Of a DNA stretch of 64,000 bases, positions 1 through 64,000 are shown piece after piece. Numbering within the stretch: position 1 is the first letter of the stretch; the number at the start of each line of letters is the position of its first letter. The stretch comes from an uncultured virus (IMG/VR IMGVR_UViG_3300009873_000028). Taxonomy: Duplodnaviria; Heunggongvirae; Uroviricota; Caudoviricetes. Under the pieces are notes generated by a model. The model made no database searches, was not told where the DNA came from, and saw only the letters and a list, made by a program, of their open reading frames with translations. Where the stretch lies: IMG/VR virus record IMGVR_UViG_3300009873_000028. One strand, written 5' to 3'. A program made the position numbers and the translations under genes.

Positions 1-245
1 CCCCCCTCCCGGCGGCCACCCCTTGGGACAACTAACCCCAAAAAGCAAAGGAAAAGCGAAGCGCATTAAATGCGCAGCCGCAAGTCCTTTGTTTGCCTCA
101 CTTGCGGGTGGCATGCTTCTTGTCCTGCAAGCCTCATGCCGTGTTACTTAAAGTAACGTCTGACATACCCCCCCTTCCGGGGGAACCCGCCTAGGATTGG
201 AAGGGTAAAGGCTAAGGCACCTAAGGCGGGCGCTCGCCGCCCTAG

Positions 246-259
246 AGTTGCTTAGCTAG
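246..259 (+). promoter_or_regulatory. Copy of repeated early-region motif AGTTG(C/A)(T/C)TAGCTAG
   Basis: AGTTGCTTAGCTAG here; related copies at 675-688, 1669-1682 and 5038-5051, all intergenic upstream of genes. Confidence 0.55.
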
Positions 260-276
260 CGAGGGAACTAGAAGAA

Positions 277-477
277 ATGGACAATCTACTCGAAGCCTAC
301 GTGAAAGGCATCGATGACAAAGGCAACACGGTTGACTCCGTGTGGACCAGTGCAGAGAGCATCTCTGACTTGGCTACCACGTGCGCCACTATGGACGCGA
401 AGCATCCGCGTCGCATCGTGCGCTTTCTCATCGATGTAGCCGTGCCGAACTCGTACACGTTCGGAGCCAACGCGTGA
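277..477 (+). CDS. Small early hypothetical protein
   Basis: 66 aa ORF with ATG and purine-rich leader. Confidence 0.6.
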   Translation: MDNLLEAYVKGIDDKGNTVDSVWTSAESISDLATTCATMDAKHPRRIVRFLIDVAVPNSYTFGANA

Positions 478-766
478 GACGCACACCGCCGCACCTCCTG
501 AGCCGCAAAAGCGGGCAGCAAATCTTGCTGGACGCACGGCGCGAAGCCGCGCCGCAACCGCCGAACGTACCCGCGAAGCTTCCGAGTTTCACCGCCATGC
601 AAGTATGGCGGTATGGGTATCCCCGAGCCTAGTAGGCTCCGAGTAGGAAGCGCCCCCGGGCGCTTCCCTCTCAGAGTTGACTAGCTAGCTAGCCGACTCG
701 CCACGGCCAAACCGTAACCGCGCAATTTCGCGCTAACCCGCGTTTGGCTGGAAGGAAACCTTAGCA

Positions 767-1555
767 ATGGCTAAGCGAGACAAGACGAACCCCGAGCAGA
801 TCGAGCAGGCCGATGCGCTCTTGAGCATCCCGGCCCTGATCACGGAATGGGTCAAGCAGCACGTGCCGCAGGAGATCCACGACAAGATCAACAGCGCGCT
901 CAGCGCGTTGGCCGACGTGCAAGACGGATTCAACCGGAACGGCAACCGCACCGACTACCGTCGGGACCAGCTGGCGTTCGCGTCCGCCGGCATCGAGCCG
1001 ACGGCCGACGGGCCGGTGCTGGTCGTGTCCACCATGAAGGGTCGCCGCGTGGCCGACATCGTGCGCGTGTACCTGCTGGAGCACGTCAGCACGTTCGTCT
1101 ACCCGCCGACGGAGCGCAAGGACGGGAAGATGCAGTCACACCGTCCCGCGCGCGAGCGCTGGGTCAGCGGCCTCGGCTTCGAGCAGCAGGAAGCGGGTTC
1201 CGGCAAGCGCTGGAATCTGGTGCAGAAGGCCGGGACCGACGAGTTGCTCGCGGAGATCGAGAAGCTGGTGCCTGAGCGTTTCGAGGGTACCGAGCTTCCG
1301 ACCAGCACCAAGAGCTTCCTCAAGCTGGTCCTGCCCTCGGAGCTTGGCGGGCTCGAGGTCAGCGTCGCCGTCTACGATCCCGAGAAGCCCAACGTCACCG
1401 AAGAGAAGTTCCGCGCGGACCTCGAGCGCATCATGCCGCTCCTGCGGGCCGGCGGGCAGTTCAGCACCGACCGCAAGGGCAACCCCACGCGCCTTGGGGA
1501 GTTGTACCTCGCCGCATTCAAGGCGAGCCAGCAGGCGGCTCAGGCCGCAGCCTAG
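767..1555 (+). CDS. Early hypothetical protein
   Basis: 262 aa ORF, GAAGGA RBS, strong GC3 codon bias, followed by terminator. Confidence 0.8.
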   Translation: MAKRDKTNPEQIEQADALLSIPALITEWVKQHVPQEIHDKINSALSALADVQDGFNRNGNRTDYRRDQLAFASAGIEPTADGPVLVVSTMKGRRVADIVRVYLLEHVSTFVYPPTERKDGKMQSHRPARERWVSGLGFEQQEAGSGKRWNLVQKAGTDELLAEIEKLVPERFEGTELPTSTKSFLKLVLPSELGGLEVSVAVYDPEKPNVTEEKFRADLERIMPLLRAGGQFSTDRKGNPTRLGELYLAAFKASQQAAQAAA

Positions 1556-1562
1556 CCTTCCA

Positions 1563-1606
1563 GAGTGCCTCGGCCCCGAAAGGGGCCGGGGCGCTCACTT
1601 TTTTTG
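1563..1606 (+). terminator. Intrinsic terminator
   Basis: GAGTGCCTCGGCCCC-GAAA-GGGGCCGGGGCGCTC hairpin followed by a T run. Confidence 0.85.
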
Positions 1607-1698
1607 CTCTTCCCGCCCGTTGAGCGAATTGAGACCCAAGCAAGCGCGTTGCGCTTGCTTGGTTGTCAAGTTGCTTAGCTAGAGGAGGAACTTAACCC

Positions 1699-1857
1699 AT
1701 GGAAGCGATCAGTTATGGGCTAGTGGATTACCACGCAGCCCACGCCGACAAGACCGACCACATCGTTCTGCTCGGAGGCAACATCGTCGCCATCGTCTTC
1801 TCGTGCGAGGACGCACGCGCCCTCGTGGGGGAACTGGAGGTCCAATGCTCCGAGTAA
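1699..1857 (+). CDS. Small hypothetical protein, 52 aa (not in ORF track)
   Basis: GAGGAGG RBS, ATG 1699, MEAISYGLVDYH...QCSE stop. Confidence 0.6.
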   Translation: MEAISYGLVDYHAAHADKTDHIVLLGGNIVAIVFSCEDARALVGELEVQCSE

Positions 1858-2091
1858 AAGTGCTCCGCGCGGATGGCTCCGAGGAGCTTTTCTTCGCAGA
1901 CGATGTAGAAGTGCAGCATGGCACGATCAGCTTCGAAACAGGCAATGGCCTTCGCGCTTTTCGACTCGACGAGGAACAGCACATCGAAGTGAAGGCCCTT
2001 CCGGGCGGGCTCTTGAAGCCCGCCGGTTGGGAGCCATGTGTCGGCCCTTGCTGGCATCACGCCTGCAAGAACCCCTAAAGGAGAAAACCCA

Positions 2092-2538
2092 TTGAGAGAA
2101 GAGTACGCCGTTCCGAGCGCACTCGCATCTCTCTGGACACTCACAGCTTTGACGTTGAGCCTTCTACCAGAAGTTGGTCCGCCAGCTAGAGAACATCACC
2201 ACAACATTTTCGATCCCCCTGCTTTGAGCGTCCCTGAGATGCCGAAGTTCCACAAGGTGACAGCCTACTGTACATGCGCCCTTTGTTGCGGCAAGTGGGC
2301 AGATGGCATCACCGCCACGGGACACCCCGCTGTTGAGGGGGTCACGGTCGCAGTAGACCCAAGCGTTTGGCCGCTGAGAAGTTGCGTTAGGCTTTTCGGC
2401 ATCGGTCGCCGAATGGCGACCGACACCGGCAGTGCCATCAAGGGCGAGCGCATAGACCTTTTCCTTGACTCTCACGAGAGGGCCAAGGAATGGGGAGTGA
2501 GAGAGATGCTGGTCAGCGATTGCGGGACAGGAGCTTAA
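2092..2538 (+). CDS. 3D-domain (Asp-Asp-Asp) cell-wall lytic protein
   Basis: VTAYC..GITATG..VAVDP..DTGSAIKGERIDLF motifs; TTG start after AAGGAG. Confidence 0.85.
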   Translation: MREEYAVPSALASLWTLTALTLSLLPEVGPPAREHHHNIFDPPALSVPEMPKFHKVTAYCTCALCCGKWADGITATGHPAVEGVTVAVDPSVWPLRSCVRLFGIGRRMATDTGSAIKGERIDLFLDSHERAKEWGVREMLVSDCGTGA

Positions 2539-2743
2539 AGTGTTGAAGCAAAACGAAGTACCTCAATTCGCAAAGCGGCTCACCTACGCAAGCGAGGAGG
2601 AGCTAGAGGAGAAGCTAGCCCGTGCTGAGCAGGAGCGTGACACCCTCATGTGGATCATCCTCGCGTTCATGCTCCTCGGGATCCTCTTCGGCTCAGGACC
2701 AGAGGGGTCATACTTCGAGCCGTTCTGAGCAGGCGAGATAAAG

Positions 2744-2774
2744 GGGCCAAGCGCAAAGCGCTTGGCTCTTTTTT
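2744..2774 (+). terminator. Intrinsic terminator
   Basis: GGGCCAAGCGC-AAA-GCGCTTGGCTC followed by T6. Confidence 0.8.
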
Positions 2775-2798
2775 CGTGCTTACTCAAGGAGGAGAAAG

Positions 2799-3068
2799 AT
2801 GGAACCCAACATCGATCCGATCATCCAGAAGAACATCGAACGTTGGAACTTGGAGCAGACGAAGAAGAGGGAGAAGAAGGCTCGCACTCAAGCCCACGCT
2901 ATCGAGCTGCTACGCAAGGAGTTGAACCGCGAGCCGCGAGCGCACGAAGTGCGTTCGAAGATCGCCTTCCTCCTCGCGGAGCGCAGGGCCAAGTGGCTCC
3001 TGAAGGAGTGCCGCGCCACCGTGGGAGAGCTGGTAGCCGCGCACAACGCGAAGCAGGGGAAGAAGTGA
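2799..3068 (+). CDS. Hypothetical basic helical protein
   Basis: AGGAGGAG RBS, 89 aa. Confidence 0.7.
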   Translation: MEPNIDPIIQKNIERWNLEQTKKREKKARTQAHAIELLRKELNREPRAHEVRSKIAFLLAERRAKWLLKECRATVGELVAAHNAKQGKK

Positions 3069-3690
3069 GCCTAGTAGGCGCGTTCTTCCTAGGAGCGGCG
3101 TTCATGCTCTGGATCCTCTGGCTCGACGGGAGGCTGAGGTGAACCGCTTCCAGCTCTGGTTGCTTAGCTGGCTAGCCAGCTTCGAGGAGGCTCCCCAGTA
3201 CGTGAGCCAAGATACCTTGAACTACTGGCTTCGGCGAGAGAGGCAAGAGCTTCTGGACGGCAAAGGGAAGGTGAGCGAGTGAGAAAGGGGATCTACGTTG
3301 ACCCCCGGGGCGTGAGCCCCGGGTGTAGCGGCATCGAAATCCGAGATCGAGAGACGCAGAAGCAGAAGGACGAGAAGAAGGGCCTGAAGGGCATCTTCGT
3401 CGAGGGCCGCGGCTTCACCTCGAACTTCGAGGAGGCTCGGAGCTGGCTGCAGGTGGGAGAAGCTCTCGGGCGCTACAAGCTGAGGCTCTTCCGCTTCGGG
3501 TTGATAGTGTGAGGTCCACGCAGTATCGTTGGGTTCAAGTCCGAAACGAGCCAACCGTGGAGTGGACTCCCGCTCATTTCACACCGGACTGGTTCGAGAC
3601 GGAAGGTGGAGCCTACTGGCTTATAGGCACAGACGAACCATTTCACATCCGAGAACTCGTGTTAGGTGACTGGCTAGAAGAGCCCGTCTA

Positions 3691-3772
3691 GACAGAAATG
3701 CACACACGCTGTGTGTGCATTGCTCAACCAAACCCTAGCTAACCTGTTGAGCCTGATGAAGTTGGTTAGCTA
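3691..3772 (+). ncRNA. Type II hammerhead ribozyme, variant core, predicted cut after 3721
   Basis: GAAA 3695-98; stem III TGCACACAC/GTGTGTGCA; AUU triplet; stem I GCTCAAC/GTTGAGC; CTGATGA 3753-59; short stem II GTT/GAC behind an A.A pair; 9-bp pseudoknot TAGCTAACC/GGTTAGCTA. Confidence 0.8.
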
Positions 3773-3819
3773 ACAATCCAACCATGCGGACGCCTGCAGC
3801 GTCCGTATGTGAAAGGAAA

Positions 3820-4959
3820 ATGAGACAAATGCGAAAGTTCATGAGCATGCTCTTCGCACTCACCCTCGCCGCGTGTAGCGGCGGGACCAGCATCACGGGA
3901 CCGGAGAGCAACGAGGCTCCCACCACGGGCGCTTCCGCGCCCGTGGCGCAGGCAACCCCTGCCCCGCAGCCTGTGGACGGACAGACGCCCACGGCGTCTG
4001 TCATCAACTTCTACCCCAACGCGACCTTCGAGGCGTTCAACAACAGCGGAGACCCGAAGGAGTTCACCGCGTTCATCACGAGCTTCGACGATCAGGTAAC
4101 TCCGCTCACGCCTCCCGGCGTGGTGAAGCAGCTGGTCGCAGCAGGGAAGAGCTGGAACTACAGCTTCAGCCGCACGTGCGTGCAGGCTGACGTGGAGGGT
4201 GACGGCGTGTTCGGCGCTGCCTTCTACGGGAAGAACGGTCAGCAGATCGACATTCGCACGCCTGCTGGCGAGGCTGCCATCAAGGAGTGTCGCTGCACGC
4301 CGACGTGGCAGCGGGATGAAGAGTATGAGACGGTCTATGGTGAGTGGGTGGTCGAGGGATGCAGCAAGAGCCGCACTGTGACCCACATCTATACCGAAAC
4401 GCAGACCTGCACCAACGCGACCCGCAAGATTGAGGTGCCGCAGCCTGCTCAGGTGGAGGATGTCGAGGGTGAGACGAACTTCAGCCTCGGTACGCTGAGC
4501 TACTCGACCTACACCCCCGGCTACACGCTTTACAAGTACGACGGTCGGAGTGGACTGGAGAACGACTGCCAGAACGACGGCGGGACGTTCTACTCGTCCA
4601 AGGATGGGCGTGAGAACGTCTGCTACACCATGACGAATCACGGCGAGTGGTGGGAGTACGACAACAACGACTACGCCAACCGCTACGACACCGACAACGT
4701 GCCGGCGTCGGGTGGCAACCCGATCAGCGGCAGCGCTAGCGTGTCTGGCTCTGGCACCTGGAAGCTGGTCCTGAAGGCCACCAACCCGGGCGACTACAAC
4801 AAGGACATCGACACCGAGAAGCTGGGTTGCGGTGAGCGCGGCCAGTTGAACGTCAGCTACGACTGGATCGGCCACAATTCGGACAAGTGGTTCCTCCAGC
4901 TGTTCCACAACAACGTGCTAGTCGCCACCAGCCCGATCGTGAACAACCCCTCGAACTAG
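3820..4959 (+). CDS. Lipoprotein of unknown function
   Basis: GAAAGGA RBS; signal peptide with lipobox LAAC; Pro/Thr linker; Cys-containing beta-rich body. Confidence 0.8.
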   Translation: MRQMRKFMSMLFALTLAACSGGTSITGPESNEAPTTGASAPVAQATPAPQPVDGQTPTASVINFYPNATFEAFNNSGDPKEFTAFITSFDDQVTPLTPPGVVKQLVAAGKSWNYSFSRTCVQADVEGDGVFGAAFYGKNGQQIDIRTPAGEAAIKECRCTPTWQRDEEYETVYGEWVVEGCSKSRTVTHIYTETQTCTNATRKIEVPQPAQVEDVEGETNFSLGTLSYSTYTPGYTLYKYDGRSGLENDCQNDGGTFYSSKDGRENVCYTMTNHGEWWEYDNNDYANRYDTDNVPASGGNPISGSASVSGSGTWKLVLKATNPGDYNKDIDTEKLGCGERGQLNVSYDWIGHNSDKWFLQLFHNNVLVATSPIVNNPSN

Positions 4960-4964
4960 GCGAA

Positions 4965-5035
4965 GCCTAGTTCGAGCAGGCCGAAACGGCGCTCCCTCGC
5001 GCCGTCGCAGCGTTAGGCGCTGCCTGAAGATGGCC
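4965..5035 (+). ncRNA. Type II hammerhead ribozyme, predicted cut after GUC at 5006
   Basis: GGCC-GAAA; stem III CGGCGC/GCGCCG; TC; stem I GCAGCG/CGCTGC; CTGAAGA-T-GGCC; loop I TTAGG(C) can pair with GCCTAG 4965-70. Confidence 0.9.
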
Positions 5036-5063
5036 AGAGTTGCCTAGCTAGAAGGAGAACTTA

Positions 5064-5258
5064 ATGGACGCTAACCTTTCACGTCTGATCGAATCCGCTG
5101 ATGTGCTGGTCAAGTTGGCCAGCCTGCTGATCGTGTTTCGCCTGGTGGACGGCCTCGCCGCACTCGGCCTCCAGATCCGCGGCTACTTCCGAATCGCAGA
5201 GTCCGAGCAGAGGCTGCTGGAGGCCCTCAAGGCGGTTGCTGAAAGGCAGCCGAAGTGA
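5064..5258 (+). CDS. Small membrane-associated hypothetical protein
   Basis: AAGGAG RBS, hydrophobic middle. Confidence 0.65.
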   Translation: MDANLSRLIESADVLVKLASLLIVFRLVDGLAALGLQIRGYFRIAESEQRLLEALKAVAERQPK

Positions 5259-5348
5259 GCCGAGGCGAAACCGTAGCTTTGTGCGCCCTCGTGGGCGCTT
5301 TGCTTTTCCTAACCCCCAAGCTCCTCTACGACTACCTGAGATGGCACG

Positions 5349-5771
5349 ATGGGGAGGAGTAAGCTTCCCCTAGCAGCAGCGGTTTGCGCTGCTGCTTGCG
5401 GCACCCCCTACCCTACTGCCTCGTCCGAAACCTTTACCACGACCGAGATGGCCCTGGTCGATCACACTGCTGCTGCTGCTGCGCAGCAGCAGGTGAAGGT
5501 GCGAGGCGAAATCACTGACAAAATGTATCCTGGCCTGGCAAAGGTGAATCCCACCGCTTGGTACGACGCCGGGGTGGCCTACTACTACCGACCCAACGTG
5601 GCACGCTACGTCAGCTTAGTCCCCGAGCCGGGTAAGGAAACCGCCCTCAACATCGCCACGCACGAAGTTTGCCACGCGAAGCATCGAGCGCATGACTGTG
5701 CGCACTGGCTTTGCATGGATAAGTGGGCTACTCCTACCTATCCCGAGCCTGGGAGGTGCAAGAATGACTGA
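5349..5771 (+). CDS. Putative lipoprotein zinc metallopeptidase
   Basis: AAAC lipobox-like N-terminus; HEVCH (HExxH) plus downstream His. Confidence 0.6.
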   Translation: MGRSKLPLAAAVCAAACGTPYPTASSETFTTTEMALVDHTAAAAAQQQVKVRGEITDKMYPGLAKVNPTAWYDAGVAYYYRPNVARYVSLVPEPGKETALNIATHEVCHAKHRAHDCAHWLCMDKWATPTYPEPGRCKND

Positions 5772-6159
5772 GCCCACCGCCGAGCACCTGAAGGCCGCGC
5801 AGGAGTGGATCGAGGGCAACTGGCAGTCTAACGATGCCGACCCGACGCCGGTTCAATCCTTCGAGGCCGCTGTTGAAAGCCTCGCCGCCCTCCTCGCAAG
5901 GAGGGAGCAGGCGCTGCGGGAGGAGATCACGCTGTGGCAGCACCGCAGCACCACCAGCGCGAGAGACTCTGCCGCACTGGAGCAGCGCGCCGAAGCCGCC
6001 GAGGCCCGGCTGAAGCGGGTGATAGAGGCGGCGGGGGAGTACCTCGACCCAACACACCACTGCGAGGATGAGGGAGAAGATTTCTCGCAGCCCTGCCCAC
6101 GTAAGGTTCGTCTTGACGCAGCGCTGGCCGCCGCGCAGTCGAGCGAGGAGGGCGCATGA
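5764..6159 (+). CDS. Hypothetical coiled-coil protein
   Basis: GGAGG RBS, ATG 5764. Confidence 0.6.
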   Translation: MTEPTAEHLKAAQEWIEGNWQSNDADPTPVQSFEAAVESLAALLARREQALREEITLWQHRSTTSARDSAALEQRAEAAEARLKRVIEAAGEYLDPTHHCEDEGEDFSQPCPRKVRLDAALAAAQSSEEGA

Positions 6160-6321
6160 CCAAGCTGAACCTGCGAGAGGCTGAGGAGCGGGCGCGGCTG
6201 CTCGATACACCAGCCTCTACGCGGTCGGAGCAGAAGGACGCGCAGACGATTCTCGCCCTCGCCGCGCGCCGCGCCGAAGCGGGATCACCGTCACGGACGA
6301 GGTTGTCTGTGCGGGAAGACG

Positions 6322-6630
6322 ATGCTGGATGAGCGTCCGCCGAAGCAGGCAGAGCCAAAACAGTCTGAGTTGTGCCACAGGGCCAAGCCAGGTTACGAGT
6401 GCTATTGTGACGCTGTTGGAATCCCTCACGATCTACCGAAGCGGGCAGAGCAGCCGGACATCGAATGTGCTGGAGGGCACGACGGGATGGGCTGCGGTTC
6501 CGAGTGCAGGCAGGCAGAGCAGCCGGGCCACGAGTTCGTAGGTTCACATGACGACGGAGCGCACGCTTGGGTCTGCGTTATCTGCGGCCTTCCCGAGTCC
6601 GCCCACCGCCGGGCCGAGGAGAAGCGATGA
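6322..6630 (+). CDS. Cys/His-rich hypothetical protein with AEQP repeats
   Basis: ORF track; short Cys-rich segments separated by (Q/R)AE(Q)P. Confidence 0.5.
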   Translation: MLDERPPKQAEPKQSELCHRAKPGYECYCDAVGIPHDLPKRAEQPDIECAGGHDGMGCGSECRQAEQPGHEFVGSHDDGAHAWVCVICGLPESAHRRAEEKR

Positions 6631-6699
6631 GCTGGATAGCTTTGTTGTTCGCGGCAGCGCTACTGGCGCGCGTGCCACTGCGGGCGCTGGAGGTGGACG

Positions 6700-7266
6700 G
6701 TGAGTGAGCCGAGCGAGGTCGCTAAGCAGCTGGCGGAGGAGTACACGGACGATCCTGGCGTGATCGCCGAGCTGACTCCGTATTTTCAGCGCGCCCTCGA
6801 CGCAGCCGCAGCCGAATATCCGCTGCGGGCCGTGGAGCGCCTGACCCGGGAGCTGGATGAGCAGAAGAATCTGGTCCACAAGTACAACGTGGCAAGCTAC
6901 CAAAAACAGAAGCGGATTGACGCTCTGACCCGGGAGAGGAACAAGCTGTTGGAGGGTCTGGAGAATCTTGGGTGGCCCTGTAGGCTAGAGGAGTTACCTG
7001 ACTATGTGTCCCGCCTGACCCGGGAGCTGCGGGAGCAGTCCGAGCGACGAGTGCGAGCCGAGACCGCGCTCATCGAGGAGCAGAAGTATCGTGAGCGTGA
7101 TGCGGTAGCGTCAGATAACGCGCTACAGAAGGCCGAGGCCGACGATCGCGTCGTGCGCGAGGAGCGGAAGGCGCTGCGGGAGATCATTCAACGCGAAGGC
7201 TGCACGGACCATCGGAGACACATCCTCATGGCTCTTGCCGCCCGCGACAAGGAGCTGAGCAAGTGA
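6700..7266 (+). CDS. Coiled-coil protein with three LTRE repeats
   Basis: GGAGG RBS; CTGACCCGGGAG occurs three times. Confidence 0.65.
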   Translation: MSEPSEVAKQLAEEYTDDPGVIAELTPYFQRALDAAAAEYPLRAVERLTRELDEQKNLVHKYNVASYQKQKRIDALTRERNKLLEGLENLGWPCRLEELPDYVSRLTRELREQSERRVRAETALIEEQKYRERDAVASDNALQKAEADDRVVREERKALREIIQREGCTDHRRHILMALAARDKELSK

Positions 7267-7842
7267 AGCGCCTCGCCAAGCCACCACCTTGCTTATCTTT
7301 TCACCTTCCTTTTCCCGCGCAGTCGTGTGCGCCTGCGCGTTTGGAGCCCCCCTTGTGGATCAAAAACCTAGAACTTCGTTGGAGCAACCATCCGAGATTC
7401 TTCGTTCGAAGCTGGTCCGCCCTACACATAGCCTTCTTCAACCTCAGGCTAACCCTCCACCCAAGGAGTACACATATCTTTACTCGGTTTCCTTCGAGGT
7501 GAAACCATATGTCGTGGAGCTTGCGGGACTTTTTAACGCAGAGAGGACAGAAAAGCTTGTCCAAGCCCTCAGAGCCAAAGGCCTTGCCCCCTGGGCAAAG
7601 CCTCACACTTTTGACTGATCTCACCTTGTCTCAGCTTTTCAAGCTGAGCCAAGAGATTGCTCACCTCACCGTGGTGGAGGAGAACCTTCAGCGCACGCTG
7701 AGAATGAAAATCTTCGAGGGGAACCGCAGCAACATCAACGAGCCTCGCTGGCTCGCGGAGCTGACAGCTTCCGAAGAAAGAGAGGAACTTTTGGCGAAGT
7801 GCACCGAGCAGGTTAGGACTGCTCACTACTCCAAGGTAAGGC

Positions 7843-8265
7843 ATGTTGGACGAACTGCTGGCCTCAGCCACTGAGGAGCCTAAGGCTCCTGAGCCTACGT
7901 TTCGCTTGCTCGTGGCGGACTCTAACCCCCAACGAGCGGACTACTACAGAATCCGGGGAAATCCCGCCGAGCTTCGGGTGGTGCGCTCAGTTGCTGCGCT
8001 AACTAGTGAACTTGCAGAGAGCAAGTGGCACCTGCTCATCACCTCTGGGACCTTGCAAGGCTACACAAACGATGAAGAGCTTCTCGCTCCCATCATCAAC
8101 GCGCACTACTCAGGACACCTAGAGGGCGTGATTGTGAATGCCAGCATCCCAGTTTTTGGAGAAGAGCTTACCAAAGACCTTCTGAGAGCTGGTGTGCCCG
8201 CGCGCTGGTACCCCTACGACGCTCGTACCCCTTCTTTCCACTATCCAAAGGCGGTTAAGTTGTGA
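7843..8265 (+). CDS. Hypothetical protein, possibly receiver-like alpha/beta fold
   Basis: LLVADS...WHLLITSG beta-alpha pattern; family uncertain. Confidence 0.5.
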   Translation: MLDELLASATEEPKAPEPTFRLLVADSNPQRADYYRIRGNPAELRVVRSVAALTSELAESKWHLLITSGTLQGYTNDEELLAPIINAHYSGHLEGVIVNASIPVFGEELTKDLLRAGVPARWYPYDARTPSFHYPKAVKL

Positions 8266-9542
8266 AGGAAAAAGAAAAGTTCGACGCTTCCACCTTCTCC
8301 CCCGAGCACCGTTGCCTCGGCCAGGACTCTGAGTTCTTCCTCTGGGACAAGGAGAAGGAGAAGGTGGTGGAAAGCTTCCACTTCTTCGAGAAGAAGCCCC
8401 TGGCGAAGCGGCTCTTCGGTGGAACTCAGGAAGCAGCAAAGAGGTACTGGGGATCCACTCCCGTCCCCGAGGACATCAGAGTGGTGGACCGAGAGCTTCC
8501 CGAGCCCATCCCTCCCTTCGACGACGTGGCTCCGCTGGTGTTCAGGGATGGGCTTGCAGTGGAGATCAACACAGCTCCCACCAACTGCAGGGGCTGGTTC
8601 TACAACAACGTCCGGTGGGCACTCTGGCTCGCCGACGCGGGCCTTCCGGAGCACGTGGGTTGGACCTCCCGCCCCTGGGTGGAGGTGGACCCCAAGGACA
8701 TCCAAAGCTGGCCAGAGGACCTGAAAGAGCTGGGATGCTCTCCCACCCTGGACGCTTACACAGGGAAGCAAAAGATTCTCCGAGTGAATCCCCTTAAGCT
8801 TCCCTTCCGCACCTCTGGCTCGCACTTCCACATGAGCTTCTACACCAAGCCAGCCCTCGAAGGTCACACGGCTTTCATCAAGCTGGCTGACATGTTCATC
8901 GGACTCCCCTTCACCTTTCTTTTTGGTGATGAGCTGGAGTTCAAGCGTAGGAAGCTCTACGGGCAAGCTGGGGAGTACCGGGTGCAGGAGTACAAGGAGA
9001 AGAACTTCCCTAACGACCCTCCCACTCCCGGCCTGGAGTACCGCGTTCTCTCCTCGCGTGTGTGGTCTCACCCTGGGATCTTCTCACTCTTCTCTGGGAT
9101 CTGGAAGTACGTCCTAGGTCAGCCGCGCATGCTCGAAAAGGCCTGGGATCGCTGGGATCCCGCTTGGGAGGACGAGCTTCAGGAAGCCATCAACCTGGGA
9201 AGCGAAGCTGCGCTTCAGTCCATGATGCAAAAAAGCGTGGAGCTGATGCCTAGCTACTACGACGCCTGGGAAAGGCACCCGAGTGGGACGGACGTCTATG
9301 GCTATCCACTAACCCCGAAGGCGCGGTTCGACGAAAGTGATCAGCTGCTCTATCTCCGTGGGGATAGCTTCTCCCCAGAGGAGAAGCTCTCTGTGTGGAA
9401 GAAGCTCCGTGAGCACGCGCGAGCGGGTGCTTTCCCCGACATGGGAGTGATGGACCCGAAGCTTCCCGAGGCTCACGTGGGTTGGCAGCACTACGCGCAG
9501 ACCCAGAAGCTAAACCCGAAAGTGGTGAGGCATGACGTCTAA
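8262..9542 (+). CDS. phiEco32-like COOH-NH2 ligase type 2
   Basis: LGQDSEFFL, DGLAVEIN, LGCSPTLDAY, RTSGSHFH, RRKLYGQAGEYR, GLEYRVLS motifs. Confidence 0.85.
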   Translation: MKEKEKFDASTFSPEHRCLGQDSEFFLWDKEKEKVVESFHFFEKKPLAKRLFGGTQEAAKRYWGSTPVPEDIRVVDRELPEPIPPFDDVAPLVFRDGLAVEINTAPTNCRGWFYNNVRWALWLADAGLPEHVGWTSRPWVEVDPKDIQSWPEDLKELGCSPTLDAYTGKQKILRVNPLKLPFRTSGSHFHMSFYTKPALEGHTAFIKLADMFIGLPFTFLFGDELEFKRRKLYGQAGEYRVQEYKEKNFPNDPPTPGLEYRVLSSRVWSHPGIFSLFSGIWKYVLGQPRMLEKAWDRWDPAWEDELQEAINLGSEAALQSMMQKSVELMPSYYDAWERHPSGTDVYGYPLTPKARFDESDQLLYLRGDSFSPEEKLSVWKKLREHARAGAFPDMGVMDPKLPEAHVGWQHYAQTQKLNPKVVRHDV

Positions 9543-9912
9543 GCCAACAGCAGAATGGGACGAGGAGCTTAGCTTCGCCCGGGCTGTGCCCGGAGAGGAA
9601 GGTTGTTGTGAAGCGTGCGCTTCAGGCGCCAAGGTGGAGAAGGTACCCTACCTCGAGATCCACATGGCGATGAATTGGGTGGTACTTTGCCCTCGGCACG
9701 AGAACGAGCTTCTTCAGTGGCTGCTCGCTAACTACATCAAGAGGATGAGCAAGAAGAAGCCTGGAATCATCCCCCTGGCCAAGAGCACTACCGAGGGTTT
9801 GGTGGAATGGCTGAAGAGAGACGAAACCGCTGAGGACGCTGAGCAACTCAACTTCAAGGACGAAGCGGACATCCCGTCCGCACAGGAGAGGCTAAACCAT
9901 GACTGGGAGTGA
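9532..9912 (+). CDS. Hypothetical protein with CxxC/CxxH
   Basis: Coupled ORF inside the ligase cluster. Confidence 0.6.
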   Translation: MTSKPTAEWDEELSFARAVPGEEGCCEACASGAKVEKVPYLEIHMAMNWVVLCPRHENELLQWLLANYIKRMSKKKPGIIPLAKSTTEGLVEWLKRDETAEDAEQLNFKDEADIPSAQERLNHDWE

Positions 9913-10288
9913 CAAGCTGACCATCTTCGTCTACGGCTCTTTGAAGAAGGGCTTCTACAATCACCCCTTGCTGGACGTGGAGGGTGTGGAGTTCCTCGAC
10001 ACCGTGGAAATTCCCGGAGTCGTCCTTTACGATCTGGGCTACTACCCCGCAGTGGTTTTAACTCATGGCCCCACCTTGGTGGAAGCAGAAGCCTATCGCG
10101 TGCCTCAGCGGGTGTTTGACTTCCTCAACCGCATGGAGACTGGAGCTGGGTACGACTTCAGCATCTATCGCGCTAACAGCCTGATGGCACCCCAAGGCTA
10201 CATCTGGCATTGGCCGGATGACTTGGAAGGGCAGCGCCCAAAGGTTGATCCTGACCCTGATGGTGTGGCGCGTTGGAGGGAGAAGTAA
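9899..10288 (+). CDS. Gamma-glutamylcyclotransferase (AIG2/GGCT-like)
   Basis: IFVYGSLKKG..NH, LYDLGYYPAV, LNRME motifs. Confidence 0.9.
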   Translation: MTGSDKLTIFVYGSLKKGFYNHPLLDVEGVEFLDTVEIPGVVLYDLGYYPAVVLTHGPTLVEAEAYRVPQRVFDFLNRMETGAGYDFSIYRANSLMAPQGYIWHWPDDLEGQRPKVDPDPDGVARWREK

Positions 10289-10848
10289 TGCAGCTAGAGC
10301 ACGAAGTTTCTATCGAGATGGACGAGGGAGTGGAATACTTCCCTCACTTCGCTGTGGAGTCCACCAGCTCCGGCACGCGGATCGAGGTGCTCTCACCTAT
10401 TTTCGCTGAGGTGCTTGGCAAGCTCCCCAGGAACGAGGTGAAGGGTAAGGGGGCGTGGACAGGCCACACCTTCCTCATCCCATCCCCTGAGCATCTCGAG
10501 GACCTCTACATCAACGCGGGGGGAGGACTCTTCTCCAGCGACGGAGAAACCCCGAACATGGTGTGGATGCTTCACCCAGACCTGGGGGTTGGGGTGACCT
10601 TCGAAGTTCCCGAGCCCCTCAGCGTGAACAACCTGGAGGACTACTTCACTTCCGTGTGCGAGGAGCTGAGAGACTTCTACCTCTCCAAGATCCGCAAGGT
10701 GAAGCTGAAGGCCAAGCTGAGGGACAGAGGGAAGAAGGCGACTGCACTCCGCCAGACCATCAGAGAGGTAGCGCGCCCCCGCCAAGCCTTCGCCTGGACC
10801 AACATGGCGAACGAGGGGGCTCCTCCTCCTCCGGAGCCTCTTCGCTGA
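10288..10848 (+). CDS. Hypothetical protein in ligase cluster
   Basis: TAATG-coupled ORF with GGAG RBS. Confidence 0.7.
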   Translation: MQLEHEVSIEMDEGVEYFPHFAVESTSSGTRIEVLSPIFAEVLGKLPRNEVKGKGAWTGHTFLIPSPEHLEDLYINAGGGLFSSDGETPNMVWMLHPDLGVGVTFEVPEPLSVNNLEDYFTSVCEELRDFYLSKIRKVKLKAKLRDRGKKATALRQTIREVARPRQAFAWTNMANEGAPPPPEPLR

Positions 10849-11516
10849 TGTCCCGCATCGCTAAGGTCGGCTTCGAGATCGAAGGAGGGTGGAAGGGGGA
10901 CCCTAGGGTTTCCCCGTTCGCCGACACCCCTTTGATCGCGGATCACTCTATCAATGGGCAGAGCCTAGGTGGTGCGCCAGCCATTCACGCACCCCATGTT
11001 GGGGAGGTGGTGAGTAAGCCTTTCCCATACGAGGAAGGGGAGTGGAAAGACTGGCTTGTCTCGCACTGGCCTGACGCTGAGCCAAAGGACCGCACCAACC
11101 GCACTTGTGGCTTTCACATCCACCTAAGCACCAAGAGCCTGAGGGACTACTCGCTTCTCAGCTCCAAGAGCTTCTTTTTCGAGTTGAAGGACGAGATGAA
11201 CAAGGTGGGGGAGAGGGTTAAGCTGCCCAAGAAGCACGTGTTCTGGGAGAGGGTGAGGGGGCAGAATCGCTTCTGCACCCCCGAGTTTGACCCCGCGAAC
11301 CAAATGCGAATCAACAAGAAGGGCGGGGCGAATCGTTACGGCTGGCTGAACTTCGCGTGGACCATGCACGGGACCATGGAGTTCAGAGCCCTTCCCACAT
11401 TCCGGGACGCAGCAGTGGGCCTCCGCTTTGCTGAAGCCTACTTCGGCTTCGTTCAGGGTTGGCTGGAAAAGAACCAAGACGTAAAGCTGCGGCGCGAAGC
11501 GCTGCTGGCAGAGTAG
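10848..11516 (+). CDS. Putative amidoligase (Amidoligase_2-like)
   Basis: GFEIEG, DHSI, EVVS, NRTCGFHIH, RYGWLN, GTMEFR; TGATG coupling puts the start at 10848. Confidence 0.85.
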   Translation: MSRIAKVGFEIEGGWKGDPRVSPFADTPLIADHSINGQSLGGAPAIHAPHVGEVVSKPFPYEEGEWKDWLVSHWPDAEPKDRTNRTCGFHIHLSTKSLRDYSLLSSKSFFFELKDEMNKVGERVKLPKKHVFWERVRGQNRFCTPEFDPANQMRINKKGGANRYGWLNFAWTMHGTMEFRALPTFRDAAVGLRFAEAYFGFVQGWLEKNQDVKLRREALLAE

Positions 11517-11531
11517 AAGGAGGGTAGCGCT

Positions 11532-12464
11532 TTGTGCGTAATCTACGTTTGCAGTACTAAGCTTCCTGAGGACTCCGAGCTGACCCGGGGGGCAACCAGA
11601 AATGACGATGGTGCTGGCGTGGCGTGGCTTGGGCGGTGGGACAAGAAGCCCAACGAGCCCGCGGTGCACTGGAAGAAGGGCCTGAAGAACGCCAAGGACG
11701 TGAAGGAGTTCATCCGAGACAACAAGCTGAGCTTCCCGCTTGCGGTGCACTTCCGCACCGCAAGCGTGGGTGGAAAGCACCCACAGCTGTGCCACCCGTT
11801 CCCGGTTTCGCCCTCCGCGGAAACCTGGCTAGAAGGTCACGCTGAGCAGGTGCTCTTCCACAACGGGAGTGTGTTCAACTGGGATGACCTGGTGCTCCAA
11901 GTGGGCCTCCGGTCCACCGAGCGGATTCCCAATGGCCGCTTCTGGAGCGACACCCGAGGTCTCGCTTGGCTTGTGTACATGAAGGGAGAAGGCATCCTGC
12001 CCTTTGTGCTGAAGGAGTCCAGAGTGGCTCTCTTCGACGCAAAACCCGCTAGCTGGGGCCAGGAGGGCTACTCGCCCAAGGATCACTTCGACCTGTGGGG
12101 CACCTGGATCCACAAGGATGGCTTTTCCCAGAGCATCTCCACTGACTCCTACAACCGGGGAGGCACCGTTTACTCCTCTCGTCGAGCTATGAGTGGCTAC
12201 CGCCAGGACTGGGAGATGGAAGACGAAGAGGTGGTGGATTGCTCCTCGGTGCAGTGCGGACTGCCGCAGGCTCCTGAGCCTCCGAAGCCCCCGGAGCCGA
12301 CCAAAGAGGAGAGTTCCGACCGGGAGAGGGCGTGGAAGCTTCTCCGTGGAGGCGTGGACGACCCCACCTCCGTGGAGGATGTGTGGCCGTTGGACCAGCT
12401 GCGGGCCATCCTGGCTGCTATGAAGAGGGAGCAGGCGAATGCGAAGATTGCTGCCGGAGTTTAG
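11532..12464 (+). CDS. Class II (Ntn) glutamine amidotransferase
   Basis: Cys2 nucleophile, NDDGAG, HFRTASVG, CHPF, LFHNG, SDTR. Confidence 0.9.
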   Translation: MCVIYVCSTKLPEDSELTRGATRNDDGAGVAWLGRWDKKPNEPAVHWKKGLKNAKDVKEFIRDNKLSFPLAVHFRTASVGGKHPQLCHPFPVSPSAETWLEGHAEQVLFHNGSVFNWDDLVLQVGLRSTERIPNGRFWSDTRGLAWLVYMKGEGILPFVLKESRVALFDAKPASWGQEGYSPKDHFDLWGTWIHKDGFSQSISTDSYNRGGTVYSSRRAMSGYRQDWEMEDEEVVDCSSVQCGLPQAPEPPKPPEPTKEESSDRERAWKLLRGGVDDPTSVEDVWPLDQLRAILAAMKREQANAKIAAGV

Positions 12465-12942
12465 CAACCTTCCCAAATACGTTAGGGTAAGGGCCATTCA
12501 AGGTCCTCCTCCGCCGAGGGAGGTGGGGAAGCCCCTTCGGGAAAAGATCCGTGCTGCAGAGTTCGAGGGAAAGATTCCCAAGCTCTTCATCACCAAGCAG
12601 CAACAGTTGCTTTGCATCCCCAAGGAGCACCCTGGCTACTCGCCGGAGGAGAACCGCCTCAACTTCTGGGCTGTGAGGTTGGGGAACGTGAGTTCGGTCG
12701 TGGTGGAGGTGGTGGACATCTCCCTCACGGAGGACGACGCCAACTACACTACCTACGCAAAAAGCGTAGAAGAGCATCGGAGGACCAGGAGGACCACCTA
12801 CCTGGACGACAACCAGCTGGAGAGGGCTGAAGCACGCGAGAGAGCGGGCGAGGCCCCTCCACCTGAGGACGAGGAAGTTCACGAGGAAGAAGAAGAAGAG
12901 TTCTTCGACGACATCGTAGAGGACGAGGAGGACCAGCCATGA
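12439..12942 (+). CDS. Hypothetical protein with highly acidic C-terminus
   Basis: Ends EDEEVHEEEEEEFFDDIVEDEEDQP. Confidence 0.7.
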   Translation: MRRLLPEFSNLPKYVRVRAIQGPPPPREVGKPLREKIRAAEFEGKIPKLFITKQQQLLCIPKEHPGYSPEENRLNFWAVRLGNVSSVVVEVVDISLTEDDANYTTYAKSVEEHRRTRRTTYLDDNQLERAEARERAGEAPPPEDEEVHEEEEEEFFDDIVEDEEDQP

Positions 12943-13619
12943 TACTGCTTATGGATAAGCACTCCCAAACTGGAGAAGCCTTTGAGCGGGCCCTAAGAAC
13001 AGAGGGGCTAGACCACACCAACCCACCACTGAGGGTCAATTGGACTGGTGGACGGCAAAACTACGGCTTTCCTGTCCCGGTGCTGAATGCCCTGAGCCGC
13101 ACAAACAAGCTGAGCCAACTCATCAGGCTTGAGATGCAGGGAGTTCCTGTGCCGGAGTGGCGGGTTTTCCCACCAGCTACGGGCGAAGCCCGTAGCTGGT
13201 TCGCCCGGAGCGCGAACCACCAGCAAGGCTCGGACTTCCGGCGCACCGTTCGTGCGCCGGACTTCTGGACCAAGTACCTCGACATCTCGGAGGAGTGGAG
13301 ACTTCACTTCTTCCGGAGCCCCCGAGGTGGGCTCCGGCTTCTGCGTTCCGCGCAGAAGGTCCCGAAGAGCAATGCGCACCCTTTCATCCGTTCGCACAAG
13401 CTCGGGTGGAAGCTGAGCTACACAGGTGGAGCACCTGCGGAGCTGCGAGCCGCTGCGCGGCGCGCTGTGGAAGCTTTGGCTCTCGACTTCGGCGCTGTGG
13501 ACTGCGGGCTAACCAACGGCCAGCCCGTGGTGTTGGAGGTGAACACCTGCCCAGGACTGGAGGGTGGCACGCTCCAACTCTACGTTGAGCAAGTGATGAG
13601 AAGGGTGGAGGCGTTGTGA
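12939..13619 (+). CDS. ATP-grasp ligase (RimK-like C-terminal motifs)
   Basis: EWRLH, LDFGAVD, VLEVNTCPG. Confidence 0.85.
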   Translation: MILLMDKHSQTGEAFERALRTEGLDHTNPPLRVNWTGGRQNYGFPVPVLNALSRTNKLSQLIRLEMQGVPVPEWRVFPPATGEARSWFARSANHQQGSDFRRTVRAPDFWTKYLDISEEWRLHFFRSPRGGLRLLRSAQKVPKSNAHPFIRSHKLGWKLSYTGGAPAELRAAARRAVEALALDFGAVDCGLTNGQPVVLEVNTCPGLEGGTLQLYVEQVMRRVEAL

Positions 13620-14116
13620 GAACTCACTACATTTGTACTAACTGTGGCGCTAGCGTCCGTTGCTTGGACGTGGCGAACAACCTAGGGCTAGTCCTGCAGA
13701 TCCAGGCACCGGAGCGACCAACAACAACATACGCTCTAGGCTGTGCTCTATGTTATGGGAACGCTCCACTCTTCGATCGGGGCATGGCGTCCGCTGGAGC
13801 TGCTTGGTTTTGCGCCACCTGCTTGGTGAATCAGAGCGCTTCCTCAGCCTTCTGGCAAAGGGAGTGGGAACGCCGCTGGGGCTACCTCCCCGGTGGGCAA
13901 GTGCTCTCGGCACAGCAGCAGGGGTTCCGGCTCTACTCCAAAAACACTGTGGGGGATAACGGCTTCTGCATCACCCGCAGGTGGCGACATGGAACCACCG
14001 ACGGAGATGTGAGGATGATCCTTCCGGTTGGCACGTGGCAACCTGCCGTCGAGCTTTTTGTGCTTCCTCCAGGAGCTGTGCTTTGTGGCTGCAACACTTG
14101 TGAGAGGCTGCGATGA
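13616..14116 (+). CDS. Cys-rich hypothetical protein
   Basis: Several CxxC pairs, coupled to neighbours. Confidence 0.6.
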   Translation: MRTHYICTNCGASVRCLDVANNLGLVLQIQAPERPTTTYALGCALCYGNAPLFDRGMASAGAAWFCATCLVNQSASSAFWQREWERRWGYLPGGQVLSAQQQGFRLYSKNTVGDNGFCITRRWRHGTTDGDVRMILPVGTWQPAVELFVLPPGAVLCGCNTCERLR

Positions 14117-14745
14117 GCTGGAAAGAGAAGAAGAAGGAGCTTTCACTCCCTCCCACCAAGGAGAACCTGGAAAGGCTTCATACTTTCCTTGGAAAGCGCT
14201 TTGATACTTACTCGTGGCGCGGGGGGGAGTACGTTAAAGATTCCGTCAAGGAGATGCTGTTGGCTGACCCCCTCTACCGCGTGCTGGCGTACTGGGAGTG
14301 TGCCCAGCGCCGCTCGGGATTGAGCGTTTTCACCTTCTCGGGAGTTTTCCAGGAGCACCCGAAGGAGCTGCTCCGCGACCTTGGAAAGTTCAACATGGAT
14401 TATTGCGGGGCCACCAAGCTACCCATCTACTACGGCGCCGGGCAGCTGCTGCCGCCCGGGAACTTTACGCCTGGCTATTACCCCGAGGCAATAGACCTGG
14501 AAGCGAAGCTGGTCGAACTTTTCGGAGATAAGTGGAGGAAGATTTCTCGGCACTTCCAACGAGCGGACACTTCCACAAGTGGCCACTTGGCTGACTACGA
14601 GTGGCAGGCACTCAGGGAAGCGGGGTGGTTGAAGGCTTTCCCCCTTAAGACCCCTGAGTACCGCAGGGAGAGGGCGTGGCTTGAGAAGGCTGACTTGGAG
14701 TTCCAGAAAACGTGGGAACCCTATCAGGACGAGGACTACTATTGA
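14113..14745 (+). CDS. Hypothetical protein
   Basis: ATGA-coupled 210 aa ORF. Confidence 0.7.
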   Translation: MSWKEKKKELSLPPTKENLERLHTFLGKRFDTYSWRGGEYVKDSVKEMLLADPLYRVLAYWECAQRRSGLSVFTFSGVFQEHPKELLRDLGKFNMDYCGATKLPIYYGAGQLLPPGNFTPGYYPEAIDLEAKLVELFGDKWRKISRHFQRADTSTSGHLADYEWQALREAGWLKAFPLKTPEYRRERAWLEKADLEFQKTWEPYQDEDYY

Positions 14746-14770
14746 AATGGCTTTGGTACGCCGGAGGCTT

Positions 14771-14801
14771 AGCAGTCCTAGCCCTTTGGCTAGGACTGCT
14801 T
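14771..14801 (+). terminator. Intergenic hairpin (terminator or processing site)
   Basis: AGCAGTCCTAGCC-CTTT-GGCTAGGACTGCT perfect 13-bp stem, weak U tail. Confidence 0.5.
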
Positions 14802-14865
14802 GGGCGGCTGCGCCGGCCCAAGCCTTGCGAAGACCCAGAGTGCGTTTTTTGCAGAGGTGAGGAAG

Positions 14866-15051
14866 ATGAAGAAGCCTAACATGTTTAGCCGCAACTACGA
14901 CATAGCCCTGGCGTTGCAGAAGGCTCGCACCTGGACTAACTGGCCACAGATCAATCGTCTAACCCTCCAGCTTGCTGACATCCTGGAGTTGGATGGTGGG
15001 GAGAAGGCCAACTTCATCGCTGTGGCGCGAGCCTACAAGGATCAGCCTTGA
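14866..15051 (+). CDS. Small hypothetical protein
   Basis: GAGGA RBS, MKKPNMFS... Confidence 0.6.
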   Translation: MKKPNMFSRNYDIALALQKARTWTNWPQINRLTLQLADILELDGGEKANFIAVARAYKDQP

Positions 15052-15089
15052 GCACTTACTTCTGGGCTGACCTGTGCTAAACTGTTTAC

Positions 15090-15428
15090 ATGAGGACAGG
15101 AAGACCTAGAACAGACCCCGCAAAGCGCTTTGATGCCTTGGTTTCTACTACTGCAAACAACTCTGGTTGTTTGCTTTGGTTAGGAAGTCGTTACTCCAAC
15201 GGCTATGGACGCTTCAGAGAAACACCTACCAAACGTGTACTAGCGCATCGTTTCGCTTTCCAACTAGCGCACGGGAAGCAGGCAAAAAGATGGGTTCTTC
15301 ACAGGTGCGGCGTGAAACACTGCGTAAACCCCGCCCACCTGTACGACGGTACGCCCGCTGAGAATTCAAGGGATTGGGTTCTTAGCCCCACGTGGAAGAA
15401 ACGGGGAAAGGGCAGAAAGGCGGTGTGA
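15090..15428 (+). CDS. HNH homing endonuclease
   Basis: CLLWLG..GYG..AHRFAF..VLHRCG..CVNPAHL..GT..EN. Confidence 0.9.
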   Translation: MRTGRPRTDPAKRFDALVSTTANNSGCLLWLGSRYSNGYGRFRETPTKRVLAHRFAFQLAHGKQAKRWVLHRCGVKHCVNPAHLYDGTPAENSRDWVLSPTWKKRGKGRKAV

Positions 15429-15430
15429 AT

Positions 15431-16005
15431 ATGTCGACCTTCTTTTGGGCCGACACGTGACGCACTTCAACCACCAAGGCATACTCTCTTACACCTCCCG
15501 TCCCTTCAAGCACATCGTGGAGATGAATGCTTGGCTTACCGACACCTGGAACTCCAAGGTCACCAAAGAGGGAGACAACGTGTGGCTCCTGGGAGACTTC
15601 GGCTTCCACCACTCGGAGGGGGAAGACCTCTTCCAGCTCTTCTGGCGGCTGCGGGGGCGCAAGCACCTCATCGTGGGAAACCATGACGAGAAGAACCCTC
15701 AGGTTCTGCGGCTCCCCTGGGAGAAGGTGGAGAGGCTTTACACGTTTAAGGAAAACAAGCGGAGAGCGGAGCTGTGCCATTACCCCTTGGAGACCTGGAA
15801 GGGGAGCCACCAGGGAAGCCTGATGCTTCATGGGCACTCCCACGGAACGCTTAAGCGAAAGCTGAAGGGAAGGTGGGACGTGGGGGTGGACACCGAGGTG
15901 GGGCGTGAGGGGCCGGTGGAGTTCGAAAGGCTCCTGGAGCTTACCGCTGGGGAGAAGTTCGTCCCCACTGACGCGCATGGGGATGGGGTGAAGGGGGACA
16001 TGTGA
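15431..16005 (+). CDS. Calcineurin-like phosphoesterase with disrupted 5' end
   Basis: MSTFFWADT-stop (15431-15460), then in another frame THFNH..LGDF..GNHD..CHYP..LHGHSH..DVGVD. Confidence 0.8.
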
Positions 16006-16164
16006 AGTGGGATAGCTTTGTCGAAGAGGTGGTGGAGATCGCGGACTGGTCGGTGGAGTGGTTCATGGGCTTTCTCCTGATAACCTTAACCGCCCCAGTT
16101 TGGATTCCAGTAGCAGTGTTTGTGGGCCTGAGGCGGTTGGTGCGGAAGCTGAAGGCGACCTAAA

Positions 16165-16280
16165 GCAGCCGTCCGTCCCGGGGGGCCTAGAGCCCCCCGG
16201 GGGCTGCTAGGAGCGGCTTCTTCGAAGCCGTAAAACTTAAGGCTTTCCTTCTTCATTCAGCTCCCCCTATATATAGGGGG
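16165..16280. other. Palindrome cluster, candidate replication origin
   Basis: Three inverted repeats including CCCCCTATATATAGGGGG, in non-coding DNA near the helicase. Confidence 0.45.
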
Positions 16281-16346
16281 CCTGAAATATAGAGAAATGA
16301 ACTTTCAACTTCTTCTCCTTCTGCAGCTTAGCGTCTTCAGGGGGTC

Positions 16347-16766
16347 TTGATTTTCCAGCCTGAAAACTGGTATGCTCCCGACATGAAAAAGAAGCAATAT
16401 TACGGCAACCTGATAGCCCCCTGTGCCTCATGCAAACAAGTGAAGAAGCTTCGTTCAAAGGTTCGAGGACTCTGTGGGCACTGCGAGTCACAAGCAAGGT
16501 ACGGTACCGCTTTTTGGCGGGAAGAGAAGAAAACCCTTCCGGAGCGGTCCAAGGAAGCGTGCGCCATTTGTGGGCGTGTGGCTCATCTTGTGCGTGACCA
16601 CGACCATAACTTGGGATGTCATCCAAAGAAGGGTTACTGCTCTCTCTGCAGGCGTGGATTACTCTGTGGTCCTTGCAACGCTGGGCTGGGGATGTTTCAA
16701 GACTCTCTTTGGCTTTTGAAGAAGGCCCAGGATTACCTAAAGAGCTACAGCCCTAAAGTTAACTAG
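16347..16766 (+). CDS. Endonuclease VII-like homing endonuclease
   Basis: CAICG..DHDH..RGLLC..CNAGLG. Confidence 0.85.
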   Translation: MIFQPENWYAPDMKKKQYYGNLIAPCASCKQVKKLRSKVRGLCGHCESQARYGTAFWREEKKTLPERSKEACAICGRVAHLVRDHDHNLGCHPKKGYCSLCRRGLLCGPCNAGLGMFQDSLWLLKKAQDYLKSYSPKVN

Positions 16767-16835
16767 CTAGCTAACTTACTTTCCTTCAGGGGGGTCCTAG
16801 CAAAAGGCCGTTTTAGGGGCACCTAAAGCTTTACT

Positions 16836-17780
16836 TTAACTTCCACTCTCGGCCCCGACATCCTTCCTCCCCAGCCACTCCACCCCAGGGAAAGCCCCGT
16901 GCTCGATGATCTGCCTTAGACGGTAGGCAGTAGACTCGGACTTATGCAAGATCCGTGCCAGCTCCTTATCAAATGCCCCGCCTTGCAGGGCGGAGCCGTG
17001 GCGTAGCTCATAGGCTACGTAAAGCTGCTCGAACTTCGGGCAGGTTAAGCTGGACCCATCCTTCGGATCGAGAAACAGGCCAAGAGGCCCGTAGAGCTGG
17101 CTGATTTGGCTCTTCTCCATGCTCAACCTTAGGTTGATCCCTTCCAGCTCCGACTCGTGGCGCTGAAGGGCCAGGCCTATCTGCGCGTCGTTGAGCCAGT
17201 TCATAGCCCCGGAGAAGTTCTCCTTCGTCCGGGTGTGGTTCCCGTTTGCGTCCACCTGAGTCTTTTTGGTGTGATGCACAAAGAGCAAAGCAGCACCAGG
17301 AAACTGGTGCTGGAAGTACGAGTAAACTTCTGCCACAGTCTGAGGTTCTTTGTCGTTCAGGCTGTGGGCCTTACGTAGTGTGTTCACTACGACGAGGTCG
17401 TACCCTTCAGCAGCAGCTTGATCAAGCATAGCTTGATCAGCTGACTGGGGCTGTGGGGCACTGAGAGGGGGAAGGAAGAGAAAGTCCACCCCTGGCGCAG
17501 GGCGCAAAGCCTTGAGCCTCTCATGCACGAGACGCTGCGGGGTGTCCAACTCCAGGTAAAGCACTTTTCCCTGGTACGCGGGCAACCCACAGAAGTTGTC
17601 TCCTCTGCCGATGGCAGCAGCAAGGTGCCATCCAAGCGGGCTTTTGCCCGTGCTAGTCTCCCCCCAAAGGAATGTGATCCCTGCCCTAGCGATGTAAGGT
17701 TCCACCAGCCAGGCAGTTTCCTCGAACTCCTTCTTCTGGAACTCCTCCCAGGAAACGAGACACCTGGTGTCTCTACTCAT
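16836..17780 (-). CDS. AAA_25/RepA-like helicase
   Basis: WLVEPYI, Walker A GETSTGKS, VLYLELD, LFVHHTKK, FSGA. Confidence 0.85.
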   Translation of the reverse strand: MSRDTRCLVSWEEFQKKEFEETAWLVEPYIARAGITFLWGETSTGKSPLGWHLAAAIGRGDNFCGLPAYQGKVLYLELDTPQRLVHERLKALRPAPGVDFLFLPPLSAPQPQSADQAMLDQAAAEGYDLVVVNTLRKAHSLNDKEPQTVAEVYSYFQHQFPGAALLFVHHTKKTQVDANGNHTRTKENFSGAMNWLNDAQIGLALQRHESELEGINLRLSMEKSQISQLYGPLGLFLDPKDGSSLTCPKFEQLYVAYELRHGSALQGGAFDKELARILHKSESTAYRLRQIIEHGAFPGVEWLGRKDVGAESGS

Positions 17781-17973
17781 CTCCAGCAATAGCCGCCAAG
17801 GTAGCTGCTTCTATTTTGTCGTTGCCCTCCAGTGTGGGATTCTCTAGCTCATACTTGCACTCGGGGCAGACTTTAGGAATCTCTTCGCTTCTCGGGTACC
17901 ACCCATACTTACAGTGCTCACAGAGCAGATGCAGGTGACGCTTAAAAGTTTTTCGGAATGTTGTCTTCGCCAT
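17773..17973 (-). CDS. Small zinc-ribbon protein
   Basis: CEHCKYGW..PKVCPEC; AGGAG RBS. Confidence 0.7.
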   Translation of the reverse strand: MAKTTFRKTFKRHLHLLCEHCKYGWYPRSEEIPKVCPECKYELENPTLEGNDKIEAATLAAIAGDE

Positions 17974-18191
17974 TGCGCTCCTTAGGTGAGGGGCGTATAT
18001 TACCTGTTACGTAGAAGGTTTTCAAGGAGGAACATGGACGAGCTTGAGAAGCTACGTCGAGAAAACGCCAAGTTGAAGCGGGAGCTAGAAGAAGCCAAGA
18101 AGAACCTGAAGCAGGCAATCAAAGAAGGTTGCGACTGTGATGTCATGAACGGCTACGGATGCCGCATCCACAGACTGGAGCTATTGCTCGG

Positions 18192-19388
18192 ATGAACGAA
18201 CTCAGAAACGTAAAGCTTTCCCTAATCGACCCCAACCCTTTCCGGGACGGCAGCGGAGGCAACCCTCCGGCCACCTGGAAGAGTGTTGCGGAAGTCTATG
18301 GCTTTGACGAAGCGAAGCTAGGCGAGCTTCAGGACAGCTTCCGCAGGAACGGTGTCTGGGCAGGCGCACACGTCCGGCCGCACGGCGGCCGGTTCCAGCT
18401 AGCTTTCGGCCACCACCGCTTCGAGGCGGCAAGCCGCCTCGGCATCAAGGAGATCCCGGTGGTGGTCGCCGAGCTAAGCGACGACCAGATGCTCCAGTTC
18501 ATGGCATCAGAGAACTCCGAAGAGTACGGGCATGACTTCGCCCTGGGGGTTATGAATGCGGTGGAGGCAGTAGTTAAGGCTTATGGGGCTGGACTGGTGA
18601 AGTTGGAGAAGCCCATTAAGGGTGTAACTATTCCAGCACCTAGCTTTGTTCCGGTGTTACAGGAACATCGTATCCTATCGAATACAGATAGGGTCTACAC
18701 TCCCATGACGGTGGCTAAGTATTTGGGTTGGACTATCAACAAGAAAGATGCAGCAACTGGGGTTGGGCCTGCTACCAGAGTAGTGGTGGCCCTCTCCGCC
18801 CTGGAACTCATCGAACGCGGAGCCCTGAAGCGTACCGCGCTGAAGGGGCTAGGCAGCTACCAGGCTAGGGAGCTAGTCACTCTCACCAAGCGGGCTATGG
18901 AAGCTGAAGCTGCGAAGCACGAGCAGATCCAAGAGGCCCTGGAAAAGCGTGCCGCCCAGGCGAAGAAAGAGGGTGACAAGAACGCTCTTCAGAAGGTAGA
19001 GAGAAAGCTAGCGGAAGTGGAAAGCCAGGTTGAAAAGGCGACCATCCACGCGGCTAAGGGCGCTGCCTCAAAGGTGGTCGAGTTCCACAAGGAGGGCAAG
19101 AGCTTTGCAGAGGCGTCACGAAAGGCGGCTGAAGCGCTCTCGCTGGCGAAGCCAGCGAAGGCGCTTGTCGCGGCACCTAAGAAGCTTGACCTTTCAGGAG
19201 TGGACGAGTTTATTGCTAAGCTTGATCGAACACTCCTTGAGGAAGACAGCAGGTGGGAGAAGATTCTGGAGCTGGCGAAGGTTAAAGCAGCGAGCAAGAC
19301 GTTTAGGCTCCTGGATGAAGCACTGGTTCGGCTGGCGGAACGCGCAAGGGCTCGGGCCAAGGAGTTGAGGAAGGTGAGCAATGGTTAG
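18192..19388 (+). CDS. ParB-like N-terminal domain protein with coiled-coil C-terminus
   Basis: IDPNPFR..FQLAFGHHRFEAA..LG..EIPVVV..EN. Confidence 0.85.
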   Translation: MNELRNVKLSLIDPNPFRDGSGGNPPATWKSVAEVYGFDEAKLGELQDSFRRNGVWAGAHVRPHGGRFQLAFGHHRFEAASRLGIKEIPVVVAELSDDQMLQFMASENSEEYGHDFALGVMNAVEAVVKAYGAGLVKLEKPIKGVTIPAPSFVPVLQEHRILSNTDRVYTPMTVAKYLGWTINKKDAATGVGPATRVVVALSALELIERGALKRTALKGLGSYQARELVTLTKRAMEAEAAKHEQIQEALEKRAAQAKKEGDKNALQKVERKLAEVESQVEKATIHAAKGAASKVVEFHKEGKSFAEASRKAAEALSLAKPAKALVAAPKKLDLSGVDEFIAKLDRTLLEEDSRWEKILELAKVKAASKTFRLLDEALVRLAERARARAKELRKVSNG

Positions 19389-19680
19389 AGAGCTGCACGT
19401 CGAAGACCCCAACGAGGGGAAGCTTTCCCAAGAAAAGGAGGAAGCACTCCTCCATGAGTTTGTTTACCTCGGGATTGAACTCCCGGATGAGGTGGCCCAG
19501 CAGCGGCGGGAGAAGCTAGGCTTTTTCCCCAGCGAAAGGGACCCTTCAGCTGCGAGGGCGCAGATGCTCTGGGACGCCTACCATGTTTGGCTAGCAGGAC
19601 GGCCAGAGCTAGTAGACTCAACTCCTGCTCAGCGCCTCTCCCTCTATGCTGCTGAGCTTGCTCCTAAGCAGGAAAAGTAG
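19381..19680 (+). CDS. Hypothetical protein
   Basis: Coupled 99 aa ORF. Confidence 0.6.
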   Translation: MVRELHVEDPNEGKLSQEKEEALLHEFVYLGIELPDEVAQQRREKLGFFPSERDPSAARAQMLWDAYHVWLAGRPELVDSTPAQRLSLYAAELAPKQEK

Positions 19681-20298
19681 CTTCATACGCGCTGTATCGC
19701 AGCGCGTATGGGCTGAGGTAGCCCTTTGGCCTACGTCTCGCAGCGCCTTGATTGGGTGGAGCCTAGTTCCCCGGGGGTTTATGGGCTTTCTACACACGAA
19801 CCCCTTCTTCGGCTTTACCGCCGTCCTGTACTTAGGGAGAGGGAAGTGAAGCAAGAAGAGAGAGCAGAGAAGGAAGAGCTTCTGAAAGACCTGAAGGACG
19901 AGAGAGATTCGCTTGAGCAGCGGATCATCTATCTCACCTCCCAGATTCGGGAGCTTCAGGAGGAGCTGAGCAATGGCTGAAGAAGAGAGGATTTGTGAGC
20001 ACTCCACGTAAAGGCACACACAAGAAGGATGGCATTCTCGACTGCCGCGTCAAGGACGGAAGGAAGTGCAGGCCGTGTCCTGACCTCCGTCACGAGAAGC
20101 TCTGCTGCTGGACCCATTGCGAAGCCTGCAAGAAGGAATGCTGCAGGACATCGGAGAGGAGAGGAAAAGAGCCTTCCCTGTTCTCTTGTCCTCCACGTTA
20201 GGTGATAGAATGGTGGGAAGTAGCCCTCGCCCTCACAGGCCTCGGAGTGGTCCTGATGTGGCTAGTGGCTAAGCTCGACTCTTGGGTAAGGAGATGGA

Positions 20299-21357
20299 TT
20301 GAGATATATTTCAAGGGGAAGTCATGACGCCTTCAGAACCTGCCCACGAGCCGGCTACTGGAGGTACCTCTCCGGCCCTTACTCTCCTGCTGGTGTGCTT
20401 GGACTCGAACCAACTAACAGCCCAAGTTATCTCGTATTTGGAAGCGCTTGGCATCTCGCAGCTGAAGGCCTTCTCAGGGGAGAGCCTGCAGAGCAAGCAG
20501 TACGCCCTGCTCTACAGTTTGCCAGGGCAGAAGGATTGGGCGATGCAGACCTTAACCTCCTACTCGCCCTGTCCCTCGCTTGGGAAAGATCCGCTGCTGG
20601 CCCGTTCTTCGAAAAGTACGAGGTAGTAAGCATTGAAGAAGAACTCGTCACTCCGCTCACGTCCAACGTCCAACTCTACAGTAGAGCTGATGCTATCCTT
20701 CGGGAGAGAAGCGACGGAACCCTCTGGGTACTCAACTGGAAAACCGCAGGCGACACCCGGGACTGGAACCGCAAGTGGTTCTATGACATCCAAAGCTGGA
20801 CGGAAAGCCTCGCCGCAGAGGCGAAGCTTGGAGAGCCGGTACGCGGTTGTATATTCTACGGTGTATACAAAGGGCCTATCTACAAAGGAGCAACTAGCTC
20901 GCGTCTCGTCTATGGTTATCGGAGCACTAGTGCTTCGGGACTGGTTAGTTACGGAACCGAGAACGGCGGAAACGCTAGTAGATTTCCTGTATGGCAGGAG
21001 TCCTTTCCGTTCGGCGATGGAATCCATGCGTGGATAAACTGGTTACCTGAAGAGTTCCTCAAGAAGTACTTTGTCGAGTCCGCTCCGCAGATTCGCCAAG
21101 ACGAAGTGGTCGAGGCTTGGCTGCGTCAGGTGGTCGGCTTTGAAAGTGACATCGACCACGTTCTACAGCACGGCTCAGCCCAGGACAAACTTGACTTCTT
21201 CTGGCAGAACTGGGGGGACGACACCTGCGGAAGGTGCAGCTTCTCCCCGCTATGCACCCTGAAGAGCACGCCGGAAACCATGATCGCTGACGGAGTACTA
21301 CGGCCTAGGAAGAAGAGCCCCCGGGATGAGGCGGAACAAAGGGACTTGACAAACTAG
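20299..21357 (+). CDS. Cas4/RecB-like PD-(D/E)XK exonuclease
   Basis: N-terminal CPR, GSAWH, E..RAD..LNWKT, C-terminal CGRC..C (Fe-S cysteines). Confidence 0.8.
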   Translation: MRYISRGSHDAFRTCPRAGYWRYLSGPYSPAGVLGLEPTNSPSYLVFGSAWHLAAEGLLRGEPAEQAVRPALQFARAEGLGDADLNLLLALSLAWERSAAGPFFEKYEVVSIEEELVTPLTSNVQLYSRADAILRERSDGTLWVLNWKTAGDTRDWNRKWFYDIQSWTESLAAEAKLGEPVRGCIFYGVYKGPIYKGATSSRLVYGYRSTSASGLVSYGTENGGNASRFPVWQESFPFGDGIHAWINWLPEEFLKKYFVESAPQIRQDEVVEAWLRQVVGFESDIDHVLQHGSAQDKLDFFWQNWGDDTCGRCSFSPLCTLKSTPETMIADGVLRPRKKSPRDEAEQRDLTN

Positions 21358-21374
21358 CTGAAAAGTCTTAACTT
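21346..21374 (+). promoter_or_regulatory. Sigma70-type promoter of the tRNA array
   Basis: TTGACA-17 nt-TAACTT, then a 12-bp GAAA-loop hairpin (21375-21402) abutting the first tRNA. Confidence 0.75.
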
Positions 21375-21402
21375 AGAAGGGTCCCCGAAAGGGGACCCTT
21401 CT

Positions 21403-21476
21403 GGGAGAATCGTTCAAAGGAAGGACGGCGGTCTCCAAAACCGCTAATCTAGGTTCGAGTCCTAGTTCTCCCGCCA
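21403..21476 (+). tRNA. tRNA-Trp(CCA)
   Basis: Cloverleaf; GCGGT-CT CCA AA-ACCGC; encoded CCA end. Confidence 0.92.
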
Positions 21477-21503
21477 ACTACACGGGAAGCCCTTAGGCTT
21501 CCC

Positions 21504-21630
21504 TGAGTCGTGACACCTGGAGCCTAGCAGCCAGGGACTTTTTGTCCCCGCTACGCAAGGGCTGGCAAGAAGCAAGGGCAAGGAAACGCCTCGCGTTCAT
21601 TCCTCCTTCCTTCCTCAGAGTGTTGGTCCA
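21504..21630 (+). ncRNA. Candidate structured small RNA E1
   Basis: Between perfect hairpins 21484-503 and 21631-656; GCCAG/CTGGC and GGAC/GTCC stems; pyrimidine tract. Confidence 0.45.
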
Positions 21631-21658
21631 AGAGCAGGGCCTTTAGGCCCTGCTCTAT

Positions 21659-21732
21659 GCGGACAAAGAATTACGATAGTTCGGAGCCTTGCCAAGGCTC
21701 AGGCACGGGTTTGACTCCCGTTGTCCGCTCCA
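21659..21732 (+). tRNA. tRNA-Gly(GCC)
   Basis: GAGCC-TT GCC AA-GGCTC; T-loop TTTGACT; CCA. Confidence 0.88.
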
Positions 21733-21734
21733 AA

Positions 21735-21824
21735 GGGGTGGTGACGGAATGGTTTAACGTGCCGGTCTGTAAAACCGCAGCCGGGCTCAGTCCCGTGGAG
21801 GTTCGAGTCCTCCCCACCCCACCA
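21735..21824 (+). tRNA. tRNA-Tyr(GTA)
   Basis: CT GTA AA loop, long variable arm, CCA. Confidence 0.92.
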
Positions 21825-21830
21825 AAAAGC

Positions 21831-21904
21831 GCGGGCCTTACATAAAGGTAGTGTCTCAGCCTTCCAAGCTGAAGGTACGGGTTCGATTCCCGTGGCCCGC
21901 TCCA
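21831..21904 (+). tRNA. tRNA-Gly(TCC)
   Basis: TCAGC-CT TCC AA-GCTGA; CCA. Confidence 0.92.
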
Positions 21905-21906
21905 AC

Positions 21907-21981
21907 CCACCACAGGTGTTACGGCAGCATAGCGGGCTCTTAACCCGACAGGTGAAGGTTCAAGTCCTTCGTGGTGGACCA
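21907..21981 (+). tRNA. tRNA-Lys(CTT)
   Basis: CCACCAC/GTGGTGG acceptor; CT CTT AA loop; CCA. Confidence 0.88.
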
Positions 21982-21985
21982 TTTT

Positions 21986-22061
21986 GCTACCTAAGTTTAG
22001 ATGGTTGAACACCGCCTTGGTAAGGCGGGGGTGCTGGGTTCGATCCCCAGAGGTAGCTCCA
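21986..22061 (+). tRNA. tRNA-Thr(GGT)
   Basis: CCGCC-TT GGT AA-GGCGG; CCA. Confidence 0.9.
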
Positions 22062-22063
22062 AA

Positions 22064-22138
22064 AGGAGAGGAGGAAAGGAAAGACACTCCCCGCTTGGAC
22101 TCCAGACAAGGCAAGCGGAGTACCTTTCCCCCCTCCTT
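22064..22138 (+). ncRNA. Candidate structured small RNA E2 (long interrupted hairpin)
   Basis: Purine 5' arm pairs with pyrimidine 3' arm; inner CCGCTTG/CAAGCGG. Confidence 0.55.
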
Positions 22139-22142
22139 CTTT

Positions 22143-22218
22143 ACCAGGGTAGCCCAACGGCAGAGGCAACAGGCTGAGAGTCTGTTCAGTGAGGGTTCGA
22201 ATCCCTCCCCTGGTACCA
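22143..22218 (+). tRNA. tRNA-Leu(GAG), short variable loop
   Basis: ACAGG-CT GAG AG-TCTGT; CCA. Confidence 0.88.
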
Positions 22219-22254
22219 AGCTGGCTCAGCTGGGTAAAACCGGGGGGCGAGCTT
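22219..22254 (+). ncRNA. Candidate small hairpin E3
   Basis: AGCT..GCTC..CTGG-GTAAAA-CCGG..GGGC..AGCT. Confidence 0.35.
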
Positions 22255-22258
22255 CCTA

Positions 22259-22360
22259 GGCCGCGTGGCGAAACTGGCAAACGCAGGAGACTTAAAACCT
22301 CCTAAACGCACTCCGCTCAAACCGGAGCGACTGTGGGTTCGACTCCCACCGTGGCCACCA
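22259..22360 (+). tRNA. tRNA-Leu(TAA), extra-long variable arm
   Basis: CT TAA AA loop; 102 nt; CCA. Confidence 0.88.
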
Positions 22361-22363
22361 AAA

Positions 22364-22410
22364 AGCAGGGTAGGGCTGGACGTTGAAGAGCCCGTAAATA
22401 GAGCCCTGCT
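22364..22410 (+). ncRNA. Candidate structured small RNA E4
   Basis: AGCAGGG/CCCTGCT closing stem; inner GGGCT/AGCCC. Confidence 0.5.
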
Positions 22411-22415
22411 TCTTT

Positions 22416-22492
22416 AGCCCTGTGATGGAACTGGCATACATACGAGTCTTAGAAACTCGGTTTTAGGGGTTCAACTCCCCTCGGGGCTACCA
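22416..22492 (+). tRNA. tRNA-Leu(TAG), short variable loop
   Basis: CGAGT-CT TAG AA-ACTCG; CCA. Confidence 0.88.
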
Positions 22493-22499
22493 AAACTTA

Positions 22500-22577
22500 G
22501 GGACGTGAGAGGGCTAGGCGTCCTCGCTTGCTTGTCAGGCAAGAGATCGGCGGGTTCGAATCCCGCACGTCCCGCCA
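22500..22577 (+). tRNA. tRNA-Asp(GTC)
   Basis: CTTGC-TT GTC AG-GCAAG; G discriminator; CCA. Confidence 0.9.
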
Positions 22578-22584
22578 CTTCTTC

Positions 22585-22659
22585 GGGGGCTTCAGCTAAC
22601 GGCTAGGCTAGGTGGTTCTCAGCCATCCAACACGGGTTCGACCCCCGTAGCCCCTACCA
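22585..22659 (+). tRNA. tRNA-Glu(CTC)
   Basis: GGTGG-TT CTC AG-CCATC; CCA. Confidence 0.88.
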
Positions 22660-22704
22660 GCTCCGGCAGTCGCGTGATTCCTACTAGGTGGCGATGGACG
22701 GGGC
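22660..22704 (+). ncRNA. Candidate structured small RNA E5
   Basis: GCTCCG/CGGGGC and GTCGC/GCGAT stems around a 17-nt loop. Confidence 0.45.
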
Positions 22705-22709
22705 ATTTC

Positions 22710-22783
22710 GGGTTCCGAGTAGGACGGGAATACGACTGGTTTGCACCCAGTAAGACGGGGTTCGACTCCCCGGGGATCCACCA
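22710..22783 (+). tRNA. tRNA-Ala(TGC)
   Basis: ACTGG-TT TGC AC-CCAGT; G3.U70 identity pair; CCA. Confidence 0.88.
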
Positions 22784-22789
22784 TCTCTT

Positions 22790-22863
22790 CGACCCATGGT
22801 GAAATGAAATCATCGCGCTCTACGAAAGCACGGTTAGGGGTTAAAATCCTCTTGGGTCGGCCA
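22790..22863 (+). tRNA. tRNA-Arg(ACG), atypical T-loop
   Basis: CT ACG AA loop; T-loop TTAAAAT; CCA. Confidence 0.8.
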
Positions 22864-22870
22864 CTTCTGC

Positions 22871-22945
22871 TGCGGGGCAGTCAGGTGACTACCTTAGGCT
22901 CATAACCTAAAGGGCGTTGGGGTTCAAGTCCCTCCTCCGCTACCA
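22871..22945 (+). tRNA. tRNA-Met(CAT), initiator-like 1:72 mismatch
   Basis: TTAGG-CT CAT AA-CCTAA; U1.U72; CCA. Confidence 0.85.
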
Positions 22946-22948
22946 AAC

Positions 22949-23023
22949 GCACCGCTGATGAAAAGGCTATCATGGCGCTCTTACAAGGCGCTCTTCTAGG
23001 TTCGAGTCCTAGGTGGTGCACCA
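22949..23023 (+). tRNA. tRNA-Val(TAC)
   Basis: GCGCT-CT TAC AA-GGCGC; CCA. Confidence 0.9.
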
Positions 23024-23028
23024 ACTTT

Positions 23029-23102
23029 TGGGAAAAGATGTTACGGTAGCATCCTCGCTTTGGAAGCGAGTTGCCCGGGTTCGACTCCCGGTTTCCCAAC
23101 CA
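23029..23102 (+). tRNA. tRNA-Pro(TGG)
   Basis: CTCGC-TT TGG AA-GCGAG; CCA. Confidence 0.9.
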
Positions 23103-23109
23103 CTTCTGT

Positions 23110-23184
23110 GGTGACCTTACGCTAATGGAAAGCGGTCAGGCTGTGAACCTGATGATGCGAGTTCGAGTCTCGTAGGCCACCCCA
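23110..23184 (+). tRNA. tRNA-His(GTG)
   Basis: G-1/C73; TCAGG-CT GTG AA-CCTGA; CCA. Confidence 0.9.
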
Positions 23185-23189
23185 CTTCT

Positions 23190-23263
23190 TGGGACATAGC
23201 ACAATGGCAGTGCAGCGGGCTCTGACCCCGCGCATCAAGGTTCGAGTCCTTGTGTCCCAGCCA
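23190..23263 (+). tRNA. tRNA-Gln(CTG)
   Basis: U1-A72; GCGGG-CT CTG AC-CCCGC; CCA. Confidence 0.92.
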
Positions 23264-23265
23264 AA

Positions 23266-23341
23266 GCAGAGAGAGCTAGTGTGGTCATAGCACGGGTTTG
23301 AAAAGCCCGCCAACGTGGTTCGATCCCACGTCTCTGCACCA
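23266..23341 (+). tRNA. tRNA-Phe(GAA)
   Basis: CGGGT-TT GAA AA-GCCCG; CCA. Confidence 0.9.
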
Positions 23342-23413
23342 GCTAGTCGGGGCACACCCGATGAAAGAGCCAGGGGTATTGGAACGTGTGCTGATACCTA
23401 CACCTGGCCTAGC
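23342..23413 (+). ncRNA. Candidate three-way-junction small RNA E6
   Basis: GCTAG/CTAGC, TCGGG/CCCGA, GCCAGG/CCTGGC, GGTATTGG/CTGATACC. Confidence 0.6.
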
Positions 23414-23417
23414 TTCT

Positions 23418-23493
23418 TCTCCGGAGGTGTCTGCGGTGGCACGCTCGGCTGTTAACCGATGAGGCGCTGGTTCGAATCCAGCCTGGAGAGCCA
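23418..23493 (+). tRNA. tRNA-Asn(GTT)
   Basis: CT GTT AA loop; U1-A72; GCCA end. Confidence 0.9.
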
Positions 23494-23495
23494 AA

Positions 23496-23570
23496 GGGAC
23501 GCAGGTGTTAAGGTTGCATGTCCGCCTTTTAAGCGGTATGGTCAGGGTTCGATTCCCTGGCGTCCCACCA
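23496..23570 (+). tRNA. tRNA-Lys(TTT)
   Basis: CT TTT AA loop; CCA. Confidence 0.9.
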
Positions 23571-23590
23571 ACTCGCGCTACGCGCTCGTT

Positions 23591-23664
23591 GGGACCTTGG
23601 TGAAATGGCATCACCTTCGGCCGATTACCGAAAGTTTGGGGTTCGAGTCCCTGAGGTCCTACCA
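23591..23664 (+). tRNA. tRNA-Ile(GAT), atypical anticodon loop
   Basis: TTCGG-CC GAT TA-CCGAA; CCA. Confidence 0.8.
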
Positions 23665-23669
23665 TTTTT

Positions 23670-23744
23670 GCTAGCAAGGTCTTGAAGGTAAGACGCTCGC
23701 TTCGTAAGCGAGAGGAACGGGTTCGATCCCCGTAGCTAGCTCCA
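23670..23744 (+). tRNA. tRNA-Thr(CGT)
   Basis: CTCGC-TT CGT AA-GCGAG; CCA. Confidence 0.88.
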
Positions 23745-23819
23745 GCACCCGTAGCTCAATGGAAGAGCACCGCCCTCCGAAGGCGGAGGCTGAAGGTTCG
23801 AGTCTTTCCGGGTGCTCCA
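23745..23819 (+). tRNA. tRNA-Arg(CCG)
   Basis: CCGCC-CT CCG AA-GGCGG; CCA; no spacer after the previous tRNA. Confidence 0.92.
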
Positions 23820-23821
23820 AC

Positions 23822-23896
23822 GGCGCTATACGCTAAGGGCTAGGCGGACTGCCTTTCAAGCAGTTGGTCTGGGTTCGAATCCCAGTAGCGCTACCA
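23822..23896 (+). tRNA. tRNA-Glu(TTC)
   Basis: ACTGC-CT TTC AA-GCAGT; CCA. Confidence 0.9.
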
Positions 23897-23898
23897 AA

Positions 23899-23996
23899 AC
23901 AGAGAGTGCCCTAGCACCGCAGGCCACCTGCCGATAATATCAGGATCCTAGGGGGGTCGATAAGGGTGGGGCGAGAGACGTTAACCTCTTCTCTGT
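23899..23996 (+). ncRNA. Candidate multibranched small RNA E7
   Basis: ACAGAGA/TCTCTGT closing stem; CCCTAG/CTAGGG; GCAGG/CCTGC. Confidence 0.55.
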
Positions 23997-23999
23997 CTT

Positions 24000-24071
24000 G
24001 CCGCACGGGCTAAGGAAGCCAAGGGGTTTTGTAAACCTCAGGAAAGGGTTCGATTCCCTTGAGCGGCTCCA
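24000..24071 (+). tRNA. tRNA-Thr(TGT)
   Basis: GGGGT-TT TGT AA-ACCTC; CCA. Confidence 0.88.
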
Positions 24072-24076
24072 GCTTT

Positions 24077-24142
24077 GGGCAGCCGGTCGTGCATGGCGCT
24101 AGGTGCACCTACCAGGTTCGAGTCCTCGACGGTAGCCTGCCC
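24077..24142 (+). ncRNA. tRNA-like mini-RNA E8 with T-arm but no anticodon arm or CCA
   Basis: GGGCAG/CTGCCC, GTCG/CGAC, TGCA/TGCA hairpin, AGG-TTCGAGT-CCT. Confidence 0.6.
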
Positions 24143-24150
24143 TCTGCACA

Positions 24151-24240
24151 GGGAGTAGGGAGGAAGGTTTCTCAAGCCGGCTTATACCCGGTTGGCCAGA
24201 TTAGCCCTAGAACTTGGTTCGAGTCCAAGTGCTCCCACCA
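24151..24240 (+). tRNA. tRNA-Ile(TAT) with long variable arm
   Basis: GCCGG-CT TAT AC-CCGGT; about 20-nt variable region; CCA. Confidence 0.8.
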
Positions 24241-24244
24241 CTTC

Positions 24245-24318
24245 AGCCCCACAAGATGGAACTTAGCAGAGACTTCTAATCTCTTGCGCCGAGGGTTCGA
24301 TTCCCTCTGGGGCTTCCA
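24245..24318 (+). tRNA. tRNA-Arg(TCT)
   Basis: AGAGA-CT TCT AA-TCTCT; CCA. Confidence 0.88.
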
Positions 24319-24405
24319 GGAAGAGACCCGAACGGTCAGGAGCAGGTTTGCTAAACCTGTACAGGCTTTAAACCTCAGTGGGTTCGACCCCCACCTCTTC
24401 CGCCA
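24319..24405 (+). tRNA. tRNA-Ser(GCT)
   Basis: CAGGT-TT GCT AA-ACCTG; long arm; GCCA. Confidence 0.9.
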
Positions 24406-24476
24406 CCTACACCAGGCTTATGAGAGGCACACCGCGGTGGGGAGGGGTGCTGTAGGAAACCTGGTCCTCCCCCTGC
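24406..24476 (+). ncRNA. Candidate small RNA E9 with competing or pseudoknotted pairings
   Basis: CCTACA/TGTAGG, ACCAGG/CCTGGT, GCAC/GTGC, GGGGAGG/CCTCCCC. Confidence 0.5.
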
Positions 24477-24480
24477 TTTC

Positions 24481-24555
24481 GCTCCCATAGCTCAAAGGAC
24501 AGAGCAAGAGTTTCCTAAACTCAAGATCGGGGTTCGAGTCCCTGTGGGAGTACCA
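24481..24555 (+). tRNA. tRNA-Arg(CCT)
   Basis: TT CCT AA loop; CCA. Confidence 0.92.
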
Positions 24556-24562
24556 CCTTAAT

Positions 24563-24648
24563 GGAAGGCACCCGAATGGTTAGGAACTAGTCTTGAAAAC
24601 TAGGGTGAGCAACCGCTCTACAGGGTTCGATTCCTTGGCCTTCCGCCA
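24563..24648 (+). tRNA. tRNA-Ser(TGA)
   Basis: CTAGT-CT TGA AA-ACTAG; long arm; GCCA. Confidence 0.9.
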
Positions 24649-24696
24649 AACCTTTAACTCCTTTAACTCTTGCTGTTGTTTAACGACGAGGGGAAG

Positions 24697-25194
24697 ATGA
24701 AATGGAGAACCCTCTCCGGGGAGGAAATCCCGGACATAGCCGAGTTTGTGAAGGCTGCCTCCGCATCTGGTCAGGTCGTGCACATTGGCACCGATTCACT
24801 CCAGACGGGGAGATATACACAGTTTGTGACAGTTGTGGCCGTACTCACACCTTCAAAAGGAGGAAGGGCGGCTTACGCCCGGGAGATAGTCCCGAGAATC
24901 ACCTCGCTCCGGGAGAGACTGCTGCGCGAAGTCTGGAAGAGCGTGGAGCTTGGGATGACCCTGGGCTCTCTTGTCCCTGGGGAGTTGAACATCCATGTGG
25001 ATGCCAACCCAGAGGAAAAGCACATGAGCAGTAAGTATGTGCAAGAGCTGGTGGGGCTGGTAGTAGGGCAGGGCTTCAAGGCCCTCATCAAGCCTGACAG
25101 CTGGGCCGCAACCCACGCCGCAGACCATGTGGTAAGATCACTAAACGTCCGGGCCGCGAGGCCCTCCGGTGCAGTGGCGAAGAGGAAACGCTGA
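24697..25194 (+). CDS. RNase H-like YkuK (DUF458) family protein
   Basis: IGTDS, RLLREVWKS, IHVDAN, KPDSWAATHAADH. Confidence 0.85.
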   Translation: MKWRTLSGEEIPDIAEFVKAASASGQVVHIGTDSLQTGRYTQFVTVVAVLTPSKGGRAAYAREIVPRITSLRERLLREVWKSVELGMTLGSLVPGELNIHVDANPEEKHMSSKYVQELVGLVVGQGFKALIKPDSWAATHAADHVVRSLNVRAARPSGAVAKRKR

Positions 25195-25242
25195 GAGCTG
25201 CAACCTCTCTATTCAAGGGTTCGAATCCCTTCTGCACCTCCA
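25168..25242 (+). tRNA. tRNA-Cys(GCA)
   Basis: GAGAG-CT GCA AC-CTCTC; U73; CCA. Confidence 0.92.
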
Positions 25243-25247
25243 AAGCT

Positions 25248-25321
25248 AGGGGAGTCGTCTAAAGGTAAGGCGCGGGACTTTGAATCCCGCTATCGGGGTT
25301 CGAATCCCTGCTCCCCTGCCA
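25248..25321 (+). tRNA. tRNA-Gln(TTG)
   Basis: CGGGA-CT TTG AA-TCCCG; CCA. Confidence 0.9.
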
Positions 25322-25359
25322 TAGCGCCAGCGCAGCTGGCGCAAGAAAGGACCAACACT

Positions 25360-26019
25360 CTGAAGGTAGTTTGCATTTCTGACACACACTACTACCCCGT
25401 TGAGATCCCCGTCCCAGACGGGGATCTTCTGCTGCATGCAGGTGACCTCACCTACCAAGGCACCCTCGCGCAAATAGAGGCTGCAGGTGAATGGCTTCGC
25501 TCCCTCCCCCACAAGCATAAAGTGATCATCGCTGGGAACCACGACTTCCTCTTCGAAGACAACCCAGGCCGAGCCAGGGCTGCGCTCGGAGACGGTAAGG
25601 ATGGGCTGATCTATTTGCAAGATGAACTCGTGGAAGTGGAAGGGTTGAAGGTTTTCGGCTCCCCCTGGAGCACCTACTTCATGGACTGGGCCTTTGGCGT
25701 GCGAGAGAGGGAGTATGAAGAGGTGTGGGGTCGCATCCCCGAGGGCCTCGACATCCTCATTACCCACGGCCCGCCTCTGCGCATTCTAGACTCAGCGCCG
25801 AACAAGTTTCACCTGGGCGACCCCGGGCTGCTGAAGGTAGTGCAGGAGCGTGCTCCACGCCTCCATGTCTTCGGCCACATTCACCACTCCCACGGAACCG
25901 CCCAGATAGGGCAAACCCTCTTCGTGAACGCCGCGGTGTGCGATGAGCTTTATGCTCACACCCAGCCGCCTATCGTGCTAGACTTGCGGAAGGACAAGGT
26001 GATGGAGCTTAGGAGTTAA
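25360..26019 (+). CDS. Metallophosphoesterase, probable CTG start
   Basis: ISDTH, HAGD, GNHD, THGPP, FGHIH; the first motifs lie upstream of the ORF-track start. Confidence 0.85.
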   Translation: MKVVCISDTHYYPVEIPVPDGDLLLHAGDLTYQGTLAQIEAAGEWLRSLPHKHKVIIAGNHDFLFEDNPGRARAALGDGKDGLIYLQDELVEVEGLKVFGSPWSTYFMDWAFGVREREYEEVWGRIPEGLDILITHGPPLRILDSAPNKFHLGDPGLLKVVQERAPRLHVFGHIHHSHGTAQIGQTLFVNAAVCDELYAHTQPPIVLDLRKDKVMELRS

Positions 26020-27069
26020 ATGGCTATAGTAAGTCCTGACAGCGTAACGCTCGTGTATGCCGCGGGAGGAATGGGCAAGAGCACCCTTGGTGCTCAGCTC
26101 GCCGCCTACATTTACAAGACCCTCGGGAAGAAGACCCGGGTGGTAAACATGGACGGAGGTGGTACCCGCACCGCCCACGCAGGGCTAGTGGCGAAGGGCA
26201 TCTCCGAGGTATGGGACCTTGATCAATGGGACGAAAAGAGTCTCTTCCTGACGCTGGACCTAGCGACCAAGGGGTGGTGGCCGGAGGATCCGACGGAGCC
26301 AAACTCCCCACTTCTTGCACCCTTCGGCAAGTGGAAAGAGTGCCCGAGCTGCCACAAGGATGTGGGTGCGAAAGGTTTTGCTTTACCACCGAAATGCGCG
26401 AGTTGTGGCTCGCCACTGGCTGCTGGGACTTTCTGCAAGACACGAACCACGTACGCAAATGGGTTCGATGCCGTCGGTGCGGTGGTGTTCGAGGGCTTTA
26501 CCAGCTTCGGAGAGGCGCTACTTCGTAGGCTCCGCACCATTAACCCCGAGGGTGGCCGCACCATAGATGACAAAGCAGGAGATGGAAGCGTTTTTAGAGT
26601 CTCTGCGCCGGGGCAGCAACACTACGGGGATGCCCAAGCCTACCTCGGGCAGTTCGTCGCAAACAGTAGAACCATCCCTGTCTCCCGGGTCCTCTGGACA
26701 GCTCTGGAGAATCGTGGGGAAGAAGACGGAAAGCAAGTATTTGGTCCGAAGGGTCCAGGGCAAGCCCTCACTACGACTTGTATCCCGTGGTTCACGGACG
26801 TGATTCACCTCGACGGAGTGGCCCAGACGAAGAACGGGCTCATTGTGAAGGACGCTAATGGACAAGAAGTGGTGGAGAGGAAGCTTTTCCTGGCCCCCCA
26901 CTACCCTGCTGACAACAAGCTTTTCCTCTTCAGAGCTAAAACGTCTGCTCCTCTACTCGGTGGTCTACCTACTCTTCTTGACTTCCCTGCTACTGGGAAT
27001 ACGATGGAGCGGCTTCTTACTCTAGTGGAAGAGGCTAAGGCCAAGGCTGGGGAGGAGCTACTCAAGTGA
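26020..27069 (+). CDS. Sak4/AAA_24-like P-loop ATPase with zinc-finger insertion
   Basis: YAAGGMGKST; CPSC..CASC insert; HYG; PWFTDV. Confidence 0.75.
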   Translation: MAIVSPDSVTLVYAAGGMGKSTLGAQLAAYIYKTLGKKTRVVNMDGGGTRTAHAGLVAKGISEVWDLDQWDEKSLFLTLDLATKGWWPEDPTEPNSPLLAPFGKWKECPSCHKDVGAKGFALPPKCASCGSPLAAGTFCKTRTTYANGFDAVGAVVFEGFTSFGEALLRRLRTINPEGGRTIDDKAGDGSVFRVSAPGQQHYGDAQAYLGQFVANSRTIPVSRVLWTALENRGEEDGKQVFGPKGPGQALTTTCIPWFTDVIHLDGVAQTKNGLIVKDANGQEVVERKLFLAPHYPADNKLFLFRAKTSAPLLGGLPTLLDFPATGNTMERLLTLVEEAKAKAGEELLK

Positions 27070-27407
27070 GCGAAGAAGACCCCAAGGACGCTGACGCTAC
27101 ACCCCCCAAGGAAATGCCAGAAGAGCTGAAGAAGGATACCGTGGTCTCCGCGCCCAAGCTGGCTATCTTCACTGACCCCGCCGACTTCGAAATCGGGGTG
27201 ACCAACAACTTCGGAGATCCCTCCCCTGTTATAGTGTTCCTGAAGGACGGCGAGCCAGCCTACGGCGTAGTCTTCACCGAGCAGGCTGCAGAAAAAGCTT
27301 TGGTCTCCTTCATGGGTATGCTAGCATTACTTTACGGCACAGCCGGGGAAGAGGAGAGCCCACGGTTCGCAGTGCCGGAGAACAAGAAGAAACCAACTCT
27401 CCATTAA
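27066..27407 (+). CDS. Hypothetical protein
   Basis: GTGA-coupled, GAGGAG RBS. Confidence 0.7.
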   Translation: MSEEDPKDADATPPKEMPEELKKDTVVSAPKLAIFTDPADFEIGVTNNFGDPSPVIVFLKDGEPAYGVVFTEQAAEKALVSFMGMLALLYGTAGEEESPRFAVPENKKKPTLH

Positions 27408-27426
27408 ACCAAGGAAAACAAAGCAA

Positions 27427-28065
27427 ATGGCTACACTGCCTATCGACCTTGCCGGATCCGACGAAGACGTGGAAAGCATCCAGATTGAGTCCCCCGACTA
27501 CACCGACTACGAGCTGCTCAGCCCGGGGGTCTACGTTTCCCCCAGCCGCACCGTCACCCCTGAGCGCCGGAGCGATAAGAACGGGAAGCCGTTCCTGATG
27601 GCTCGGGTGGAGATGCCTACCCTGGTCAACGAAGAGGGCAACACGATCTACCTCAGCAAGCCTCTCGTGCGCTACATCTTCAGCTTCACCAGGAAGCAGA
27701 AGAACCGTCAGGGGGAAACCTCCGACATCGCCAAGTACCTCCGCGCAGCCGGTATCACTCTCGAGGGAAGCGTTTCCCCTCAGGTGGTGCAGGATGCTCT
27801 CGCCGAGAGTGGTGCGCTCCCCGTTAAGGTGAAGGTTGGCTGGACCAACCGCACGCCTAAGGTGGGAGATGACTACCTCCCGGAGAAGGCCTACACGGCT
27901 GACTTCCGCCGGGGTGCTAACGGCTCCGCCACCTTCGTTTCCACCCTCACCTCGGACGACGTGGACTCCATGGAGAACCCCAAGGCACAGGAACGCCTGC
28001 GCCAGGTGCTCTTCAACGGGAAGATCCAGGCCAAGCACCGGGTGGACGACTTCTACCGCGCCTAA
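27427..28065 (+). CDS. Hypothetical protein, possibly ssDNA-binding
   Basis: Strong codon bias; LLSPGVY..beta-rich; follows the Sak4-like gene (function inferred from position). Confidence 0.6.
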   Translation: MATLPIDLAGSDEDVESIQIESPDYTDYELLSPGVYVSPSRTVTPERRSDKNGKPFLMARVEMPTLVNEEGNTIYLSKPLVRYIFSFTRKQKNRQGETSDIAKYLRAAGITLEGSVSPQVVQDALAESGALPVKVKVGWTNRTPKVGDDYLPEKAYTADFRRGANGSATFVSTLTSDDVDSMENPKAQERLRQVLFNGKIQAKHRVDDFYRA

Positions 28066-28083
28066 ACGCGAAGCGTTTAGTTC

Positions 28084-28167
28084 CTAGGGGCGAATGAACA
28101 GGGGGACCCGGGCACCCCTCTGTAGTACCTCCTAGCGAGATTGGCAGACTCTCGTAAATCAACTGCC
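28084..28167 (+). ncRNA. Candidate structured RNA ending in an H-type pseudoknot
   Basis: CTAGG/CCTAG enclosing ACAG..GGG/CCC..CTGT; GCGAGA/TCTCGT crossed by GGCAG/CTGCC. Confidence 0.55.
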
Positions 28168-28234
28168 CCTTTCCAGCACTTTTGTGCTATTCTTGCCTCC
28201 TCAAAGTTCCCTAGCTAGCGAGGCAACCCCACAC

Positions 28235-29962
28235 ATGAAAAAGCTGTTATTGTTCCTCGGGGCCATAGCCCTGAGCCTTCCCACCTTGGGCGCGAGCTGC
28301 AATCCGCAGCCCCCCAACCCAACCCCCACACCCACACCTACGCCTACTCCGCCACCTCCGGTGGCTGTGCGCACTGACATGCTCCTCCGCCAGGAGAACG
28401 CCCGGTTGACGAACCTCGCCGGCTCCCCTGTGCAGCTAGACATGGCAGTGCAGTGCTGCGGCTTCCAAGACGTAGACCGCTGGAACTCGGATCTCCCAGG
28501 AGTGGAGAATCACCGCTGGCCCCTGATCAGCTCTGAAGCCATGGACTTCTTCGGAAGCTATGGCTTCAACGCCTTCCACATGAGGCTTGGGCCGTTCTAC
28601 GGTGACGCTGCCCACGAGAATCTCTGGGCTGACGTAGGTGGCCCATACGTGGGGGGTCCTGGCAGCGCTTTCAACCCTGCCTTCTTTAGCAAGGTGGAGG
28701 AGTATGTCTCCTTCGCTGCGCAGAAGGGTTGGTGGGTTGAAATCAATGTGGTGGACACTTGGTACTGCAAGCACGCTCAGTGGGGAGATCAGGAGATGCC
28801 CTGGACGACTGAAGCCGTCCAGTCCTGCGGGCGTACCCCTAATGCCGAGGTAGAAGCGTTCATCCGGCAGGTGGTACGTAGCTTCACCAAGTACGGAAAC
28901 GTTATCTGGCTCACCGACAACGAAGGAGACCAGATCCAAGGAGACACCAGGGCCTGGTTCGAGTGGGTACGTGACGTCATCCGAAATGAAGAGAGTCTTC
29001 ATCCTTCTGGGCACGTGCATCTCATCGGCACAAACTCTGCCTACCCAGACATCGCGGACTACGCCGTTACGCATGCACGCGCGGCCCTCACGGCCCCTAT
29101 TGCCGGGAGGTGGACCCTCAACAACGAACGCAACCCCGCGTTCTCCCCTGAGCAAGAAGCAAGCAACTTCGCGCAAGCGAGAGCCCTTGGCCTAAGCTAC
29201 GCCTACTGGCGCGCCGAGCAGACCACCGCCCAGCTACTTGAGACCCTTGAGCGCTTCAAGGAGGTGATGCAAGGGGGTGCACCTGTCGGCTGCTTTCCGC
29301 CTGCTTCAGACGATCCCCTGTGGGTTAGTCCGCCATCCCCAGGTGGGGGCCTCTCCGTGGAAGTACGTGAGGCCATAGACCAGGGGAAGCAGGAAGTTGG
29401 GGAACGCTGCGGCACTGACCATGAGGGATCTCTTCAGACAATAGAGTCCCTCGGATCGAATCTCAGGCTTAAGGGTTGGTGCGCGGGAAGGCTCGACGAC
29501 GCTCTCTTCATCAAGGACGGCGAGTTCTGGAAAGAGATCCATGTCGTAACTTTTGCTTCCGGTTGCTGGAGCCTGGACCCGGGGAACTACCCGAAGAACA
29601 CTTGGACCTACAGCGGGACAAGCATAGCTTGTCCCGCACCAACGCCCCCACCCCTAGACCACTGGATTGTGAAGGTCCACAACATCGGCCCCAACTGGAC
29701 AACCGTGGACGCCACAGCGAAGGTGCACAACGCGGAGTACTGCGCCGTTTATGGTTTCGGCGTGGATTGCCCGGTGCGGCCGGAAGGCGACCCAACCCGG
29801 GAGATTTGTGAACGCCAGGTGGTAGGCATCCCGCAGTGGACCGGCCCTGGGGAAGTAGACCCCTCAAATCCGTACCTCTATAGAGTCCGCCGAGGTACCG
29901 GAGGTACCGTAACCGTGTGTGGTAAGGGCGGAGTTTGTGGAAGTGTGGAGGTCCAACCGTGA
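28235..29962 (+). CDS. Lipoprotein with Pro/Thr linker, glycoside-hydrolase-like (clan GH-A) domain and Cys-rich C-terminal domains
   Basis: LGASC lipobox; (PT)n; NAFHMRL, WLTDNEG and TLNNE motifs. Confidence 0.65.
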   Translation: MKKLLLFLGAIALSLPTLGASCNPQPPNPTPTPTPTPTPPPPVAVRTDMLLRQENARLTNLAGSPVQLDMAVQCCGFQDVDRWNSDLPGVENHRWPLISSEAMDFFGSYGFNAFHMRLGPFYGDAAHENLWADVGGPYVGGPGSAFNPAFFSKVEEYVSFAAQKGWWVEINVVDTWYCKHAQWGDQEMPWTTEAVQSCGRTPNAEVEAFIRQVVRSFTKYGNVIWLTDNEGDQIQGDTRAWFEWVRDVIRNEESLHPSGHVHLIGTNSAYPDIADYAVTHARAALTAPIAGRWTLNNERNPAFSPEQEASNFAQARALGLSYAYWRAEQTTAQLLETLERFKEVMQGGAPVGCFPPASDDPLWVSPPSPGGGLSVEVREAIDQGKQEVGERCGTDHEGSLQTIESLGSNLRLKGWCAGRLDDALFIKDGEFWKEIHVVTFASGCWSLDPGNYPKNTWTYSGTSIACPAPTPPPLDHWIVKVHNIGPNWTTVDATAKVHNAEYCAVYGFGVDCPVRPEGDPTREICERQVVGIPQWTGPGEVDPSNPYLYRVRRGTGGTVTVCGKGGVCGSVEVQP

Positions 29963-30219
29963 GAAAGAGTCTTTTCACCGCCCTGGCGGTAATAATAGGT
30001 GGGAGCCTGGGGGTTCTCGCCGCTGAGCAGTACATCCGGATGACAACCCCTAAGGCACCGTTAAAGCACTACAGCCTCTACTTCCCTGAGAGCGTTCAGC
30101 CTATTCAGCTCCTGGGTGACAGGATGTCTGTGGAAAGTGGCTGCGGAGTCGTTTGGCTAGGCGAAGAGCAAATCTTCCAGGTTTGCTCTGATCATGTTAT
30201 GAAGCTGGATCCTCAGTAA
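29959..30219 (+). CDS. Membrane-anchored hypothetical protein
   Basis: GTGA coupling; N-terminal TM helix. Confidence 0.6.
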   Translation: MRKSLFTALAVIIGGSLGVLAAEQYIRMTTPKAPLKHYSLYFPESVQPIQLLGDRMSVESGCGVVWLGEEQIFQVCSDHVMKLDPQ

Positions 30220-30220
30220 A

Positions 30221-31204
30221 ATGGGTGTGCCTAGAATTTACATCGGGTTTCACTCCTACGGAATCTGCCCCACCAGCTTTGCCATAGACCTAGCCCGCCT
30301 GATGCGCTACAGCGGCACCATCATCCCAGCCGCCATACATGAGCGCAGCTGCTACGTAGACTCTGCGCGGAACAAGTTGGTGAGGAACTTCCTCACCACC
30401 GACGGCACCCATCTCATGATGATGGACGTGGACATCAGCTTCGAACCCGACGCAGTACTCAAGACCTTCAACATCATGCAGGCTATGGGGCTGGATGCGG
30501 TTTACGGCAACTACGCGCTAGGCAACGGCGCGAACAGCATTTTCGGGGCACCCGAAAATGCCGCCAACGAAGCCAGCGTGAGAGTCAACTTGGAGTCCAA
30601 CAAGGTCTACACCGACATCGTGACAGGTGGCACTGGCTGGCTCCTCATGTCCCGGGAGCTGCTCGCCCGGATGGAGAAGGAGTGCGATGGCCCCTGGCAC
30701 TGGTTTGCACGAGATGTTACAACGGATGGTAAAGACCGAAGGGGCGAGGATATTACCTTTGGTTTGCGGATGTATCGCATGCAGCCAAGGCCGAAGGTTG
30801 CAGGCATCACAACCGTCCTCCTCGGCCACGAGAAAACCCAGAAGTACTTCCCCAACTTCATGAGCGGGGTGGCTGCAAAAGCCTCCATGCCAGGGGTTTG
30901 CATCCCTAACCCCTTTGAGAGTGAACCCGAGAACTATGCTACAATAGGGAACGCCGTGGTGGACCTACGCCAGCTATCCGCCGAAGCAAAAGCAACCGTG
31001 CTGGCAGAAGCTGCTAAGTGGCGGGAGGCGTACCTTGCCGGAAAAGCTGGAACGAGAGTTGAAAGCTCGGGCCGCCAAGCGCGGCTTGAAGGGGAAGCGG
31101 AAGGGGGCCTTCATCTACGGAACCCTGAGGAAAACCGGGTGGAAGCCCAGGCGCGAGAGGGAGCCGAAGCTAACGGACATGGCGAAGGAGAAGTAAATGG
31201 CTAA
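30221..31204 (+). CDS. GT-A fold glycosyltransferase
   Basis: ARNKLV, HLMMMDVD (DxD), GTGWLLMSR, GEDITF. Confidence 0.8.
   Translation: MGVPRIYIGFHSYGICPTSFAIDLARLMRYSGTIIPAAIHERSCYVDSARNKLVRNFLTTDGTHLMMMDVDISFEPDAVLKTFNIMQAMGLDAVYGNYALGNGANSIFGAPENAANEASVRVNLESNKVYTDIVTGGTGWLLMSRELLARMEKECDGPWHWFARDVTTDGKDRRGEDITFGLRMYRMQPRPKVAGITTVLLGHEKTQKYFPNFMSGVAAKASMPGVCIPNPFESEPENYATIGNAVVDLRQLSAEAKATVLAEAAKWREAYLAGKAGTRVESSGRQARLEGEAEGGLHLRNPEENRVEAQAREGAEANGHGEGEVNG
31035..31196 (+). CDS. Small basic protein nested in the glycosyltransferase 3' end
   Basis: GGGAGG RBS, TTG; MPEKLERELKARAAKRGLKGKRKGAFIYGTLRKTGWKP...; stop abuts the next ATG. Confidence 0.65.
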   Translation: MPEKLERELKARAAKRGLKGKRKGAFIYGTLRKTGWKPRREREPKLTDMAKEK

Positions 31205-31319
31205 CATCCTGGGGATCCTGGGGAAGGCCCGGAAGATTTTGGGCAAGCTCACTGACCTCCTGATAAAGGGGCGTCAGGCGGGTTTGTGGAGCGAGAAGAA
31301 CAAGGTAGGAAAGAAATGA
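31197..31319 (+). CDS. 40 aa amphipathic basic peptide
   Basis: AAGGAG RBS; MANILGILGKARKILGKLTDLL...; ATGA-coupled to the holin-like gene. Confidence 0.6.
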   Translation: MANILGILGKARKILGKLTDLLIKGRQAGLWSEKNKVGKK

Positions 31320-31486
31320 GCTTTAGCAAGAATGCACTCATCGGGGCGGCTATCGCTGCTGGCGCAGCCTTCCTGGGCAGCCTCGGCGTAGCCTGGCAGG
31401 ACTATGCTATCTCGGCATCAGAGCTTCAGGCAGCGGGCGTAGCGGCGTTTGTGGCTGCTTGGGCCTACGTGAAGAAGCCAGCTTAA
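31316..31486 (+). CDS. Holin-like two-TM protein
   Basis: Two Ala-rich hydrophobic segments, basic C-terminus, near the endolysin. Confidence 0.6.
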   Translation: MSFSKNALIGAAIAAGAAFLGSLGVAWQDYAISASELQAAGVAAFVAAWAYVKKPA

Positions 31487-31487
31487 C

Positions 31488-31745
31488 ATGAGGCGGCTCC
31501 CAAGCAAGATTGACTTGGGGCTGGCCCTACTCAACGTAAAGCTTCTCACGAAGAAGGAAATGCGTGAAGAAGCTGAGTGTGAAGATGACGACCCAACTCC
31601 CGAGGGAATGTGGTGTGACGAGCATGACACCGTTTTCCTCGGGAGATGGCTTTCTGCAAAAAGGAAGCGGGAGGTCCTCTTCCATGAGCTGGTCCACGCG
31701 ATGATAGATTTCCGGGAGCACGTAGGAGGAGCACACGAGACATGA
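31488..31745 (+). CDS. Small zincin-like protein
   Basis: LFHELVHA (HExxH). Confidence 0.7.
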   Translation: MRRLPSKIDLGLALLNVKLLTKKEMREEAECEDDDPTPEGMWCDEHDTVFLGRWLSAKRKREVLFHELVHAMIDFREHVGGAHET

Positions 31746-32068
31746 TAAGTTTTAAGCCGGGGGTGAACCTAAAAGGCCTTCAACCCCAGATGCTGATAGC
31801 ACTCCAGGTGGTGGAGGAAGAGTTTAAAGCCTATGGCATCGACACCGTGATCACGTCGGTGAACGACGGGGAACACAAGGAGAACTCGTACCACTACCAG
31901 GGAAGGGCCTTCGACTTCCGCACTAAGCATGCTGCCGGCATCGCTCCGGGCATCGTGAAGAACATCCAGAAAAGGCTTGCTTTCCTGGGATTTGATGTTA
32001 TCTTTGAAGGCGCTGGCACACCAAACGAGCACGGACACCTGGAGCTAGACAAGCGTGCAGGATACTAA
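31742..32068 (+). CDS. Peptidase M15-type endolysin
   Basis: ITS..DG.H..SYHY.GRAFD..HGHLE. Confidence 0.8.
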   Translation: MISFKPGVNLKGLQPQMLIALQVVEEEFKAYGIDTVITSVNDGEHKENSYHYQGRAFDFRTKHAAGIAPGIVKNIQKRLAFLGFDVIFEGAGTPNEHGHLELDKRAGY

Positions 32069-32393
32069 CCTTCAACCTGGGCTGGTCCCATACACCTTGA
32101 CGGTGAAGAACATTCCCACCCGGGAACAGCAGGAAGTTCTCCAAGAGTTCATCACTATGCTAGCCGCTACCTCAAAGGATGGCGGCAAGAAGCGTGCAGC
32201 GGGCCTCAAGCCCAGCTGGAAAGTAGATGGCAGCCATGAGGCTGCCATCTTCTCCCACCTAAACAAATGGAAGCATGGAGAGAAAGTGGATCCGGAGAGT
32301 GGGCAACACCCTCTAGTCCACCTAGCCTGGCGCGCTCTCGCCATAGCTTGGCAGGAGACACATGGAATCGACAGAAACAGTAGCAGCTCCTGA
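32055..32393 (+). CDS. dATP/dGTP diphosphohydrolase-like (DUF5664) protein
   Basis: HLNKWKHGEKVDPESGQHPLVHLAWRAL. Confidence 0.7.
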   Translation: MQDTNLQPGLVPYTLTVKNIPTREQQEVLQEFITMLAATSKDGGKKRAAGLKPSWKVDGSHEAAIFSHLNKWKHGEKVDPESGQHPLVHLAWRALAIAWQETHGIDRNSSSS

Positions 32394-32580
32394 AGCCGGC
32401 GAGCTTCAGGTCCACCGTACCATCCTTCAAGGGATGGCAGTACACCTCCAGAAGCTGCAAGCGGAGGTCTTCGATCTCCAGCAGACCACCGCGGGGATCA
32501 TCGACTGGATAGAGGGACTGCAGCAGGAAGCCCCGGAGCCTGAGGCTCCGGCTGCTCCGGAGGTGCCTAGTGAAGGTTGA
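32362..32580 (+). CDS. Small coiled-coil protein
   Basis: AGGAG RBS. Confidence 0.6.
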   Translation: MESTETVAAPEAGELQVHRTILQGMAVHLQKLQAEVFDLQQTTAGIIDWIEGLQQEAPEPEAPAAPEVPSEG

Positions 32581-33097
32581 GGTGCCGCAGTTCCTTAAGC
32601 TGGTAGAGCAAGCGAACTCGGCGCTCTTCTTTGACCTGGAAACCCAGGGCCTTCATGCGGACTATGGCAAGATCCTGGTCTACTCAAGGATGTGGGTGAA
32701 TGATAAGGCCCCTACTACCACGCTTCGAGAGAACAACATCCTGCGAGCGATGCGGAGCGACTTTGATCGTGCAGACCTCATTGTTGGGTACAACTCTAGA
32801 CTCTTTGACGTTCAATTCGCTAACACACGATTGCTGGAGAGAGGTTTGGAGCCTCTCCCTCAACGCCACCACCTCGACATGTATTTCGCTCTTAAGGGTA
32901 AGCTACGTACAAACTCCAAGAGTATGGGCGCGGTTGGTTCGCTTCTTGGTCTCAACGAGTCTAAGCTGGCTCTTCGCCCTCAGGAGTGGAGAAACGTCAA
33001 CTACGACGCTTTGACTAAGCGCTGCGAAAGCGACGTGAAGCTGCTGCTAGATGTGTACAAGGCAACCAAGCACTTGGTGAAGACTATCAACACATGA
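32570..33097 (+). CDS. DEDD / RNase_H_2 3'-5' exonuclease
   Basis: FDLET, GYNSRLFD, HLDMY, CESDV. Confidence 0.85.
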   Translation: MKVEVPQFLKLVEQANSALFFDLETQGLHADYGKILVYSRMWVNDKAPTTTLRENNILRAMRSDFDRADLIVGYNSRLFDVQFANTRLLERGLEPLPQRHHLDMYFALKGKLRTNSKSMGAVGSLLGLNESKLALRPQEWRNVNYDALTKRCESDVKLLLDVYKATKHLVKTINT

Positions 33098-33741
33098 AAC
33101 AAGACAAGACTTGCTTAGTTCTAGGGGCCGGGCGCTCGGCCACCCAAAGGGTGGCCGTTGAGCCTTCTCAGGCGAATGTGCCCTTCACCGAGAACTTCAA
33201 ACAAGTAGACACCCTAGATATACGCAGGATCCCAAGGCCAACCTGGCTTGGTGATTTCACGGTTGAGCTTGCCTTTTGGGAACATGGGTTTGGACTAATG
33301 CCTCCCCCACTAGGGGAGTATGCTGAGATCCATGCGTATGAGTGCCTGCATTTGATGGGCTCTGGAGCACGTTCTTTCTTCACCATCTGGCGGAACGCTT
33401 GGGATCTGCTAAAACCAAGGGGACTAGTGGTAGCCACCGTTCCATCGCCCAAAGGGATTTGGGTCTGGCAAGACCCAGGCACCACCCAGGTTTACTCGGT
33501 GGAGAAGCTCTGGTACCTAGACCAAGCCATGTACGAGAAAGTCCCCGGCATGACAGACTACCGCGAAGACCTTTGGCCCAAGCCTTACAGCTTCAAGCTT
33601 GTGCATCAGCAGGACAACGGGCACGGACTAACCTTCGTGCTGGAAAAGGAAAGAGATGAAAGTCAAGACGAGGGTGGGGGAGCTGGAAGTCCCGAGCAGG
33701 GTGAATTCCCGAACGCGCTACTGGGCGGAGGCGCTGCATGA
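33094..33741 (+). CDS. Class I SAM-dependent methyltransferase-like protein
   Basis: VLGAG, TLDI, ECLH, LKPRG..TVP, WQDP. Confidence 0.7.
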   Translation: MKQDKTCLVLGAGRSATQRVAVEPSQANVPFTENFKQVDTLDIRRIPRPTWLGDFTVELAFWEHGFGLMPPPLGEYAEIHAYECLHLMGSGARSFFTIWRNAWDLLKPRGLVVATVPSPKGIWVWQDPGTTQVYSVEKLWYLDQAMYEKVPGMTDYREDLWPKPYSFKLVHQQDNGHGLTFVLEKERDESQDEGGGAGSPEQGEFPNALLGGGAA

Positions 33742-33994
33742 CCTTGCTAGAATCGAAGAGGTCTTCGGGGTGCTCCAAGCTGCGCTAGACGAAGCTTACG
33801 CCGCAGGGAAGGGCGAGGCGGTATATCACTTCATGCAAGGTTGGACCCAGAAGCTAGCCCCGGAGGTAGTCGATGTCGAATGGACGGAAGTCAAGGAGTC
33901 TGCACAGGGAAGTGTGGAAGCGGAGCCTGAAGGGTCCGCAGGACCCGAGCCTGCTCAGCCAGCTCCAGTTAGCCAAGCGGACGGATCCGCTTAA
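33656..33994 (+). CDS. Hypothetical protein
   Basis: AAGGA RBS. Confidence 0.6.
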   Translation: MKVKTRVGELEVPSRVNSRTRYWAEALHDLARIEEVFGVLQAALDEAYAAGKGEAVYHFMQGWTQKLAPEVVDVEWTEVKESAQGSVEAEPEGSAGPEPAQPAPVSQADGSA

Positions 33995-34097
33995 CACACC
34001 CTGGCTGGTGGAGGCTTTGCTGGAGGCGCAGAGGAAAGCACCTAACGCTTCCCCTGCTACCCAGAGAAAGTGGAGGAAGGTGCTTGGCCTCGGTTAA
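33873..34097 (+). CDS. Small basic protein overlapping the upstream gene
   Basis: GGAGG RBS; fills the gap to the next gene. Confidence 0.55.
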   Translation: MSNGRKSRSLHREVWKRSLKGPQDPSLLSQLQLAKRTDPLNTPWLVEALLEAQRKAPNASPATQRKWRKVLGLG

Positions 34098-34812
34098 AGC
34101 CTTCAGCGTAGTTAGCGGCGTTGAGCACCCCGGAGCGCGCCGTCTGGCGCGCTCCGCAAAGTTCTGGGGCTGGGACCACTCCTTTGTCATCAAGCAGGAT
34201 CAGCCAGACCTAAAGCCCCCCTACAAGGTGTGGTGGCCTAGCTACCGCGCTGAGCAGCTGGGGCAACTCGAGTTCCTCCAAGCCAACCCAGAAGCTGAGT
34301 TCGTGCTCTACCTTGATGGGTGGGACACGGTGTTCACTGGCCCGCCGCAAGAGCTACCGCTCTTGCGGGGCCACCTAGCTTTTGGTGGGGACCAAGTGCT
34401 CTACCCGGAGCATGGCTCTCAGCCAGAAGCAGCCTTTCCTCCTGTGGGGGAAAACGAGTTCCGCTTCACCAACGTAGGCACCGTGTGGGGGGACGCCGCA
34501 GTGCTTCGGGAGCTGGCAGCGGACTACTTGCAAAACTCCCCAGAGCAGATGGTAAACCAGCTTTACTTCAACAGACGCTACGCCTACGAAGTAGGCGTAG
34601 GTCGGCGCCGCCTCCACGTCGATACGAAAGCGCGCACTTCCCTCAACATCATGATGGTGCAGAAGCGCCACTTCGAGATGCGAGGGCCGCGGCCACACTA
34701 CCTCCCCACCGATACCTACCCTTTGATCATCCACACCCCGGGGCAGGGACATTCCCACAAGGAGAAGGCCATTCCGCTCCCTGAAGAGTTGGAGAAACTC
34801 TATGCAGAGTAG
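34084..34812 (+). CDS. PLOD-like glycosyltransferase domain protein, paralog 1
   Basis: LDGWDTVF, FGGD..YP, FTNVGTVWG, NQ, IIHTPG. Confidence 0.7.
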   Translation: MASVKAFSVVSGVEHPGARRLARSAKFWGWDHSFVIKQDQPDLKPPYKVWWPSYRAEQLGQLEFLQANPEAEFVLYLDGWDTVFTGPPQELPLLRGHLAFGGDQVLYPEHGSQPEAAFPPVGENEFRFTNVGTVWGDAAVLRELAADYLQNSPEQMVNQLYFNRRYAYEVGVGRRRLHVDTKARTSLNIMMVQKRHFEMRGPRPHYLPTDTYPLIIHTPGQGHSHKEKAIPLPEELEKLYAE

Positions 34813-35437
34813 GATTCGTATTTTCACCATCACCTCAAGCCCGCCAGAGGATCCCAGGGTGCTTAGGCTAAAGAAGAGCGCGGCGAAGTACGAGATCCCG
34901 CTAGAGGTCATCACGCTGTACCACCCCCGCTCCTACGAAGAATTCATGAACCACAAGCACCGCTACATCGCAGGGGTGCTAGCCTACACGCACGCCCCCA
35001 GCTTCCTGTGCCTCGACGCTTGGGACACTGTATTCACCGGGATGGTTCCGCTGGAGGTGTTGAGCGAGGAAGCGCTGTGCTTTGGCGCAGAGAAGAACTG
35101 CTACCCAGATGAAAAGTTCGCGGGACTCTTTGACCAGGGGGATCCATTTCCGTACCTCAACGCTGGAGCTATCTGGGGAAGCGTTGACGAGTATCTCCGG
35201 CTTGTTCCAACCAGCGTAGAGAATGACCAGCTTGCATGGACTAAGCAATACCTCATCACCCCTGAGCGGATCCACCTCGACACCCACGCGAGGCATGTGC
35301 TGAACTTGCACTCTACAAATCCTGAGGATCTCTCGTACTTCCCGGATGGGGTGCGTTATAATCCCACCGGCACTTGGCCTTTCATCCTTCACGGGAATGG
35401 AAAGTGGCCCCTTCCTACCTGGGTGGAGCACGCATGA
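34802..35437 (+). CDS. PLOD-like glycosyltransferase domain protein, paralog 2
   Basis: LDAWDTVF, FGAEKNCYP, YLNAGAIWG, DQL, LHGNG. Confidence 0.8.
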   Translation: MQSRIRIFTITSSPPEDPRVLRLKKSAAKYEIPLEVITLYHPRSYEEFMNHKHRYIAGVLAYTHAPSFLCLDAWDTVFTGMVPLEVLSEEALCFGAEKNCYPDEKFAGLFDQGDPFPYLNAGAIWGSVDEYLRLVPTSVENDQLAWTKQYLITPERIHLDTHARHVLNLHSTNPEDLSYFPDGVRYNPTGTWPFILHGNGKWPLPTWVEHA

Positions 35438-36990
35438 ATGTCAAACCAAAGGAATGCTTCGGATGCCCACTCTTCCGCGAAGGCCTGGGCTTTGCGCGCA
35501 CAAGAGGTGAGGGACGAACTCGGGTCCTCGTGGTGGCAGAAGCTCTCGGAGAAGAAGAGGCAAGAGGAGGAAAGCCCCTTCTGGGCAGAGCAGGCCAGAC
35601 TTGGGACAGGATTGTCAGCCGAACAACAGATCCGAGCACAGGAGGTAAGTTCGACTCAAACCGTGATTTTCTCCACGCAAACGTACTCAACTGTCGGCCT
35701 CCCAACAACGTGCTCACAGGTGCGCCCTACGAACACGCCGCTATTGCCCATTGTTCCCCTTACCTGGAAGACACCATACGATCATTCAAACCCGGGGCAA
35801 TACTCACCCTTGGCAACACCCCACTTCGTCGCTTCACCGGAGCTTGGGGAATTGAGCAGCTCAGAGGCTACATCTTCGAAACCAAGTGGGGACCTGTGGT
35901 TCCCACCTACCACCCCAGCTACATCATGCGGGGAAAGTGGAACCTGGCCAGGATTGTTCAGCTGGATCTTCTTAGAGCCGTTGAGGTGGCTAGGGAGGGG
36001 GCTAAGAAGTTTCTTCATCCTAAAGCCTATCAGCTATCTCCCAGCTGGCACGAGGTACGGGCTTTTGTGGAGGGTTGGCGCAAAGCGGGACGCCCTCCGC
36101 TGGCATTCGACATAGAAACTCCGCACTCCGGAGAAGCCGCAGAAAACGAGGAGATGACCTTTGAAGACGACCCCAGCTACACCATCCTTATGGTCAGCCT
36201 AGCCTATGAGCCCTACCGAGCTATCTCCATCCCCTGGAGCGAACCTTATATTAGCCTTCTCACAGAGGTGTTTCGGGAAGCACCTATGTCTCTCGTGTGG
36301 AACGCAAAATTCGATGTACCTAGACTGGTGGCCAACGGGATCAGCTTTGGAGGTGAGATTGTTGATGTCATGCTCGCATGGCACTGGCTGGAGCCTTCAC
36401 TACCCATGGGACTTAAGTGGGTTGCAACCTTCTTCTGTCCAGACATGCACGCTTGGAAACTGGATATGGAGAAGAACTTTCAGTGGTACAATGCAGCAGA
36501 CTCCGATGTTCTGCTGCGCGTGTTTCGGGGAGTACAGCAGAGGCTAGAAGCACAGGGCAGGTGGAAGACCTTCCTCCGCCATTTTGTAGAGTTCGGGAAG
36601 ATCCTCCAGAAGATGTCCGAAAGGGGCGTGAGCATTGACCACTCAGCTAGGGCTGCAGCGAGAGAGCACTTCGGAAGGCGCTTTGAGGAAGCCTCGGCGT
36701 CCGCGGATGCCCTCGCTCCTTCGTCCATCAAGCCTCTCCATCCGAAGAGAGGCTACAAGAAGACGCCTAAGAGCACGGAAGGCCTCGTCGAGATCACGGT
36801 TGAGCTGACCCCCCAGGAAGAAGAGCAAGCGAGGAAGAGAGATGAACGCCTCAGAAAGAAACTCCAAGAAGCGCGAGAAAAGGCGGAGAGGAAGAGAGCT
36901 AGAGAAGAAGCTCGAGCAGCTAAGGCAGCAGCAAGAGCAGCAAGAGCAAGCAAGCCTCGAGTTAAGCGCAAACAGCAGGAGGCTAGCTAA
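35434..36990 (+). CDS. Split DNA polymerase A, N-terminal part: family-4 uracil-DNA glycosylase fused to 3'-5' exonuclease
   Basis: C..CPL, AEALG.EE, CRPPNN, TYHPS; FDIET, NAKFD, YNAADSD; MSERGV.ID. Confidence 0.85.
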   Translation: MNVKPKECFGCPLFREGLGFARTRGEGRTRVLVVAEALGEEEARGGKPLLGRAGQTWDRIVSRTTDPSTGGKFDSNRDFLHANVLNCRPPNNVLTGAPYEHAAIAHCSPYLEDTIRSFKPGAILTLGNTPLRRFTGAWGIEQLRGYIFETKWGPVVPTYHPSYIMRGKWNLARIVQLDLLRAVEVAREGAKKFLHPKAYQLSPSWHEVRAFVEGWRKAGRPPLAFDIETPHSGEAAENEEMTFEDDPSYTILMVSLAYEPYRAISIPWSEPYISLLTEVFREAPMSLVWNAKFDVPRLVANGISFGGEIVDVMLAWHWLEPSLPMGLKWVATFFCPDMHAWKLDMEKNFQWYNAADSDVLLRVFRGVQQRLEAQGRWKTFLRHFVEFGKILQKMSERGVSIDHSARAAAREHFGRRFEEASASADALAPSSIKPLHPKRGYKKTPKSTEGLVEITVELTPQEEEQARKRDERLRKKLQEAREKAERKRAREEARAAKAAARAARASKPRVKRKQQEAS

Positions 36991-37166
36991 TGGCTAACGC
37001 CTGCTCCCACAATCACCACTGCTGCCGTTGCTCCAAGGCGTACCTCTGCCAAAGCCCGGAGTGCATGACCCTTACTGGCTACCAGCTTCTCTGCGACAGG
37101 TGCGGATACCTCTACGGCTGGCGGCAGAGGCAAGACCGGGACCTCAACGATTGGAGTGCTCTGTGA
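36990..37166 (+). CDS. Small Cys/His-rich protein (not in ORF track)
   Basis: AGGAGG RBS, TAATG coupling; MANACSHNHHCCRC..CDRC. Confidence 0.6.
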   Translation: MANACSHNHHCCRCSKAYLCQSPECMTLTGYQLLCDRCGYLYGWRQRQDRDLNDWSAL

Positions 37167-37492
37167 AGGTAGCCATAGTCGGCTCAAGGAACTTTAGGAG
37201 CAAGGGGAATGTTGCAGATTTCGTCGGAAGCCTTCCAGGAGATGCGGTCATCGTGTCTGGAGGGGCGAGGGGTGTTGACTCCTGGGCAGTGGAGTCAGCT
37301 GGAAGTCGGCTTGTTGAGGTGTATCCTGCAGAGTGGGAGAAGTGGGGTCGTTCAGCTGGATTCCGACGTAACCAGACTATTGTGGATGCTAGTGACGAAG
37401 TGTATGCCTTCTGGGACGGCCTCTCGAAGGGTACCTTGGATAGCATACAGCGCGCTGCTAAGGCTGGGAAACTTAGAGGAATCTTCGTATGA
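37163..37492 (+). CDS. SLOG / DUF2493 (YspA-like) protein
   Basis: VAIVGSR, IVSGGARGVD, AGFRRN, AFWDG.SKGT; GTG start at 37163. Confidence 0.85.
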   Translation: MKVAIVGSRNFRSKGNVADFVGSLPGDAVIVSGGARGVDSWAVESAGSRLVEVYPAEWEKWGRSAGFRRNQTIVDASDEVYAFWDGLSKGTLDSIQRAAKAGKLRGIFV

Positions 37493-38652
37493 AGGAGACC
37501 AGGTGGGCACACCAACTCCCCTTCAACCCACTCAGCCCCCCGCAGGTACTAGCGTACCTGCAAAGCAAGGGCTACAAGATCCCGAAGGACCGCAAGACTA
37601 GGAAGCCTACTACCAATGACGATGCGCTCAACCAGATACTCCGGAATAACCAGGACCCGCTACTCGAACGGGTCCTCGAAAGCCGTGCCCTTGGAAAGGC
37701 CCTGGGATACCTCAAGGACACCTCAGTGGGAGCGGATGGAAAGTTCCATCCAATCTATACTTTTCGCCCTGAGACTGGGCGTCTTTCTTCTGTTCGTCCT
37801 AACATGCAGAATGTGCCTAACGGCGGGGTAGATGAAGAACTTGCCAAAGCCATTCGTTCCTGCGTGGTCCCATCTAGGCCTGGAAGAGTTCTGGTCGAAT
37901 GTGACTGGCGAGCCATGGAAGCCGTCCTCACCGGATGGTTCGCCGGAGACGACGAATACATCGCAGCTTCCAAGAAAGACTCCCACTCCTGGTACGCCGG
38001 ATACATCCTCCAAGACACAGGGGTGATCAAGGAAGTTCCATCCCCCCTCAACGACGACTTCATGTCTTTCGCCCACTGGGTGAAGAAAGAGCATCCCGCT
38101 GTGCGGCGGGATGCCAAGATGGTGAACCTCGCTACCGGCTACAACATGAGGTGGCCTTTGCTGGCTAGCACCATGCACTGGCCAGCGGAGAAGGCCAAGC
38201 GCTTCATCGCCCTGAAGGACGAGATGGCGCCGAAGCTCAAGGCGTGGAAAGAGCGCACTTGGATGGAGGCCCACAGGAAGGGCTACCTGGAGACTCCTTT
38301 CGGCTACCAGTGCTTCTTCTGGGACGTGCTGGTGCCGGATAAGAAGAAACCGGGGAACTTTCTCTTGGGGAAGGAAGCCAACGCGGCCCTAGCCTTTAGG
38401 CCCCAAAGCTCCGGTGCTGCGATGCTCCGGGAGCTTATGCTAGCCCTTGACCCATACGACGGAAGCCTCTTCGACTTCCTCGTGCCGATTCACGACGCGG
38501 TGTTGGTGGAGTGTGACGAGGCTGCAGCGCCAATGGTGGCCAAGGAAATCTGTTCGAGGATGAGTGTAGCTTGGCCAGAGCTGGGAAACCTGGTCATCGA
38601 AGCAGACTTTAAGGTGGGCGTAAACTGGGGTGAGATGGAAGGAGAAGACTAA
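37489..38652 (+). CDS. polA: Split DNA polymerase A, C-terminal polymerase part
   Basis: TGRLSS..PNMQN, motif A DWRAME, motif B RRDAKMVNLATGY, motif C IHD. Confidence 0.9.
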   Translation: MKETRWAHQLPFNPLSPPQVLAYLQSKGYKIPKDRKTRKPTTNDDALNQILRNNQDPLLERVLESRALGKALGYLKDTSVGADGKFHPIYTFRPETGRLSSVRPNMQNVPNGGVDEELAKAIRSCVVPSRPGRVLVECDWRAMEAVLTGWFAGDDEYIAASKKDSHSWYAGYILQDTGVIKEVPSPLNDDFMSFAHWVKKEHPAVRRDAKMVNLATGYNMRWPLLASTMHWPAEKAKRFIALKDEMAPKLKAWKERTWMEAHRKGYLETPFGYQCFFWDVLVPDKKKPGNFLLGKEANAALAFRPQSSGAAMLRELMLALDPYDGSLFDFLVPIHDAVLVECDEAAAPMVAKEICSRMSVAWPELGNLVIEADFKVGVNWGEMEGED

Positions 38653-38810
38653 TGGAAAGGCCTGAGCTGGCGAGATTCAACCTCTGGAAGGAAGCAGAAG
38701 CTTTAGCGAAGCTGGTGGAGCAGGACGGAGACCTCGACCGCAACGCGGTTATGCTGGCGCTCCATCGGGTGAACGAAGCTTATATTGACTGGCGCTACTA
38801 TTCAGAGTAA
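38652..38810 (+). CDS. Small hypothetical protein
   Basis: AAGGAG RBS, TAATG coupling. Confidence 0.55.
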   Translation: MERPELARFNLWKEAEALAKLVEQDGDLDRNAVMLALHRVNEAYIDWRYYSE

Positions 38811-38875
38811 ACTAAGTTCACTTATTTTGGGCCTCGGCCCCGTCACGCCAGGATGACGTAACAAGTCCTGGCTTT

Positions 38876-39427
38876 TTACTTTTCTGGCTTCCTAGGCACC
38901 GCCGAGTCCATAGCGCCCCTGTGCGCAGGCTTGGTCAAGTCTACCCCACGCTGCCAACCCCCCTCATTAGGCCTCACCGGAAAATCCTCCGAGTAGTCGT
39001 GTGGCTTTCCGCTGCCCTTCTGGAGCTGTTGGACGTTCACCTCATCCCCAGTGAGCCGGCGGCTTAGGGCCTTCAGCCGTGCTAGGGCTCCCTTGATAGA
39101 AGCAGTGGCGTTCCCTAGGCTAGCATCAGAGGTGCTTCCAGCGCGTGGGGGAGCGGTGGGAATTCCTAGGGCGTTGGTAAGCTTCGCAGCGCCTGTAAGC
39201 ACCGGGATCCCGGTCTTCTGCTCAGCCCACTTCATACCCTCGTACGGTGCTGCAAGCAGCGCCGTCGCGGGGGTGTCGTAGCTTTGGGCGAAGCGGTTTA
39301 GCTGCACACTCTCGGGGTTATTCCCCTGCTCACGCCGAGCAATCTCTGAGAGGGTGAAGGCTTCCCCTGGGTCATTTCCAGCTCTTTGCAAGAGCTGGCT
39401 GTATTGCATCTCTAGATCACTGGGCAT
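38876..39427 (-). CDS. Hypothetical protein at the end of the virion operon
   Basis: GAGGA RBS, 183 aa. Confidence 0.7.
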   Translation of the reverse strand: MPSDLEMQYSQLLQRAGNDPGEAFTLSEIARREQGNNPESVQLNRFAQSYDTPATALLAAPYEGMKWAEQKTGIPVLTGAAKLTNALGIPTAPPRAGSTSDASLGNATASIKGALARLKALSRRLTGDEVNVQQLQKGSGKPHDYSEDFPVRPNEGGWQRGVDLTKPAHRGAMDSAVPRKPEK

Positions 39428-39429
39428 CG

Positions 39430-42400
39430 CTATTCCTCATCTTCCCCTGGGAGCCTAGGCCTGCTGATCCGGCCTCCCATGAACTCTGACATCACTTCTT
39501 CGTTCTCTCTGTTAGAGCGCTCCACTTCCCCCGTCTTGAACTTCTTTCTGTACTCCCCACGCTTCCTCGTCGCCACGCCGAAGCGCTGGTTAAGCTGGTG
39601 CACCTTGGAGCGTAGGCGCGCGCGCTTGCGCTCCTCTGGAATCTTAGCGTAAGCTTGTGAGTTCACGAAGTCGTTCAGCAGCTTGGTGACTAGGGGCATG
39701 TACTCCTTCTGGAACTCCTCCAGCTCCGCAGGGGTCATGTTGTAGTAGTTGAGGCGGCCTGAGGAGTCGCGGCCGGGGAGAGGCACTGTGGTGCCTAGGT
39801 TAGGTCCTGCTACCCCCCTGAGCCTTAGCTCCTTCCGGTTTGCCCGCTCGCGCATCTTAACGTCCTCGTCTGTGCGCCAAGCCTTAGCACCCCGCGGTAG
39901 GTCTTCCTGGATACCATTCCCCATCAACATCATAGGTATGAGCCAGCTTACCTGTGGGTTCTCCTTCACCACAGCGTTCATGTCGCTAACGCTCATAGGC
40001 TCCACAAGGTTCCACGCAAGAGTGGTCGCTGCACTGACCGGAGCGTTCTTGAAGTCGATAGCCTGCCCTTCCAGGTTCCGCTGAGCAAGGGTGTCGATAA
40101 CCGCTCCGGCTCCCGGTCCTAGCTTGCTCCGCAGGAAGTTCCAGATAGTCCCTCCCACGTTCTTCTTTTCGATGATGCCGGTCTCCCGGTCCTTTTCCTC
40201 CCCGGAGATCACCTGGCGCCCAGCGCGTAGGAACTGGAACCACCCACCCCCACCGTCGTACACGATGTCCCCAACCTTGATCTTTCCAAAGTCGGTAGAA
40301 CGGGAGTCCAACTCAACTGTAGGCTCCTGACCCGTAAGGGCTGCGAGGGTGAGCACAAATCCGTTCACCGCGGATGCGCCGGCAACCGCCCGCATGAACT
40401 GCCTCCGTGCATAGCGCGTGAGTGCTGGGTTCTTGTAGCTCTTGAAGCCTCTTCCGCCGGTCAGGTCCCAGAGGTACTTTCCCCTGCTGAAGTTTAGCTG
40501 GCCTGAGTAGAAGATGTGGTTAACGAACTTGTTGATCTTCTCACCACCAGGGAGCTTAGCCCTGGACGCCGCCGTGTTGATGTGTTCAGCAAGCGTCTTG
40601 AACTCTTCCTTCTTGGTGATCTTGAAAGCCTGAGGATCCACGTCGTGGAGGTACTTCAGGTACTCCAACCCGAACTTGGTGGCATCCCTCATCCCCTTGT
40701 TGATGTAGTAGGCAAAGGAACGCTTCGACCCGTCAGCGAGCCACCTTAGTGCCCTAGCTGGAGGAACCTTCTTCTCCACCGCCGAGATCACCTTGTGGAG
40801 CTTGTCAAAGCCTACCCATGCTTCGTGCTGACCCGCACCCTCATAAATGTAGTTGACCCCCATCTTCTCGCCCATGCGGAACCAAGGGTCAGCTTTCAGC
40901 GCTGCGGTGGCGGCGTCAGCGTTCTTCTGGGTTCCGAAGACCTTCAAGCTATCCCACATGTTCTGTACAAAGCTGGCGTCAGCCTGGGGGTTGTAGCGCT
41001 TCCGGGTGAAGAGGTTAGCAATATCCTGGGCGATCTGGTCAGAGGTGAGCAGGAACATCTGCCGGAAAGCGGCGCTCACGTCAGCCATGGTCTTGAGGGG
41101 GCGCGTTACGTTGGCCCACTCACCAACGGTTTCCCAGGCCTGCCAACTTCCCCGTGCGCCAGTGCTCTCCTTGACCTGGTGAACCTTGTTCAGCTTCTTC
41201 TCCAGTGCGGCAACTTCTTCTGAGTAGAAGCCCCTTCCAACTTCCCGAGGCTCTTCAGAGAACAGGTCTAGTTGTCTTCCACGCCTTAGAGGTATGTTCT
41301 CTAGGGCTGGCTCTTGTGCTTGCATGCGCTTGATGTTCTTCTCGAACTCAGCCTTTAGCTTTTGGATTTCTGGGCTGTTCTCTAGGATGTTGTACGCTCG
41401 GTAGAACTTAGCTTCTTGGGCCGATGCACCTGCCCGCTTAATCATATTCGCTTTGGTGTGTGGGGATACAAGCGCTTCACTTACCTCCCCCACCTTTCCA
41501 CCAGGCAGTTCTAGGCTACTTCGCCTCTCATGCGGACCAGCAACATGATGGGCAAGTTCATGAATCACGTTGTCAACAACTGTTTCAGGCGAGTAGCGGA
41601 GATCAGCGTAGTTAAGAATCATGGCCCTACGCTGTGGTGCATAGCTAGTAGGTATGTGCTTGCCAAGTTGTATCTTTAGATTAGCCAACTCTGGTTGTGC
41701 CAACAGTCGTGCTGCTATCGGTTTGATTTTGTTTAGCGCGGCTGACGCCATATTAAACGTTCGGTCAATAATTCTACGTTCTGCCGGGTTCTTTAGAATG
41801 GCTGTGTCAGCGACTTCTCCTTCAGGACGCCAAGAATATCCGGCCTCCCGCGGAGCCTCCAGATCCCATGGATCTGGGGTAGAGTCGGCTACCGGCCCTT
41901 CCTTCTCCAGCTGGATGGCTATGCGCTCCATCAGGTCTTCGCCGCGGCCCGCTAGACTCTTCATCTTGTAACGTTCCCGCTGCTTAGCGCTTACGCCCCT
42001 ACCTACGCTCTCTTCGAACTTCCTTTGCTTAGTCCGAAGGTAGTCGATAGCAGGAAGCTCCTCGGTGGGCTTTAGCTTTCCTAGCGCAACCTGGGCCTTA
42101 ACCCAGTCCACCATTCCTGGGGTGCTAGTACCGCTGGTTTTTGCGTCCTTGGGCCGAACGCTTACAACGCCGCCGCCTCCTGGGGTGCGTGGGATAGTTT
42201 GCTTGTCGAGCCACTCTTGGGTTTCCTTAGGCAACAGGGCTTCTTCATAAGCCTTCCGCACGCGCGTTTGCGCGCGTGCGGTAACGCGACCTTCTGCGCC
42301 TTCAACCTGGATCTGTTCCCACTCAGCATCTAGCTTTCGCCGGAGCTGTTCCTTGAACTTACCCAGCTCTCCACGGTGGAGAACGTACTCTTCCTCAAAA

Positions 42401-45400
42401 TCGATCTGCCGTCCATCGAGGTAGTCCTCTACCAGGTTGCGGTACTCGTAGCCGCGCTCGAGGGAGGCCTTACCTTCGGCCACGTTCTTGAGGCGACCTT
42501 CCGCACCAAGCCTGTCGATGAAGCTCTTAAGCTCAGTCTCTCCCTGCTTGAGGTTCTCTTCGATGAACTTGCGCTTAGCTAGGCGGCTGGCCACTGTTTC
42601 AGGGATGATAAGTCCCCTAGCCTTGCGCGGCTTCGCGGCGAAGCGAGAGGTGAGGGTTCCTGGAACTTCAGGTTCTGCCTTACCCCTGAGCTTCTCGCTG
42701 CTCTTGAACTGGGACGCCTGGGTCTTGACGGTGAGTTCACCCTTGGCCGCGTCCGCTTCCAGCTGCTCGAGCCTGCGCATGCCAGCGCGGCCACCAGTTG
42801 GGGCTGCCTTCTCCGTGAGCGCGTCCATGCTGAGAGGCGTCTTCTCAAAGATAGGTGTGCCCTTAGCGGAGGTCTTCGGTACCGCGAAGCGTTCAAACGC
42901 TACAGGCTGAGCAGTAGTGCGTGCTGCCTTCCAAAGCTCTGAGCCCTTGATCTTAGAGAGCAGAGCTTCAACCTTGCTGACGTCTCTTCCTGCAGCCTTC
43001 CCAAGTTTGATGCTCTTCTCCAGGCTGTCTACCACCTTAGGCAGCATAGCCTTAGAAGTGGCAATCTTGCTCACCATTCTGGAAGGAGAGAAGACCTTTT
43101 CAGTACCGGGAACCTGTACAGTAGCAGGCACCAGCTGCTTGCCCTTCAGCTTGAGCCCAAGCTCTTCGCCCAGCTCCCGGATAGCGCGATCACCCTTGCG
43201 AAGCTGCTCTTCCAACACGTTTCCTAGTTCGTCAGCCCAGACGATCTGGGTGCGTCCCACTTCCTTCCGCGGCAGGGCTGCGCCCTTCCGCTGCACATAA
43301 GGAGATAGCTTCCGCTCTGGGAGGCGCTTCGCAGCTTCTCCAAGCAGCGGCTTCTTGCTTCCCCGCTCCTTCAGGTCCTCGAGGAGCCTTGCCCTACTCT
43401 CCTTCGCGGTGGCTCCCTCTGGGTAGCGAGAGAACCTTGGACGCTCTCCAAGCCTAGGCTGCATCTCTGCTGCGGCGATGTCATGTAGGCCCGTCATGAA
43501 GCGCTGAGCGATGGCCTCTGCCGAGCGAGCCACGCCCTTGATCGGCCTCGCCGCCCTAGCAAGTGCTAGCCGTGCCCGCAGTCTTCCTGCTGGTGTGAAG
43601 CCAACCTTACCTAGAACCTCCGCCGTAACCTGCTTTCCTGCGTTAAGTAGCTGCGCCACCCTCTGGGTAGCCATCTGGTCCGCGCGGCTTCCGGAAGCTG
43701 CGGAACCTAGCGGCTCGGGAGTCTCCAGCTTCCTGCGGAGGGGCTCCATGTTTTCTCTTCCACGGTAAACGAAAGGCTCCGCCTTCTTAACAGGCTTACC
43801 CTCCAGCTGCTCGGGAGCTGCTGGCTTAGACCTTTCTGCTACCTTGAGGGGTTCCTTCAGCCTCTCCCCGGTGTAAGGGATCCTAGCTGGCTTCTCCATG
43901 GTAGCAAGCTTCTGCATAGCAGCCCGGCGTGCTCGCTCATCCGCGGAGCGGGCCGCTTCTATAGCGCGCTGGCGAATCTTCTCGTTAACTGCTGCTTCCG
44001 CACTTCCGGTGCGAATCTTTCCCTTGCCGGTGAGCTTCGCCCGCTTCTTCGCCTTAGGCTTCTCCTTAGGCGGAGCGACCATCTGCTCCCGGAGCACTGG
44101 GGGTTCTGAAGGCTTAGCAGCTTCGGCTAGCTCCCTTGCCAGCTTCTCTTCTAGGATCCTCCGGCCTTCAGCATACTCCTCTGGGTAAAAGCCCTCACCC
44201 ATCTGGCGAGGCTCTTCGCCACCGCCCTTCTCAGCAAGCTTCGCGGCTCTGCGGCGTGCCCGCAGTTCCTTCATGCTCAGGCGATCTGCGCCTAGGAAAG
44301 TGTCAGTGGTAGCTCTGCGGAACTTAGCTCCGAGGAAGGGCACATGCTCAGCGAGCTGCCTTGCCCGCTCAGAGAGCTTCTCTGCCCAGGACTTAACCTC
44401 TTCGGTGGTGCCCCCCTTAGGTGGCTTCTGCCGGAGCCGCAGCACTTCCTTCGCAGCGTCCTCTGCTGCAGCTTGCTTCGTGCTGGCTTGCTCGAACGGG
44501 GTGCCTGGCTGCTCGAAGCGCTGTGGGCGGAGGGAAGCTCGGGTCATCCTGGGGCTTACCCCCAGCTGCCTAGGGCTCTGACCAAAGAGCCTAGGCGCCT
44601 TCGCCGTAACAGCCTTCAGCCGCTTGAAGAGAGCTGCGCCTTCCTTAGTTTCCTTCCCACCTAGCTGATTCCGGATGTACTTGTCTACATCGTTGTAGAC
44701 GCTCCAAAGCTCCCCGGGCTGGATGCCAAGCTCCTTGAGCTGCGCCACGTCAGTGACTCTACCTTGGGCGAAGGCTTTCTCCAGTTCATCAAGGGCTTCC
44801 ACGGCCTTAGGCTTCGCAGACCTTCCCACAGCAGCCTTGTCCTGGCGGCGTGCGCGCACGTAGTCCAGCACAGCCTTGGTGCGAGGAAGCTCTACGATGT
44901 CCGTCACGGGTGCCGTAGGCACCCGCAGCTGCCTGCCGGTGAGTGCCCGCATTGCTCGGTCAGGGGCCTTAGGCGCTTCAGGCTTCTCACTCTTTGGGTA
45001 GAACTCATCCCCTACAGCGCGTGGGCCTTCCACCTCCAGGGTGGGGTACGGAGCTTCGGGGCGATTGGCGAAATGCTCAGGGATCACCGGCCTAGCAGCT
45101 TCCGGCGTGCCCATGGTCTCGTGGAAGAGCTGGAGGTCCCGTAGTGGGAAGGTAGCTCCGTGAGGATGCGCTGCCTCTGGTGGGAGGAAAGCCCCCTTGA
45201 GCAGGCCAGTGCGCTCAACGTCTCCTGCGGCTTCAGCTAGTAGCGGGTGATTCTTCACCGCGTCTGCTATCCCTTGCTCCCTGAAGAGCTGGGTGTAGCT
45301 CTTCAGCCGGTCGTCAAAGTGACTGCCGGAAGCATGCCCTGCCTTGGTGCCTGGAGGTCCAGGAAGCATCCCGGACGCGCCACCACGCTCGGTCGCGTGC

Positions 45401-46362
45401 TGCATCTCGTGTGCTAGGAGCTGGCGGAGATTTTCCACTACTCCCTGGGCATCCTGGGCATCCCTCAGCGCCCTAACGATCCCGTAGCGACCTAGGGTCA
45501 CCACGTTGTCTTGCTGGTGAGCAAAGATAGGCAAGCTGGGGTCCACCACTAGGCGCTGCGGAGGCATAGCTGGAACTTCCCCAGGGAAGGCCCCCTCGAA
45601 GCCGCCGCGGGCAACTACTTCGTGCAGAGCCTTCAGGGTATTGTTGGCGAGGTACTCTACTCCGCTGATAGCTTCAGGGCTAAGCTGTACATCCGGTGCA
45701 GAAGTCTTGGCGGTCTTGAAGTAAGGGTGCGCCTGCATGGCGTCAGAAGCGGCGGCTGCGGCAGCTGGCTTAAGGTTTCTTGCTGCGGCAAGGCCTATCC
45801 CACCACCGCCTATGCGTACTCCGCCGAAAGCTGCACGGAGGGGGTCCCTTTCCTCTACCCCCTTGAAGATGTCTCCTGCTCCCATGGCCACGTCAGCAGC
45901 GCTGACAGCCTTGAGCGCCCCAGCTCCAGGAAGCGCTCCTGCTACGCTGGTAGGAGTAGCTAGACCCTTTCCTGCCTCCCCTCCAGCCTTCATGCCTTCT
46001 GCTATGGCACTGTAGGTGTTAGGATCCCCCAGGGCTTGCCAGGGTGGACGCTCGCCCGCGGTGAGGGTGCCGGCTGCTGCAAAGGGCGCACCAATGAGCT
46101 TTCCGGCAGCTTCCAGTCCCTTAAGCCCTGAGGCTACCTTAACTCCTTCAGCTAGGGGCTTAGGAAGGTACTTGTCAAGCCCGCGCTCAGCAGCTAAGCC
46201 GCTGAGGTTCTCCTGCTCGTAAGCGCTGATGTCTCCTAGCGGCGCAAGCAGAGCTTTCCCTGCGGCCTTCCAATTGAAAGGCCTAGGAGCTGGGGGACCC
46301 GACATCTCGTCGGGGTTCCCTGCTGAACTCTCCTGGTCTAGGAGGTCTTGATAGTAACCCAA
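39430..46362 (-). CDS. Giant (2310 aa) probable internal virion/ejection polyvalent protein
   Basis: Follows other ejection-like genes; two HExxH motifs (AHEMQH, IHELAH); long basic helical middle; TDFGKIKVG C-terminal region. Confidence 0.7.
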   Translation of the reverse strand: MGYYQDLLDQESSAGNPDEMSGPPAPRPFNWKAAGKALLAPLGDISAYEQENLSGLAAERGLDKYLPKPLAEGVKVASGLKGLEAAGKLIGAPFAAAGTLTAGERPPWQALGDPNTYSAIAEGMKAGGEAGKGLATPTSVAGALPGAGALKAVSAADVAMGAGDIFKGVEERDPLRAAFGGVRIGGGGIGLAAARNLKPAAAAAASDAMQAHPYFKTAKTSAPDVQLSPEAISGVEYLANNTLKALHEVVARGGFEGAFPGEVPAMPPQRLVVDPSLPIFAHQQDNVVTLGRYGIVRALRDAQDAQGVVENLRQLLAHEMQHATERGGASGMLPGPPGTKAGHASGSHFDDRLKSYTQLFREQGIADAVKNHPLLAEAAGDVERTGLLKGAFLPPEAAHPHGATFPLRDLQLFHETMGTPEAARPVIPEHFANRPEAPYPTLEVEGPRAVGDEFYPKSEKPEAPKAPDRAMRALTGRQLRVPTAPVTDIVELPRTKAVLDYVRARRQDKAAVGRSAKPKAVEALDELEKAFAQGRVTDVAQLKELGIQPGELWSVYNDVDKYIRNQLGGKETKEGAALFKRLKAVTAKAPRLFGQSPRQLGVSPRMTRASLRPQRFEQPGTPFEQASTKQAAAEDAAKEVLRLRQKPPKGGTTEEVKSWAEKLSERARQLAEHVPFLGAKFRRATTDTFLGADRLSMKELRARRRAAKLAEKGGGEEPRQMGEGFYPEEYAEGRRILEEKLARELAEAAKPSEPPVLREQMVAPPKEKPKAKKRAKLTGKGKIRTGSAEAAVNEKIRQRAIEAARSADERARRAAMQKLATMEKPARIPYTGERLKEPLKVAERSKPAAPEQLEGKPVKKAEPFVYRGRENMEPLRRKLETPEPLGSAASGSRADQMATQRVAQLLNAGKQVTAEVLGKVGFTPAGRLRARLALARAARPIKGVARSAEAIAQRFMTGLHDIAAAEMQPRLGERPRFSRYPEGATAKESRARLLEDLKERGSKKPLLGEAAKRLPERKLSPYVQRKGAALPRKEVGRTQIVWADELGNVLEEQLRKGDRAIRELGEELGLKLKGKQLVPATVQVPGTEKVFSPSRMVSKIATSKAMLPKVVDSLEKSIKLGKAAGRDVSKVEALLSKIKGSELWKAARTTAQPVAFERFAVPKTSAKGTPIFEKTPLSMDALTEKAAPTGGRAGMRRLEQLEADAAKGELTVKTQASQFKSSEKLRGKAEPEVPGTLTSRFAAKPRKARGLIIPETVASRLAKRKFIEENLKQGETELKSFIDRLGAEGRLKNVAEGKASLERGYEYRNLVEDYLDGRQIDFEEEYVLHRGELGKFKEQLRRKLDAEWEQIQVEGAEGRVTARAQTRVRKAYEEALLPKETQEWLDKQTIPRTPGGGGVVSVRPKDAKTSGTSTPGMVDWVKAQVALGKLKPTEELPAIDYLRTKQRKFEESVGRGVSAKQRERYKMKSLAGRGEDLMERIAIQLEKEGPVADSTPDPWDLEAPREAGYSWRPEGEVADTAILKNPAERRIIDRTFNMASAALNKIKPIAARLLAQPELANLKIQLGKHIPTSYAPQRRAMILNYADLRYSPETVVDNVIHELAHHVAGPHERRSSLELPGGKVGEVSEALVSPHTKANMIKRAGASAQEAKFYRAYNILENSPEIQKLKAEFEKNIKRMQAQEPALENIPLRRGRQLDLFSEEPREVGRGFYSEEVAALEKKLNKVHQVKESTGARGSWQAWETVGEWANVTRPLKTMADVSAAFRQMFLLTSDQIAQDIANLFTRKRYNPQADASFVQNMWDSLKVFGTQKNADAATAALKADPWFRMGEKMGVNYIYEGAGQHEAWVGFDKLHKVISAVEKKVPPARALRWLADGSKRSFAYYINKGMRDATKFGLEYLKYLHDVDPQAFKITKKEEFKTLAEHINTAASRAKLPGGEKINKFVNHIFYSGQLNFSRGKYLWDLTGGRGFKSYKNPALTRYARRQFMRAVAGASAVNGFVLTLAALTGQEPTVELDSRSTDFGKIKVGDIVYDGGGGWFQFLRAGRQVISGEEKDRETGIIEKKNVGGTIWNFLRSKLGPGAGAVIDTLAQRNLEGQAIDFKNAPVSAATTLAWNLVEPMSVSDMNAVVKENPQVSWLIPMMLMGNGIQEDLPRGAKAWRTDEDVKMRERANRKELRLRGVAGPNLGTTVPLPGRDSSGRLNYYNMTPAELEEFQKEYMPLVTKLLNDFVNSQAYAKIPEERKRARLRSKVHQLNQRFGVATRKRGEYRKKFKTGEVERSNRENEEVMSEFMGGRISRPRLPGEDEE

Positions 46363-46365
46363 GGT

Positions 46366-47571
46366 TTACTCGCTTTGCATTGCCTGGTAAAGGAACATCA
46401 ACATGTCGGCCTCGTCGGTGCGGGGGTCGAAGGCTTGGCCCTCCACTATCCACTTCCCGGCGTTGGTGGGATCCACGTAGTTGGGTGGCTGGATGTCCAC
46501 TCCGATGGCTTGGGCAGCCCGAAGGATAGCTTCCTTGTTCTGCATGACCGCTTTCACAAGTGAACGCTCGGTGACCACAGGCTTGCCGGTCTCTTCGTCC
46601 ACTTCTGGGAAGAGCCTGATCTGGTTCTGGACCAGGTTGTTGATGTTAGCCATGGTGCGGCGGCGCTTCTGATCGTCCAAAGTGTCCTGGCGGCCCTGCT
46701 GGTTGATACCTGCTACTGCCTTCCTACCTCTGATCTGCTCTTCCAGCTGAGCTAGGCGGAAAGCACGCTCTTCCCGCTTTTGCTCTCTATCACTAGAAAG
46801 CTTCAGGTACTCACTCCGAGTGACAGGTGTGCCTTCGTAGTTGTACTCACCCTTTTGCTCCATCGGCTGCGCGAGTCCCTGAGCCTCCCGCTCCTTCTGA
46901 AGTAGACCCTCTCCAGCCACTTGCTGCTTCACCTTCGTGAGCATTCCCACCTGTTCCAGCTCCGGCCTGAACCTCTGAACCTCTGTGAGGAACATGCTCA
47001 CATTCTTCTCGTTGTCTACCTTCCCGTCCTGCATGTCCTTGTCGAGGGCAACCTTGGCTTGGGCGAGAGAGGCAAACTTAGGGTCAGTGAGCACTTCCGG
47101 CGGAAGCGCTTGGCTCTGTTGGAAGGCTCCTTCCCACATGCTGTGCCGGCGGTTCAGCTGGTCTAGCTGCTCCTGCTTGAAGCGCTGCACATGCGAGGGA
47201 GCTTCCACCCCTTGCATTCCCTTGCCGGTTCTTCCGAAATCGCTTAGCAGAATGCTGGCGTTCTTGAGGATCCCGCCCCAGTCGCGCTTGGGCTTGCTGA
47301 AGTCTCCTTCCACCGAGACCTCTGGTCTCGATGGGGCGAAGGTAGGGGTTGCCCCCAGCGCGGGGCTGCTCTGCGCTTGAGGAAGGCTTTGCATCAAGCT
47401 AGCGAGCGGAACTTCCCAGTCCGGCTTGGCCTGCGCCCCAGCTCCGGTTAGCTCCACGCTGTCCTGGAAGCCTTGCACTTCCTGCTTTGCCTGAGGATCC
47501 CCTGCTTCAGCTCGCTCAAAGAGCTTCTTCAGCCTCAGGGTGTCCATCATGTTGCTAAGAGGCATCGCCAA
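46366..47571 (-). CDS. Probable internal virion/ejection protein
   Basis: Gln-rich helical protein; position in operon. Confidence 0.6.
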   Translation of the reverse strand: MAMPLSNMMDTLRLKKLFERAEAGDPQAKQEVQGFQDSVELTGAGAQAKPDWEVPLASLMQSLPQAQSSPALGATPTFAPSRPEVSVEGDFSKPKRDWGGILKNASILLSDFGRTGKGMQGVEAPSHVQRFKQEQLDQLNRRHSMWEGAFQQSQALPPEVLTDPKFASLAQAKVALDKDMQDGKVDNEKNVSMFLTEVQRFRPELEQVGMLTKVKQQVAGEGLLQKEREAQGLAQPMEQKGEYNYEGTPVTRSEYLKLSSDREQKREERAFRLAQLEEQIRGRKAVAGINQQGRQDTLDDQKRRRTMANINNLVQNQIRLFPEVDEETGKPVVTERSLVKAVMQNKEAILRAAQAIGVDIQPPNYVDPTNAGKWIVEGQAFDPRTDEADMLMFLYQAMQSE

Positions 47572-48985
47572 GCTCCTTCACAGCGTTGAGGGTGAGTGCT
47601 AGCAGCCCGTAAGAGTCAACCCGCTTGAGCCCGTCGGGACCCTCTTCTACCAGCTCCGGTGCTACCTTCTCCACGTCCTGGGCCATCACACCAAGCCTTC
47701 TACGCTCCGGCTCAAAGGTGTAGTTGTAGGAGTACACCGGGATTTGCTTAAGAGCTGAAAGGCTAGGAAGCTCTTCAATGTTTTCCTTCACCCTGATGTC
47801 GCTGAGCACACCGAAGATACGGTCGAGGGTGCTAGGCTTATTTGCCTTAGCTTGGGCGTTGATTGCATTGATCTGCGCCTGCCGGTCGAGGGCGTTCTGA
47901 CCAGTCTGCCAAGCCCTGCCAGCGCCGGTTTGATCCGCGAACTGTTGCTGTGCAAGGTTCTGTCCTGCCCAGCCGAGGCCAAGCTGTCCCTGACCTAGGC
48001 GCTCTTGCACGCCAAGGCCTCCCCAGCCAAGCTGGTTCTGCATATCAGCCTGACGGGCCTGCTCATTCAGTCCAGCGTACTGGAACGGTAGCTGCCCCTG
48101 CCAGTTGAACTCATGACCTAGTAGACCCTGAAGCTCGCCTCTTGCTTGCCCTGCGGCGGCCTGACGCATCCCGCCTAGGCTAGTAAGCTTCTGCTCCTCG
48201 AGTCGGGCTGCAGCGGCGTCCCTTGCTGGCCCAGGTGGCATCGCCATAACCTGTTGCCTAGCTTGGTCTACCTGATCCTGGAACTGCTGTGCTCCACCCC
48301 AGCCCATGTAGTTCTTAAGGGCTTGCTCGGGATCCTGAGCTGCCTGAAGGCCGGTGCTTGCGAGGTACTTGTAGATGGGGTTGTCGAACTGGTTTCCACC
48401 ACCAGCTCCTCCGTAGCCACCACCGCCGCCCGCGCCTCCGCCACCACCTGCTCCGCCGCCGCCTGCCTGGTCCCCAGGGATGCAAGGGTCGGTCTCATTC
48501 GGGCCGCTAGGCACGTAGCCAGGCCTACACTCCGTAGGCTTGTCGAAGAAGCCGGGCTCGCCACGCATGCTGCGGTACTTGCCCGCGTTTGGCCCATCCT
48601 TCACGGCGTACTGGTCCCACTGAGCGAGTACTTCGTTGCTGAAGCGCGCTAGGTCCTCAGGGCGCTGCCCGCCCTGCTGCTGGCTGTACCAGGTGCGGTA
48701 GTCTTGCGCTCCCTGCTGAGAACCGTAGATGGCATTAGGGTCGGAGCCCCTCTGCCCCTGGTTATAAGCTGCGTTGGCCTGGTTTACTGCGGCGTCAGTG
48801 CCAGTGCCCTGGGTGCCGGGAGCCCTCTGGGGTTGAGCTGGTTGAGCTGGTTGCTGAGGAGCGGATGCTGGCTGCTGGGCAGGCTGAGGCATGTTAGCCT
48901 GGGCCTGGTTCCTACTCCATTCCGAGTAGCTTCCGCCTGGTCTACCTTGAGCCTTAAACTCTTCATACGGATCAGAATAAGCCAT
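47555..48985 (-). CDS. Gly/Gln-rich virion protein with C-terminal peptidase S74 chaperone domain
   Basis: SDIRVKENI..YSYNY..GVMAQDVEKVAPELV..VD. Confidence 0.8.
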   Translation of the reverse strand: MAYSDPYEEFKAQGRPGGSYSEWSRNQAQANMPQPAQQPASAPQQPAQPAQPQRAPGTQGTGTDAAVNQANAAYNQGQRGSDPNAIYGSQQGAQDYRTWYSQQQGGQRPEDLARFSNEVLAQWDQYAVKDGPNAGKYRSMRGEPGFFDKPTECRPGYVPSGPNETDPCIPGDQAGGGGAGGGGGAGGGGGYGGAGGGNQFDNPIYKYLASTGLQAAQDPEQALKNYMGWGGAQQFQDQVDQARQQVMAMPPGPARDAAAARLEEQKLTSLGGMRQAAAGQARGELQGLLGHEFNWQGQLPFQYAGLNEQARQADMQNQLGWGGLGVQERLGQGQLGLGWAGQNLAQQQFADQTGAGRAWQTGQNALDRQAQINAINAQAKANKPSTLDRIFGVLSDIRVKENIEELPSLSALKQIPVYSYNYTFEPERRRLGVMAQDVEKVAPELVEEGPDGLKRVDSYGLLALTLNAVKELGDAS

Positions 48986-48987
48986 GT

Positions 48988-49374
48988 TTAATCCTTGTAC
49001 TTTCTAAGGTAGGCCTTAGCAGGCTCAATAAGATGACCCAGCTGTTCTAGTGTAGCAACCAATCTACGGTTGCAAGAGTTGCAAAGCAAACCACGTACAC
49101 GACCTGTGACATGATCGTGGTCAACGTCTAACAGTCTAGGGATCAGGTATTTAGTTGGCTTTTTGCGACTAGGTTTCCCCGGTTCTTTGCAGATGGCACA
49201 GACCCCACCCTGGGCTTCCAACATCTTATGGTAGTCATCTAAACTTATTCCGTAACGGTGCTTAATATGAGCACGCTGCTGGTGTAGTGACTTTTGCCGC
49301 TTATAGCATTCTGGACAACGTACATGCTGTGTTTGATCGTATTCGTGTTGTTCTGTCCTGCCCCTACATTGCAT
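48988..49374 (-). CDS. Endonuclease VII-like homing endonuclease
   Basis: RYGISL..QGGVCAIC..VDHDH.TGRVRGLLC..CN; lower GC than flanks. Confidence 0.9.
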   Translation of the reverse strand: MQCRGRTEQHEYDQTQHVRCPECYKRQKSLHQQRAHIKHRYGISLDDYHKMLEAQGGVCAICKEPGKPSRKKPTKYLIPRLLDVDHDHVTGRVRGLLCNSCNRRLVATLEQLGHLIEPAKAYLRKYKD

Positions 49375-49562
49375 CGTTTATCCTCTCAAACGGCCCGCAG
49401 CATCCGGGGCGGTTAAGCCCGAGAAAGACCTTGAGTGCCGCCCAAGTTCTCCCCCCCACCTTGCCGCGGCACTCCTTGCAGAGCCAGTGCTTGCACCGAG
49501 GGCAGTACGCCGTCCCGGGTTGATTGAAGCCACGACAGATGTGACAGACATAGATTATACCT

Positions 49563-49943
49563 TTAGGTGATGGTTGTGTCCAGGGTGGGTTCGAAGGGGA
49601 CCCCTGGAGTGAGGCTAGCGTTGACATAGACCAAAAGCCCTCCGGAAGTAAACTCTAGAATCACGGCGGAGGTAGAGTCAGCCACCCACTGACCTGCGGA
49701 GTCAACATACGCCCCCCGCGCAAGGGCGCTCTTCTCAAGATCGTCTCCGTAGCGCGAGAGGTAGAAACCGCCTACCTGAAAGTTCTTTCCCTTCCCGGCT
49801 TCGATGGTGAGCGGCAGCGTTCGACGGGTGGTTTCAGTCTTTCCCTCCAAGCGATCTAAGCGCTCTGAGAGCTTAGCCAAGGCGTTGTTAACTGCGGCTT
49901 GGGTAAACTTCCCCTCGACTTGAACTCTGCTGCCCGCTCCCAT
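49563..49943 (-). CDS. Virion-operon hypothetical protein
   Basis: TAATG-coupled to the nozzle-like gene. Confidence 0.65.
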   Translation of the reverse strand: MGAGSRVQVEGKFTQAAVNNALAKLSERLDRLEGKTETTRRTLPLTIEAGKGKNFQVGGFYLSRYGDDLEKSALARGAYVDSAGQWVADSTSAVILEFTSGGLLVYVNASLTPGVPFEPTLDTTIT

Positions 49944-52330
49944 TAGGTGCCTCCACCCTTACGCAGGTAGGCTGCGTAGCCAGCCTGGCTGAATGGAGTC
50001 AAAGCTTGGTAGCTGTTTCCCGTCTGCCACGGCTTAGCGAAGAGCACACAGTCCTCACCGTAGAGCCGGAACGGCTCTACGCTGTCTAGCTTGAAGCTCC
50101 ACACATTTCCCAGCCTTGAGAGCAGCTCTACGTAAATCTTCTTCCTAACCCCGTTGGTGTTGGGTATCACATGGGTGTACACGTCATCCCTTCCGTCAAC
50201 TCCGATGGTAAGCGTGATCGGTGCGTTGCTGCGTACTCCCCAGTAGGAATCCTTGATGTGGTATGGCCCACTCTGGCCCAGGCTCTGTGGTGGATGCTCC
50301 CAGTGCAAGGTGTCCTCTTCGTCTTCACGGAAGAGCACTAGGGCCTGGTAGAGCTTAGGCCGGAGGTTAGGCTCTTCGTTCCAAGCGAAGTCCAGGCTGA
50401 GGCTCCGAGCATAGTAGTCCGAGAGGCTGAAGCTCTGTACCCTTCGCCCACTCACATCTCCCTGTGTGTCAGTGGTGAAGCTGGTACCAGTGTCTTCTTC
50501 CGAGTTGTAGTACGGGGTGATGGTGATGTCTACTCCCCTTGGGTCGTAGTCCAGGATGAGCACACCCCACTCCTTGTGGGTGAGCGGAGCGCCCCCATCC
50601 ATGGCTGCACTTCTAAACTGCGCGTTGAAAGCTTCGTCGGTGTTCTCAACTACGTCGTCGAAGACCTTGATAAGCTGAGTGTTGTAGCTGCCCAGGAGCA
50701 GCTGGTTCCAAGGAAGCCCTTCGTTGAAGTAGGCGGTGCCGAAAGTGTTGGGGCTCCACTCGAGCCACCTGCCACCTTGCACGTCGTAAACTAGGTGGAA
50801 CACCGAGCCTGTGCTCTTCCCCTTGTAGAAGAAGTGCAGCTCTTTGTTGGTGGCCTCCATCCTGATGCTGTCCGCGTTGGTGTAGTCAATAGCCTCTAGG
50901 TCACCCCTAGCTTCTCCCCGGAAGATCGGCTTGAGCGTCTCGTCGGTAATGTTAACTGGAGGATTTGGCTGGCAATCCGTGATGTAGATACCGTCCTTCG
51001 AGCAGATAAACACCATGTTGGGGGCGACAGCAAAAGCATGCCGTCCCGCTGCACCAATGCCAATGGGCACTTCACGAGGCGAGAAGGCAGGCTGAGCTTC
51101 TGGCCCTGAGAAGTCCAGAGCGTATAGGCGCTTGTCGCTGAAGACGTAGGGGTTCGCACCGAAGATGAAGCCATTAAGTAGGTCCTCCCCTGGATCACTT
51201 ACCGCGTTCACGTCATAGCTAGGGTCGTGACGGGCTAGGTCGGTGAGCTTGTTCCAGTAGATATAGTTCTTTCTTACCGGGTCTCCCACCCAGAACACAT
51301 ACTTCCCGAGGAAGGGGCCAAAGGCGTAGTTGAACTTCTGACCAGTGCTGGTTGCACCAGCACTGTCGATAGTGTTGAATACCTCCACTGCGTCAGTGTC
51401 CAGGGCTTCGTTGAGCGCCAGGTCAGCGTCAGTAGTGGTGTCGTCGAAGGTTTGGCCGGCTCCAGCGTTAGTAGAGGTGGCAGCACCCACCAGGCGCCAG
51501 GTGTTAGCTAGGCTGCCTCCCAGTCTCCAGAAGCGGGTGTGTGAGAAGTTTCCGTAGGTGTTAGTGTCGTTGTAGGTGACCCTTACCCCTTGGTTGCTGA
51601 GACTTATCACCGAGCTGATCGCGCTGGGTGGTCCCTGGAAGCCGGTGGTCGCGTCGTACCCGCTGGTGCGGTAGTAATAGTCACCCGTGAGGCCAGTGCC
51701 GTTGGTGGCAAGGGTTGGTGCTGCTGCAGGCTTAGGAATTCCCAGTCGCTTAGCATTGAACGTCGGCACACTGGTGAGGTTGTAGTACCCAGTGTTGATG
51801 TTCTGAGTAGTGTGGGGGGAGTCGAGGTCCAGGTCTACCAGTTTAAGGTACCACTGCCCATCGATCAGGATGATGTGGAGGCCGTTAGGGCTGGAGGTCC
51901 TCACCACACTTAGTCCTGTGGGGTCCAGCACCGCGTAGGTGGCGTAGCCGGTTTGCTTCCTTACCACCGCGCCGTTGATGAAGGTGCGATAGGTGGAGTC
52001 GGAGTAACCCGAAGGGAGGGGAGTGCTTCCGTGGATGCTTAGGTAACCTTCTACGTCATCATCCCCGTCTACGGTGATCTGGCCCAGATAGCGGATGGCC
52101 CTAAGTGGTCCTGTGCTCCAGCCGCTTGGGTAGGCGTAGCTGTGACCTCCCAGGGTGAGCTGGTCCAGGAGCAACGCACCAGTAGGCCGGCGGCCTTCGA
52201 TAACTCCTTCGACGTTGGCGCGCAGGTTCAGCGCGCGGGTGAGCTGCCCAGCTTGGAGCTGCTCAGGCGGACTAGCTAAGTTGAGCCCTCCCAGGACGAA
52301 GCGGAGATTTAAGTTTCTGTAGTCAGCCAC
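49943..52330 (-). CDS. Probable tail nozzle / DNA stabilization protein
   Basis: 795 aa beta-rich; N-terminal F..GGLN..P; typical podovirus position. Confidence 0.65.
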   Translation of the reverse strand: MADYRNLNLRFVLGGLNLASPPEQLQAGQLTRALNLRANVEGVIEGRRPTGALLLDQLTLGGHSYAYPSGWSTGPLRAIRYLGQITVDGDDDVEGYLSIHGSTPLPSGYSDSTYRTFINGAVVRKQTGYATYAVLDPTGLSVVRTSSPNGLHIILIDGQWYLKLVDLDLDSPHTTQNINTGYYNLTSVPTFNAKRLGIPKPAAAPTLATNGTGLTGDYYYRTSGYDATTGFQGPPSAISSVISLSNQGVRVTYNDTNTYGNFSHTRFWRLGGSLANTWRLVGAATSTNAGAGQTFDDTTTDADLALNEALDTDAVEVFNTIDSAGATSTGQKFNYAFGPFLGKYVFWVGDPVRKNYIYWNKLTDLARHDPSYDVNAVSDPGEDLLNGFIFGANPYVFSDKRLYALDFSGPEAQPAFSPREVPIGIGAAGRHAFAVAPNMVFICSKDGIYITDCQPNPPVNITDETLKPIFRGEARGDLEAIDYTNADSIRMEATNKELHFFYKGKSTGSVFHLVYDVQGGRWLEWSPNTFGTAYFNEGLPWNQLLLGSYNTQLIKVFDDVVENTDEAFNAQFRSAAMDGGAPLTHKEWGVLILDYDPRGVDITITPYYNSEEDTGTSFTTDTQGDVSGRRVQSFSLSDYYARSLSLDFAWNEEPNLRPKLYQALVLFREDEEDTLHWEHPPQSLGQSGPYHIKDSYWGVRSNAPITLTIGVDGRDDVYTHVIPNTNGVRKKIYVELLSRLGNVWSFKLDSVEPFRLYGEDCVLFAKPWQTGNSYQALTPFSQAGYAAYLRKGGGT

Positions 52331-55147
52331 CTAGACTCCTTCCCCGCGATAGAGGGTCTTGTACAGCTCCACCCCGAAGCCGAAGAGTTCTTCGCACTTC
52401 GCAGCGCGCTCTGGGTCGTTCCGCTCTCCTGCCTGGCTGAAGAAGTCTGCCATGAGGCCGTAGCGGATAACCCACCACAACACATATGGTAGCGGAAACG
52501 CTCCCCAAGGTCCAGTGGCTGGGGGAGTTGGGCAGGTGCATGGGGCAGGAACGCTCGGAGCAGAAGGCACATAAGTGTAGAGCACCTTCACTGTAGGCAC
52601 CGTGCCAAAGGTCCCCGGAATGGTGATGCTTAGAGCGTCATTCTGGAAGTAGGTGTTGAGTGCCCCGGAGTCATAGTCCCGCTGGAGTGGGTCTGAAGCG
52701 TAGTAAGCTACCCCGTCCACTTCCACCCTGAGCAGTTCGATAAGGTCAGTTGGCAGGGCGAAGTCTTCTGTGTCAGTGTCTGCGGCGTTGAGGGTTGCTT
52801 CCTTACGCAGCGCAGCGGTTTCGATGACAAACCTCGTGATTCGCTTGTGGGCTAGCTCCACAGCCTTGGCCATCCCACCGAAGGCGTCGAAACCTTCGCA
52901 CACGTTCTGGAGATGTGTGGGCTCCATCATCATGTGCTTGGCTTCTTCGAAGAAGTAGCCCCAGGTTTCGTCAGGGAGGATGGGGCAAATCTCAGAAGGT
53001 AGCGTGACGTTGTCGCTAGTGAGCACTTCGTCGAAGAACTCCCCAGCTCCAGCGTTGTAGAGGCCGCTTATCTGATCTTGCCCCATCTCTATGCCGTATC
53101 TTCCAAGTTCATCAACGTACATGATGCTTCCGGCATCTGGTCCCACTGCTACCCCTGTAGCGGTGCTAGCAGCAGTAGAATCATCAACCTCTACTTCCAA
53201 CACCCCGTTCAGGTACATCCGATATCTGCTAGTTCCATCAAAAGTCATGACTAGGTGATACCAGGTGCCAGTAGTAAGGGCTGTGGTTCCTGCTGCGATG
53301 GAGGCGCCTGGGGTGATTATTTGAAGAACTGCGGCATTCTTTGAGAACGCCGGAACAGTAGTTCCTCCACTGTAGTACCCACGAACGAGGGTAGCGGTGT
53401 TCGCAACGGAGTCAAACTTGTACCAGCCAGACCAGGAGTAGGCACCTGTCCATGTGACTCCGGTGGTAGTAGTCATCGACACACCACTACCTAGTTGGGT
53501 GCCGTAATCGTTCTTTCCAGTGGTCTGGGTGACAGAGGCAGTTGGAGTGATATCTACCGTAGAGATAAAGTCTTCACGATCTCCTGTACCAGTGGTTTCC
53601 TCCATCTTCCAGTAGTTGGTAAGCTCATGCCTTAGGTCGTAGTCGTCACTAAAGCCGGTTTGAGTAACAGTGAGAGTAGCGCTGCCGGCGTTGGTATAGT
53701 AGGTATGGGTTGGGTTCTTTTCTGAGCTGACCTCAGTGTCCCCAAAGTTCCACGCCCAGGAGTTAGCATCCCCTTCGCTTTCATCAGTGAAGCGAACGGT
53801 GAAAGGGATGTAGCCTTGGAGTGGGGCGGCGGTGAAACTTGCGGTGATGGTGGCGAAGTTGACGGTAAGCTGGGTGTAGGTTGTGGTGCCAGTGGTTACG
53901 AACTCTGTGGTGCTGGCGGTGCCGATAGCATTCCCTACCGTGAGGCTTGGGGAGAAAGTTCCCACTGTGGTGTAAATGTGTGTAGGGCTCTGCGCGATGC
54001 TTCCGGTGCCGTCGCCAAAGTCCCACTCCCAAGAGGTGGGGAGGGCGTTGGTGGCAGCTCCAGTGAACTCAACTGTGAGAGGACGAGTACCTGTGGTGGT
54101 GCTTACCGAGAAGCTAGGCACCGGCTTACCGTTTACCACTGTGATGTAGCTCGTCTTGGTCTCAGTGTCAGTGGTGGGAGTGGTGTTCTCCACTTCCAGG
54201 GTGACGGTGTAGGTTCCTACTGTGGTGTACACATGGGTTGGATTCTGTGCTGTGCTGGTAGAGCTGTCCCCGAAGTTCCAACTCCAGCTGGCTGGCGCAG
54301 GATCCCCAGTGCTCTGGTCCAGGAAGTCCACGCTGAGGTTGGCCACACCAGTAGTAGTAGAGGCCACGAACTCCGCAGCGACGGCTGTCGCTGCAGGGTC
54401 CACCGTGATCAGGCTGCTCTTAGTCTCTGTGTCTGTGCCGCCTGCGTTGGTAGCAACCAGGGTCACCGTGTAGGTGGAGGTAGCAGTGGTACTGTAGACC
54501 TTGACTGGATTTTGTACCGTGCTGGTGCTGCTGTCGCCAAAGTCCCAGGCCCAGCTGCTTGGCGAGTTAGTGCTCTGGTCAGTGAAGTTTACGCTGAGCG
54601 GGCTGGTGCCGGTGGTGGTGCTCACCGTGAACTCCGCGGTTGGCGGGGTCACGGGGGTGTATGTTACCACCATGTAGCAAGTGAAGACGTTGGTCTGCTT
54701 TGCCCCGCTTATGGCGTTCCGGTTGTGGCTGAAGCCCCAGCGAAGGGTGGTGTTGTAGAAGTCCGTGTAGACCCAGCTTCCCCCTCCTGGACGGATAGAG
54801 GTGATGTCTACTGAGCCGACCCCTTGGGTGAGGGTTCCAGTGCTAGTAGTGGTACCGTTGAGGTCCACCACAATGCTTCCTGTTCCCCAGTCATTTCCCG
54901 CGGTTGAGGGGAAGTACATGCTGAAGACTAAGCTAACCCCAGTGATAGTGGCTCCTGTGAAGTCACTTGGGGGAGTGCCATTGTTCGCCAGTTTGAAGGT
55001 GCAGGGTACCCCAACGTTAGCGGGGTAGTTGTAGTAGAGCGTGCCTGCGTCTGCATCGCTCATGGCCAGAATGGGGTCTCCAGTGCCGTAGAGGCTCCAC
55101 CCGTCGTTGGAGTAGACTGTGGTTCCGTAGATGGTAGCCGTAGCCAC
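52331..55147 (-). CDS. Virion appendage protein: four PKD domains, LamG-like domain, adaptor-like C-terminus
   Basis: Four W.W(D/N)FGD repeats; YWKMEE..WYHLVMTFDG..MYLNG..VDEL. Confidence 0.8.
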   Translation of the reverse strand: MATATIYGTTVYSNDGWSLYGTGDPILAMSDADAGTLYYNYPANVGVPCTFKLANNGTPPSDFTGATITGVSLVFSMYFPSTAGNDWGTGSIVVDLNGTTTSTGTLTQGVGSVDITSIRPGGGSWVYTDFYNTTLRWGFSHNRNAISGAKQTNVFTCYMVVTYTPVTPPTAEFTVSTTTGTSPLSVNFTDQSTNSPSSWAWDFGDSSTSTVQNPVKVYSTTATSTYTVTLVATNAGGTDTETKSSLITVDPAATAVAAEFVASTTTGVANLSVDFLDQSTGDPAPASWSWNFGDSSTSTAQNPTHVYTTVGTYTVTLEVENTTPTTDTETKTSYITVVNGKPVPSFSVSTTTGTRPLTVEFTGAATNALPTSWEWDFGDGTGSIAQSPTHIYTTVGTFSPSLTVGNAIGTASTTEFVTTGTTTYTQLTVNFATITASFTAAPLQGYIPFTVRFTDESEGDANSWAWNFGDTEVSSEKNPTHTYYTNAGSATLTVTQTGFSDDYDLRHELTNYWKMEETTGTGDREDFISTVDITPTASVTQTTGKNDYGTQLGSGVSMTTTTGVTWTGAYSWSGWYKFDSVANTATLVRGYYSGGTTVPAFSKNAAVLQIITPGASIAAGTTALTTGTWYHLVMTFDGTSRYRMYLNGVLEVEVDDSTAASTATGVAVGPDAGSIMYVDELGRYGIEMGQDQISGLYNAGAGEFFDEVLTSDNVTLPSEICPILPDETWGYFFEEAKHMMMEPTHLQNVCEGFDAFGGMAKAVELAHKRITRFVIETAALRKEATLNAADTDTEDFALPTDLIELLRVEVDGVAYYASDPLQRDYDSGALNTYFQNDALSITIPGTFGTVPTVKVLYTYVPSAPSVPAPCTCPTPPATGPWGAFPLPYVLWWVIRYGLMADFFSQAGERNDPERAAKCEELFGFGVELYKTLYRGEGV

Positions 55148-55911
55148 TAGCGTGCTCCCTTAACGTTAGCTGCTTCCCGGGTGGGTTGGTTCTCTCCCCT
55201 GTCCTGTCCCATGAAGCGCTTGTAGAGCAGGCTGCCCTTCAGCTTGGTGTTGCGAAGGTTGGCGGCGGTGAGGAAGAGTTGCTTGAGGGGCTCAGAGCTG
55301 GTGAAAGCTTCCTCCGTCCCGCTCTTCACGTTAAGCTGCCACACAGCGTAGTCGAGCACTCGGTTCAGCTCCTCGTTGCCCAGCTGAACGTAGTCAGCTT
55401 CAGCCGTGAGGGGTTGGTCACCACGAAAGTAGTCTAGGCGCACGTAGGAGTTTGGCCTAGGCGAGAAGATGATCTTGTTGAGGCCACAAGGTGCCCAGGA
55501 GTCGGCAGCGGCGGCTGTGCCGGTGCGCCAGCCGGGGGAGCCGTAGTCCAGCTCCGGGAGGGTCACCTGCACCAGCTTAGAGAAGGTGTAGAGTGAGCCG
55601 GTGGTGTGGGTTTGCACATCTGTGCCGACTCGCCACACGCTCAGCGGTAGGGGAGCTGTCGCTGTAGAGTGTGCTACCACCATGTCGCTGGTGCCGGTGG
55701 CTGGGTAGTATAGGTCCTCTACCTCTCCTCCCAGTGAGCCTGTGGCGAGCTGGGCTTGGGTAGAGAACTCCCCCACGAGCACCTGCCAAACGCTCAACGC
55801 TTCGTTGAGCGCTAGGCCTAGCTCAAAGTCATTCCAGAAGTTGCCTTGACCGCCAACCCGTTTGTTTAGAAGTGCTTTTAGGGTAGCGAAGCTAGTCTGT
55901 GCGTAAGCCAC
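55147..55911 (-). CDS. Head-tail adaptor-like protein
   Basis: FW.D.EL..ALNEA N-terminal pattern; position. Confidence 0.55.
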   Translation of the reverse strand: MAYAQTSFATLKALLNKRVGGQGNFWNDFELGLALNEALSVWQVLVGEFSTQAQLATGSLGGEVEDLYYPATGTSDMVVAHSTATAPLPLSVWRVGTDVQTHTTGSLYTFSKLVQVTLPELDYGSPGWRTGTAAAADSWAPCGLNKIIFSPRPNSYVRLDYFRGDQPLTAEADYVQLGNEELNRVLDYAVWQLNVKSGTEEAFTSSEPLKQLFLTAANLRNTKLKGSLLYKRFMGQDRGENQPTREAANVKGAR

Positions 55912-55923
55912 GCGAACCCTCTC

Positions 55924-56175
55924 TTACCAAAGCGCTAGAGTTCCAGCGGGGCAGGAATGAACCTTGGAAACCCGGATGGGAAGGAAGCTTCCAGCCACCA
56001 CGGTAAAGGTGACGCTAGCGGAGGTGCCGGCTAGGGTGGCCACCAGGTTTCCGTCGGTAGCGATGTAGATAGCGCGGCTCCAGGGGGTGAGGGTGGTTGT
56101 GCTGTCGGTAGTAAGGGTAGTGACCTCGCCGCAAGGGCCGAGAGAGCCAAAACCATCAAGTAGAGGTGCGGCCAT
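55924..56175 (-). CDS. Small beta-rich virion protein
   Basis: RAIYI..DGNL..F..VAG.FLPIRV. Confidence 0.65.
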   Translation of the reverse strand: MAAPLLDGFGSLGPCGEVTTLTTDSTTTLTPWSRAIYIATDGNLVATLAGTSASVTFTVVAGSFLPIRVSKVHSCPAGTLALW

Positions 56176-56471
56176 TAGAAGTTGCCTCCAACCTTAAAGA
56201 GATTCCCGCCACCTAGCTTGTTGGGCTTAGGCATCCTGAGGTTAGTGTCCAGCTTGCCTACCTCGAATTCCCCGATCTTGGGAACCTTTGGGGCTTCAGG
56301 CTTTCCCATTCCAGGGGAGAAGTCCGGGGCCTTCGAAGCGGTCTGCCTCTTAGCTTGCCGGTCCTTCCATCCTCGGAAGGCGCTGATACCGCGGCCTAGG
56401 TTGCTGCTCTTAGCCTTTTCCTTGGCCTTGTCCTTTAGGAAGCCCCCTACCTTTGACATGAATCCAGGCAT
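56175..56471 (-). CDS. Basic low-complexity protein
   Basis: AAGGAG RBS. Confidence 0.65.
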   Translation of the reverse strand: MPGFMSKVGGFLKDKAKEKAKSSNLGRGISAFRGWKDRQAKRQTASKAPDFSPGMGKPEAPKVPKIGEFEVGKLDTNLRMPKPNKLGGGNLFKVGGNF

Positions 56472-56480
56472 GGGACTCCT

Positions 56481-56669
56481 TTACTTAATGCTGTCCTTGC
56501 CAAACTCTACGTCTGCTGAGCCCAGCTGGACGATCATCTTCTTGTTATCCCCGATGTTGAACTCGGGTGCAGCGAACTTGGCAGGCCCCTCGAACTCGAG
56601 GTCCGGGCTGCCGCTAGCAGGCTTCACAATCGCGTCCTTGAACGGGGACTTGGTTACTCCACTTGACAT
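56481..56669 (-). CDS. Small hypothetical protein
   Basis: AAGGAG RBS. Confidence 0.65.
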   Translation of the reverse strand: MSSGVTKSPFKDAIVKPASGSPDLEFEGPAKFAAPEFNIGDNKKMIVQLGSADVEFGKDSIK

Positions 56670-56682
56670 GGGTTAGTTCTCC

Positions 56683-57615
56683 TTAGTTAACCTTCGCTAG
56701 GGCATGGGCCTGGATAAAGGCTGCATCCCGAGGCGGATAGCTGTCCTGGTCGTCGTACACGATCATGTTCTGGGCGATGTCTAGGTCGGCCATCTCAGAG
56801 TCGTGTACTGCGTCCTCGAACATCTTAACATACTTGGAGTGCAGCTCCAAGTTGAAGTATGGGTTGGGTTGCCCGGCTACGCTGGGCAGCAGGCAGAGGT
56901 CCACCAAAGCTCCGTAGATGATGGCCTCTGGCTTGATCATGGTGATGGGGTAGGACGAGTTAGAGGTAAGCTCAGAGTCCTTCACATACCTTCCCACTAG
57001 GTGTGTTCCTGGTGTGATCTTGGGCCAGAACTCATACCGGGGATAAGATACTCCGCTAGCCACCCTAGGCGGAGCTGCCACGTATAGCACCGGGTTTCCC
57101 GTGTGGCTCCGCTCTGCATCAATCAGGTCGATGTAGTTCTGCTGATGGAACTGACGCCGCAGCCGCCAGTTCTGCGCGATGTCCCGGATGTCGTCCAGGG
57201 CGGTGCAGTCAGCCGGCATCTCCACATAGTACTCTGCGATGGTGTAGGTGGAGCTGGTATCGGTGGCTCCCTGGTAGGCCCGGTCCAGGGTTCCGCTGGT
57301 TGCTCCTACGTAGGTAAAGGTGTAGTACGGCTGACCTCCCCCATCATCTATAACAATCTGCCGACCAGTCATAGCAGATGTCCAGGTGGTGCCACTACCT
57401 GTTACCGTGGTGCTACCATTCGTTACCGCTACGGTTCCAGTGCTGTAAGCACTGGGGGTGACCTTCTCCCAGTCCTGATACAGCTCATGCCAGTAGTGCA
57501 TGTCTAGTACCCGGCGGTAGGAGTTTCGGATGAAGGTTTGGGCGAGAGTTGGAGGGAGCCCCGGGACATAGAGCAGGAGCCGCTGCCACAACTGACCAAA
57601 GGTGTCTTGCGCCAC
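56683..57615 (-). CDS. Head-tail adaptor-like protein with Thr-rich insertion
   Basis: GGAGG RBS; YSTGTVAVTNGSTTVTGSGTTW insert; position after capsid genes. Confidence 0.6.
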   Translation of the reverse strand: MAQDTFGQLWQRLLLYVPGLPPTLAQTFIRNSYRRVLDMHYWHELYQDWEKVTPSAYSTGTVAVTNGSTTVTGSGTTWTSAMTGRQIVIDDGGGQPYYTFTYVGATSGTLDRAYQGATDTSSTYTIAEYYVEMPADCTALDDIRDIAQNWRLRRQFHQQNYIDLIDAERSHTGNPVLYVAAPPRVASGVSYPRYEFWPKITPGTHLVGRYVKDSELTSNSSYPITMIKPEAIIYGALVDLCLLPSVAGQPNPYFNLELHSKYVKMFEDAVHDSEMADLDIAQNMIVYDDQDSYPPRDAAFIQAHALAKVN

Positions 57616-57625
57616 TTAGCCTCCA

Positions 57626-57660
57626 AGAAAGAAAGGGGGAGGAACGCTCCTCCCCCCTTT
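57626..57660 (-). terminator. Intrinsic terminator
   Basis: G-rich/C-rich GGGGGAGGA..TCCTCCCCC stem followed by TTTCTTTCTT on the minus strand. Confidence 0.75.
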
Positions 57661-57676
57661 GCTTACGCTTTAGCTT

Positions 57677-57973
57677 TTACCAGCCGTAGAAGTAGAAGGC
57701 CACGTTTGCAGCAGTTTGCACGGTCACCGTAGCCACTCCGGATGCGAACTGGTACCGAGGTCCAGTTCCATGGTCGGTGGTGGTTACCGTCTCCCCTGCG
57801 ATCTTCTGCGCACCCACGGAGCCCGTAGGCACGATTGCCTCTACTGTAGTGAGACCTACCATTGCGGGCGTGATCGTGTCCGCGTCGGTTGTGGCCAGAG
57901 TCAGCCCGACGAGGTGCCGCTTACGGTCCCCCGCCCACTGCTGATCCACTGCGAGAATAGTTGCAGCAGCCAT
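57677..57973 (-). CDS. Small structural protein
   Basis: Downstream of the capsid cement-like gene. Confidence 0.65.
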   Translation of the reverse strand: MAAATILAVDQQWAGDRKRHLVGLTLATTDADTITPAMVGLTTVEAIVPTGSVGAQKIAGETVTTTDHGTGPRYQFASGVATVTVQTAANVAFYFYGW

Positions 57974-57982
57974 TAGTCCCCC

Positions 57983-58549
57983 TTACCAGCCGTTCCGGAA
58001 CACGGTGAGCTGAGCCGCGATGGTAGAGTCAGTAGATGTGCCTACTGCTTCCAGCGCGATAGCGTACACCGGAGCGGGAACTGCTACGCTGACAGCTTCC
58101 GACGTGATCGTGATAGCAGCGAGGGTCTTGAACTGGTCGTTGTCGGCCAGCTGAAGCCGCTCGCCTACTGCCACGGTGTCGGTTACTGCCACTTCCACTG
58201 GTCCAGCCACAGCGATGAAGCCGTACTGGCCTGCAGAAGGCTTAGCTCCGAGAGCCACACCAGCCACTACCGGGTTGGTTGTGCCACCCAGTGCGTCCGT
58301 GCTCTCGCCGCTAACGATGAAGTCGTCCAGGTCTACCCAGTAGACAGGATGACCCTCAACTAGGGTCTCGCTGTCAGTGGTGTAGCGCTGAACGTACTGG
58401 TAGAACTGCGGGATCTTCTGTCCCTGGTCCCGGCGGATGCTCTGCACCTTGCCGAGTTGCCCAGGGTTGAAAGGGGACGCTTCATCTACGTTAGCTAGAT
58501 TAGCCGCTCCGCCCTGGACCCAGAGCCCATCTCTTTGAAAAGTCGCCAT
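57983..58549 (-). CDS. Capsid decoration/cement-like protein
   Basis: YQYVQ..GQYGFI.V.G pattern; immediately follows the MCP. Confidence 0.6.
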   Translation of the reverse strand: MATFQRDGLWVQGGAANLANVDEASPFNPGQLGKVQSIRRDQGQKIPQFYQYVQRYTTDSETLVEGHPVYWVDLDDFIVSGESTDALGGTTNPVVAGVALGAKPSAGQYGFIAVAGPVEVAVTDTVAVGERLQLADNDQFKTLAAITITSEAVSVAVPAPVYAIALEAVGTSTDSTIAAQLTVFRNGW

Positions 58550-58563
58550 GCTTTTCTCCTTTA

Positions 58564-58602
58564 AGAGAAGAAGAGGGGGTGGGTCATTCCACCCCCCATC
58601 TT
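58564..58602 (-). terminator. Hairpin/terminator after the capsid gene
   Basis: GGGGGTGG/CCACCCCC stem with pyrimidine tail. Confidence 0.55.
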
Positions 58603-58608
58603 CATGTT

Positions 58609-59691
58609 TTAGGCGATGCCCCAGAGCACGCGGTTGTAGCGCGGAGCCTGGACGGTCATGTTGCCTGCGAACTTGTAGTGACCCACTACAAGCGAGTTAT
58701 CCTGCGCTGGCAGGAATCCGGTGAAGCCGAAGCCCCATAGCGGATGGGTCGAGATGTAGAAGCGGATGTACTTCGTGTTGAGGAAGTACAGGGTTTCACC
58801 CGCTGCAAGTTCTGCGGAGCCAGAGGTTCCCCGGCCCAGCTTGCTTGCTTCAGGTGCGCTTACGGTGTCGCTTCCCGGAGCGTACCGATCCTGGAAGATC
58901 GTCGATCCGTTGAACTTGATTCCCTGGAAGCCAAAGTCTGCGGAAGTACCTTCGTACCTCTGCTGGCTGTGGAATGCAAGCTTGATGAAGCTCATCCCCT
59001 TGTTGGTGGTGATGAGAAGGTCAGGGCTCTCGGTACCATACACTACCGAGTTGTACGCCTGCTCGAGTAGGGGGTAGCTAAGCTGACCCGCTACGTTGCC
59101 CGCCACGAAGCCGGTAGCCGCGAGCTTGTGAGCGTTGAGGGCTGCTCCAATGTTCGCGTCGTTCCGGGTGAGGGTGAGGTAGCTTGGGTAGTAGTTTCCG
59201 AAAGGCCCTGCAGTCACGCCCTCGCATAGAGCTTCATCGAGTCCGTTGATGTAGTTAGCGCGGTTGTCGGTGACTCCAGTGCCACTTGCCTGGCCATGAC
59301 GGAAGATGTCGATGGCTAGCTTTGCGCTCATGCTGAGAGCCGCGTTCTGCATCAGAGTGTCGATGTAGTTGAACACAGCCTCAGGACCTGCAAGCGTAAG
59401 CTGCACACGCTCTAGGAGCGCGGGCACGCTAACGTTGTAGTAGCGCGGGGTTACCGTACCTCCGGTGAAGAACTGCGACTCCTGGAAGTCGAAGCTATCC
59501 CCCGGCTGGTAGGCAGTTACCGGCTGCATGTCGTATACGAAGTTCTCCTGCCAAGAAGGCCCACCCTGGTACTTCGCAACGCAGTTGCGCTTGATGTACG
59601 CCATGGTTGGGCCACTCTTGAACACCTGGTCAACCATCCCAGGGACAATAGTCTTCCTGGTGATCGTGTTGACAACGTCAAGAAATGCCAT
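58609..59691 (-). CDS. Major capsid protein
   Basis: 360 aa; DQVF..P, INGL, PDLLITT, GF.GIKFNG, YFLNTKY, GNMTV..PR; follows the scaffold-like gene. Confidence 0.8.
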   Translation of the reverse strand: MAFLDVVNTITRKTIVPGMVDQVFKSGPTMAYIKRNCVAKYQGGPSWQENFVYDMQPVTAYQPGDSFDFQESQFFTGGTVTPRYYNVSVPALLERVQLTLAGPEAVFNYIDTLMQNAALSMSAKLAIDIFRHGQASGTGVTDNRANYINGLDEALCEGVTAGPFGNYYPSYLTLTRNDANIGAALNAHKLAATGFVAGNVAGQLSYPLLEQAYNSVVYGTESPDLLITTNKGMSFIKLAFHSQQRYEGTSADFGFQGIKFNGSTIFQDRYAPGSDTVSAPEASKLGRGTSGSAELAAGETLYFLNTKYIRFYISTHPLWGFGFTGFLPAQDNSLVVGHYKFAGNMTVQAPRYNRVLWGIA

Positions 59692-59727
59692 TTGTTCGTC
59701 TCCTTGCCCGCGTTGCGGGCAAGCCCC

Positions 59728-60528
59728 TTAGCTCAGCTGGTTGATGTCTACTTCTTGTAGGGCCTGAAGCGCGGCGCCCACGCGCCCTGCAGACTCGTTG
59801 CTTGGGCTCACGTTGGTTCCTGCCGCTCCAGCCTTTTTGTTCATCTCATGGATGTAGTCAACCACGGAAGATCCCGAAGGCTGAAGGTGATCGGGGCTGT
59901 TAGTAGTTACCGAGCGCTTGCCCTCTTCAATCCACTTCTGCCTCTCAGCTTCGCGGGCAGCTTCTTCTCTCTTCTGCCGTTGCTCTGCTGTGAGGTAGAG
60001 GTAGGCTTGCCAAGGCTGGGCACCCTTCTGTACCGATAGCTTGATCATCTCACGAGGATCAAAGTTAAACTTGTTCTCTGCTGCGTCCTTGACTGCGGCT
60101 GCTACATCCCCCAGCACTGCGGGGAGTAGCTTGTCGAGGGTTTCCAACTTCTGCTCAGTTGCCTTGATTCTCGCCAGATCCTCTGGAGAAAGGCTGACTG
60201 GACTGCCCTTTGCGGGCGGAGGGTTGCCGCTTCCCTGTTCTTCTAGCTGCTTCCTCAAGGCGTCCCTTTCGGCAAGTAGCTTCTCGTTCTTCGGCTTTTC
60301 CTCTTCGAACCACTCCTGGAGGTCGGCTTCCTTTTGCTGAAGCTCCTGCCGCTCGGAGTTAATCTTATTAAGCTCCGTGTACAGCTTTTCCTCCGCGAGG
60401 TGGCCCCTGAACACGGTGCGAGCGACTGGAAGTGCGATCCAGGCATCAAACGCTGCCTGCTCACTCTCCTCGATCTCACCCCTGAGTTGTTCGGCCCACT
60501 CTTTGAACAGCTTGTCTTCCTTACTCAT
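59728..60528 (-). CDS. Probable scaffold protein
   Basis: Charged coiled coil directly upstream of the MCP. Confidence 0.6.
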   Translation of the reverse strand: MSKEDKLFKEWAEQLRGEIEESEQAAFDAWIALPVARTVFRGHLAEEKLYTELNKINSERQELQQKEADLQEWFEEEKPKNEKLLAERDALRKQLEEQGSGNPPPAKGSPVSLSPEDLARIKATEQKLETLDKLLPAVLGDVAAAVKDAAENKFNFDPREMIKLSVQKGAQPWQAYLYLTAEQRQKREEAAREAERQKWIEEGKRSVTTNSPDHLQPSGSSVVDYIHEMNKKAGAAGTNVSPSNESAGRVGAALQALQEVDINQLS

Positions 60529-60549
60529 TTAACACTCCCGGTGGGTTAC

Positions 60550-60915
60550 CTAGACTGGGAGGCCTGGGTTCGGGCGAAGAGTCTCGCCTTCCTCCGTGCG
60601 CCCCTTGAAGCTGGCTCCACCTGAAATTGCCTTCGCAAGTACTTCCGCAAGCATGAGTCGAATTTCCTCGATCTCGTCTGCTTGTTCCGGTAAGATGCCT
60701 GCAAGAGATTCTAGAACTCCCGACACTTCGTCGTAGATGTCCTTGAGGCCTCCCTCGCCGCCAGAGGGGTTAGCCCCGCCGAGGCCTTCGGCCTCGGGAG
60801 AAGGTACTCCACCTTCAGGTGCTCCGCCCTGGGGCAGCATGCTGGTTAGCCCCTGGGGGGTTCCACCCATCGGCGGACCTCCACGCATATTGTTCATGGC
60901 CAGCGGCGATGCCAT
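60550..60915 (-). CDS. Hypothetical protein (Pro/Gly-rich N-terminus, acidic helices)
   Basis: Between portal and scaffold. Confidence 0.65.
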   Translation of the reverse strand: MASPLAMNNMRGGPPMGGTPQGLTSMLPQGGAPEGGVPSPEAEGLGGANPSGGEGGLKDIYDEVSGVLESLAGILPEQADEIEEIRLMLAEVLAKAISGGASFKGRTEEGETLRPNPGLPV

Positions 60916-60918
60916 ACG

Positions 60919-61032
60919 CTACTTCTTTCCGCCCTTGTTAGCCTGAGCCGGAGCAGGGCTGCTTAGGCCACCCTTCGGCTTGGCTACCGCATCCGCGAAC
61001 GGAGTGCGGAGACTGCCCTTCTTTTCTGCCAT
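60919..61032 (-). CDS. 37 aa basic peptide (not in ORF track)
   Basis: AAGGAG RBS; MAEKKGSLRTPFADAVAKPKGG... Confidence 0.6.
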   Translation of the reverse strand: MAEKKGSLRTPFADAVAKPKGGLSSPAPAQANKGGKK

Positions 61033-61060
61033 CTTGTTTCTCCTTCTAGAAGAGGACACG

Positions 61061-61089
61061 AGCTTAACAGCTCGTGCCTCGGTTGTCAA
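61061..61089 (-). promoter_or_regulatory. Sigma70-type promoter for the capsid genes
   Basis: TTGACA-17 nt-TAAGCT, overlapped by the inverted repeat CACGAGCT..AGCTCGTG. Confidence 0.65.
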
Positions 61090-61090
61090 G

Positions 61091-63154
61091 TTACTTGCTT
61101 TCCGAGATCACTGGTCGGGTGCCGCCATCCCGAGTTTCGAAATGCGGGGCTACTGCGCCGCTAGGCGGGCGGCCCCCCTGGCTTTTTGGGCCAGGCGGTC
61201 CCCCAGGCGGAGGAGCACCCGGAGGTCCCCCTGCGGGGCCTCCAGGTCCGGGTGGTGCGGCCGGCTGGGGTGGTGCGGCCATCATAGCCTGCATCTGCTG
61301 GATCTGCTGCTGGAGCTGGAGCATCTGAGCCTGGAGCTGCATAGCTACCGCTTCCGGCGGCATACCCTGCATGAGGCCCTGGCGCTTTGCTATGGCGATG
61401 CGCTCAGGCACAGTCTCAGCTGGCATAGGCCCGGCGTCGGGGACGTCAAACTGATCCCATATAGTCCAAGGGTCCAGCATCTGCGCACGGAAGAGCTGGA
61501 GGTTGAACATCTTCTGGGTGGTGTGGGAAACGTTCAACCAGCTGTTCGGCGCCACCTGGAAGCTGAAGAGCTTGTGGTGCTCTAGGGTGCGCTCCATCTT
61601 GTTCCGCGGGTCGTCCTGCCCAGCGGGAAGCATGTTCCCTGGGTCGTAGTTGAAGTCCTCACGGGTCAGGCCATCTTTTCCGAGAAGCTCAATCCTCCGG
61701 GAGGTGTTGTACCACTGGAAGAAGCCCACCTTCAGCATCTCGGCTAGCTCCCCGAGGCTTAGCTCCATACTCCGGCTTCTGAGCCGCAGTATGGGTGAAA
61801 GGGCTTCCATGTACCTTTCCATGGTGTCAGCGGAAGGCATCTGGCCCATTTGAGCCAGCTGGGTCACCCCGCGCACGCCCCCGGTGTCCTCCATCTCCCC
61901 CTTGAGGAAGTCGATGTGCTCGGCGAAGATTTTGAAGACCGTAGGGTTAGGCCCGTCGATGACCTTGAAGGGCTCGCCTGCTGCGGGGTTGTAGTTGATC
62001 TTGTAGCCTGCGGCGCGGGCGTCCAGCGCGTCAAGGGCGCTCTTCGGCATAGCGCGCTTGTCCGCGGCGATGCTGCGACGGACCCACTGAGCCAGGCCGT
62101 CGTCAGCACCCCGGAGGGCTTCATTGAGGGAGTCCTGCAGAGGGATCAGGTCCCCGATGATGCTGCTGCCCAGGATGCTCCAAGGTAGAGGGTCCAGGGT
62201 GAAGCGCACTACTGGGAACTGCCCGTGCCAGTGCGGGTTGGGGATGTCCTTGAGGATGCATTCTGGTGTGAAGATAACCAAGCGGCCGCGGGGATAGAGT
62301 CTAGCCATCTCCTTGGTCACCAGCCGTCCCTGGTCGTCAGTGGCTCCCATGGGATACACTGTGTAGGCCCAGTCACCCTCTCCAAGAGTTACGGGTTGCT
62401 CTGTCAGGTTGAGGCTGTCGTCCTTGAGATAGGCGCGCATGACGTCGATGCCGGGAGGGTTCTGGAGGTTGCTCCGGCCTTCTAGTGCCTCCCACTGCGG
62501 AGAGATGATCCCAGAGTAGCTCTTGTTCTCCATCGTGATGGGACCCCAGGAAGCTTCCTTCCCGAGGAGTCTCGGAGCCTTCCCCGGGAACATCCGCTTG
62601 ATGGTCTCAAGGGGTAGCTTCTGCCGGAGGATCACTCCCCTCCAGTCCTGGATGGAGTCAGAGAAAACCGGGTCCACTGGGATGACATCCCGGGGGTCGA
62701 AGGGGATCAGCTCAAGGTCACCCTTGCCGCCCCCTAGCTGGGCATTGTAGGTAAGCAGGCCGTAGCCACTTCCCCCTACCGCTGCGTAGAGGAGGATGCT
62801 CACCAAGCGCCGATCTGCTTTGGTGTTGCGCCACCACGCCCTGGCCAGCTTGTTCAGCACGTCCCCTTGCTTCTTGTACTCCTCCGCCATGGTCTCGTAG
62901 TTCCAGATCGGCCGGACGTCCGTCATGGTGGCAGCAATCTCCAGGGCCAGCTTCCTCAGGCGGTTGTCGCTAACCCTGCTGAGGGCCTTGCTGCGATTTC
63001 CCCCTTGCTTCCCGTCGATGTAGTCGATGGCGGTGGGGATCTGGTCCCAGGCGCGCTCTTTGCGCAGCTGGACCACCCCTTCCCCGTACTTCACCCTCAG
63101 CCAGGCTAGAAGCGTCTTTTCTCTCTCGTCTACGGCGAAGGTTACTTCTTCCAT
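61091..63154 (-). CDS. Portal protein
   Basis: 687 aa; FDPRDV..DP, HGQFPVV, GSSIIGDLIPLQ..N; Q/P-rich tail; first large gene of the virion operon. Confidence 0.8.
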   Translation of the reverse strand: MEEVTFAVDEREKTLLAWLRVKYGEGVVQLRKERAWDQIPTAIDYIDGKQGGNRSKALSRVSDNRLRKLALEIAATMTDVRPIWNYETMAEEYKKQGDVLNKLARAWWRNTKADRRLVSILLYAAVGGSGYGLLTYNAQLGGGKGDLELIPFDPRDVIPVDPVFSDSIQDWRGVILRQKLPLETIKRMFPGKAPRLLGKEASWGPITMENKSYSGIISPQWEALEGRSNLQNPPGIDVMRAYLKDDSLNLTEQPVTLGEGDWAYTVYPMGATDDQGRLVTKEMARLYPRGRLVIFTPECILKDIPNPHWHGQFPVVRFTLDPLPWSILGSSIIGDLIPLQDSLNEALRGADDGLAQWVRRSIAADKRAMPKSALDALDARAAGYKINYNPAAGEPFKVIDGPNPTVFKIFAEHIDFLKGEMEDTGGVRGVTQLAQMGQMPSADTMERYMEALSPILRLRSRSMELSLGELAEMLKVGFFQWYNTSRRIELLGKDGLTREDFNYDPGNMLPAGQDDPRNKMERTLEHHKLFSFQVAPNSWLNVSHTTQKMFNLQLFRAQMLDPWTIWDQFDVPDAGPMPAETVPERIAIAKRQGLMQGMPPEAVAMQLQAQMLQLQQQIQQMQAMMAAPPQPAAPPGPGGPAGGPPGAPPPGGPPGPKSQGGRPPSGAVAPHFETRDGGTRPVISESK

Positions 63155-63580
63155 TTAGCCTCGCTTAGAACCAGCCAACTTTGGTCTGCCAACCGATAGC
63201 TGCCCACGCATCTTCGTTTCTATCGCATGGCAGTTTGCACAGAGCAGTCTACACCAGTGTAGCTCATCTAGCAACTTAGTTACGCTCTTCATGCCAAAGT
63301 AGGTAGGTAGATTAGCCTTCTTGTTGGCCACATGGTCAAACTGCAAGGCACGCTCATCCGTAAAGCCACACGATTCACACTTGCCACCCAGTTGGCGCAG
63401 AGCAAACATGCGATTCGCCAAATAACGCTGCTTCCGTTCTCCAGCCCTGCTACGCATAAACTGGCGATTGCTTGTGTTCTTCTTCTGTCTTTCAACAGGA
63501 TCAGCTAGAATTTGCTTTCTCCGTGGATAGTAGACAGTTTTCCAGGTATCTTTGTTTTCCTGGTAGTAGCTAGATGACAT
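63155..63580 (-). CDS. HNH-like endonuclease
   Basis: LGGKCESCG..ALQFDHV..LLCANCH; lower GC than flanks. Confidence 0.85.
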   Translation of the reverse strand: MSSSYYQENKDTWKTVYYPRRKQILADPVERQKKNTSNRQFMRSRAGERKQRYLANRMFALRQLGGKCESCGFTDERALQFDHVANKKANLPTYFGMKSVTKLLDELHWCRLLCANCHAIETKMRGQLSVGRPKLAGSKRG

Positions 63581-63932
63581 TGCCAGCCCACAGTAGAAAG
63601 GCAGTTAACGCAAACCAGCATCCTGGCAACCCCATCCCGCTGCCTTCCCGGTACTCCTGCCGCTTAGTGCGTCCATTGTAGCCTTCATAGGTCTTCTCTG
63701 TAAAGGCCACGTCGTCGCGGAGGACTACCCCATACTCCTTCTGGAGCCGGCGGTCGTGAGCGGCGTCAGTCACCAGGATGGGTTTTCCGTTGAAATGTGT
63801 GACCACCTTCGGGTAGCTCTTGGTGTCTCCGTGGGTCTGGCGGAAGGCACCGTGCTGCTCCGGGGAGCCCTTGCAGAATGGGTACATGCCCACTTCCAGC
63901 TCTCTCCCACACTTCTCGCACTTGTTGTCCAT
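63570..63932 (-). CDS. Hypothetical protein with N-terminal CxxC..PFC
   Basis: AGGAG RBS. Confidence 0.65.
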   Translation of the reverse strand: MDNKCEKCGRELEVGMYPFCKGSPEQHGAFRQTHGDTKSYPKVVTHFNGKPILVTDAAHDRRLQKEYGVVLRDDVAFTEKTYEGYNGRTKRQEYREGSGMGLPGCWFALTAFLLWAGNVI

Positions 63933-64000
63933 CTTAGACTCCTGTGATCTTGATTAGGATGTTGGTCAGCGTAGGATACTGACTCACCAAGTACAGCATG

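Follow-up and report, generated by a model that had tools for sequence, protein, structure and literature searches.

The window, that is, the whole 64-kb stretch of DNA that was analyzed, belongs to a tailed phage encoding a major head protein, a portal protein, a family A DNA polymerase, a phiEco32-like ligase and 23 tRNAs, its phage identity resting on the capsid, portal and polymerase matches. When the capsid protein was compared with 50,697 phage records, only two phages of Tunturiibacter, a genus of Acidobacteriota, were matched, at 27% identity. X1, from activated sludge, is the one DNA run found to contain the stretch; no RNA run was listed as containing it. Positions 2-6013 of the window are spanned with 0 differences by one X1 contig, and X1 may itself be the source of the window. 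At position 7286, outside the cassette described here, the X1 contig carries 11 extra letters, which represent an assembly or strain difference. Judging from the gene layout, the left end of the window, which is filled with small genes on the + strand, appears to be the early region.

Elsewhere in the window, the 23 tRNA genes are clustered at 21403-25318. Positions 8262-13619 form one block with the phiEco32-like COOH-NH2 ligase, a gamma-glutamyl cyclotransferase and an ATP-grasp-type gene (PHROG 2599); the first part of this block is also present in G001, a related phage. Between 35374 and 38652, the family A polymerase domain (37489-38652) forms an ORF separate from the upstream ORF bearing a uracil-DNA-glycosylase domain, and a SLOG-like ORF sits between the two. 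An AAA_25 helicase-like gene (16836-17789) lies on the - strand within a + strand region. Another lipoprotein-like ORF (28184-29962) includes a weak GH5-like domain and is preceded by a weak copy of a repeated element that recurs in the early region. Near the left end, a 20-nt partly palindromic stretch (143-162) is identical in G001 and is the same in locus L050 near 4220; it is a candidate protein-binding, origin or packaging site.

The early region contains a lipoprotein gene placed between two predicted hammerhead ribozymes, HH1 and HH2. The features of this locus are as follows.

3691-3772, + strand: HH1, variant type II hammerhead, predicted cut after 3721 (hand reading, descriptor scans and G001 orthologue).
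3722-5006, + strand: predicted excised RNA of 1285 nt (1231 nt in G001), expected to bear 5'-OH and 2',3'-cyclic phosphate ends.
3736-3772, + strand: HH1 pseudoknot, in which loop I (3736-3744) forms 9 Watson-Crick pairs with 3764-3772.
3783-3809, + strand: 11-bp hairpin between HH1 and the ribosome-binding site (sequence, fold and G001 counterpart).
3813-3817, + strand: Shine-Dalgarno-like purine run of the lipoprotein gene, recognized by sequence and kept in G001; putative function.
3829-4959, + strand: lipoprotein P0001, 376 aa, with lipobox Cys16, a Pro/Ala/Thr linker and two beta-rich domains joined by a long beta-hairpin.
4950-4976, + strand: 12-bp hairpin over the stop codon, expected to shield the excised RNA at its 3' end; G001 lacks it.
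4979-5048, + strand: HH2, type II hammerhead, predicted cut after 5006, with a GUC site and an extra U after A9.
5038-5057, + strand: copy of the repeated early-region start element together with the Shine-Dalgarno sequence belonging to ORF 5064-5258; the 3' strand of the HH2 pseudoknot comes from this stretch.

The original prediction described complete type II hammerhead cores on both sides of a lipoprotein ORF. Two type II hammerheads do lie at the places predicted, but the term complete core does not apply to HH1, which has an A·A and U17; these non-canonical features and the pseudoknots of both ribozymes had been missed. HH1 carries every conserved core base, with GAAA at 3695-3698 and CUGAUGA at 3753-3759. 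Stem III comprises 9 bp (3699-3707/3711-3719), stem I 7 bp (3722-3728/3746-3752) and stem II 3 bp (3691-3693/3761-3763), the latter overlapping the upstream stop codon. The cleavage triplet is AUU (3719-3721), position 17 thus being U, and at 10.1/11.1 A3694 stands opposite A3760 instead of forming a base pair. At least 9 pseudoknot pairs with the HH1 loop were reached by 0.36% of 5000 random 26-nt tails. Energy folding without pseudoknots recovered stems I and III of HH1, not stem II.

The best cleavage triplets reported are GUC and AUC (PMC9217987, available text). HH1 may be slow because its A·A affects the most conserved pair outside 15.1-16.1, because position 17 is U and because its triplet is neither of these two; we consider cleavage by HH1 likely. 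In the accessible part of Perreault 2011 (PMC3088659), a U·U mismatch at 10.1/11.1 and a stem II of 1-2 bp are reported to occur naturally in type II ribozymes; unlike the U·U named there, HH1 combines A·A with U17. The literature covered, which was mostly open and stopped short of the supplementary type II alignments of PMC3088659, contained no report of an A·A occurring naturally at 10.1/11.1. Furthermore, HH1 had no hammerhead family match in Rfam at E up to 10 and no match in INPHARED. A search with a narrow pattern for the A·A/U17 variant yielded 78 loci, and a single one passed the subsequent stem filter, G001 itself.

HH2 carries GAAA at 4983-4986, CUGAAGA at 5024-5030 and the triplet GUC at 5004-5006. 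Its stem III has 6 bp, its stem I 5-6 bp and its stem II 4 bp (4979-4982/5032-5035) with an extra U5031 after A9, and the 10.1-11.1 pair is present provided that U5031 is counted as an insertion. The pseudoknot comprises 7 bp (5012-5018/5042-5048), a number of pairs reached by 4.6% of 5000 random tails. Compared to the Rfam model RF02276 (Hammerhead_II), HH2 has all conserved core bases and closed stems I and III, with stem II open; its score of 24.8 bits (E 0.16) falls below the gathering score of 37. Cleavage by HH2 is very likely in our view.

The 14-nt repeated element occurs on the + strand at window positions 246, 675, 1669, 3158, 3760 and 5038, with weaker copies at 16757 and 28205. When up to 2 mismatches were allowed, we counted 6 copies in 1-5100, 1 on the rest of the + strand and 0 on the - strand. 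The element precedes early genes, mostly between an inverted repeat and the ribosome-binding site, and in G001 three corresponding places keep no more than its initial five letters. It may be a promoter element. Pfam revealed neither a phage RNA polymerase nor a sigma factor in the window, and a sigma-70 scan returned 1 site versus 1.1 expected. The element was also considered as a part of the ribozyme and rejected: a pattern combining the core with the repeated start element gave 25 loci, a hammerhead was present in 0/25, and the pseudoknots of G001 use other strands.

A descriptor scan of both strands of the 64-kb window returned 2 type II and 0 type I/III hammerheads. In 60 order-2 Markov simulations, chance matches averaged 0.017 per 64 kb with stems of at least 4 bp, and none was obtained with stems of at least 6 bp (0/60). 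HH1 and HH2 are the only consensus hammerheads in the window, and G001 (70.8 kb) also has only two; a relaxed core scan revealed no further motif in window 1-21000 or in the early region of G001. In both phages, both motifs exhibit CUGANGA, GAAA and NUH in type II order together with closed stems I and III. No hammerhead in the window reaches the Rfam gathering score, and both G001 motifs are also without an RF02276 match. The pseudoknots comprise 9 and 7 bp in HH1 and HH2 of the window and 9 and 5 bp in G001, with random-tail fractions of 0.004, 0.046, 0.027 and 0.25, respectively, the last not being above chance. U17 occurs in three of the four ribozymes of the two phages, and none of the four has a Watson-Crick pair directly after A9, this position being occupied by A·A, A·A, U·U, and an extra U or C·U.

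Six related loci were found with the capsid protein. Four of them were searched as whole records, and one, G001, carries a homologue of the lipoprotein, while the three further capsid relatives searched in this way gave no lipoprotein match. G001 is a complete 70.8-kb phage with 85% capsid identity to the window. Its lipoprotein gene (63907-65007) bears the same two ribozymes on its flanks, with predicted cuts after 63804 and 65035. Comparison of the 17 pairs of HH1 between the window and G001 revealed 10 double changes, 1 single change, 6 unchanged pairs and 0 broken pairs, and the A·A and U17 were both kept while 11 of these 17 nearby pairs changed. The HH1 pseudoknot of G001 is built from unrelated, still complementary strands. 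The 10 pairs of HH2 showed 7 double changes and 0 broken pairs; in the G001 copy of HH2, positions 10.1/11.1 form a U·U, stem II has a single pair and the cleavage site is CUU. Both ribozymes together thus display 17 double changes, 1 single change, 9 unchanged and 0 broken among 27 pairs, counts that come from two sequences in a register set by the core and that measure structure conservation, not statistical covariation. This sequence comparison indicates that the structure of both hammerheads is real and under selection.

The cassette occupies the same syntenic place in the window and in G001, with one copy per genome. The window has an extra ORF (3509-3691) upstream of HH1, and G001 has two extra ORFs after HH2. 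Since the nearest genes on either side differ between the two phages, the ribozyme pair goes with the lipoprotein gene. In G001, HH1 is followed by a hairpin of related sequence that matches the position of 3783-3809. G001 also repeats 8 nt of the 5' strand of HH1 stem III just past the upstream stop codon (63764-63771; L033 1352-1359); this copy could compete with ribozyme folding and is absent from the window.

The original prediction had also proposed checking whether homologous genes are flanked by two ribozymes. This proved true of G001, whereas two distant homologues lack them: no hammerhead was found on either flank of the homologue in L131 (34% over the N-terminal part), nor in L026 on the downstream flank, the only one present on that contig. 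A hammerhead is present in 2/3 testable upstream flanks and in 2/4 downstream flanks. Likewise, no hammerhead was found in the DNA examined for L027, L028, L030, L031 and L032, which are fragments related by the capsid gene. Scans of viral contigs with a single protein or with alignment A1 confirmed 0/7 and 0/3 candidates, respectively, and scans with alignments A4 and A6 returned G001 only. The cassette has been seen in two phages only. Locus L132 was discarded as a homologue, its match being spurious: it spans 25 aa (E 1e-4) and falls within an ABC-transporter region. In the cultured phage Tunturi_1, a single type II hammerhead immediately precedes the DNA methyltransferase gene gp84 (L134 about 28700-28760, - strand; PP887698.1 near 56750).

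The piece between the predicted cuts contains one ORF (3829-4959) with a lipobox and the purine run at 3813-3817, in agreement with the single lipoprotein ORF and ribosome-binding site announced in the original prediction. The N-terminus of its product, P0001, consists of a basic start, a hydrophobic stretch and what we take to be a lipobox, given the consensus, and Cys16 is invariant in 9/9 homologues and throughout alignments A1 and A3. Structure prediction gave a disordered linker at residues 1-54 (pLDDT <50) and two confidently predicted beta-rich domains with a long hairpin (mean pLDDT 74.5, pTM 0.43). P0001 had no match in Pfam, PHROG, INPHARED or the Atlas and no specific match in Foldseek, which returned low-TM beta-sandwich matches only (best TM by query 0.21 in the PDB and 0.24 in BFVD). 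A word search gathered a family of 9 proteins and a profile search extended it to 188 representatives at E up to 0.001; an informative name was found for 0/10 family members looked up.

The lipoprotein of G001 resembles P0001 only in the signal/linker (51% of 57 aa) and in 86 C-terminal residues (27%); it has its first domain in common with P0005, and the last one is shared with P0018 (67% over 121 aa). As for the other early genes, 12 of 19 match G001 at 37-64% identity. By these alignments, the lipoprotein family is mosaic, its two domains evidently recombining among homologues. Codon adaptation of the lipoprotein gene to the capsid gene is 0.73, a value tied for the highest of 31 genes scored and confounded with GC3. 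Distant lipoprotein homologues at L026 1-1876 and L131 2811-4993 lie in exported-protein clusters, and in both loci a homologue of the HExxH-containing ORF of the window (5349-5771) is found nearby. The lipoprotein is probably membrane-anchored, outward-facing, under diversifying pressure and abundant, and most plausibly acts at the host envelope against competing phages. An exclusion role can be suggested tentatively, by analogy with Llp of phage T5. Like P0001, Llp is an early phage-encoded lipoprotein; it is described as small in the available text (PMC9586334; 10.64898/2026.03.26.714494), whereas P0001 has 376 aa, two beta-rich domains and no sequence or fold match.

We propose, with a probability of about 0.6, that HH1 and HH2 form a gene-specific cassette that cuts a linear, single-gene lipoprotein mRNA from the early transcript. 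In the long early transcript, each ribozyme would fold its stems I-III, pair loop I with the 3' tail in a pseudoknot and then cut itself, releasing a linear mRNA of 1.2-1.3 kb that carries the lipoprotein gene only. The type II topology would keep stem I and the pseudoknot on the 5' end of this mRNA and stem III on its 3' end. The 5' end would present a 5'-OH inside stem I and the pseudoknot, then the hairpin and the ribosome-binding site, and the 3' end would bear one or two hairpins and the cyclic phosphate. The genes downstream would also acquire a new, structured 5' end from the HH2 cut. Both the level of the lipoprotein message and its lifetime would be uncoupled from those of its neighbors and most likely raised; a linear single-gene mRNA with structured ends would thereby allow a variable surface protein to be dosed apart from the neighboring genes.

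The excised 1285-nt monocistronic mRNA of the original prediction is supported because the homologous gene of G001 carries the same two flanking ribozymes, with compensatory changes, and the cleavage product is presumably linear. We lean toward a boost as the effect on the lipoprotein message, and only somewhat, because cleavage can also lead to decay, as for glmS. Unmasking of the ribosome-binding site by cleavage was not seen in a model without pseudoknots, in which its openness went from 0.67 to 0.67 in the window and from 0.63 to 0.58 in G001.

Deliberately weakened cores could instead make processing slow, partial or dependent on ions or translation, the pair acting as a timer on lipoprotein expression. 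Such tuned or conditional cutting would fit with U17 in 3/4 ribozymes, with a Watson-Crick pair after A9 in 0/4 and with the persistence of A·A and U17 in HH1 amid 11/17 changed pairs; the competing 8-nt stem III copy in G001 and the overlap between the upstream stop codon of the window and stem II point in the same direction. However, the competing copy is absent from the window, no ligand-binding module was seen, and strong pseudoknots can offset variants at the edge of the core, as reported in the accessible part of PMC3088659. We regard a timer as rather unlikely, though ahead of the explanations that follow.

Less probable still, cleavage could mark the lipoprotein mRNA for fast decay and confine a harmful envelope protein to a short period. 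Degradation does follow cleavage of glmS (PMC6765202, section 13), but both ends of the excised piece are highly structured and the codon use suggests high expression.

The original prediction went further and suggested that the excised RNA could be circularized. Host RtcB, or a hybrid hammerhead rebuilt from the 5' half of HH2 and the 3' half of HH1, would convert it into a long-lived circular mRNA, and a deliberately slow A·A/U17 core would favor the joined form, prolonging synthesis of the exclusion lipoprotein. If this were true, a hypervariable exclusion lipoprotein would still be made once early transcription stops. The end chemistry left by cleavage suits RtcB, as had been stated, and engineered systems use this ligase; full-length hammerheads can also ligate much faster than minimal ones (PMC6155905, available text). 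Engineered circles nonetheless use complementary ligation stems (bioRxiv 10.1101/2022.02.11.480072, available text for both points), and the first and last 120 nt of the window RNA form 0.00 expected pairs, against 5.2 in G001, such pairing not being conserved. In the G001 model the first 6 nt pair with a stretch located 30-35 nt from the 3' end, but this 6-bp end helix competes with stem I. A hybrid stem II can be drawn in both phages, as a C·A followed by 3 pairs in the window and as one U-A pair in G001, but it is weak and differs between them, we estimate that 3 such pairs arise by chance in about 1 in 8 cases, and the joined junction could be cut again. A Pfam scan of 73 phage proteins from the window, which comprises 64 kb of a 65.4-kb contig, revealed no RtcB or RNA ligase; such an enzyme could also come from the host. 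The contigs of runs X1-X3 contain no 5006/3722 joint, a negative of no weight for or against a circle. Moreover, Perreault 2011 sought circular or spliced products of hammerhead clusters and, in the portion of PMC3088659 available, detected none. Because neither conserved end pairing nor a phage ligase was found, circularization is unsupported, and we consider it improbable. Most improbable of all is a selfish, RNA-mobilized, retrozyme-like element that captured a gene: two same-strand hammerheads do delimit a unit, but HH1 and HH2 share only the core and are not repeats of each other, the unit occupies the same syntenic place with one copy in each phage, and the 73 proteins include no reverse transcriptase (Pfam).

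Excision by gene-flanking hammerheads is not new. The available text of Perreault 2011 (PMC3088659) describes multiple hammerheads flanking single prophage genes, such as ardA in Agrobacterium tumefaciens, reports that three tested clusters from three bacteria cleaved at all sites, and presents type II hammerheads with pseudoknots whose flanked genes are not constant. In the window, at least two same-strand hammerheads are located in the intergenic gaps around one gene of a phage genome, and the cassette is a member of this known class of phage gene-flanking hammerheads. As in these clusters, the type II hammerheads share one strand and bracket a single gene of a phage polycistronic region, their stem II is short, loop I forms a pseudoknot with the 3' tail, and processing into a single-gene mRNA is proposed. 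Unlike in the clusters described in the accessible part of that paper, the pair here comprises the only hammerheads of the genome, is associated with the same gene family in two phages and has a domain-swapping lipoprotein as its cargo. Two features set the cassette apart: in both phages the hammerheads are reserved for a single lipoprotein gene with swapping domains, and the A·A/U17 ribozyme, which is conserved, is missed by Rfam.

Engineered systems offer further parallels. In RiboJ, a ribozyme is likewise followed by a hairpin and a ribosome-binding site, the upstream RNA is removed and a uniform 5' end results; unlike RiboJ as described in the available part of PMC8942793, HH1 is natural, of type II with a pseudoknot, and paired with a 3' ribozyme, and the analogy is functional only. 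In the engineered icRNA (bioRxiv 10.1101/2022.02.11.480072, available text) and in retrozymes, the RNA is likewise freed by two ribozymes and ends in a 5'-OH and a 2',3'-cyclic phosphate, as predicted here; unlike these, the window has no ligation stem or terminal repeats.

The purpose of bacterial and phage hammerheads remains undefined according to section 13 of PMC6765202. Ribozymes of the A·A/U17 type are probably under-counted because Rfam misses this conserved example. While most clusters punctuate changing sets of unknown genes, the two phages described here spend both of their hammerheads on one gene. The cassette is therefore a clean two-site, one-gene case for whether cleavage raises, lowers or times expression, and it draws attention to a lipoprotein family of 188 representatives that may act at the host surface.

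What the first reader, a model, noticed from the sequence alone, without database searches (positions are those of the whole stretch)
21484..24480. tRNA array interleaved with about nine structured non-tRNA RNAs: a possible tRNA-processed small-RNA cassette
Seen: most tRNAs are separated by only 0-7 nt of A-rich or CT-rich linker. Nine gaps instead hold 35-130 nt elements: 21504-630, 22064-138, 22219-254, 22364-410, 22660-704, 23342-413, 23899-996, 24077-142 and 24406-476. Most have paired 5' and 3' ends and the same short AAA / CTTCT linkers as the tRNAs. They differ from each other in sequence and fold, and none has an anticodon arm plus CCA. Established: RNase P and 3' trimming cut at tRNA ends, so these spacers would be released as discrete RNAs. 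Inference: the phage uses tRNA maturation to express a panel of stable small RNAs, for example decoys or inhibitors of host defence proteins. I cannot assign them to known families by eye.
Basis: partly seen in the sequence, partly recalled or inferred. Interest (0 to 1): 0.85.

Follow-up and report, generated by a model that had tools for sequence, protein, structure and literature searches.

The report
Phage tRNA array spacers, mostly transient
An uncultured phage's block of 33 tRNA genes does hold nine folded non-tRNA spacers, but only two are kept in its nearest relative. The largest looks like a leader that pairs with the end of the block, as ribosomal RNA precursors do, not like one of a panel of decoy RNAs.

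Summary
There are 33 tRNA genes on the + strand (21403-25321), all with encoded CCA. None of the nine is a tRNA or a known Rfam family.

The "panel of functional small RNAs" reading is only partly supported.
- Two elements are conserved and covary with the one close relative: G1b (21504-21630; 36 pairs, 7 compensatory, 0 broken) and G4 (22361-22415).
- G8 is tRNA debris, and G3 possibly.
- G2, G5, G6, G7 and G9 have no homologue in 107 related loci. In relatives the same slots are empty or hold HNH genes, small ORFs or a tmRNA. G7-G9 fold no better than shuffles.

New here: the 3' tail of G1b (21615-21629) is perfectly complementary over 15 nt to 25349-25363, just after the last tRNA. The same head-to-tail pairing, with different sequences and compensatory changes, recurs in five relatives and in a distant phage group. 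In relatives it starts at a boxA-like motif like that of Acidobacteriota rrn leaders. G1 is therefore most likely an rRNA-style leader closing the array.

This scan noted such closing helices before on other DNA. Nothing is shown at the RNA level.

The parts
21346..21374 (+). sigma70-like promoter candidate upstream of tRNA-Trp (TTGACA, 17 nt, TAACTT)
   Evidence: Read from the sequence. L001 has the same layout (TTGACA-17-TATCTT). The consensus scan did not list it. Inference only.
21375..21402 (+). 12-bp GAAA-loop hairpin directly before tRNA-Trp
   Evidence: Perfect hairpin.
21403..25321 (+). Array of 33 tRNA genes, all with encoded CCA, covering 20 amino acids
21484..21503 (+). G1a: 8-bp hairpin, CTTA loop, after tRNA-Trp (boxB-like position)
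   Evidence: z -2.6. Compared with L001, 7 pairs, 4 of them compensatory.
21504..21630 (+). G1b: conserved three-stem RNA domain of the array leader
   Evidence: 36 pairs, 7 compensatory, 0 broken against L001; slid controls give 0-2. Covariance model R1 finds only the window and L001 in 720 kb. MFE alone is not exceptional (z -0.15).
21615..21629 (+). Arm A: 3' tail of G1b, one strand of the head-to-tail helix
   Evidence: 15-nt perfect complement of 25349-25363. It is the longest among all non-tRNA segment pairs; the next best is 9.
21631..21656 (+). G1c: 11-bp hairpin, TTTA loop, 2 nt before tRNA-Gly
   Evidence: z -5.8. 10 pairs, 5 compensatory against L001.
22062..22142 (+). G2: 81-nt long hairpin, purine-rich 5' arm with SD-like GGAGG and CU-rich 3' arm; orphan
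   Evidence: z -2.8 to -3.4; 10 end pairs (3 of 300 shuffles reach that). No homologue.
22219..22258 (+). G3: 40-nt element, possibly an internally deleted tRNA
   Evidence: D-arm-like match to a tRNA; 4 of 40 shuffles score as high. z about -2. The + strand is far more stable than the - strand (-18.4 vs -7.1 kcal/mol).
22361..22415 (+). G4: conserved 55-nt stem with an inner hairpin
   Evidence: 90% identical over 52 nt to L001 2441-2492, but in another slot. 14 pairs, 1 compensatory; all 5 substitutions spare the stems. Model R2 finds no other copy.
22660..22709 (+). G5: 50-nt orphan element
   Evidence: z about -2; + strand -19.7 vs - strand -9.5 kcal/mol. No homologue; the slot is 5 nt in L001.
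23342..23417 (+). G6: 76-nt orphan, closing stem plus two hairpins
   Evidence: z -2.7. No tRNA likeness. The same slot in L001 holds an HNH ORF.
23571..23590 (+). 20-nt spacer with a weak 4-bp hairpin
   Evidence: z -0.9.
23897..23999 (+). G7: 103-nt orphan spacer
   Evidence: z -0.9. No homologue.
24072..24150 (+). G8: tRNA debris (T arm plus acceptor 3' strand)
   Evidence: Best match to 410 tRNAs scores 31; 0 of 40 shuffles reach it. The 3' 43 nt are 86% identical to L001 4894-4936. z +0.3.
24406..24480 (+). G9: 75-nt orphan spacer; a pseudoknot is possible by eye
   Evidence: z +0.7. The same slot in L001 holds an HNH ORF.
24697..25194 (+). DUF458 / RNase H-like ORF inside the array
   Evidence: PF04308 E 3.5e-28; phrog_11311.
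25324..25342 (+). 8-bp hairpin after the last tRNA
25349..25363 (+). Arm B: partner of arm A. Overlaps the AAAGGA Shine-Dalgarno and the putative CTG start of the next ORF
25360..26019 (+). Metallophosphoesterase ORF (start codon inferred)
   Evidence: PF00149 E 1.4e-12. No ATG, GTG or TTG before 25522 in this frame.

Best explanation
The nine spacers are real but are not one kind of thing.

(1) G1 is the leader of the main tRNA block. It consists of a hairpin, a conserved three-stem domain (G1b) and a second hairpin. The single-stranded 3' tail of G1b (21615-21629) base-pairs over 15 nt with 25349-25363, right after the last tRNA. In the primary transcript this would close the 3.7-kb block (32 tRNAs plus the DUF458 gene) into a loop, as leader-trailer helices close pre-16S and pre-23S rRNA. 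Such a helix would be a likely RNase III or end-protection site. It would also cover the ribosome-binding site of the next gene until it is cut or opened.

(2) G4 is a small conserved folded RNA of unknown role. It occupies different slots in the two phages.

(3) G8, and perhaps G3, are remains of tRNA genes.

(4) G2, G5, G6, G7 and G9 are lineage-specific fillers of slots that turn over fast. They would be cut out as by-products of tRNA maturation, and there is no evidence that they are kept for a function.

Shown: anatomy, conservation, covariation and complementarity. Inferred: transcription as one precursor, helix formation, RNase III involvement and any effect on translation.
For: Conservation of the spacers. 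Ten queries (the nine spacers plus the 20-nt spacer) were compared with 29, then 102, then 5 further related loci. Only the closest relative, L001, matches, and only for G1 (73% over 131 nt), G4 (90% over 52 nt) and the 3' half of G8.

G1b: 36 of 36 pairs are kept in both sequences, 7 by double changes; slid controls give 0-2. G1a has 4 compensatory pairs of 7 and G1c has 5 of 10.

G4: all 5 differences are either in a loop or form one compensatory pair.

G8: the T arm and acceptor strand match tRNAs, with 0 of 40 shuffles scoring as high.

Turnover. Across 46 related loci there are 407 junctions, bimodal in length (219 are 12 nt or less). Of 151 gaps of 25-1000 nt, 100 cluster with no other gap. 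L001 has four HNH ORFs and one HNH remnant in its gaps. L003 has a tmRNA in a gap.

Head-to-tail pairing. It is the longest perfect complement among all non-tRNA segment pairs in:
- WIN: 15 nt, next best 9
- L001: 15, next 10
- L007: 15, next 10
- L112: 13, next 12
It is tied for longest in L111 (10, plus 7 after a bulge) and L055 (11). The arm sequences differ between lineages.

In L007, L111 and L112, 10 contiguous columns are Watson-Crick in all three, 3 of them with compensatory double changes and 0 broken. WIN and L001 keep 15 bp by extending a shared 12-nt core on opposite sides.

A distant phage group (L024, L025, L094, L096, L097) pairs the gap after its first tRNA with a site after its last block tRNA over 13 nt. 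The variant L089 has two compensatory changes.

In L007, L111, L112, L039 and L037 arm A starts at GTCTTTGACAA. This resembles the boxA GCTCTTTGAAAAC, which itself forms the leader strand of the 16S leader-trailer helix in two Acidobacteriota genomes that carry DUF458 homologues.

In L055 arm B is followed by an intrinsic-terminator-like hairpin with a T run.
Against: No RNA data: the helix, the precursor and the excised spacers are all unobserved.

The window has no boxA-like motif in or near the array (at most 3 mismatches of 12). The rrn analogy is therefore incomplete here.

A 15-bp helix is short for a classical RNase III site (recalled knowledge).

WIN and L001 share their arms by descent, so they count as one lineage.

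L039 shows only a weak pairing: score 21, and 7 of 103 background windows score as high.

Of the 17 more distant arrays analysed:
- five (L024, L025, L094, L096, L097) show the head-to-tail pairing at top rank and L089 at second rank;
- ten (L014, L019, L022, L029, L073, L074, L087, L088, L091, L092) show none above background;
- L026 ends before its tail and cannot be judged.
Eleven further loci could not be tested because the array touches the locus end.

The arms could instead be DNA-level inverted repeats. In the distant group arm B overlaps a promoter-like TTGACA-17-TACAAT.

G1b alone is no more stable than shuffles (z -0.15), and its structure was derived from the same two sequences on which the pairs were counted.

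Absence of homologues does not prove that G2, G5 and G6 are functionless. They fold well (z -2 to -3), and G3 and G5 are much more stable on the transcribed strand.

An HNH-gene remnant in L001 also scores z -4.1, so folding scores discriminate poorly.
Confidence: 0.55

Rival explanations
1. One reading: the array is an expression cassette for a panel of stable small RNAs, released by RNase P and 3' trimming, that act as decoys or inhibitors of host defence or as regulators.
For: Elements start 0-3 nt after a CCA and end in a normal tRNA leader. Six of nine fold better than shuffles and seven of nine have paired ends. G3 and G5 are far more stable on the transcribed strand. G1b and G4 are conserved with covariation. 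G1b, G2 and G9 carry CU-rich CCUCC tracts and G2 carries GGAGG, which could pair with ribosome-binding sites or mimic them (by eye). A relative carries a real non-tRNA RNA, a tmRNA, in such a slot. T4 has stable RNA species I and II in its tRNA region (PMC2330249, Figure 1 legend passage). Earlier notes of this scan describe stem-framed RNAs docked on tRNA ends in other phages.
Against: Seven of nine have no homologue of the whole element in 107 related loci, and in the nearest relative their slots are empty or hold HNH genes. G7, G8 and G9 fold like shuffles. G8 is tRNA debris. The elements share no frame sequence. Nothing matches Rfam. In relatives, 45 non-tRNA gaps have median z -1.16 and show no excess of paired ends (13 observed, 9.5 expected). 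No target complementarity above background was found in the window, except the G1b arm.
Confidence: 0.15
2. Arms A and B are DNA-level inverted repeats, for example sites for a DNA-binding protein or recombinase, or an inverted partial copy of a promoter. They would not be strands of an RNA helix.
For: In the distant group, arm B lies in the spacer and -10 of a TTGACA-17-TACAAT promoter-like site, and arm A is its inverted partial copy. L111 and L112 carry a third, inverted copy in mid-array. Mismatches outside the core give 10 G.U against 6 A.C (my tally of the table), which is not decisive.
Against: The arm sequences are unrelated between close lineages whose proteins are 62-83% identical, yet they stay complementary within each genome. 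That fits RNA pairing better than a conserved protein site. No inversion of the block is seen in any of the six genomes with arms. None of the 18 ORFs that I scanned is a recombinase. In L007 three G.U pairs extend the helix to 19 contiguous pairs on the + strand only. The host rrn leader-trailer helix has the same build, with boxA Us opposite Gs.
Confidence: 0.15
3. G1b is released and acts in trans as an antisense small RNA. It would block the ribosome-binding site of the first gene after the array.
For: Arm B covers AAAGGA and the inferred start in the window. In L001 it covers AAAGGA-N10-ATG, although the downstream genes differ. Arm A lies in the unpaired 3' tail of the G1b consensus fold.
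Against: In L007, L111 and L112 arm B lies between two tRNA genes, not at an ORF start. In L055 it is followed by a terminator. The start codon in the window is an inference.
Confidence: 0.1
4. All spacers, G1b and G4 included, are neutral leftovers of tRNA decay and of inserted and lost genes.
For: Fast turnover of slots. tRNA debris in G8. An HNH remnant folds with z -4.1.
Against: 7 + 4 + 5 + 1 compensatory pairs and no broken pair in G1b, G1a, G1c and G4. G4 is more conserved than its flanking tRNAs (90% against 76-85%). tblastn with 55 gap ORFs of relatives gives no convincing hit inside a window spacer.
Confidence: 0.05

Closest known systems
Leader-trailer (processing) helices of bacterial rRNA operons, with the boxB-boxA-boxC leader; cut by RNase III
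   Same: A sequence near the head of a multi-kb stable-RNA transcription unit pairs with one just past its end. Hairpins sit beside the arms. In relatives the head arm starts at a boxA-like motif, as in the Acidobacteriota rrn leaders read here.
   Different: It encloses tRNAs and a protein gene, not an rRNA. The helix is only 15 bp in the window. No boxA-like motif is found in the window. The first tRNA lies outside the helix. Cleavage is untested.
Phage T4 stable RNA species I and II in the tRNA gene region
   Same: Non-tRNA RNAs of unknown function encoded among phage tRNA genes on the same strand (PMC2330249, Figure 1 legend passage). That they are co-processed with the tRNAs is my recollection.
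   Different: T4 has two such RNAs; this phage has nine spacers, of which only two are conserved.
tRNA-spacer-derived regulators of E. coli (3'ETS-leuZ sponge, internal spacers)
   Same: Spacers of tRNA precursors released by tRNA processing can be functional RNAs. I saw this only in search listings and abstracts; the details are recalled.
   Different: Those act through Hfq and pair with known small RNAs. No partner is known here apart from the array's own trailer.
Homing endonuclease genes in phage tRNA clusters (T4 SegB; HNH genes of mycobacteriophage clusters)
   Same: Relatives carry HNH ORFs in the same inter-tRNA slots. For SegB I read the abstract and passages of PMC2330249; for the HNH genes, a discussion passage of PMC6409571.
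   Different: The window's spacers encode no such protein, and no remnant is detectable.
tRNA-linked pre-miRNA hairpins of murine gammaherpesvirus 68 (recalled)
   Same: A virus uses tRNA-end processing to release a hairpin RNA docked on a tRNA-like element.
   Different: It is a eukaryotic system using RNase Z and Dicer. There is no evidence of equivalent products here.

Membership tests
tRNA (RF00005) or pseudo-tRNA, for each of the nine spacers | Match to the tRNA covariance model (cloverleaf) | tested here: not met
   No tRNA-model hit at E<=1 inside any of the nine spacers. ARAGORN at 80% threshold adds none on the + strand.
tRNA (RF00005) or pseudo-tRNA, for each of the nine spacers | Residual sequence likeness to tRNAs | tested here: inconclusive
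   G8: met (score 31, 0 of 40 shuffles). G3: weak (4 of 40). The other seven: none (32-40 of 40 shuffles score as high).
Any described RNA family (Rfam 15) | Score at or above the family's gathering threshold | tested here: not met
   Only tRNA-clan hits pass. The mir-1249 and mir-505 hits over G2 and G6 score 22 and 21 bits against thresholds of 83 and 60.
rrn-type leader-trailer helix | Complementary segments flanking the stable-RNA block | tested here: met
   15 nt perfect, 21615-29 against 25349-63; the next-best segment pair is 9 nt.
rrn-type leader-trailer helix | Pairing kept through sequence change in relatives | tested here: met
   Five different arm sequences in six genomes. 3 compensatory columns of 10 in L007, L111 and L112. 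2 compensatory changes between L024-type and L089. L039 is ambiguous.
rrn-type leader-trailer helix | boxA antitermination motif in the leader | tested here: not met
   No match with at most 3 mismatches of 12 in 21300-25400. The motif is present in relatives L007, L111, L112, L039 and L037. The host-type boxA was read.
rrn-type leader-trailer helix | Cleavage by RNase III | not testable with these tools
   No RNA run holds the stretch.
tRNA-processed functional small RNA (3'ETS-like, T4 species I/II-like) | Discrete stable transcript with defined ends | not testable with these tools
   No RNA holder is listed.
tRNA-processed functional small RNA (3'ETS-like, T4 species I/II-like) | Conservation with covariation in relatives | tested here: inconclusive
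   Met for G1b and G4. Not met for the other seven. Only one relative is informative.
Remnant of an HNH homing endonuclease gene | Residual protein similarity to HNH ORFs in relatives' slots | tested here: not met
   tblastn with 55 gap ORFs gives no convincing hit inside a spacer. The best hits fall on tRNA genes, and the spacers are short, so power is low.

The most novel reading that the evidence does not exclude
Phage tRNA arrays are built like rRNA operons: a leader whose tail pairs with the trailer closes the whole block. The inter-tRNA slots inside that loop serve as plug-in sites from which tRNA processing releases fast-evolving small RNAs (G1b, G4, G2, G6 and others) that act on host translation or defence.
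Probability: 0.15. Interest if true: 0.8.

Novelty: new variant of a known kind. Interest (0 to 1): 0.5.

Why it matters
If the head-to-tail helix is real, large phage tRNA arrays are matured as one closed precursor, in the way cells handle rRNA. That would explain how 30-odd tRNAs are expressed together and kept apart from neighbouring mRNAs. It would also link expression of the downstream gene to array processing.

The result also tempers a tempting idea. Well-folding spacers between phage tRNAs are mostly short-lived fillers of recombination hot spots, not a conserved arsenal of small RNAs. Two elements, G1b and G4, remain good candidates for bench tests.

I found no paper that describes a leader-trailer helix around a phage tRNA array. 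The library lacks most subscription journals.

Tried and rejected
- GenBank phages: only tRNA-sized matches, 0 of 131 records covering most of the query.
- Whole genome of the window: none is held.
- Sequencing runs: no RNA holder listed. The one DNA holder may be the source sample, so I did not lay reads.
- Exact-pattern scans of IMG/VR with a G1b core and a G4 core: only the L001 contig.
- Covariance models R1 (G1b) and R2 (G4) over 100 sources (720 kb): no further copy.
- HNH or other protein remnants in the spacers: none.
- Spacers as repeats of, or antisense to, other parts of the window: background only, except arm A.
- I first read TTGACAAC in the relatives' post-Trp gaps as a -35 box. 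I dropped that reading because the -10 spacing is inconsistent and the host rrn boxA comparison fits better.
- G1c resembles 25064-25085 inside the DUF458 ORF (19 of 22). This is not seen in L001, so I treat it as chance.
- RNAduplex on whole segments was uninformative, because long GC-rich sequences pair everywhere.
- PDB sequence search with the DUF458 protein: nothing.
- The search for T4 rnaC/rnaD papers failed on a term-length rule and I did not repeat it.

Full report
WHAT THE WINDOW IS. The window is part of an uncultured tailed phage. It encodes a portal, a major head protein, a tail fibre, a split family-A DNA polymerase with a UDG domain, a ParB-like protein and a PD-(D/E)XK exonuclease. 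GenBank phages share only single-tRNA-sized pieces with the array: 131 records match, and none covers most of the query. No whole genome is held for the window.

ARAGORN at default settings finds 29 tRNA genes, all between 21403 and 25321 on the + strand. Rfam and a relaxed ARAGORN run add Leu-taa, Met-cat, Ile-tat and Ser-gct. That makes 33 genes for all 20 amino acids, each with an encoded CCA.

Of the 32 junctions, 21 are 0-8 nt, one is 20 nt and one is 519 nt. The 519-nt junction is a DUF458/RNase H-like ORF (PF04308, E 3.5e-28). None of the nine matches the tRNA model or any other Rfam family at E<=1, apart from two chance-level miRNA hits.

Z-scores against 300 dinucleotide shuffles (one search is similar):

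| Element | z |
|---|---|
| G1 | -4.5 |
| G2 | -2.8 |
| G6 | -2.7 |
| G4 | -2.5 |
| G5 | -2.0 |
| G3 | -1.9 |
| G7 | -0.9 |
| G8 | +0.3 |
| G9 | +0.7 |

The G1 signal comes from its two flanking hairpins (z -2.6 and -5.8). The core G1b alone has z -0.15. Seven of nine elements have at least 5 pairs between their two ends, against 17-47% of shuffles. In G2, G4 and G7 this partly reflects the generic A-rich trailer after CCA pairing with the generic CT-rich leader before the next tRNA.

RELATIVES. The DUF458 protein served as a handle. It brought in 29 loci from IMG/VR, 73 from metagenomes and 5 from genome contigs. Almost all the viral loci carry tRNA arrays.

Only the closest relative, L001 (83% protein identity), shares spacer sequence with the window:
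- G1, 73% over 131 nt;
- G4, 90% over 52 nt;
- the 3' 43 nt of G8.
No other locus matches any of the ten spacers queried.

The slots turn over quickly. There are 407 junctions in 46 close loci, and their lengths are bimodal. Of 151 gaps of 25-1000 nt, 100 cluster with no other gap; L006 was dropped from this count as a near-duplicate of L007. The one large cluster is the DUF458 gene. L001 carries four small HNH ORFs and one HNH C-terminal remnant in its gaps, two of the ORFs in the slots where the window has G6 and G9. Other relatives carry further small ORFs, which I listed mechanically and did not verify. L003 carries a tmRNA at 121 bits.

In the relatives, 45 non-tRNA gaps of 30-130 nt have median z -1.16. 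Sixteen of the 45 are at or below -2. Their ends pair no more often than expected (13 observed, 9.5 expected). The HNH remnant scores z -4.1. Good folding is therefore common in these spacers and is not a mark of function.

WHAT EACH SPACER IS.
- G8 matches the T arm and 3' acceptor strand of tRNAs, with 0 of 40 shuffles scoring as high. G3 has a weak D-arm likeness (4 of 40). The other seven show no tRNA ancestry.
- tblastn with 55 ORFs from relatives' gaps gives no convincing hit inside a window spacer.
- G4 keeps 14 pairs. All five differences from L001 lie in a loop or form one compensatory pair. It sits between Leu-taa and Leu-tag in the window but between Thr-ggt and Leu-gag in L001, while the flanking tRNAs stay in order.
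- G1b keeps 36 of 36 pairs in both phages, seven of them by double changes; slid controls give 0-2. The structure was derived from these same two sequences, which is a caveat.
- The flanking hairpins G1a and G1c keep their place and their YTTA loops while changing 4 of 7 and 5 of 10 pairs on both sides.
- Covariance models of G1b and G4 find no other copy in 720 kb of related DNA.

THE HEAD-TO-TAIL PAIRING. A self-search showed that the invariant 3' block of G1b (21615-21629) is perfectly complementary over 15 nt to 25349-25363 (E 0.009 against the whole window). That site lies 28 nt after the last tRNA, behind a small hairpin. It covers the AAAGGA ribosome-binding site and the inferred CTG start of the metallophosphoesterase ORF. 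L001 has the same arrangement although its downstream gene is different. The two phages reach 15 bp by extending a shared 12-nt core on opposite sides.

I then compared all non-tRNA segments of each array with one another. The pair [quoted passage not shown] gives the longest perfect complement in four loci and ties for longest in two:

| Locus | Length of head-to-tail match (nt) | Next best (nt) |
|---|---|---|
| WIN | 15 | 9 |
| L001 | 15 | 10 |
| L007 | 15 | 10 |
| L112 | 13 | 12 |
| L111 | 10, plus 7 after a bulge | tied |
| L055 | 11 | tied |

L111 and L112 are longer stretches of the L004 and L005 contigs, fetched. The arm sequences differ between lineages. L007, L111 and L112 can be aligned: ten contiguous columns are Watson-Crick in all three, three of them through double changes, and none is broken. 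L039 is ambiguous. L113 lacks the head of its array.

I also examined 17 more distant arrays; 11 further loci were skipped because the array touches the locus end.
- One lineage (L024, L025, L094, L096, L097) pairs the gap after its first tRNA with a site about 35 nt after its last block tRNA over 13 nt. L089 does the same, at second rank, with two compensatory changes.
- Ten show nothing above background, and L026 ends before its tail.

THE rRNA ANALOGY. Earlier notes of this scan on other genomes describe closing helices around tRNA arrays that begin behind a boxA signal. That lead made me re-read the motif GTCTTTGACAA, at which arm A begins in L007, L111, L112, L039 and L037. I had first taken it for a -35 box.

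DUF458 homologues at 64-66% identity lie in Acidobacteriota chromosomes. I read the 16S flanks in two of those genomes. The leader carries GCTCTTTGAAAAC, and this motif plus the next 15 nt or so is complementary to the 16S trailer, with leader Us opposite trailer Gs. L007 has the same build, with three G.U pairs extending the helix to 19 pairs on the + strand only. In L055 arm B directly follows the last tRNA and is followed by a terminator-like hairpin with a T run.

The window itself has no boxA-like motif in the array, allowing up to 3 mismatches of 12. So the analogy holds for the helix here, not for antitermination.

READING. G1 is best read as the leader of the main tRNA block, whose tail closes the block by pairing with the trailer. 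G4 is a small conserved RNA of unknown role. G8, and perhaps G3, are tRNA debris. G2, G5, G6, G7 and G9 are lineage-specific fillers that would be excised as by-products.

The rivals are not excluded: functional small RNAs, DNA-level inverted repeats, and G1b acting in trans on the downstream ribosome-binding site. In the distant group arm B overlaps a promoter-like TTGACA-17-TACAAT. L111 and L112 have a third inverted copy in mid-array.

There is no RNA evidence. No RNA run holds the stretch (listed under Tried and rejected).

WHAT IS KNOWN.
- T4 has "RNA species I and II" in its tRNA region and the homing endonuclease SegB among its tRNA genes (PMC2330249; abstract and passages including the Figure 1 legend).
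- HNH genes in mycobacteriophage tRNA clusters are noted in a discussion passage of PMC6409571.
- tRNA-spacer-derived sponges of E. coli appear in the search listing; the details are recalled.
- DUF458/YkuK is an uncharacterised member of the RNase H1 clade (PMC3985635, passages).
- Searches for a leader-trailer helix around phage tRNA arrays found no paper. The library lacks most subscription journals.

VERDICT. The decoy-panel interpretation is only partly supported. The leader-trailer reading of G1 is the most interesting result, and this scan has seen its like on other DNA.

Noticed in passing
window 1-64000: Large excess of perfect hairpins. There are 63 distinct ones with stems of at least 8 bp (26 with at least 10 bp), against 0-7 (0-1) in ten dinucleotide shuffles. 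Many have 3-nt loops such as GAA closed by C-G, and several sit at ORF ends. G1a, G1c and the hairpins at 21375 and 25324 belong to this population. Their role (terminators, processing sites or promoters) is unknown.
   Followed up: partly
window 24697-25194; loci L001-L103: A DUF458/YkuK RNase H-like gene lies inside or beside tRNA arrays in most of the 29 viral loci scanned. The 73 metagenome loci also hold relatives of the gene, but only part of them were scanned for tRNAs. They come from several phage groups at 25-83% identity. Homologues at 64-66% identity in Acidobacteriota MAG chromosomes sit between single tRNA genes. This suggests a tRNA-linked function and an acidobacterial host.
   Followed up: partly
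L001 2044-2365, 3821-4080, 4157-4432, 5200-5473, 3602-3668; L004, L005 and L008 gaps; L003 2424-2800: Relatives' inter-tRNA slots hold four small HNH ORFs plus one HNH remnant, ORFs with a GGQ motif (release-factor or ArfB-like, judged by eye) and a tmRNA.
   Followed up: partly
window 24151-24240 and the Ile-tat genes of relatives: The tRNA with anticodon TAT (read as Ile) is about 90 nt long with a long variable arm. It scores only on the tRNA-Sec model in Rfam (30.9 bits). ARAGORN gives lengths of 89-94 nt in L001-L005 and 73-75 nt in L007 and L008. This is unusual for tRNA-Ile.
   Followed up: no
window 25322-25363: The metallophosphoesterase ORF has no ATG, GTG or TTG before 25522. A CTG at 25360, 9 nt after AAAGGA, is the likely start, and it lies inside arm B.
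   Followed up: partly
window 21615-21629: Arm A (AGAGTGTTGGTCC) resembles the 5' end of 16S rRNA (AGAGTTTGATCC) as read in the Acidobacteriota loci. This is by eye only and may be chance.
   Followed up: no
window 39430-46362 (-): A 2310-aa ORF with no Pfam or PHROG match lies next to tail-fibre genes.
   Followed up: no
window about 63188-63448 (-): An HNH endonuclease-like ORF near the portal gene, similar to the HNH ORFs in L001's tRNA slots (E 1e-10).
   Followed up: no
L111 4976-4984; L112 5627-5635: A third, inverted copy of the arm core lies in the Thr-cgt|Phe-gaa gap of two relatives and carries the same G/A difference as the other two copies.
   Followed up: partly
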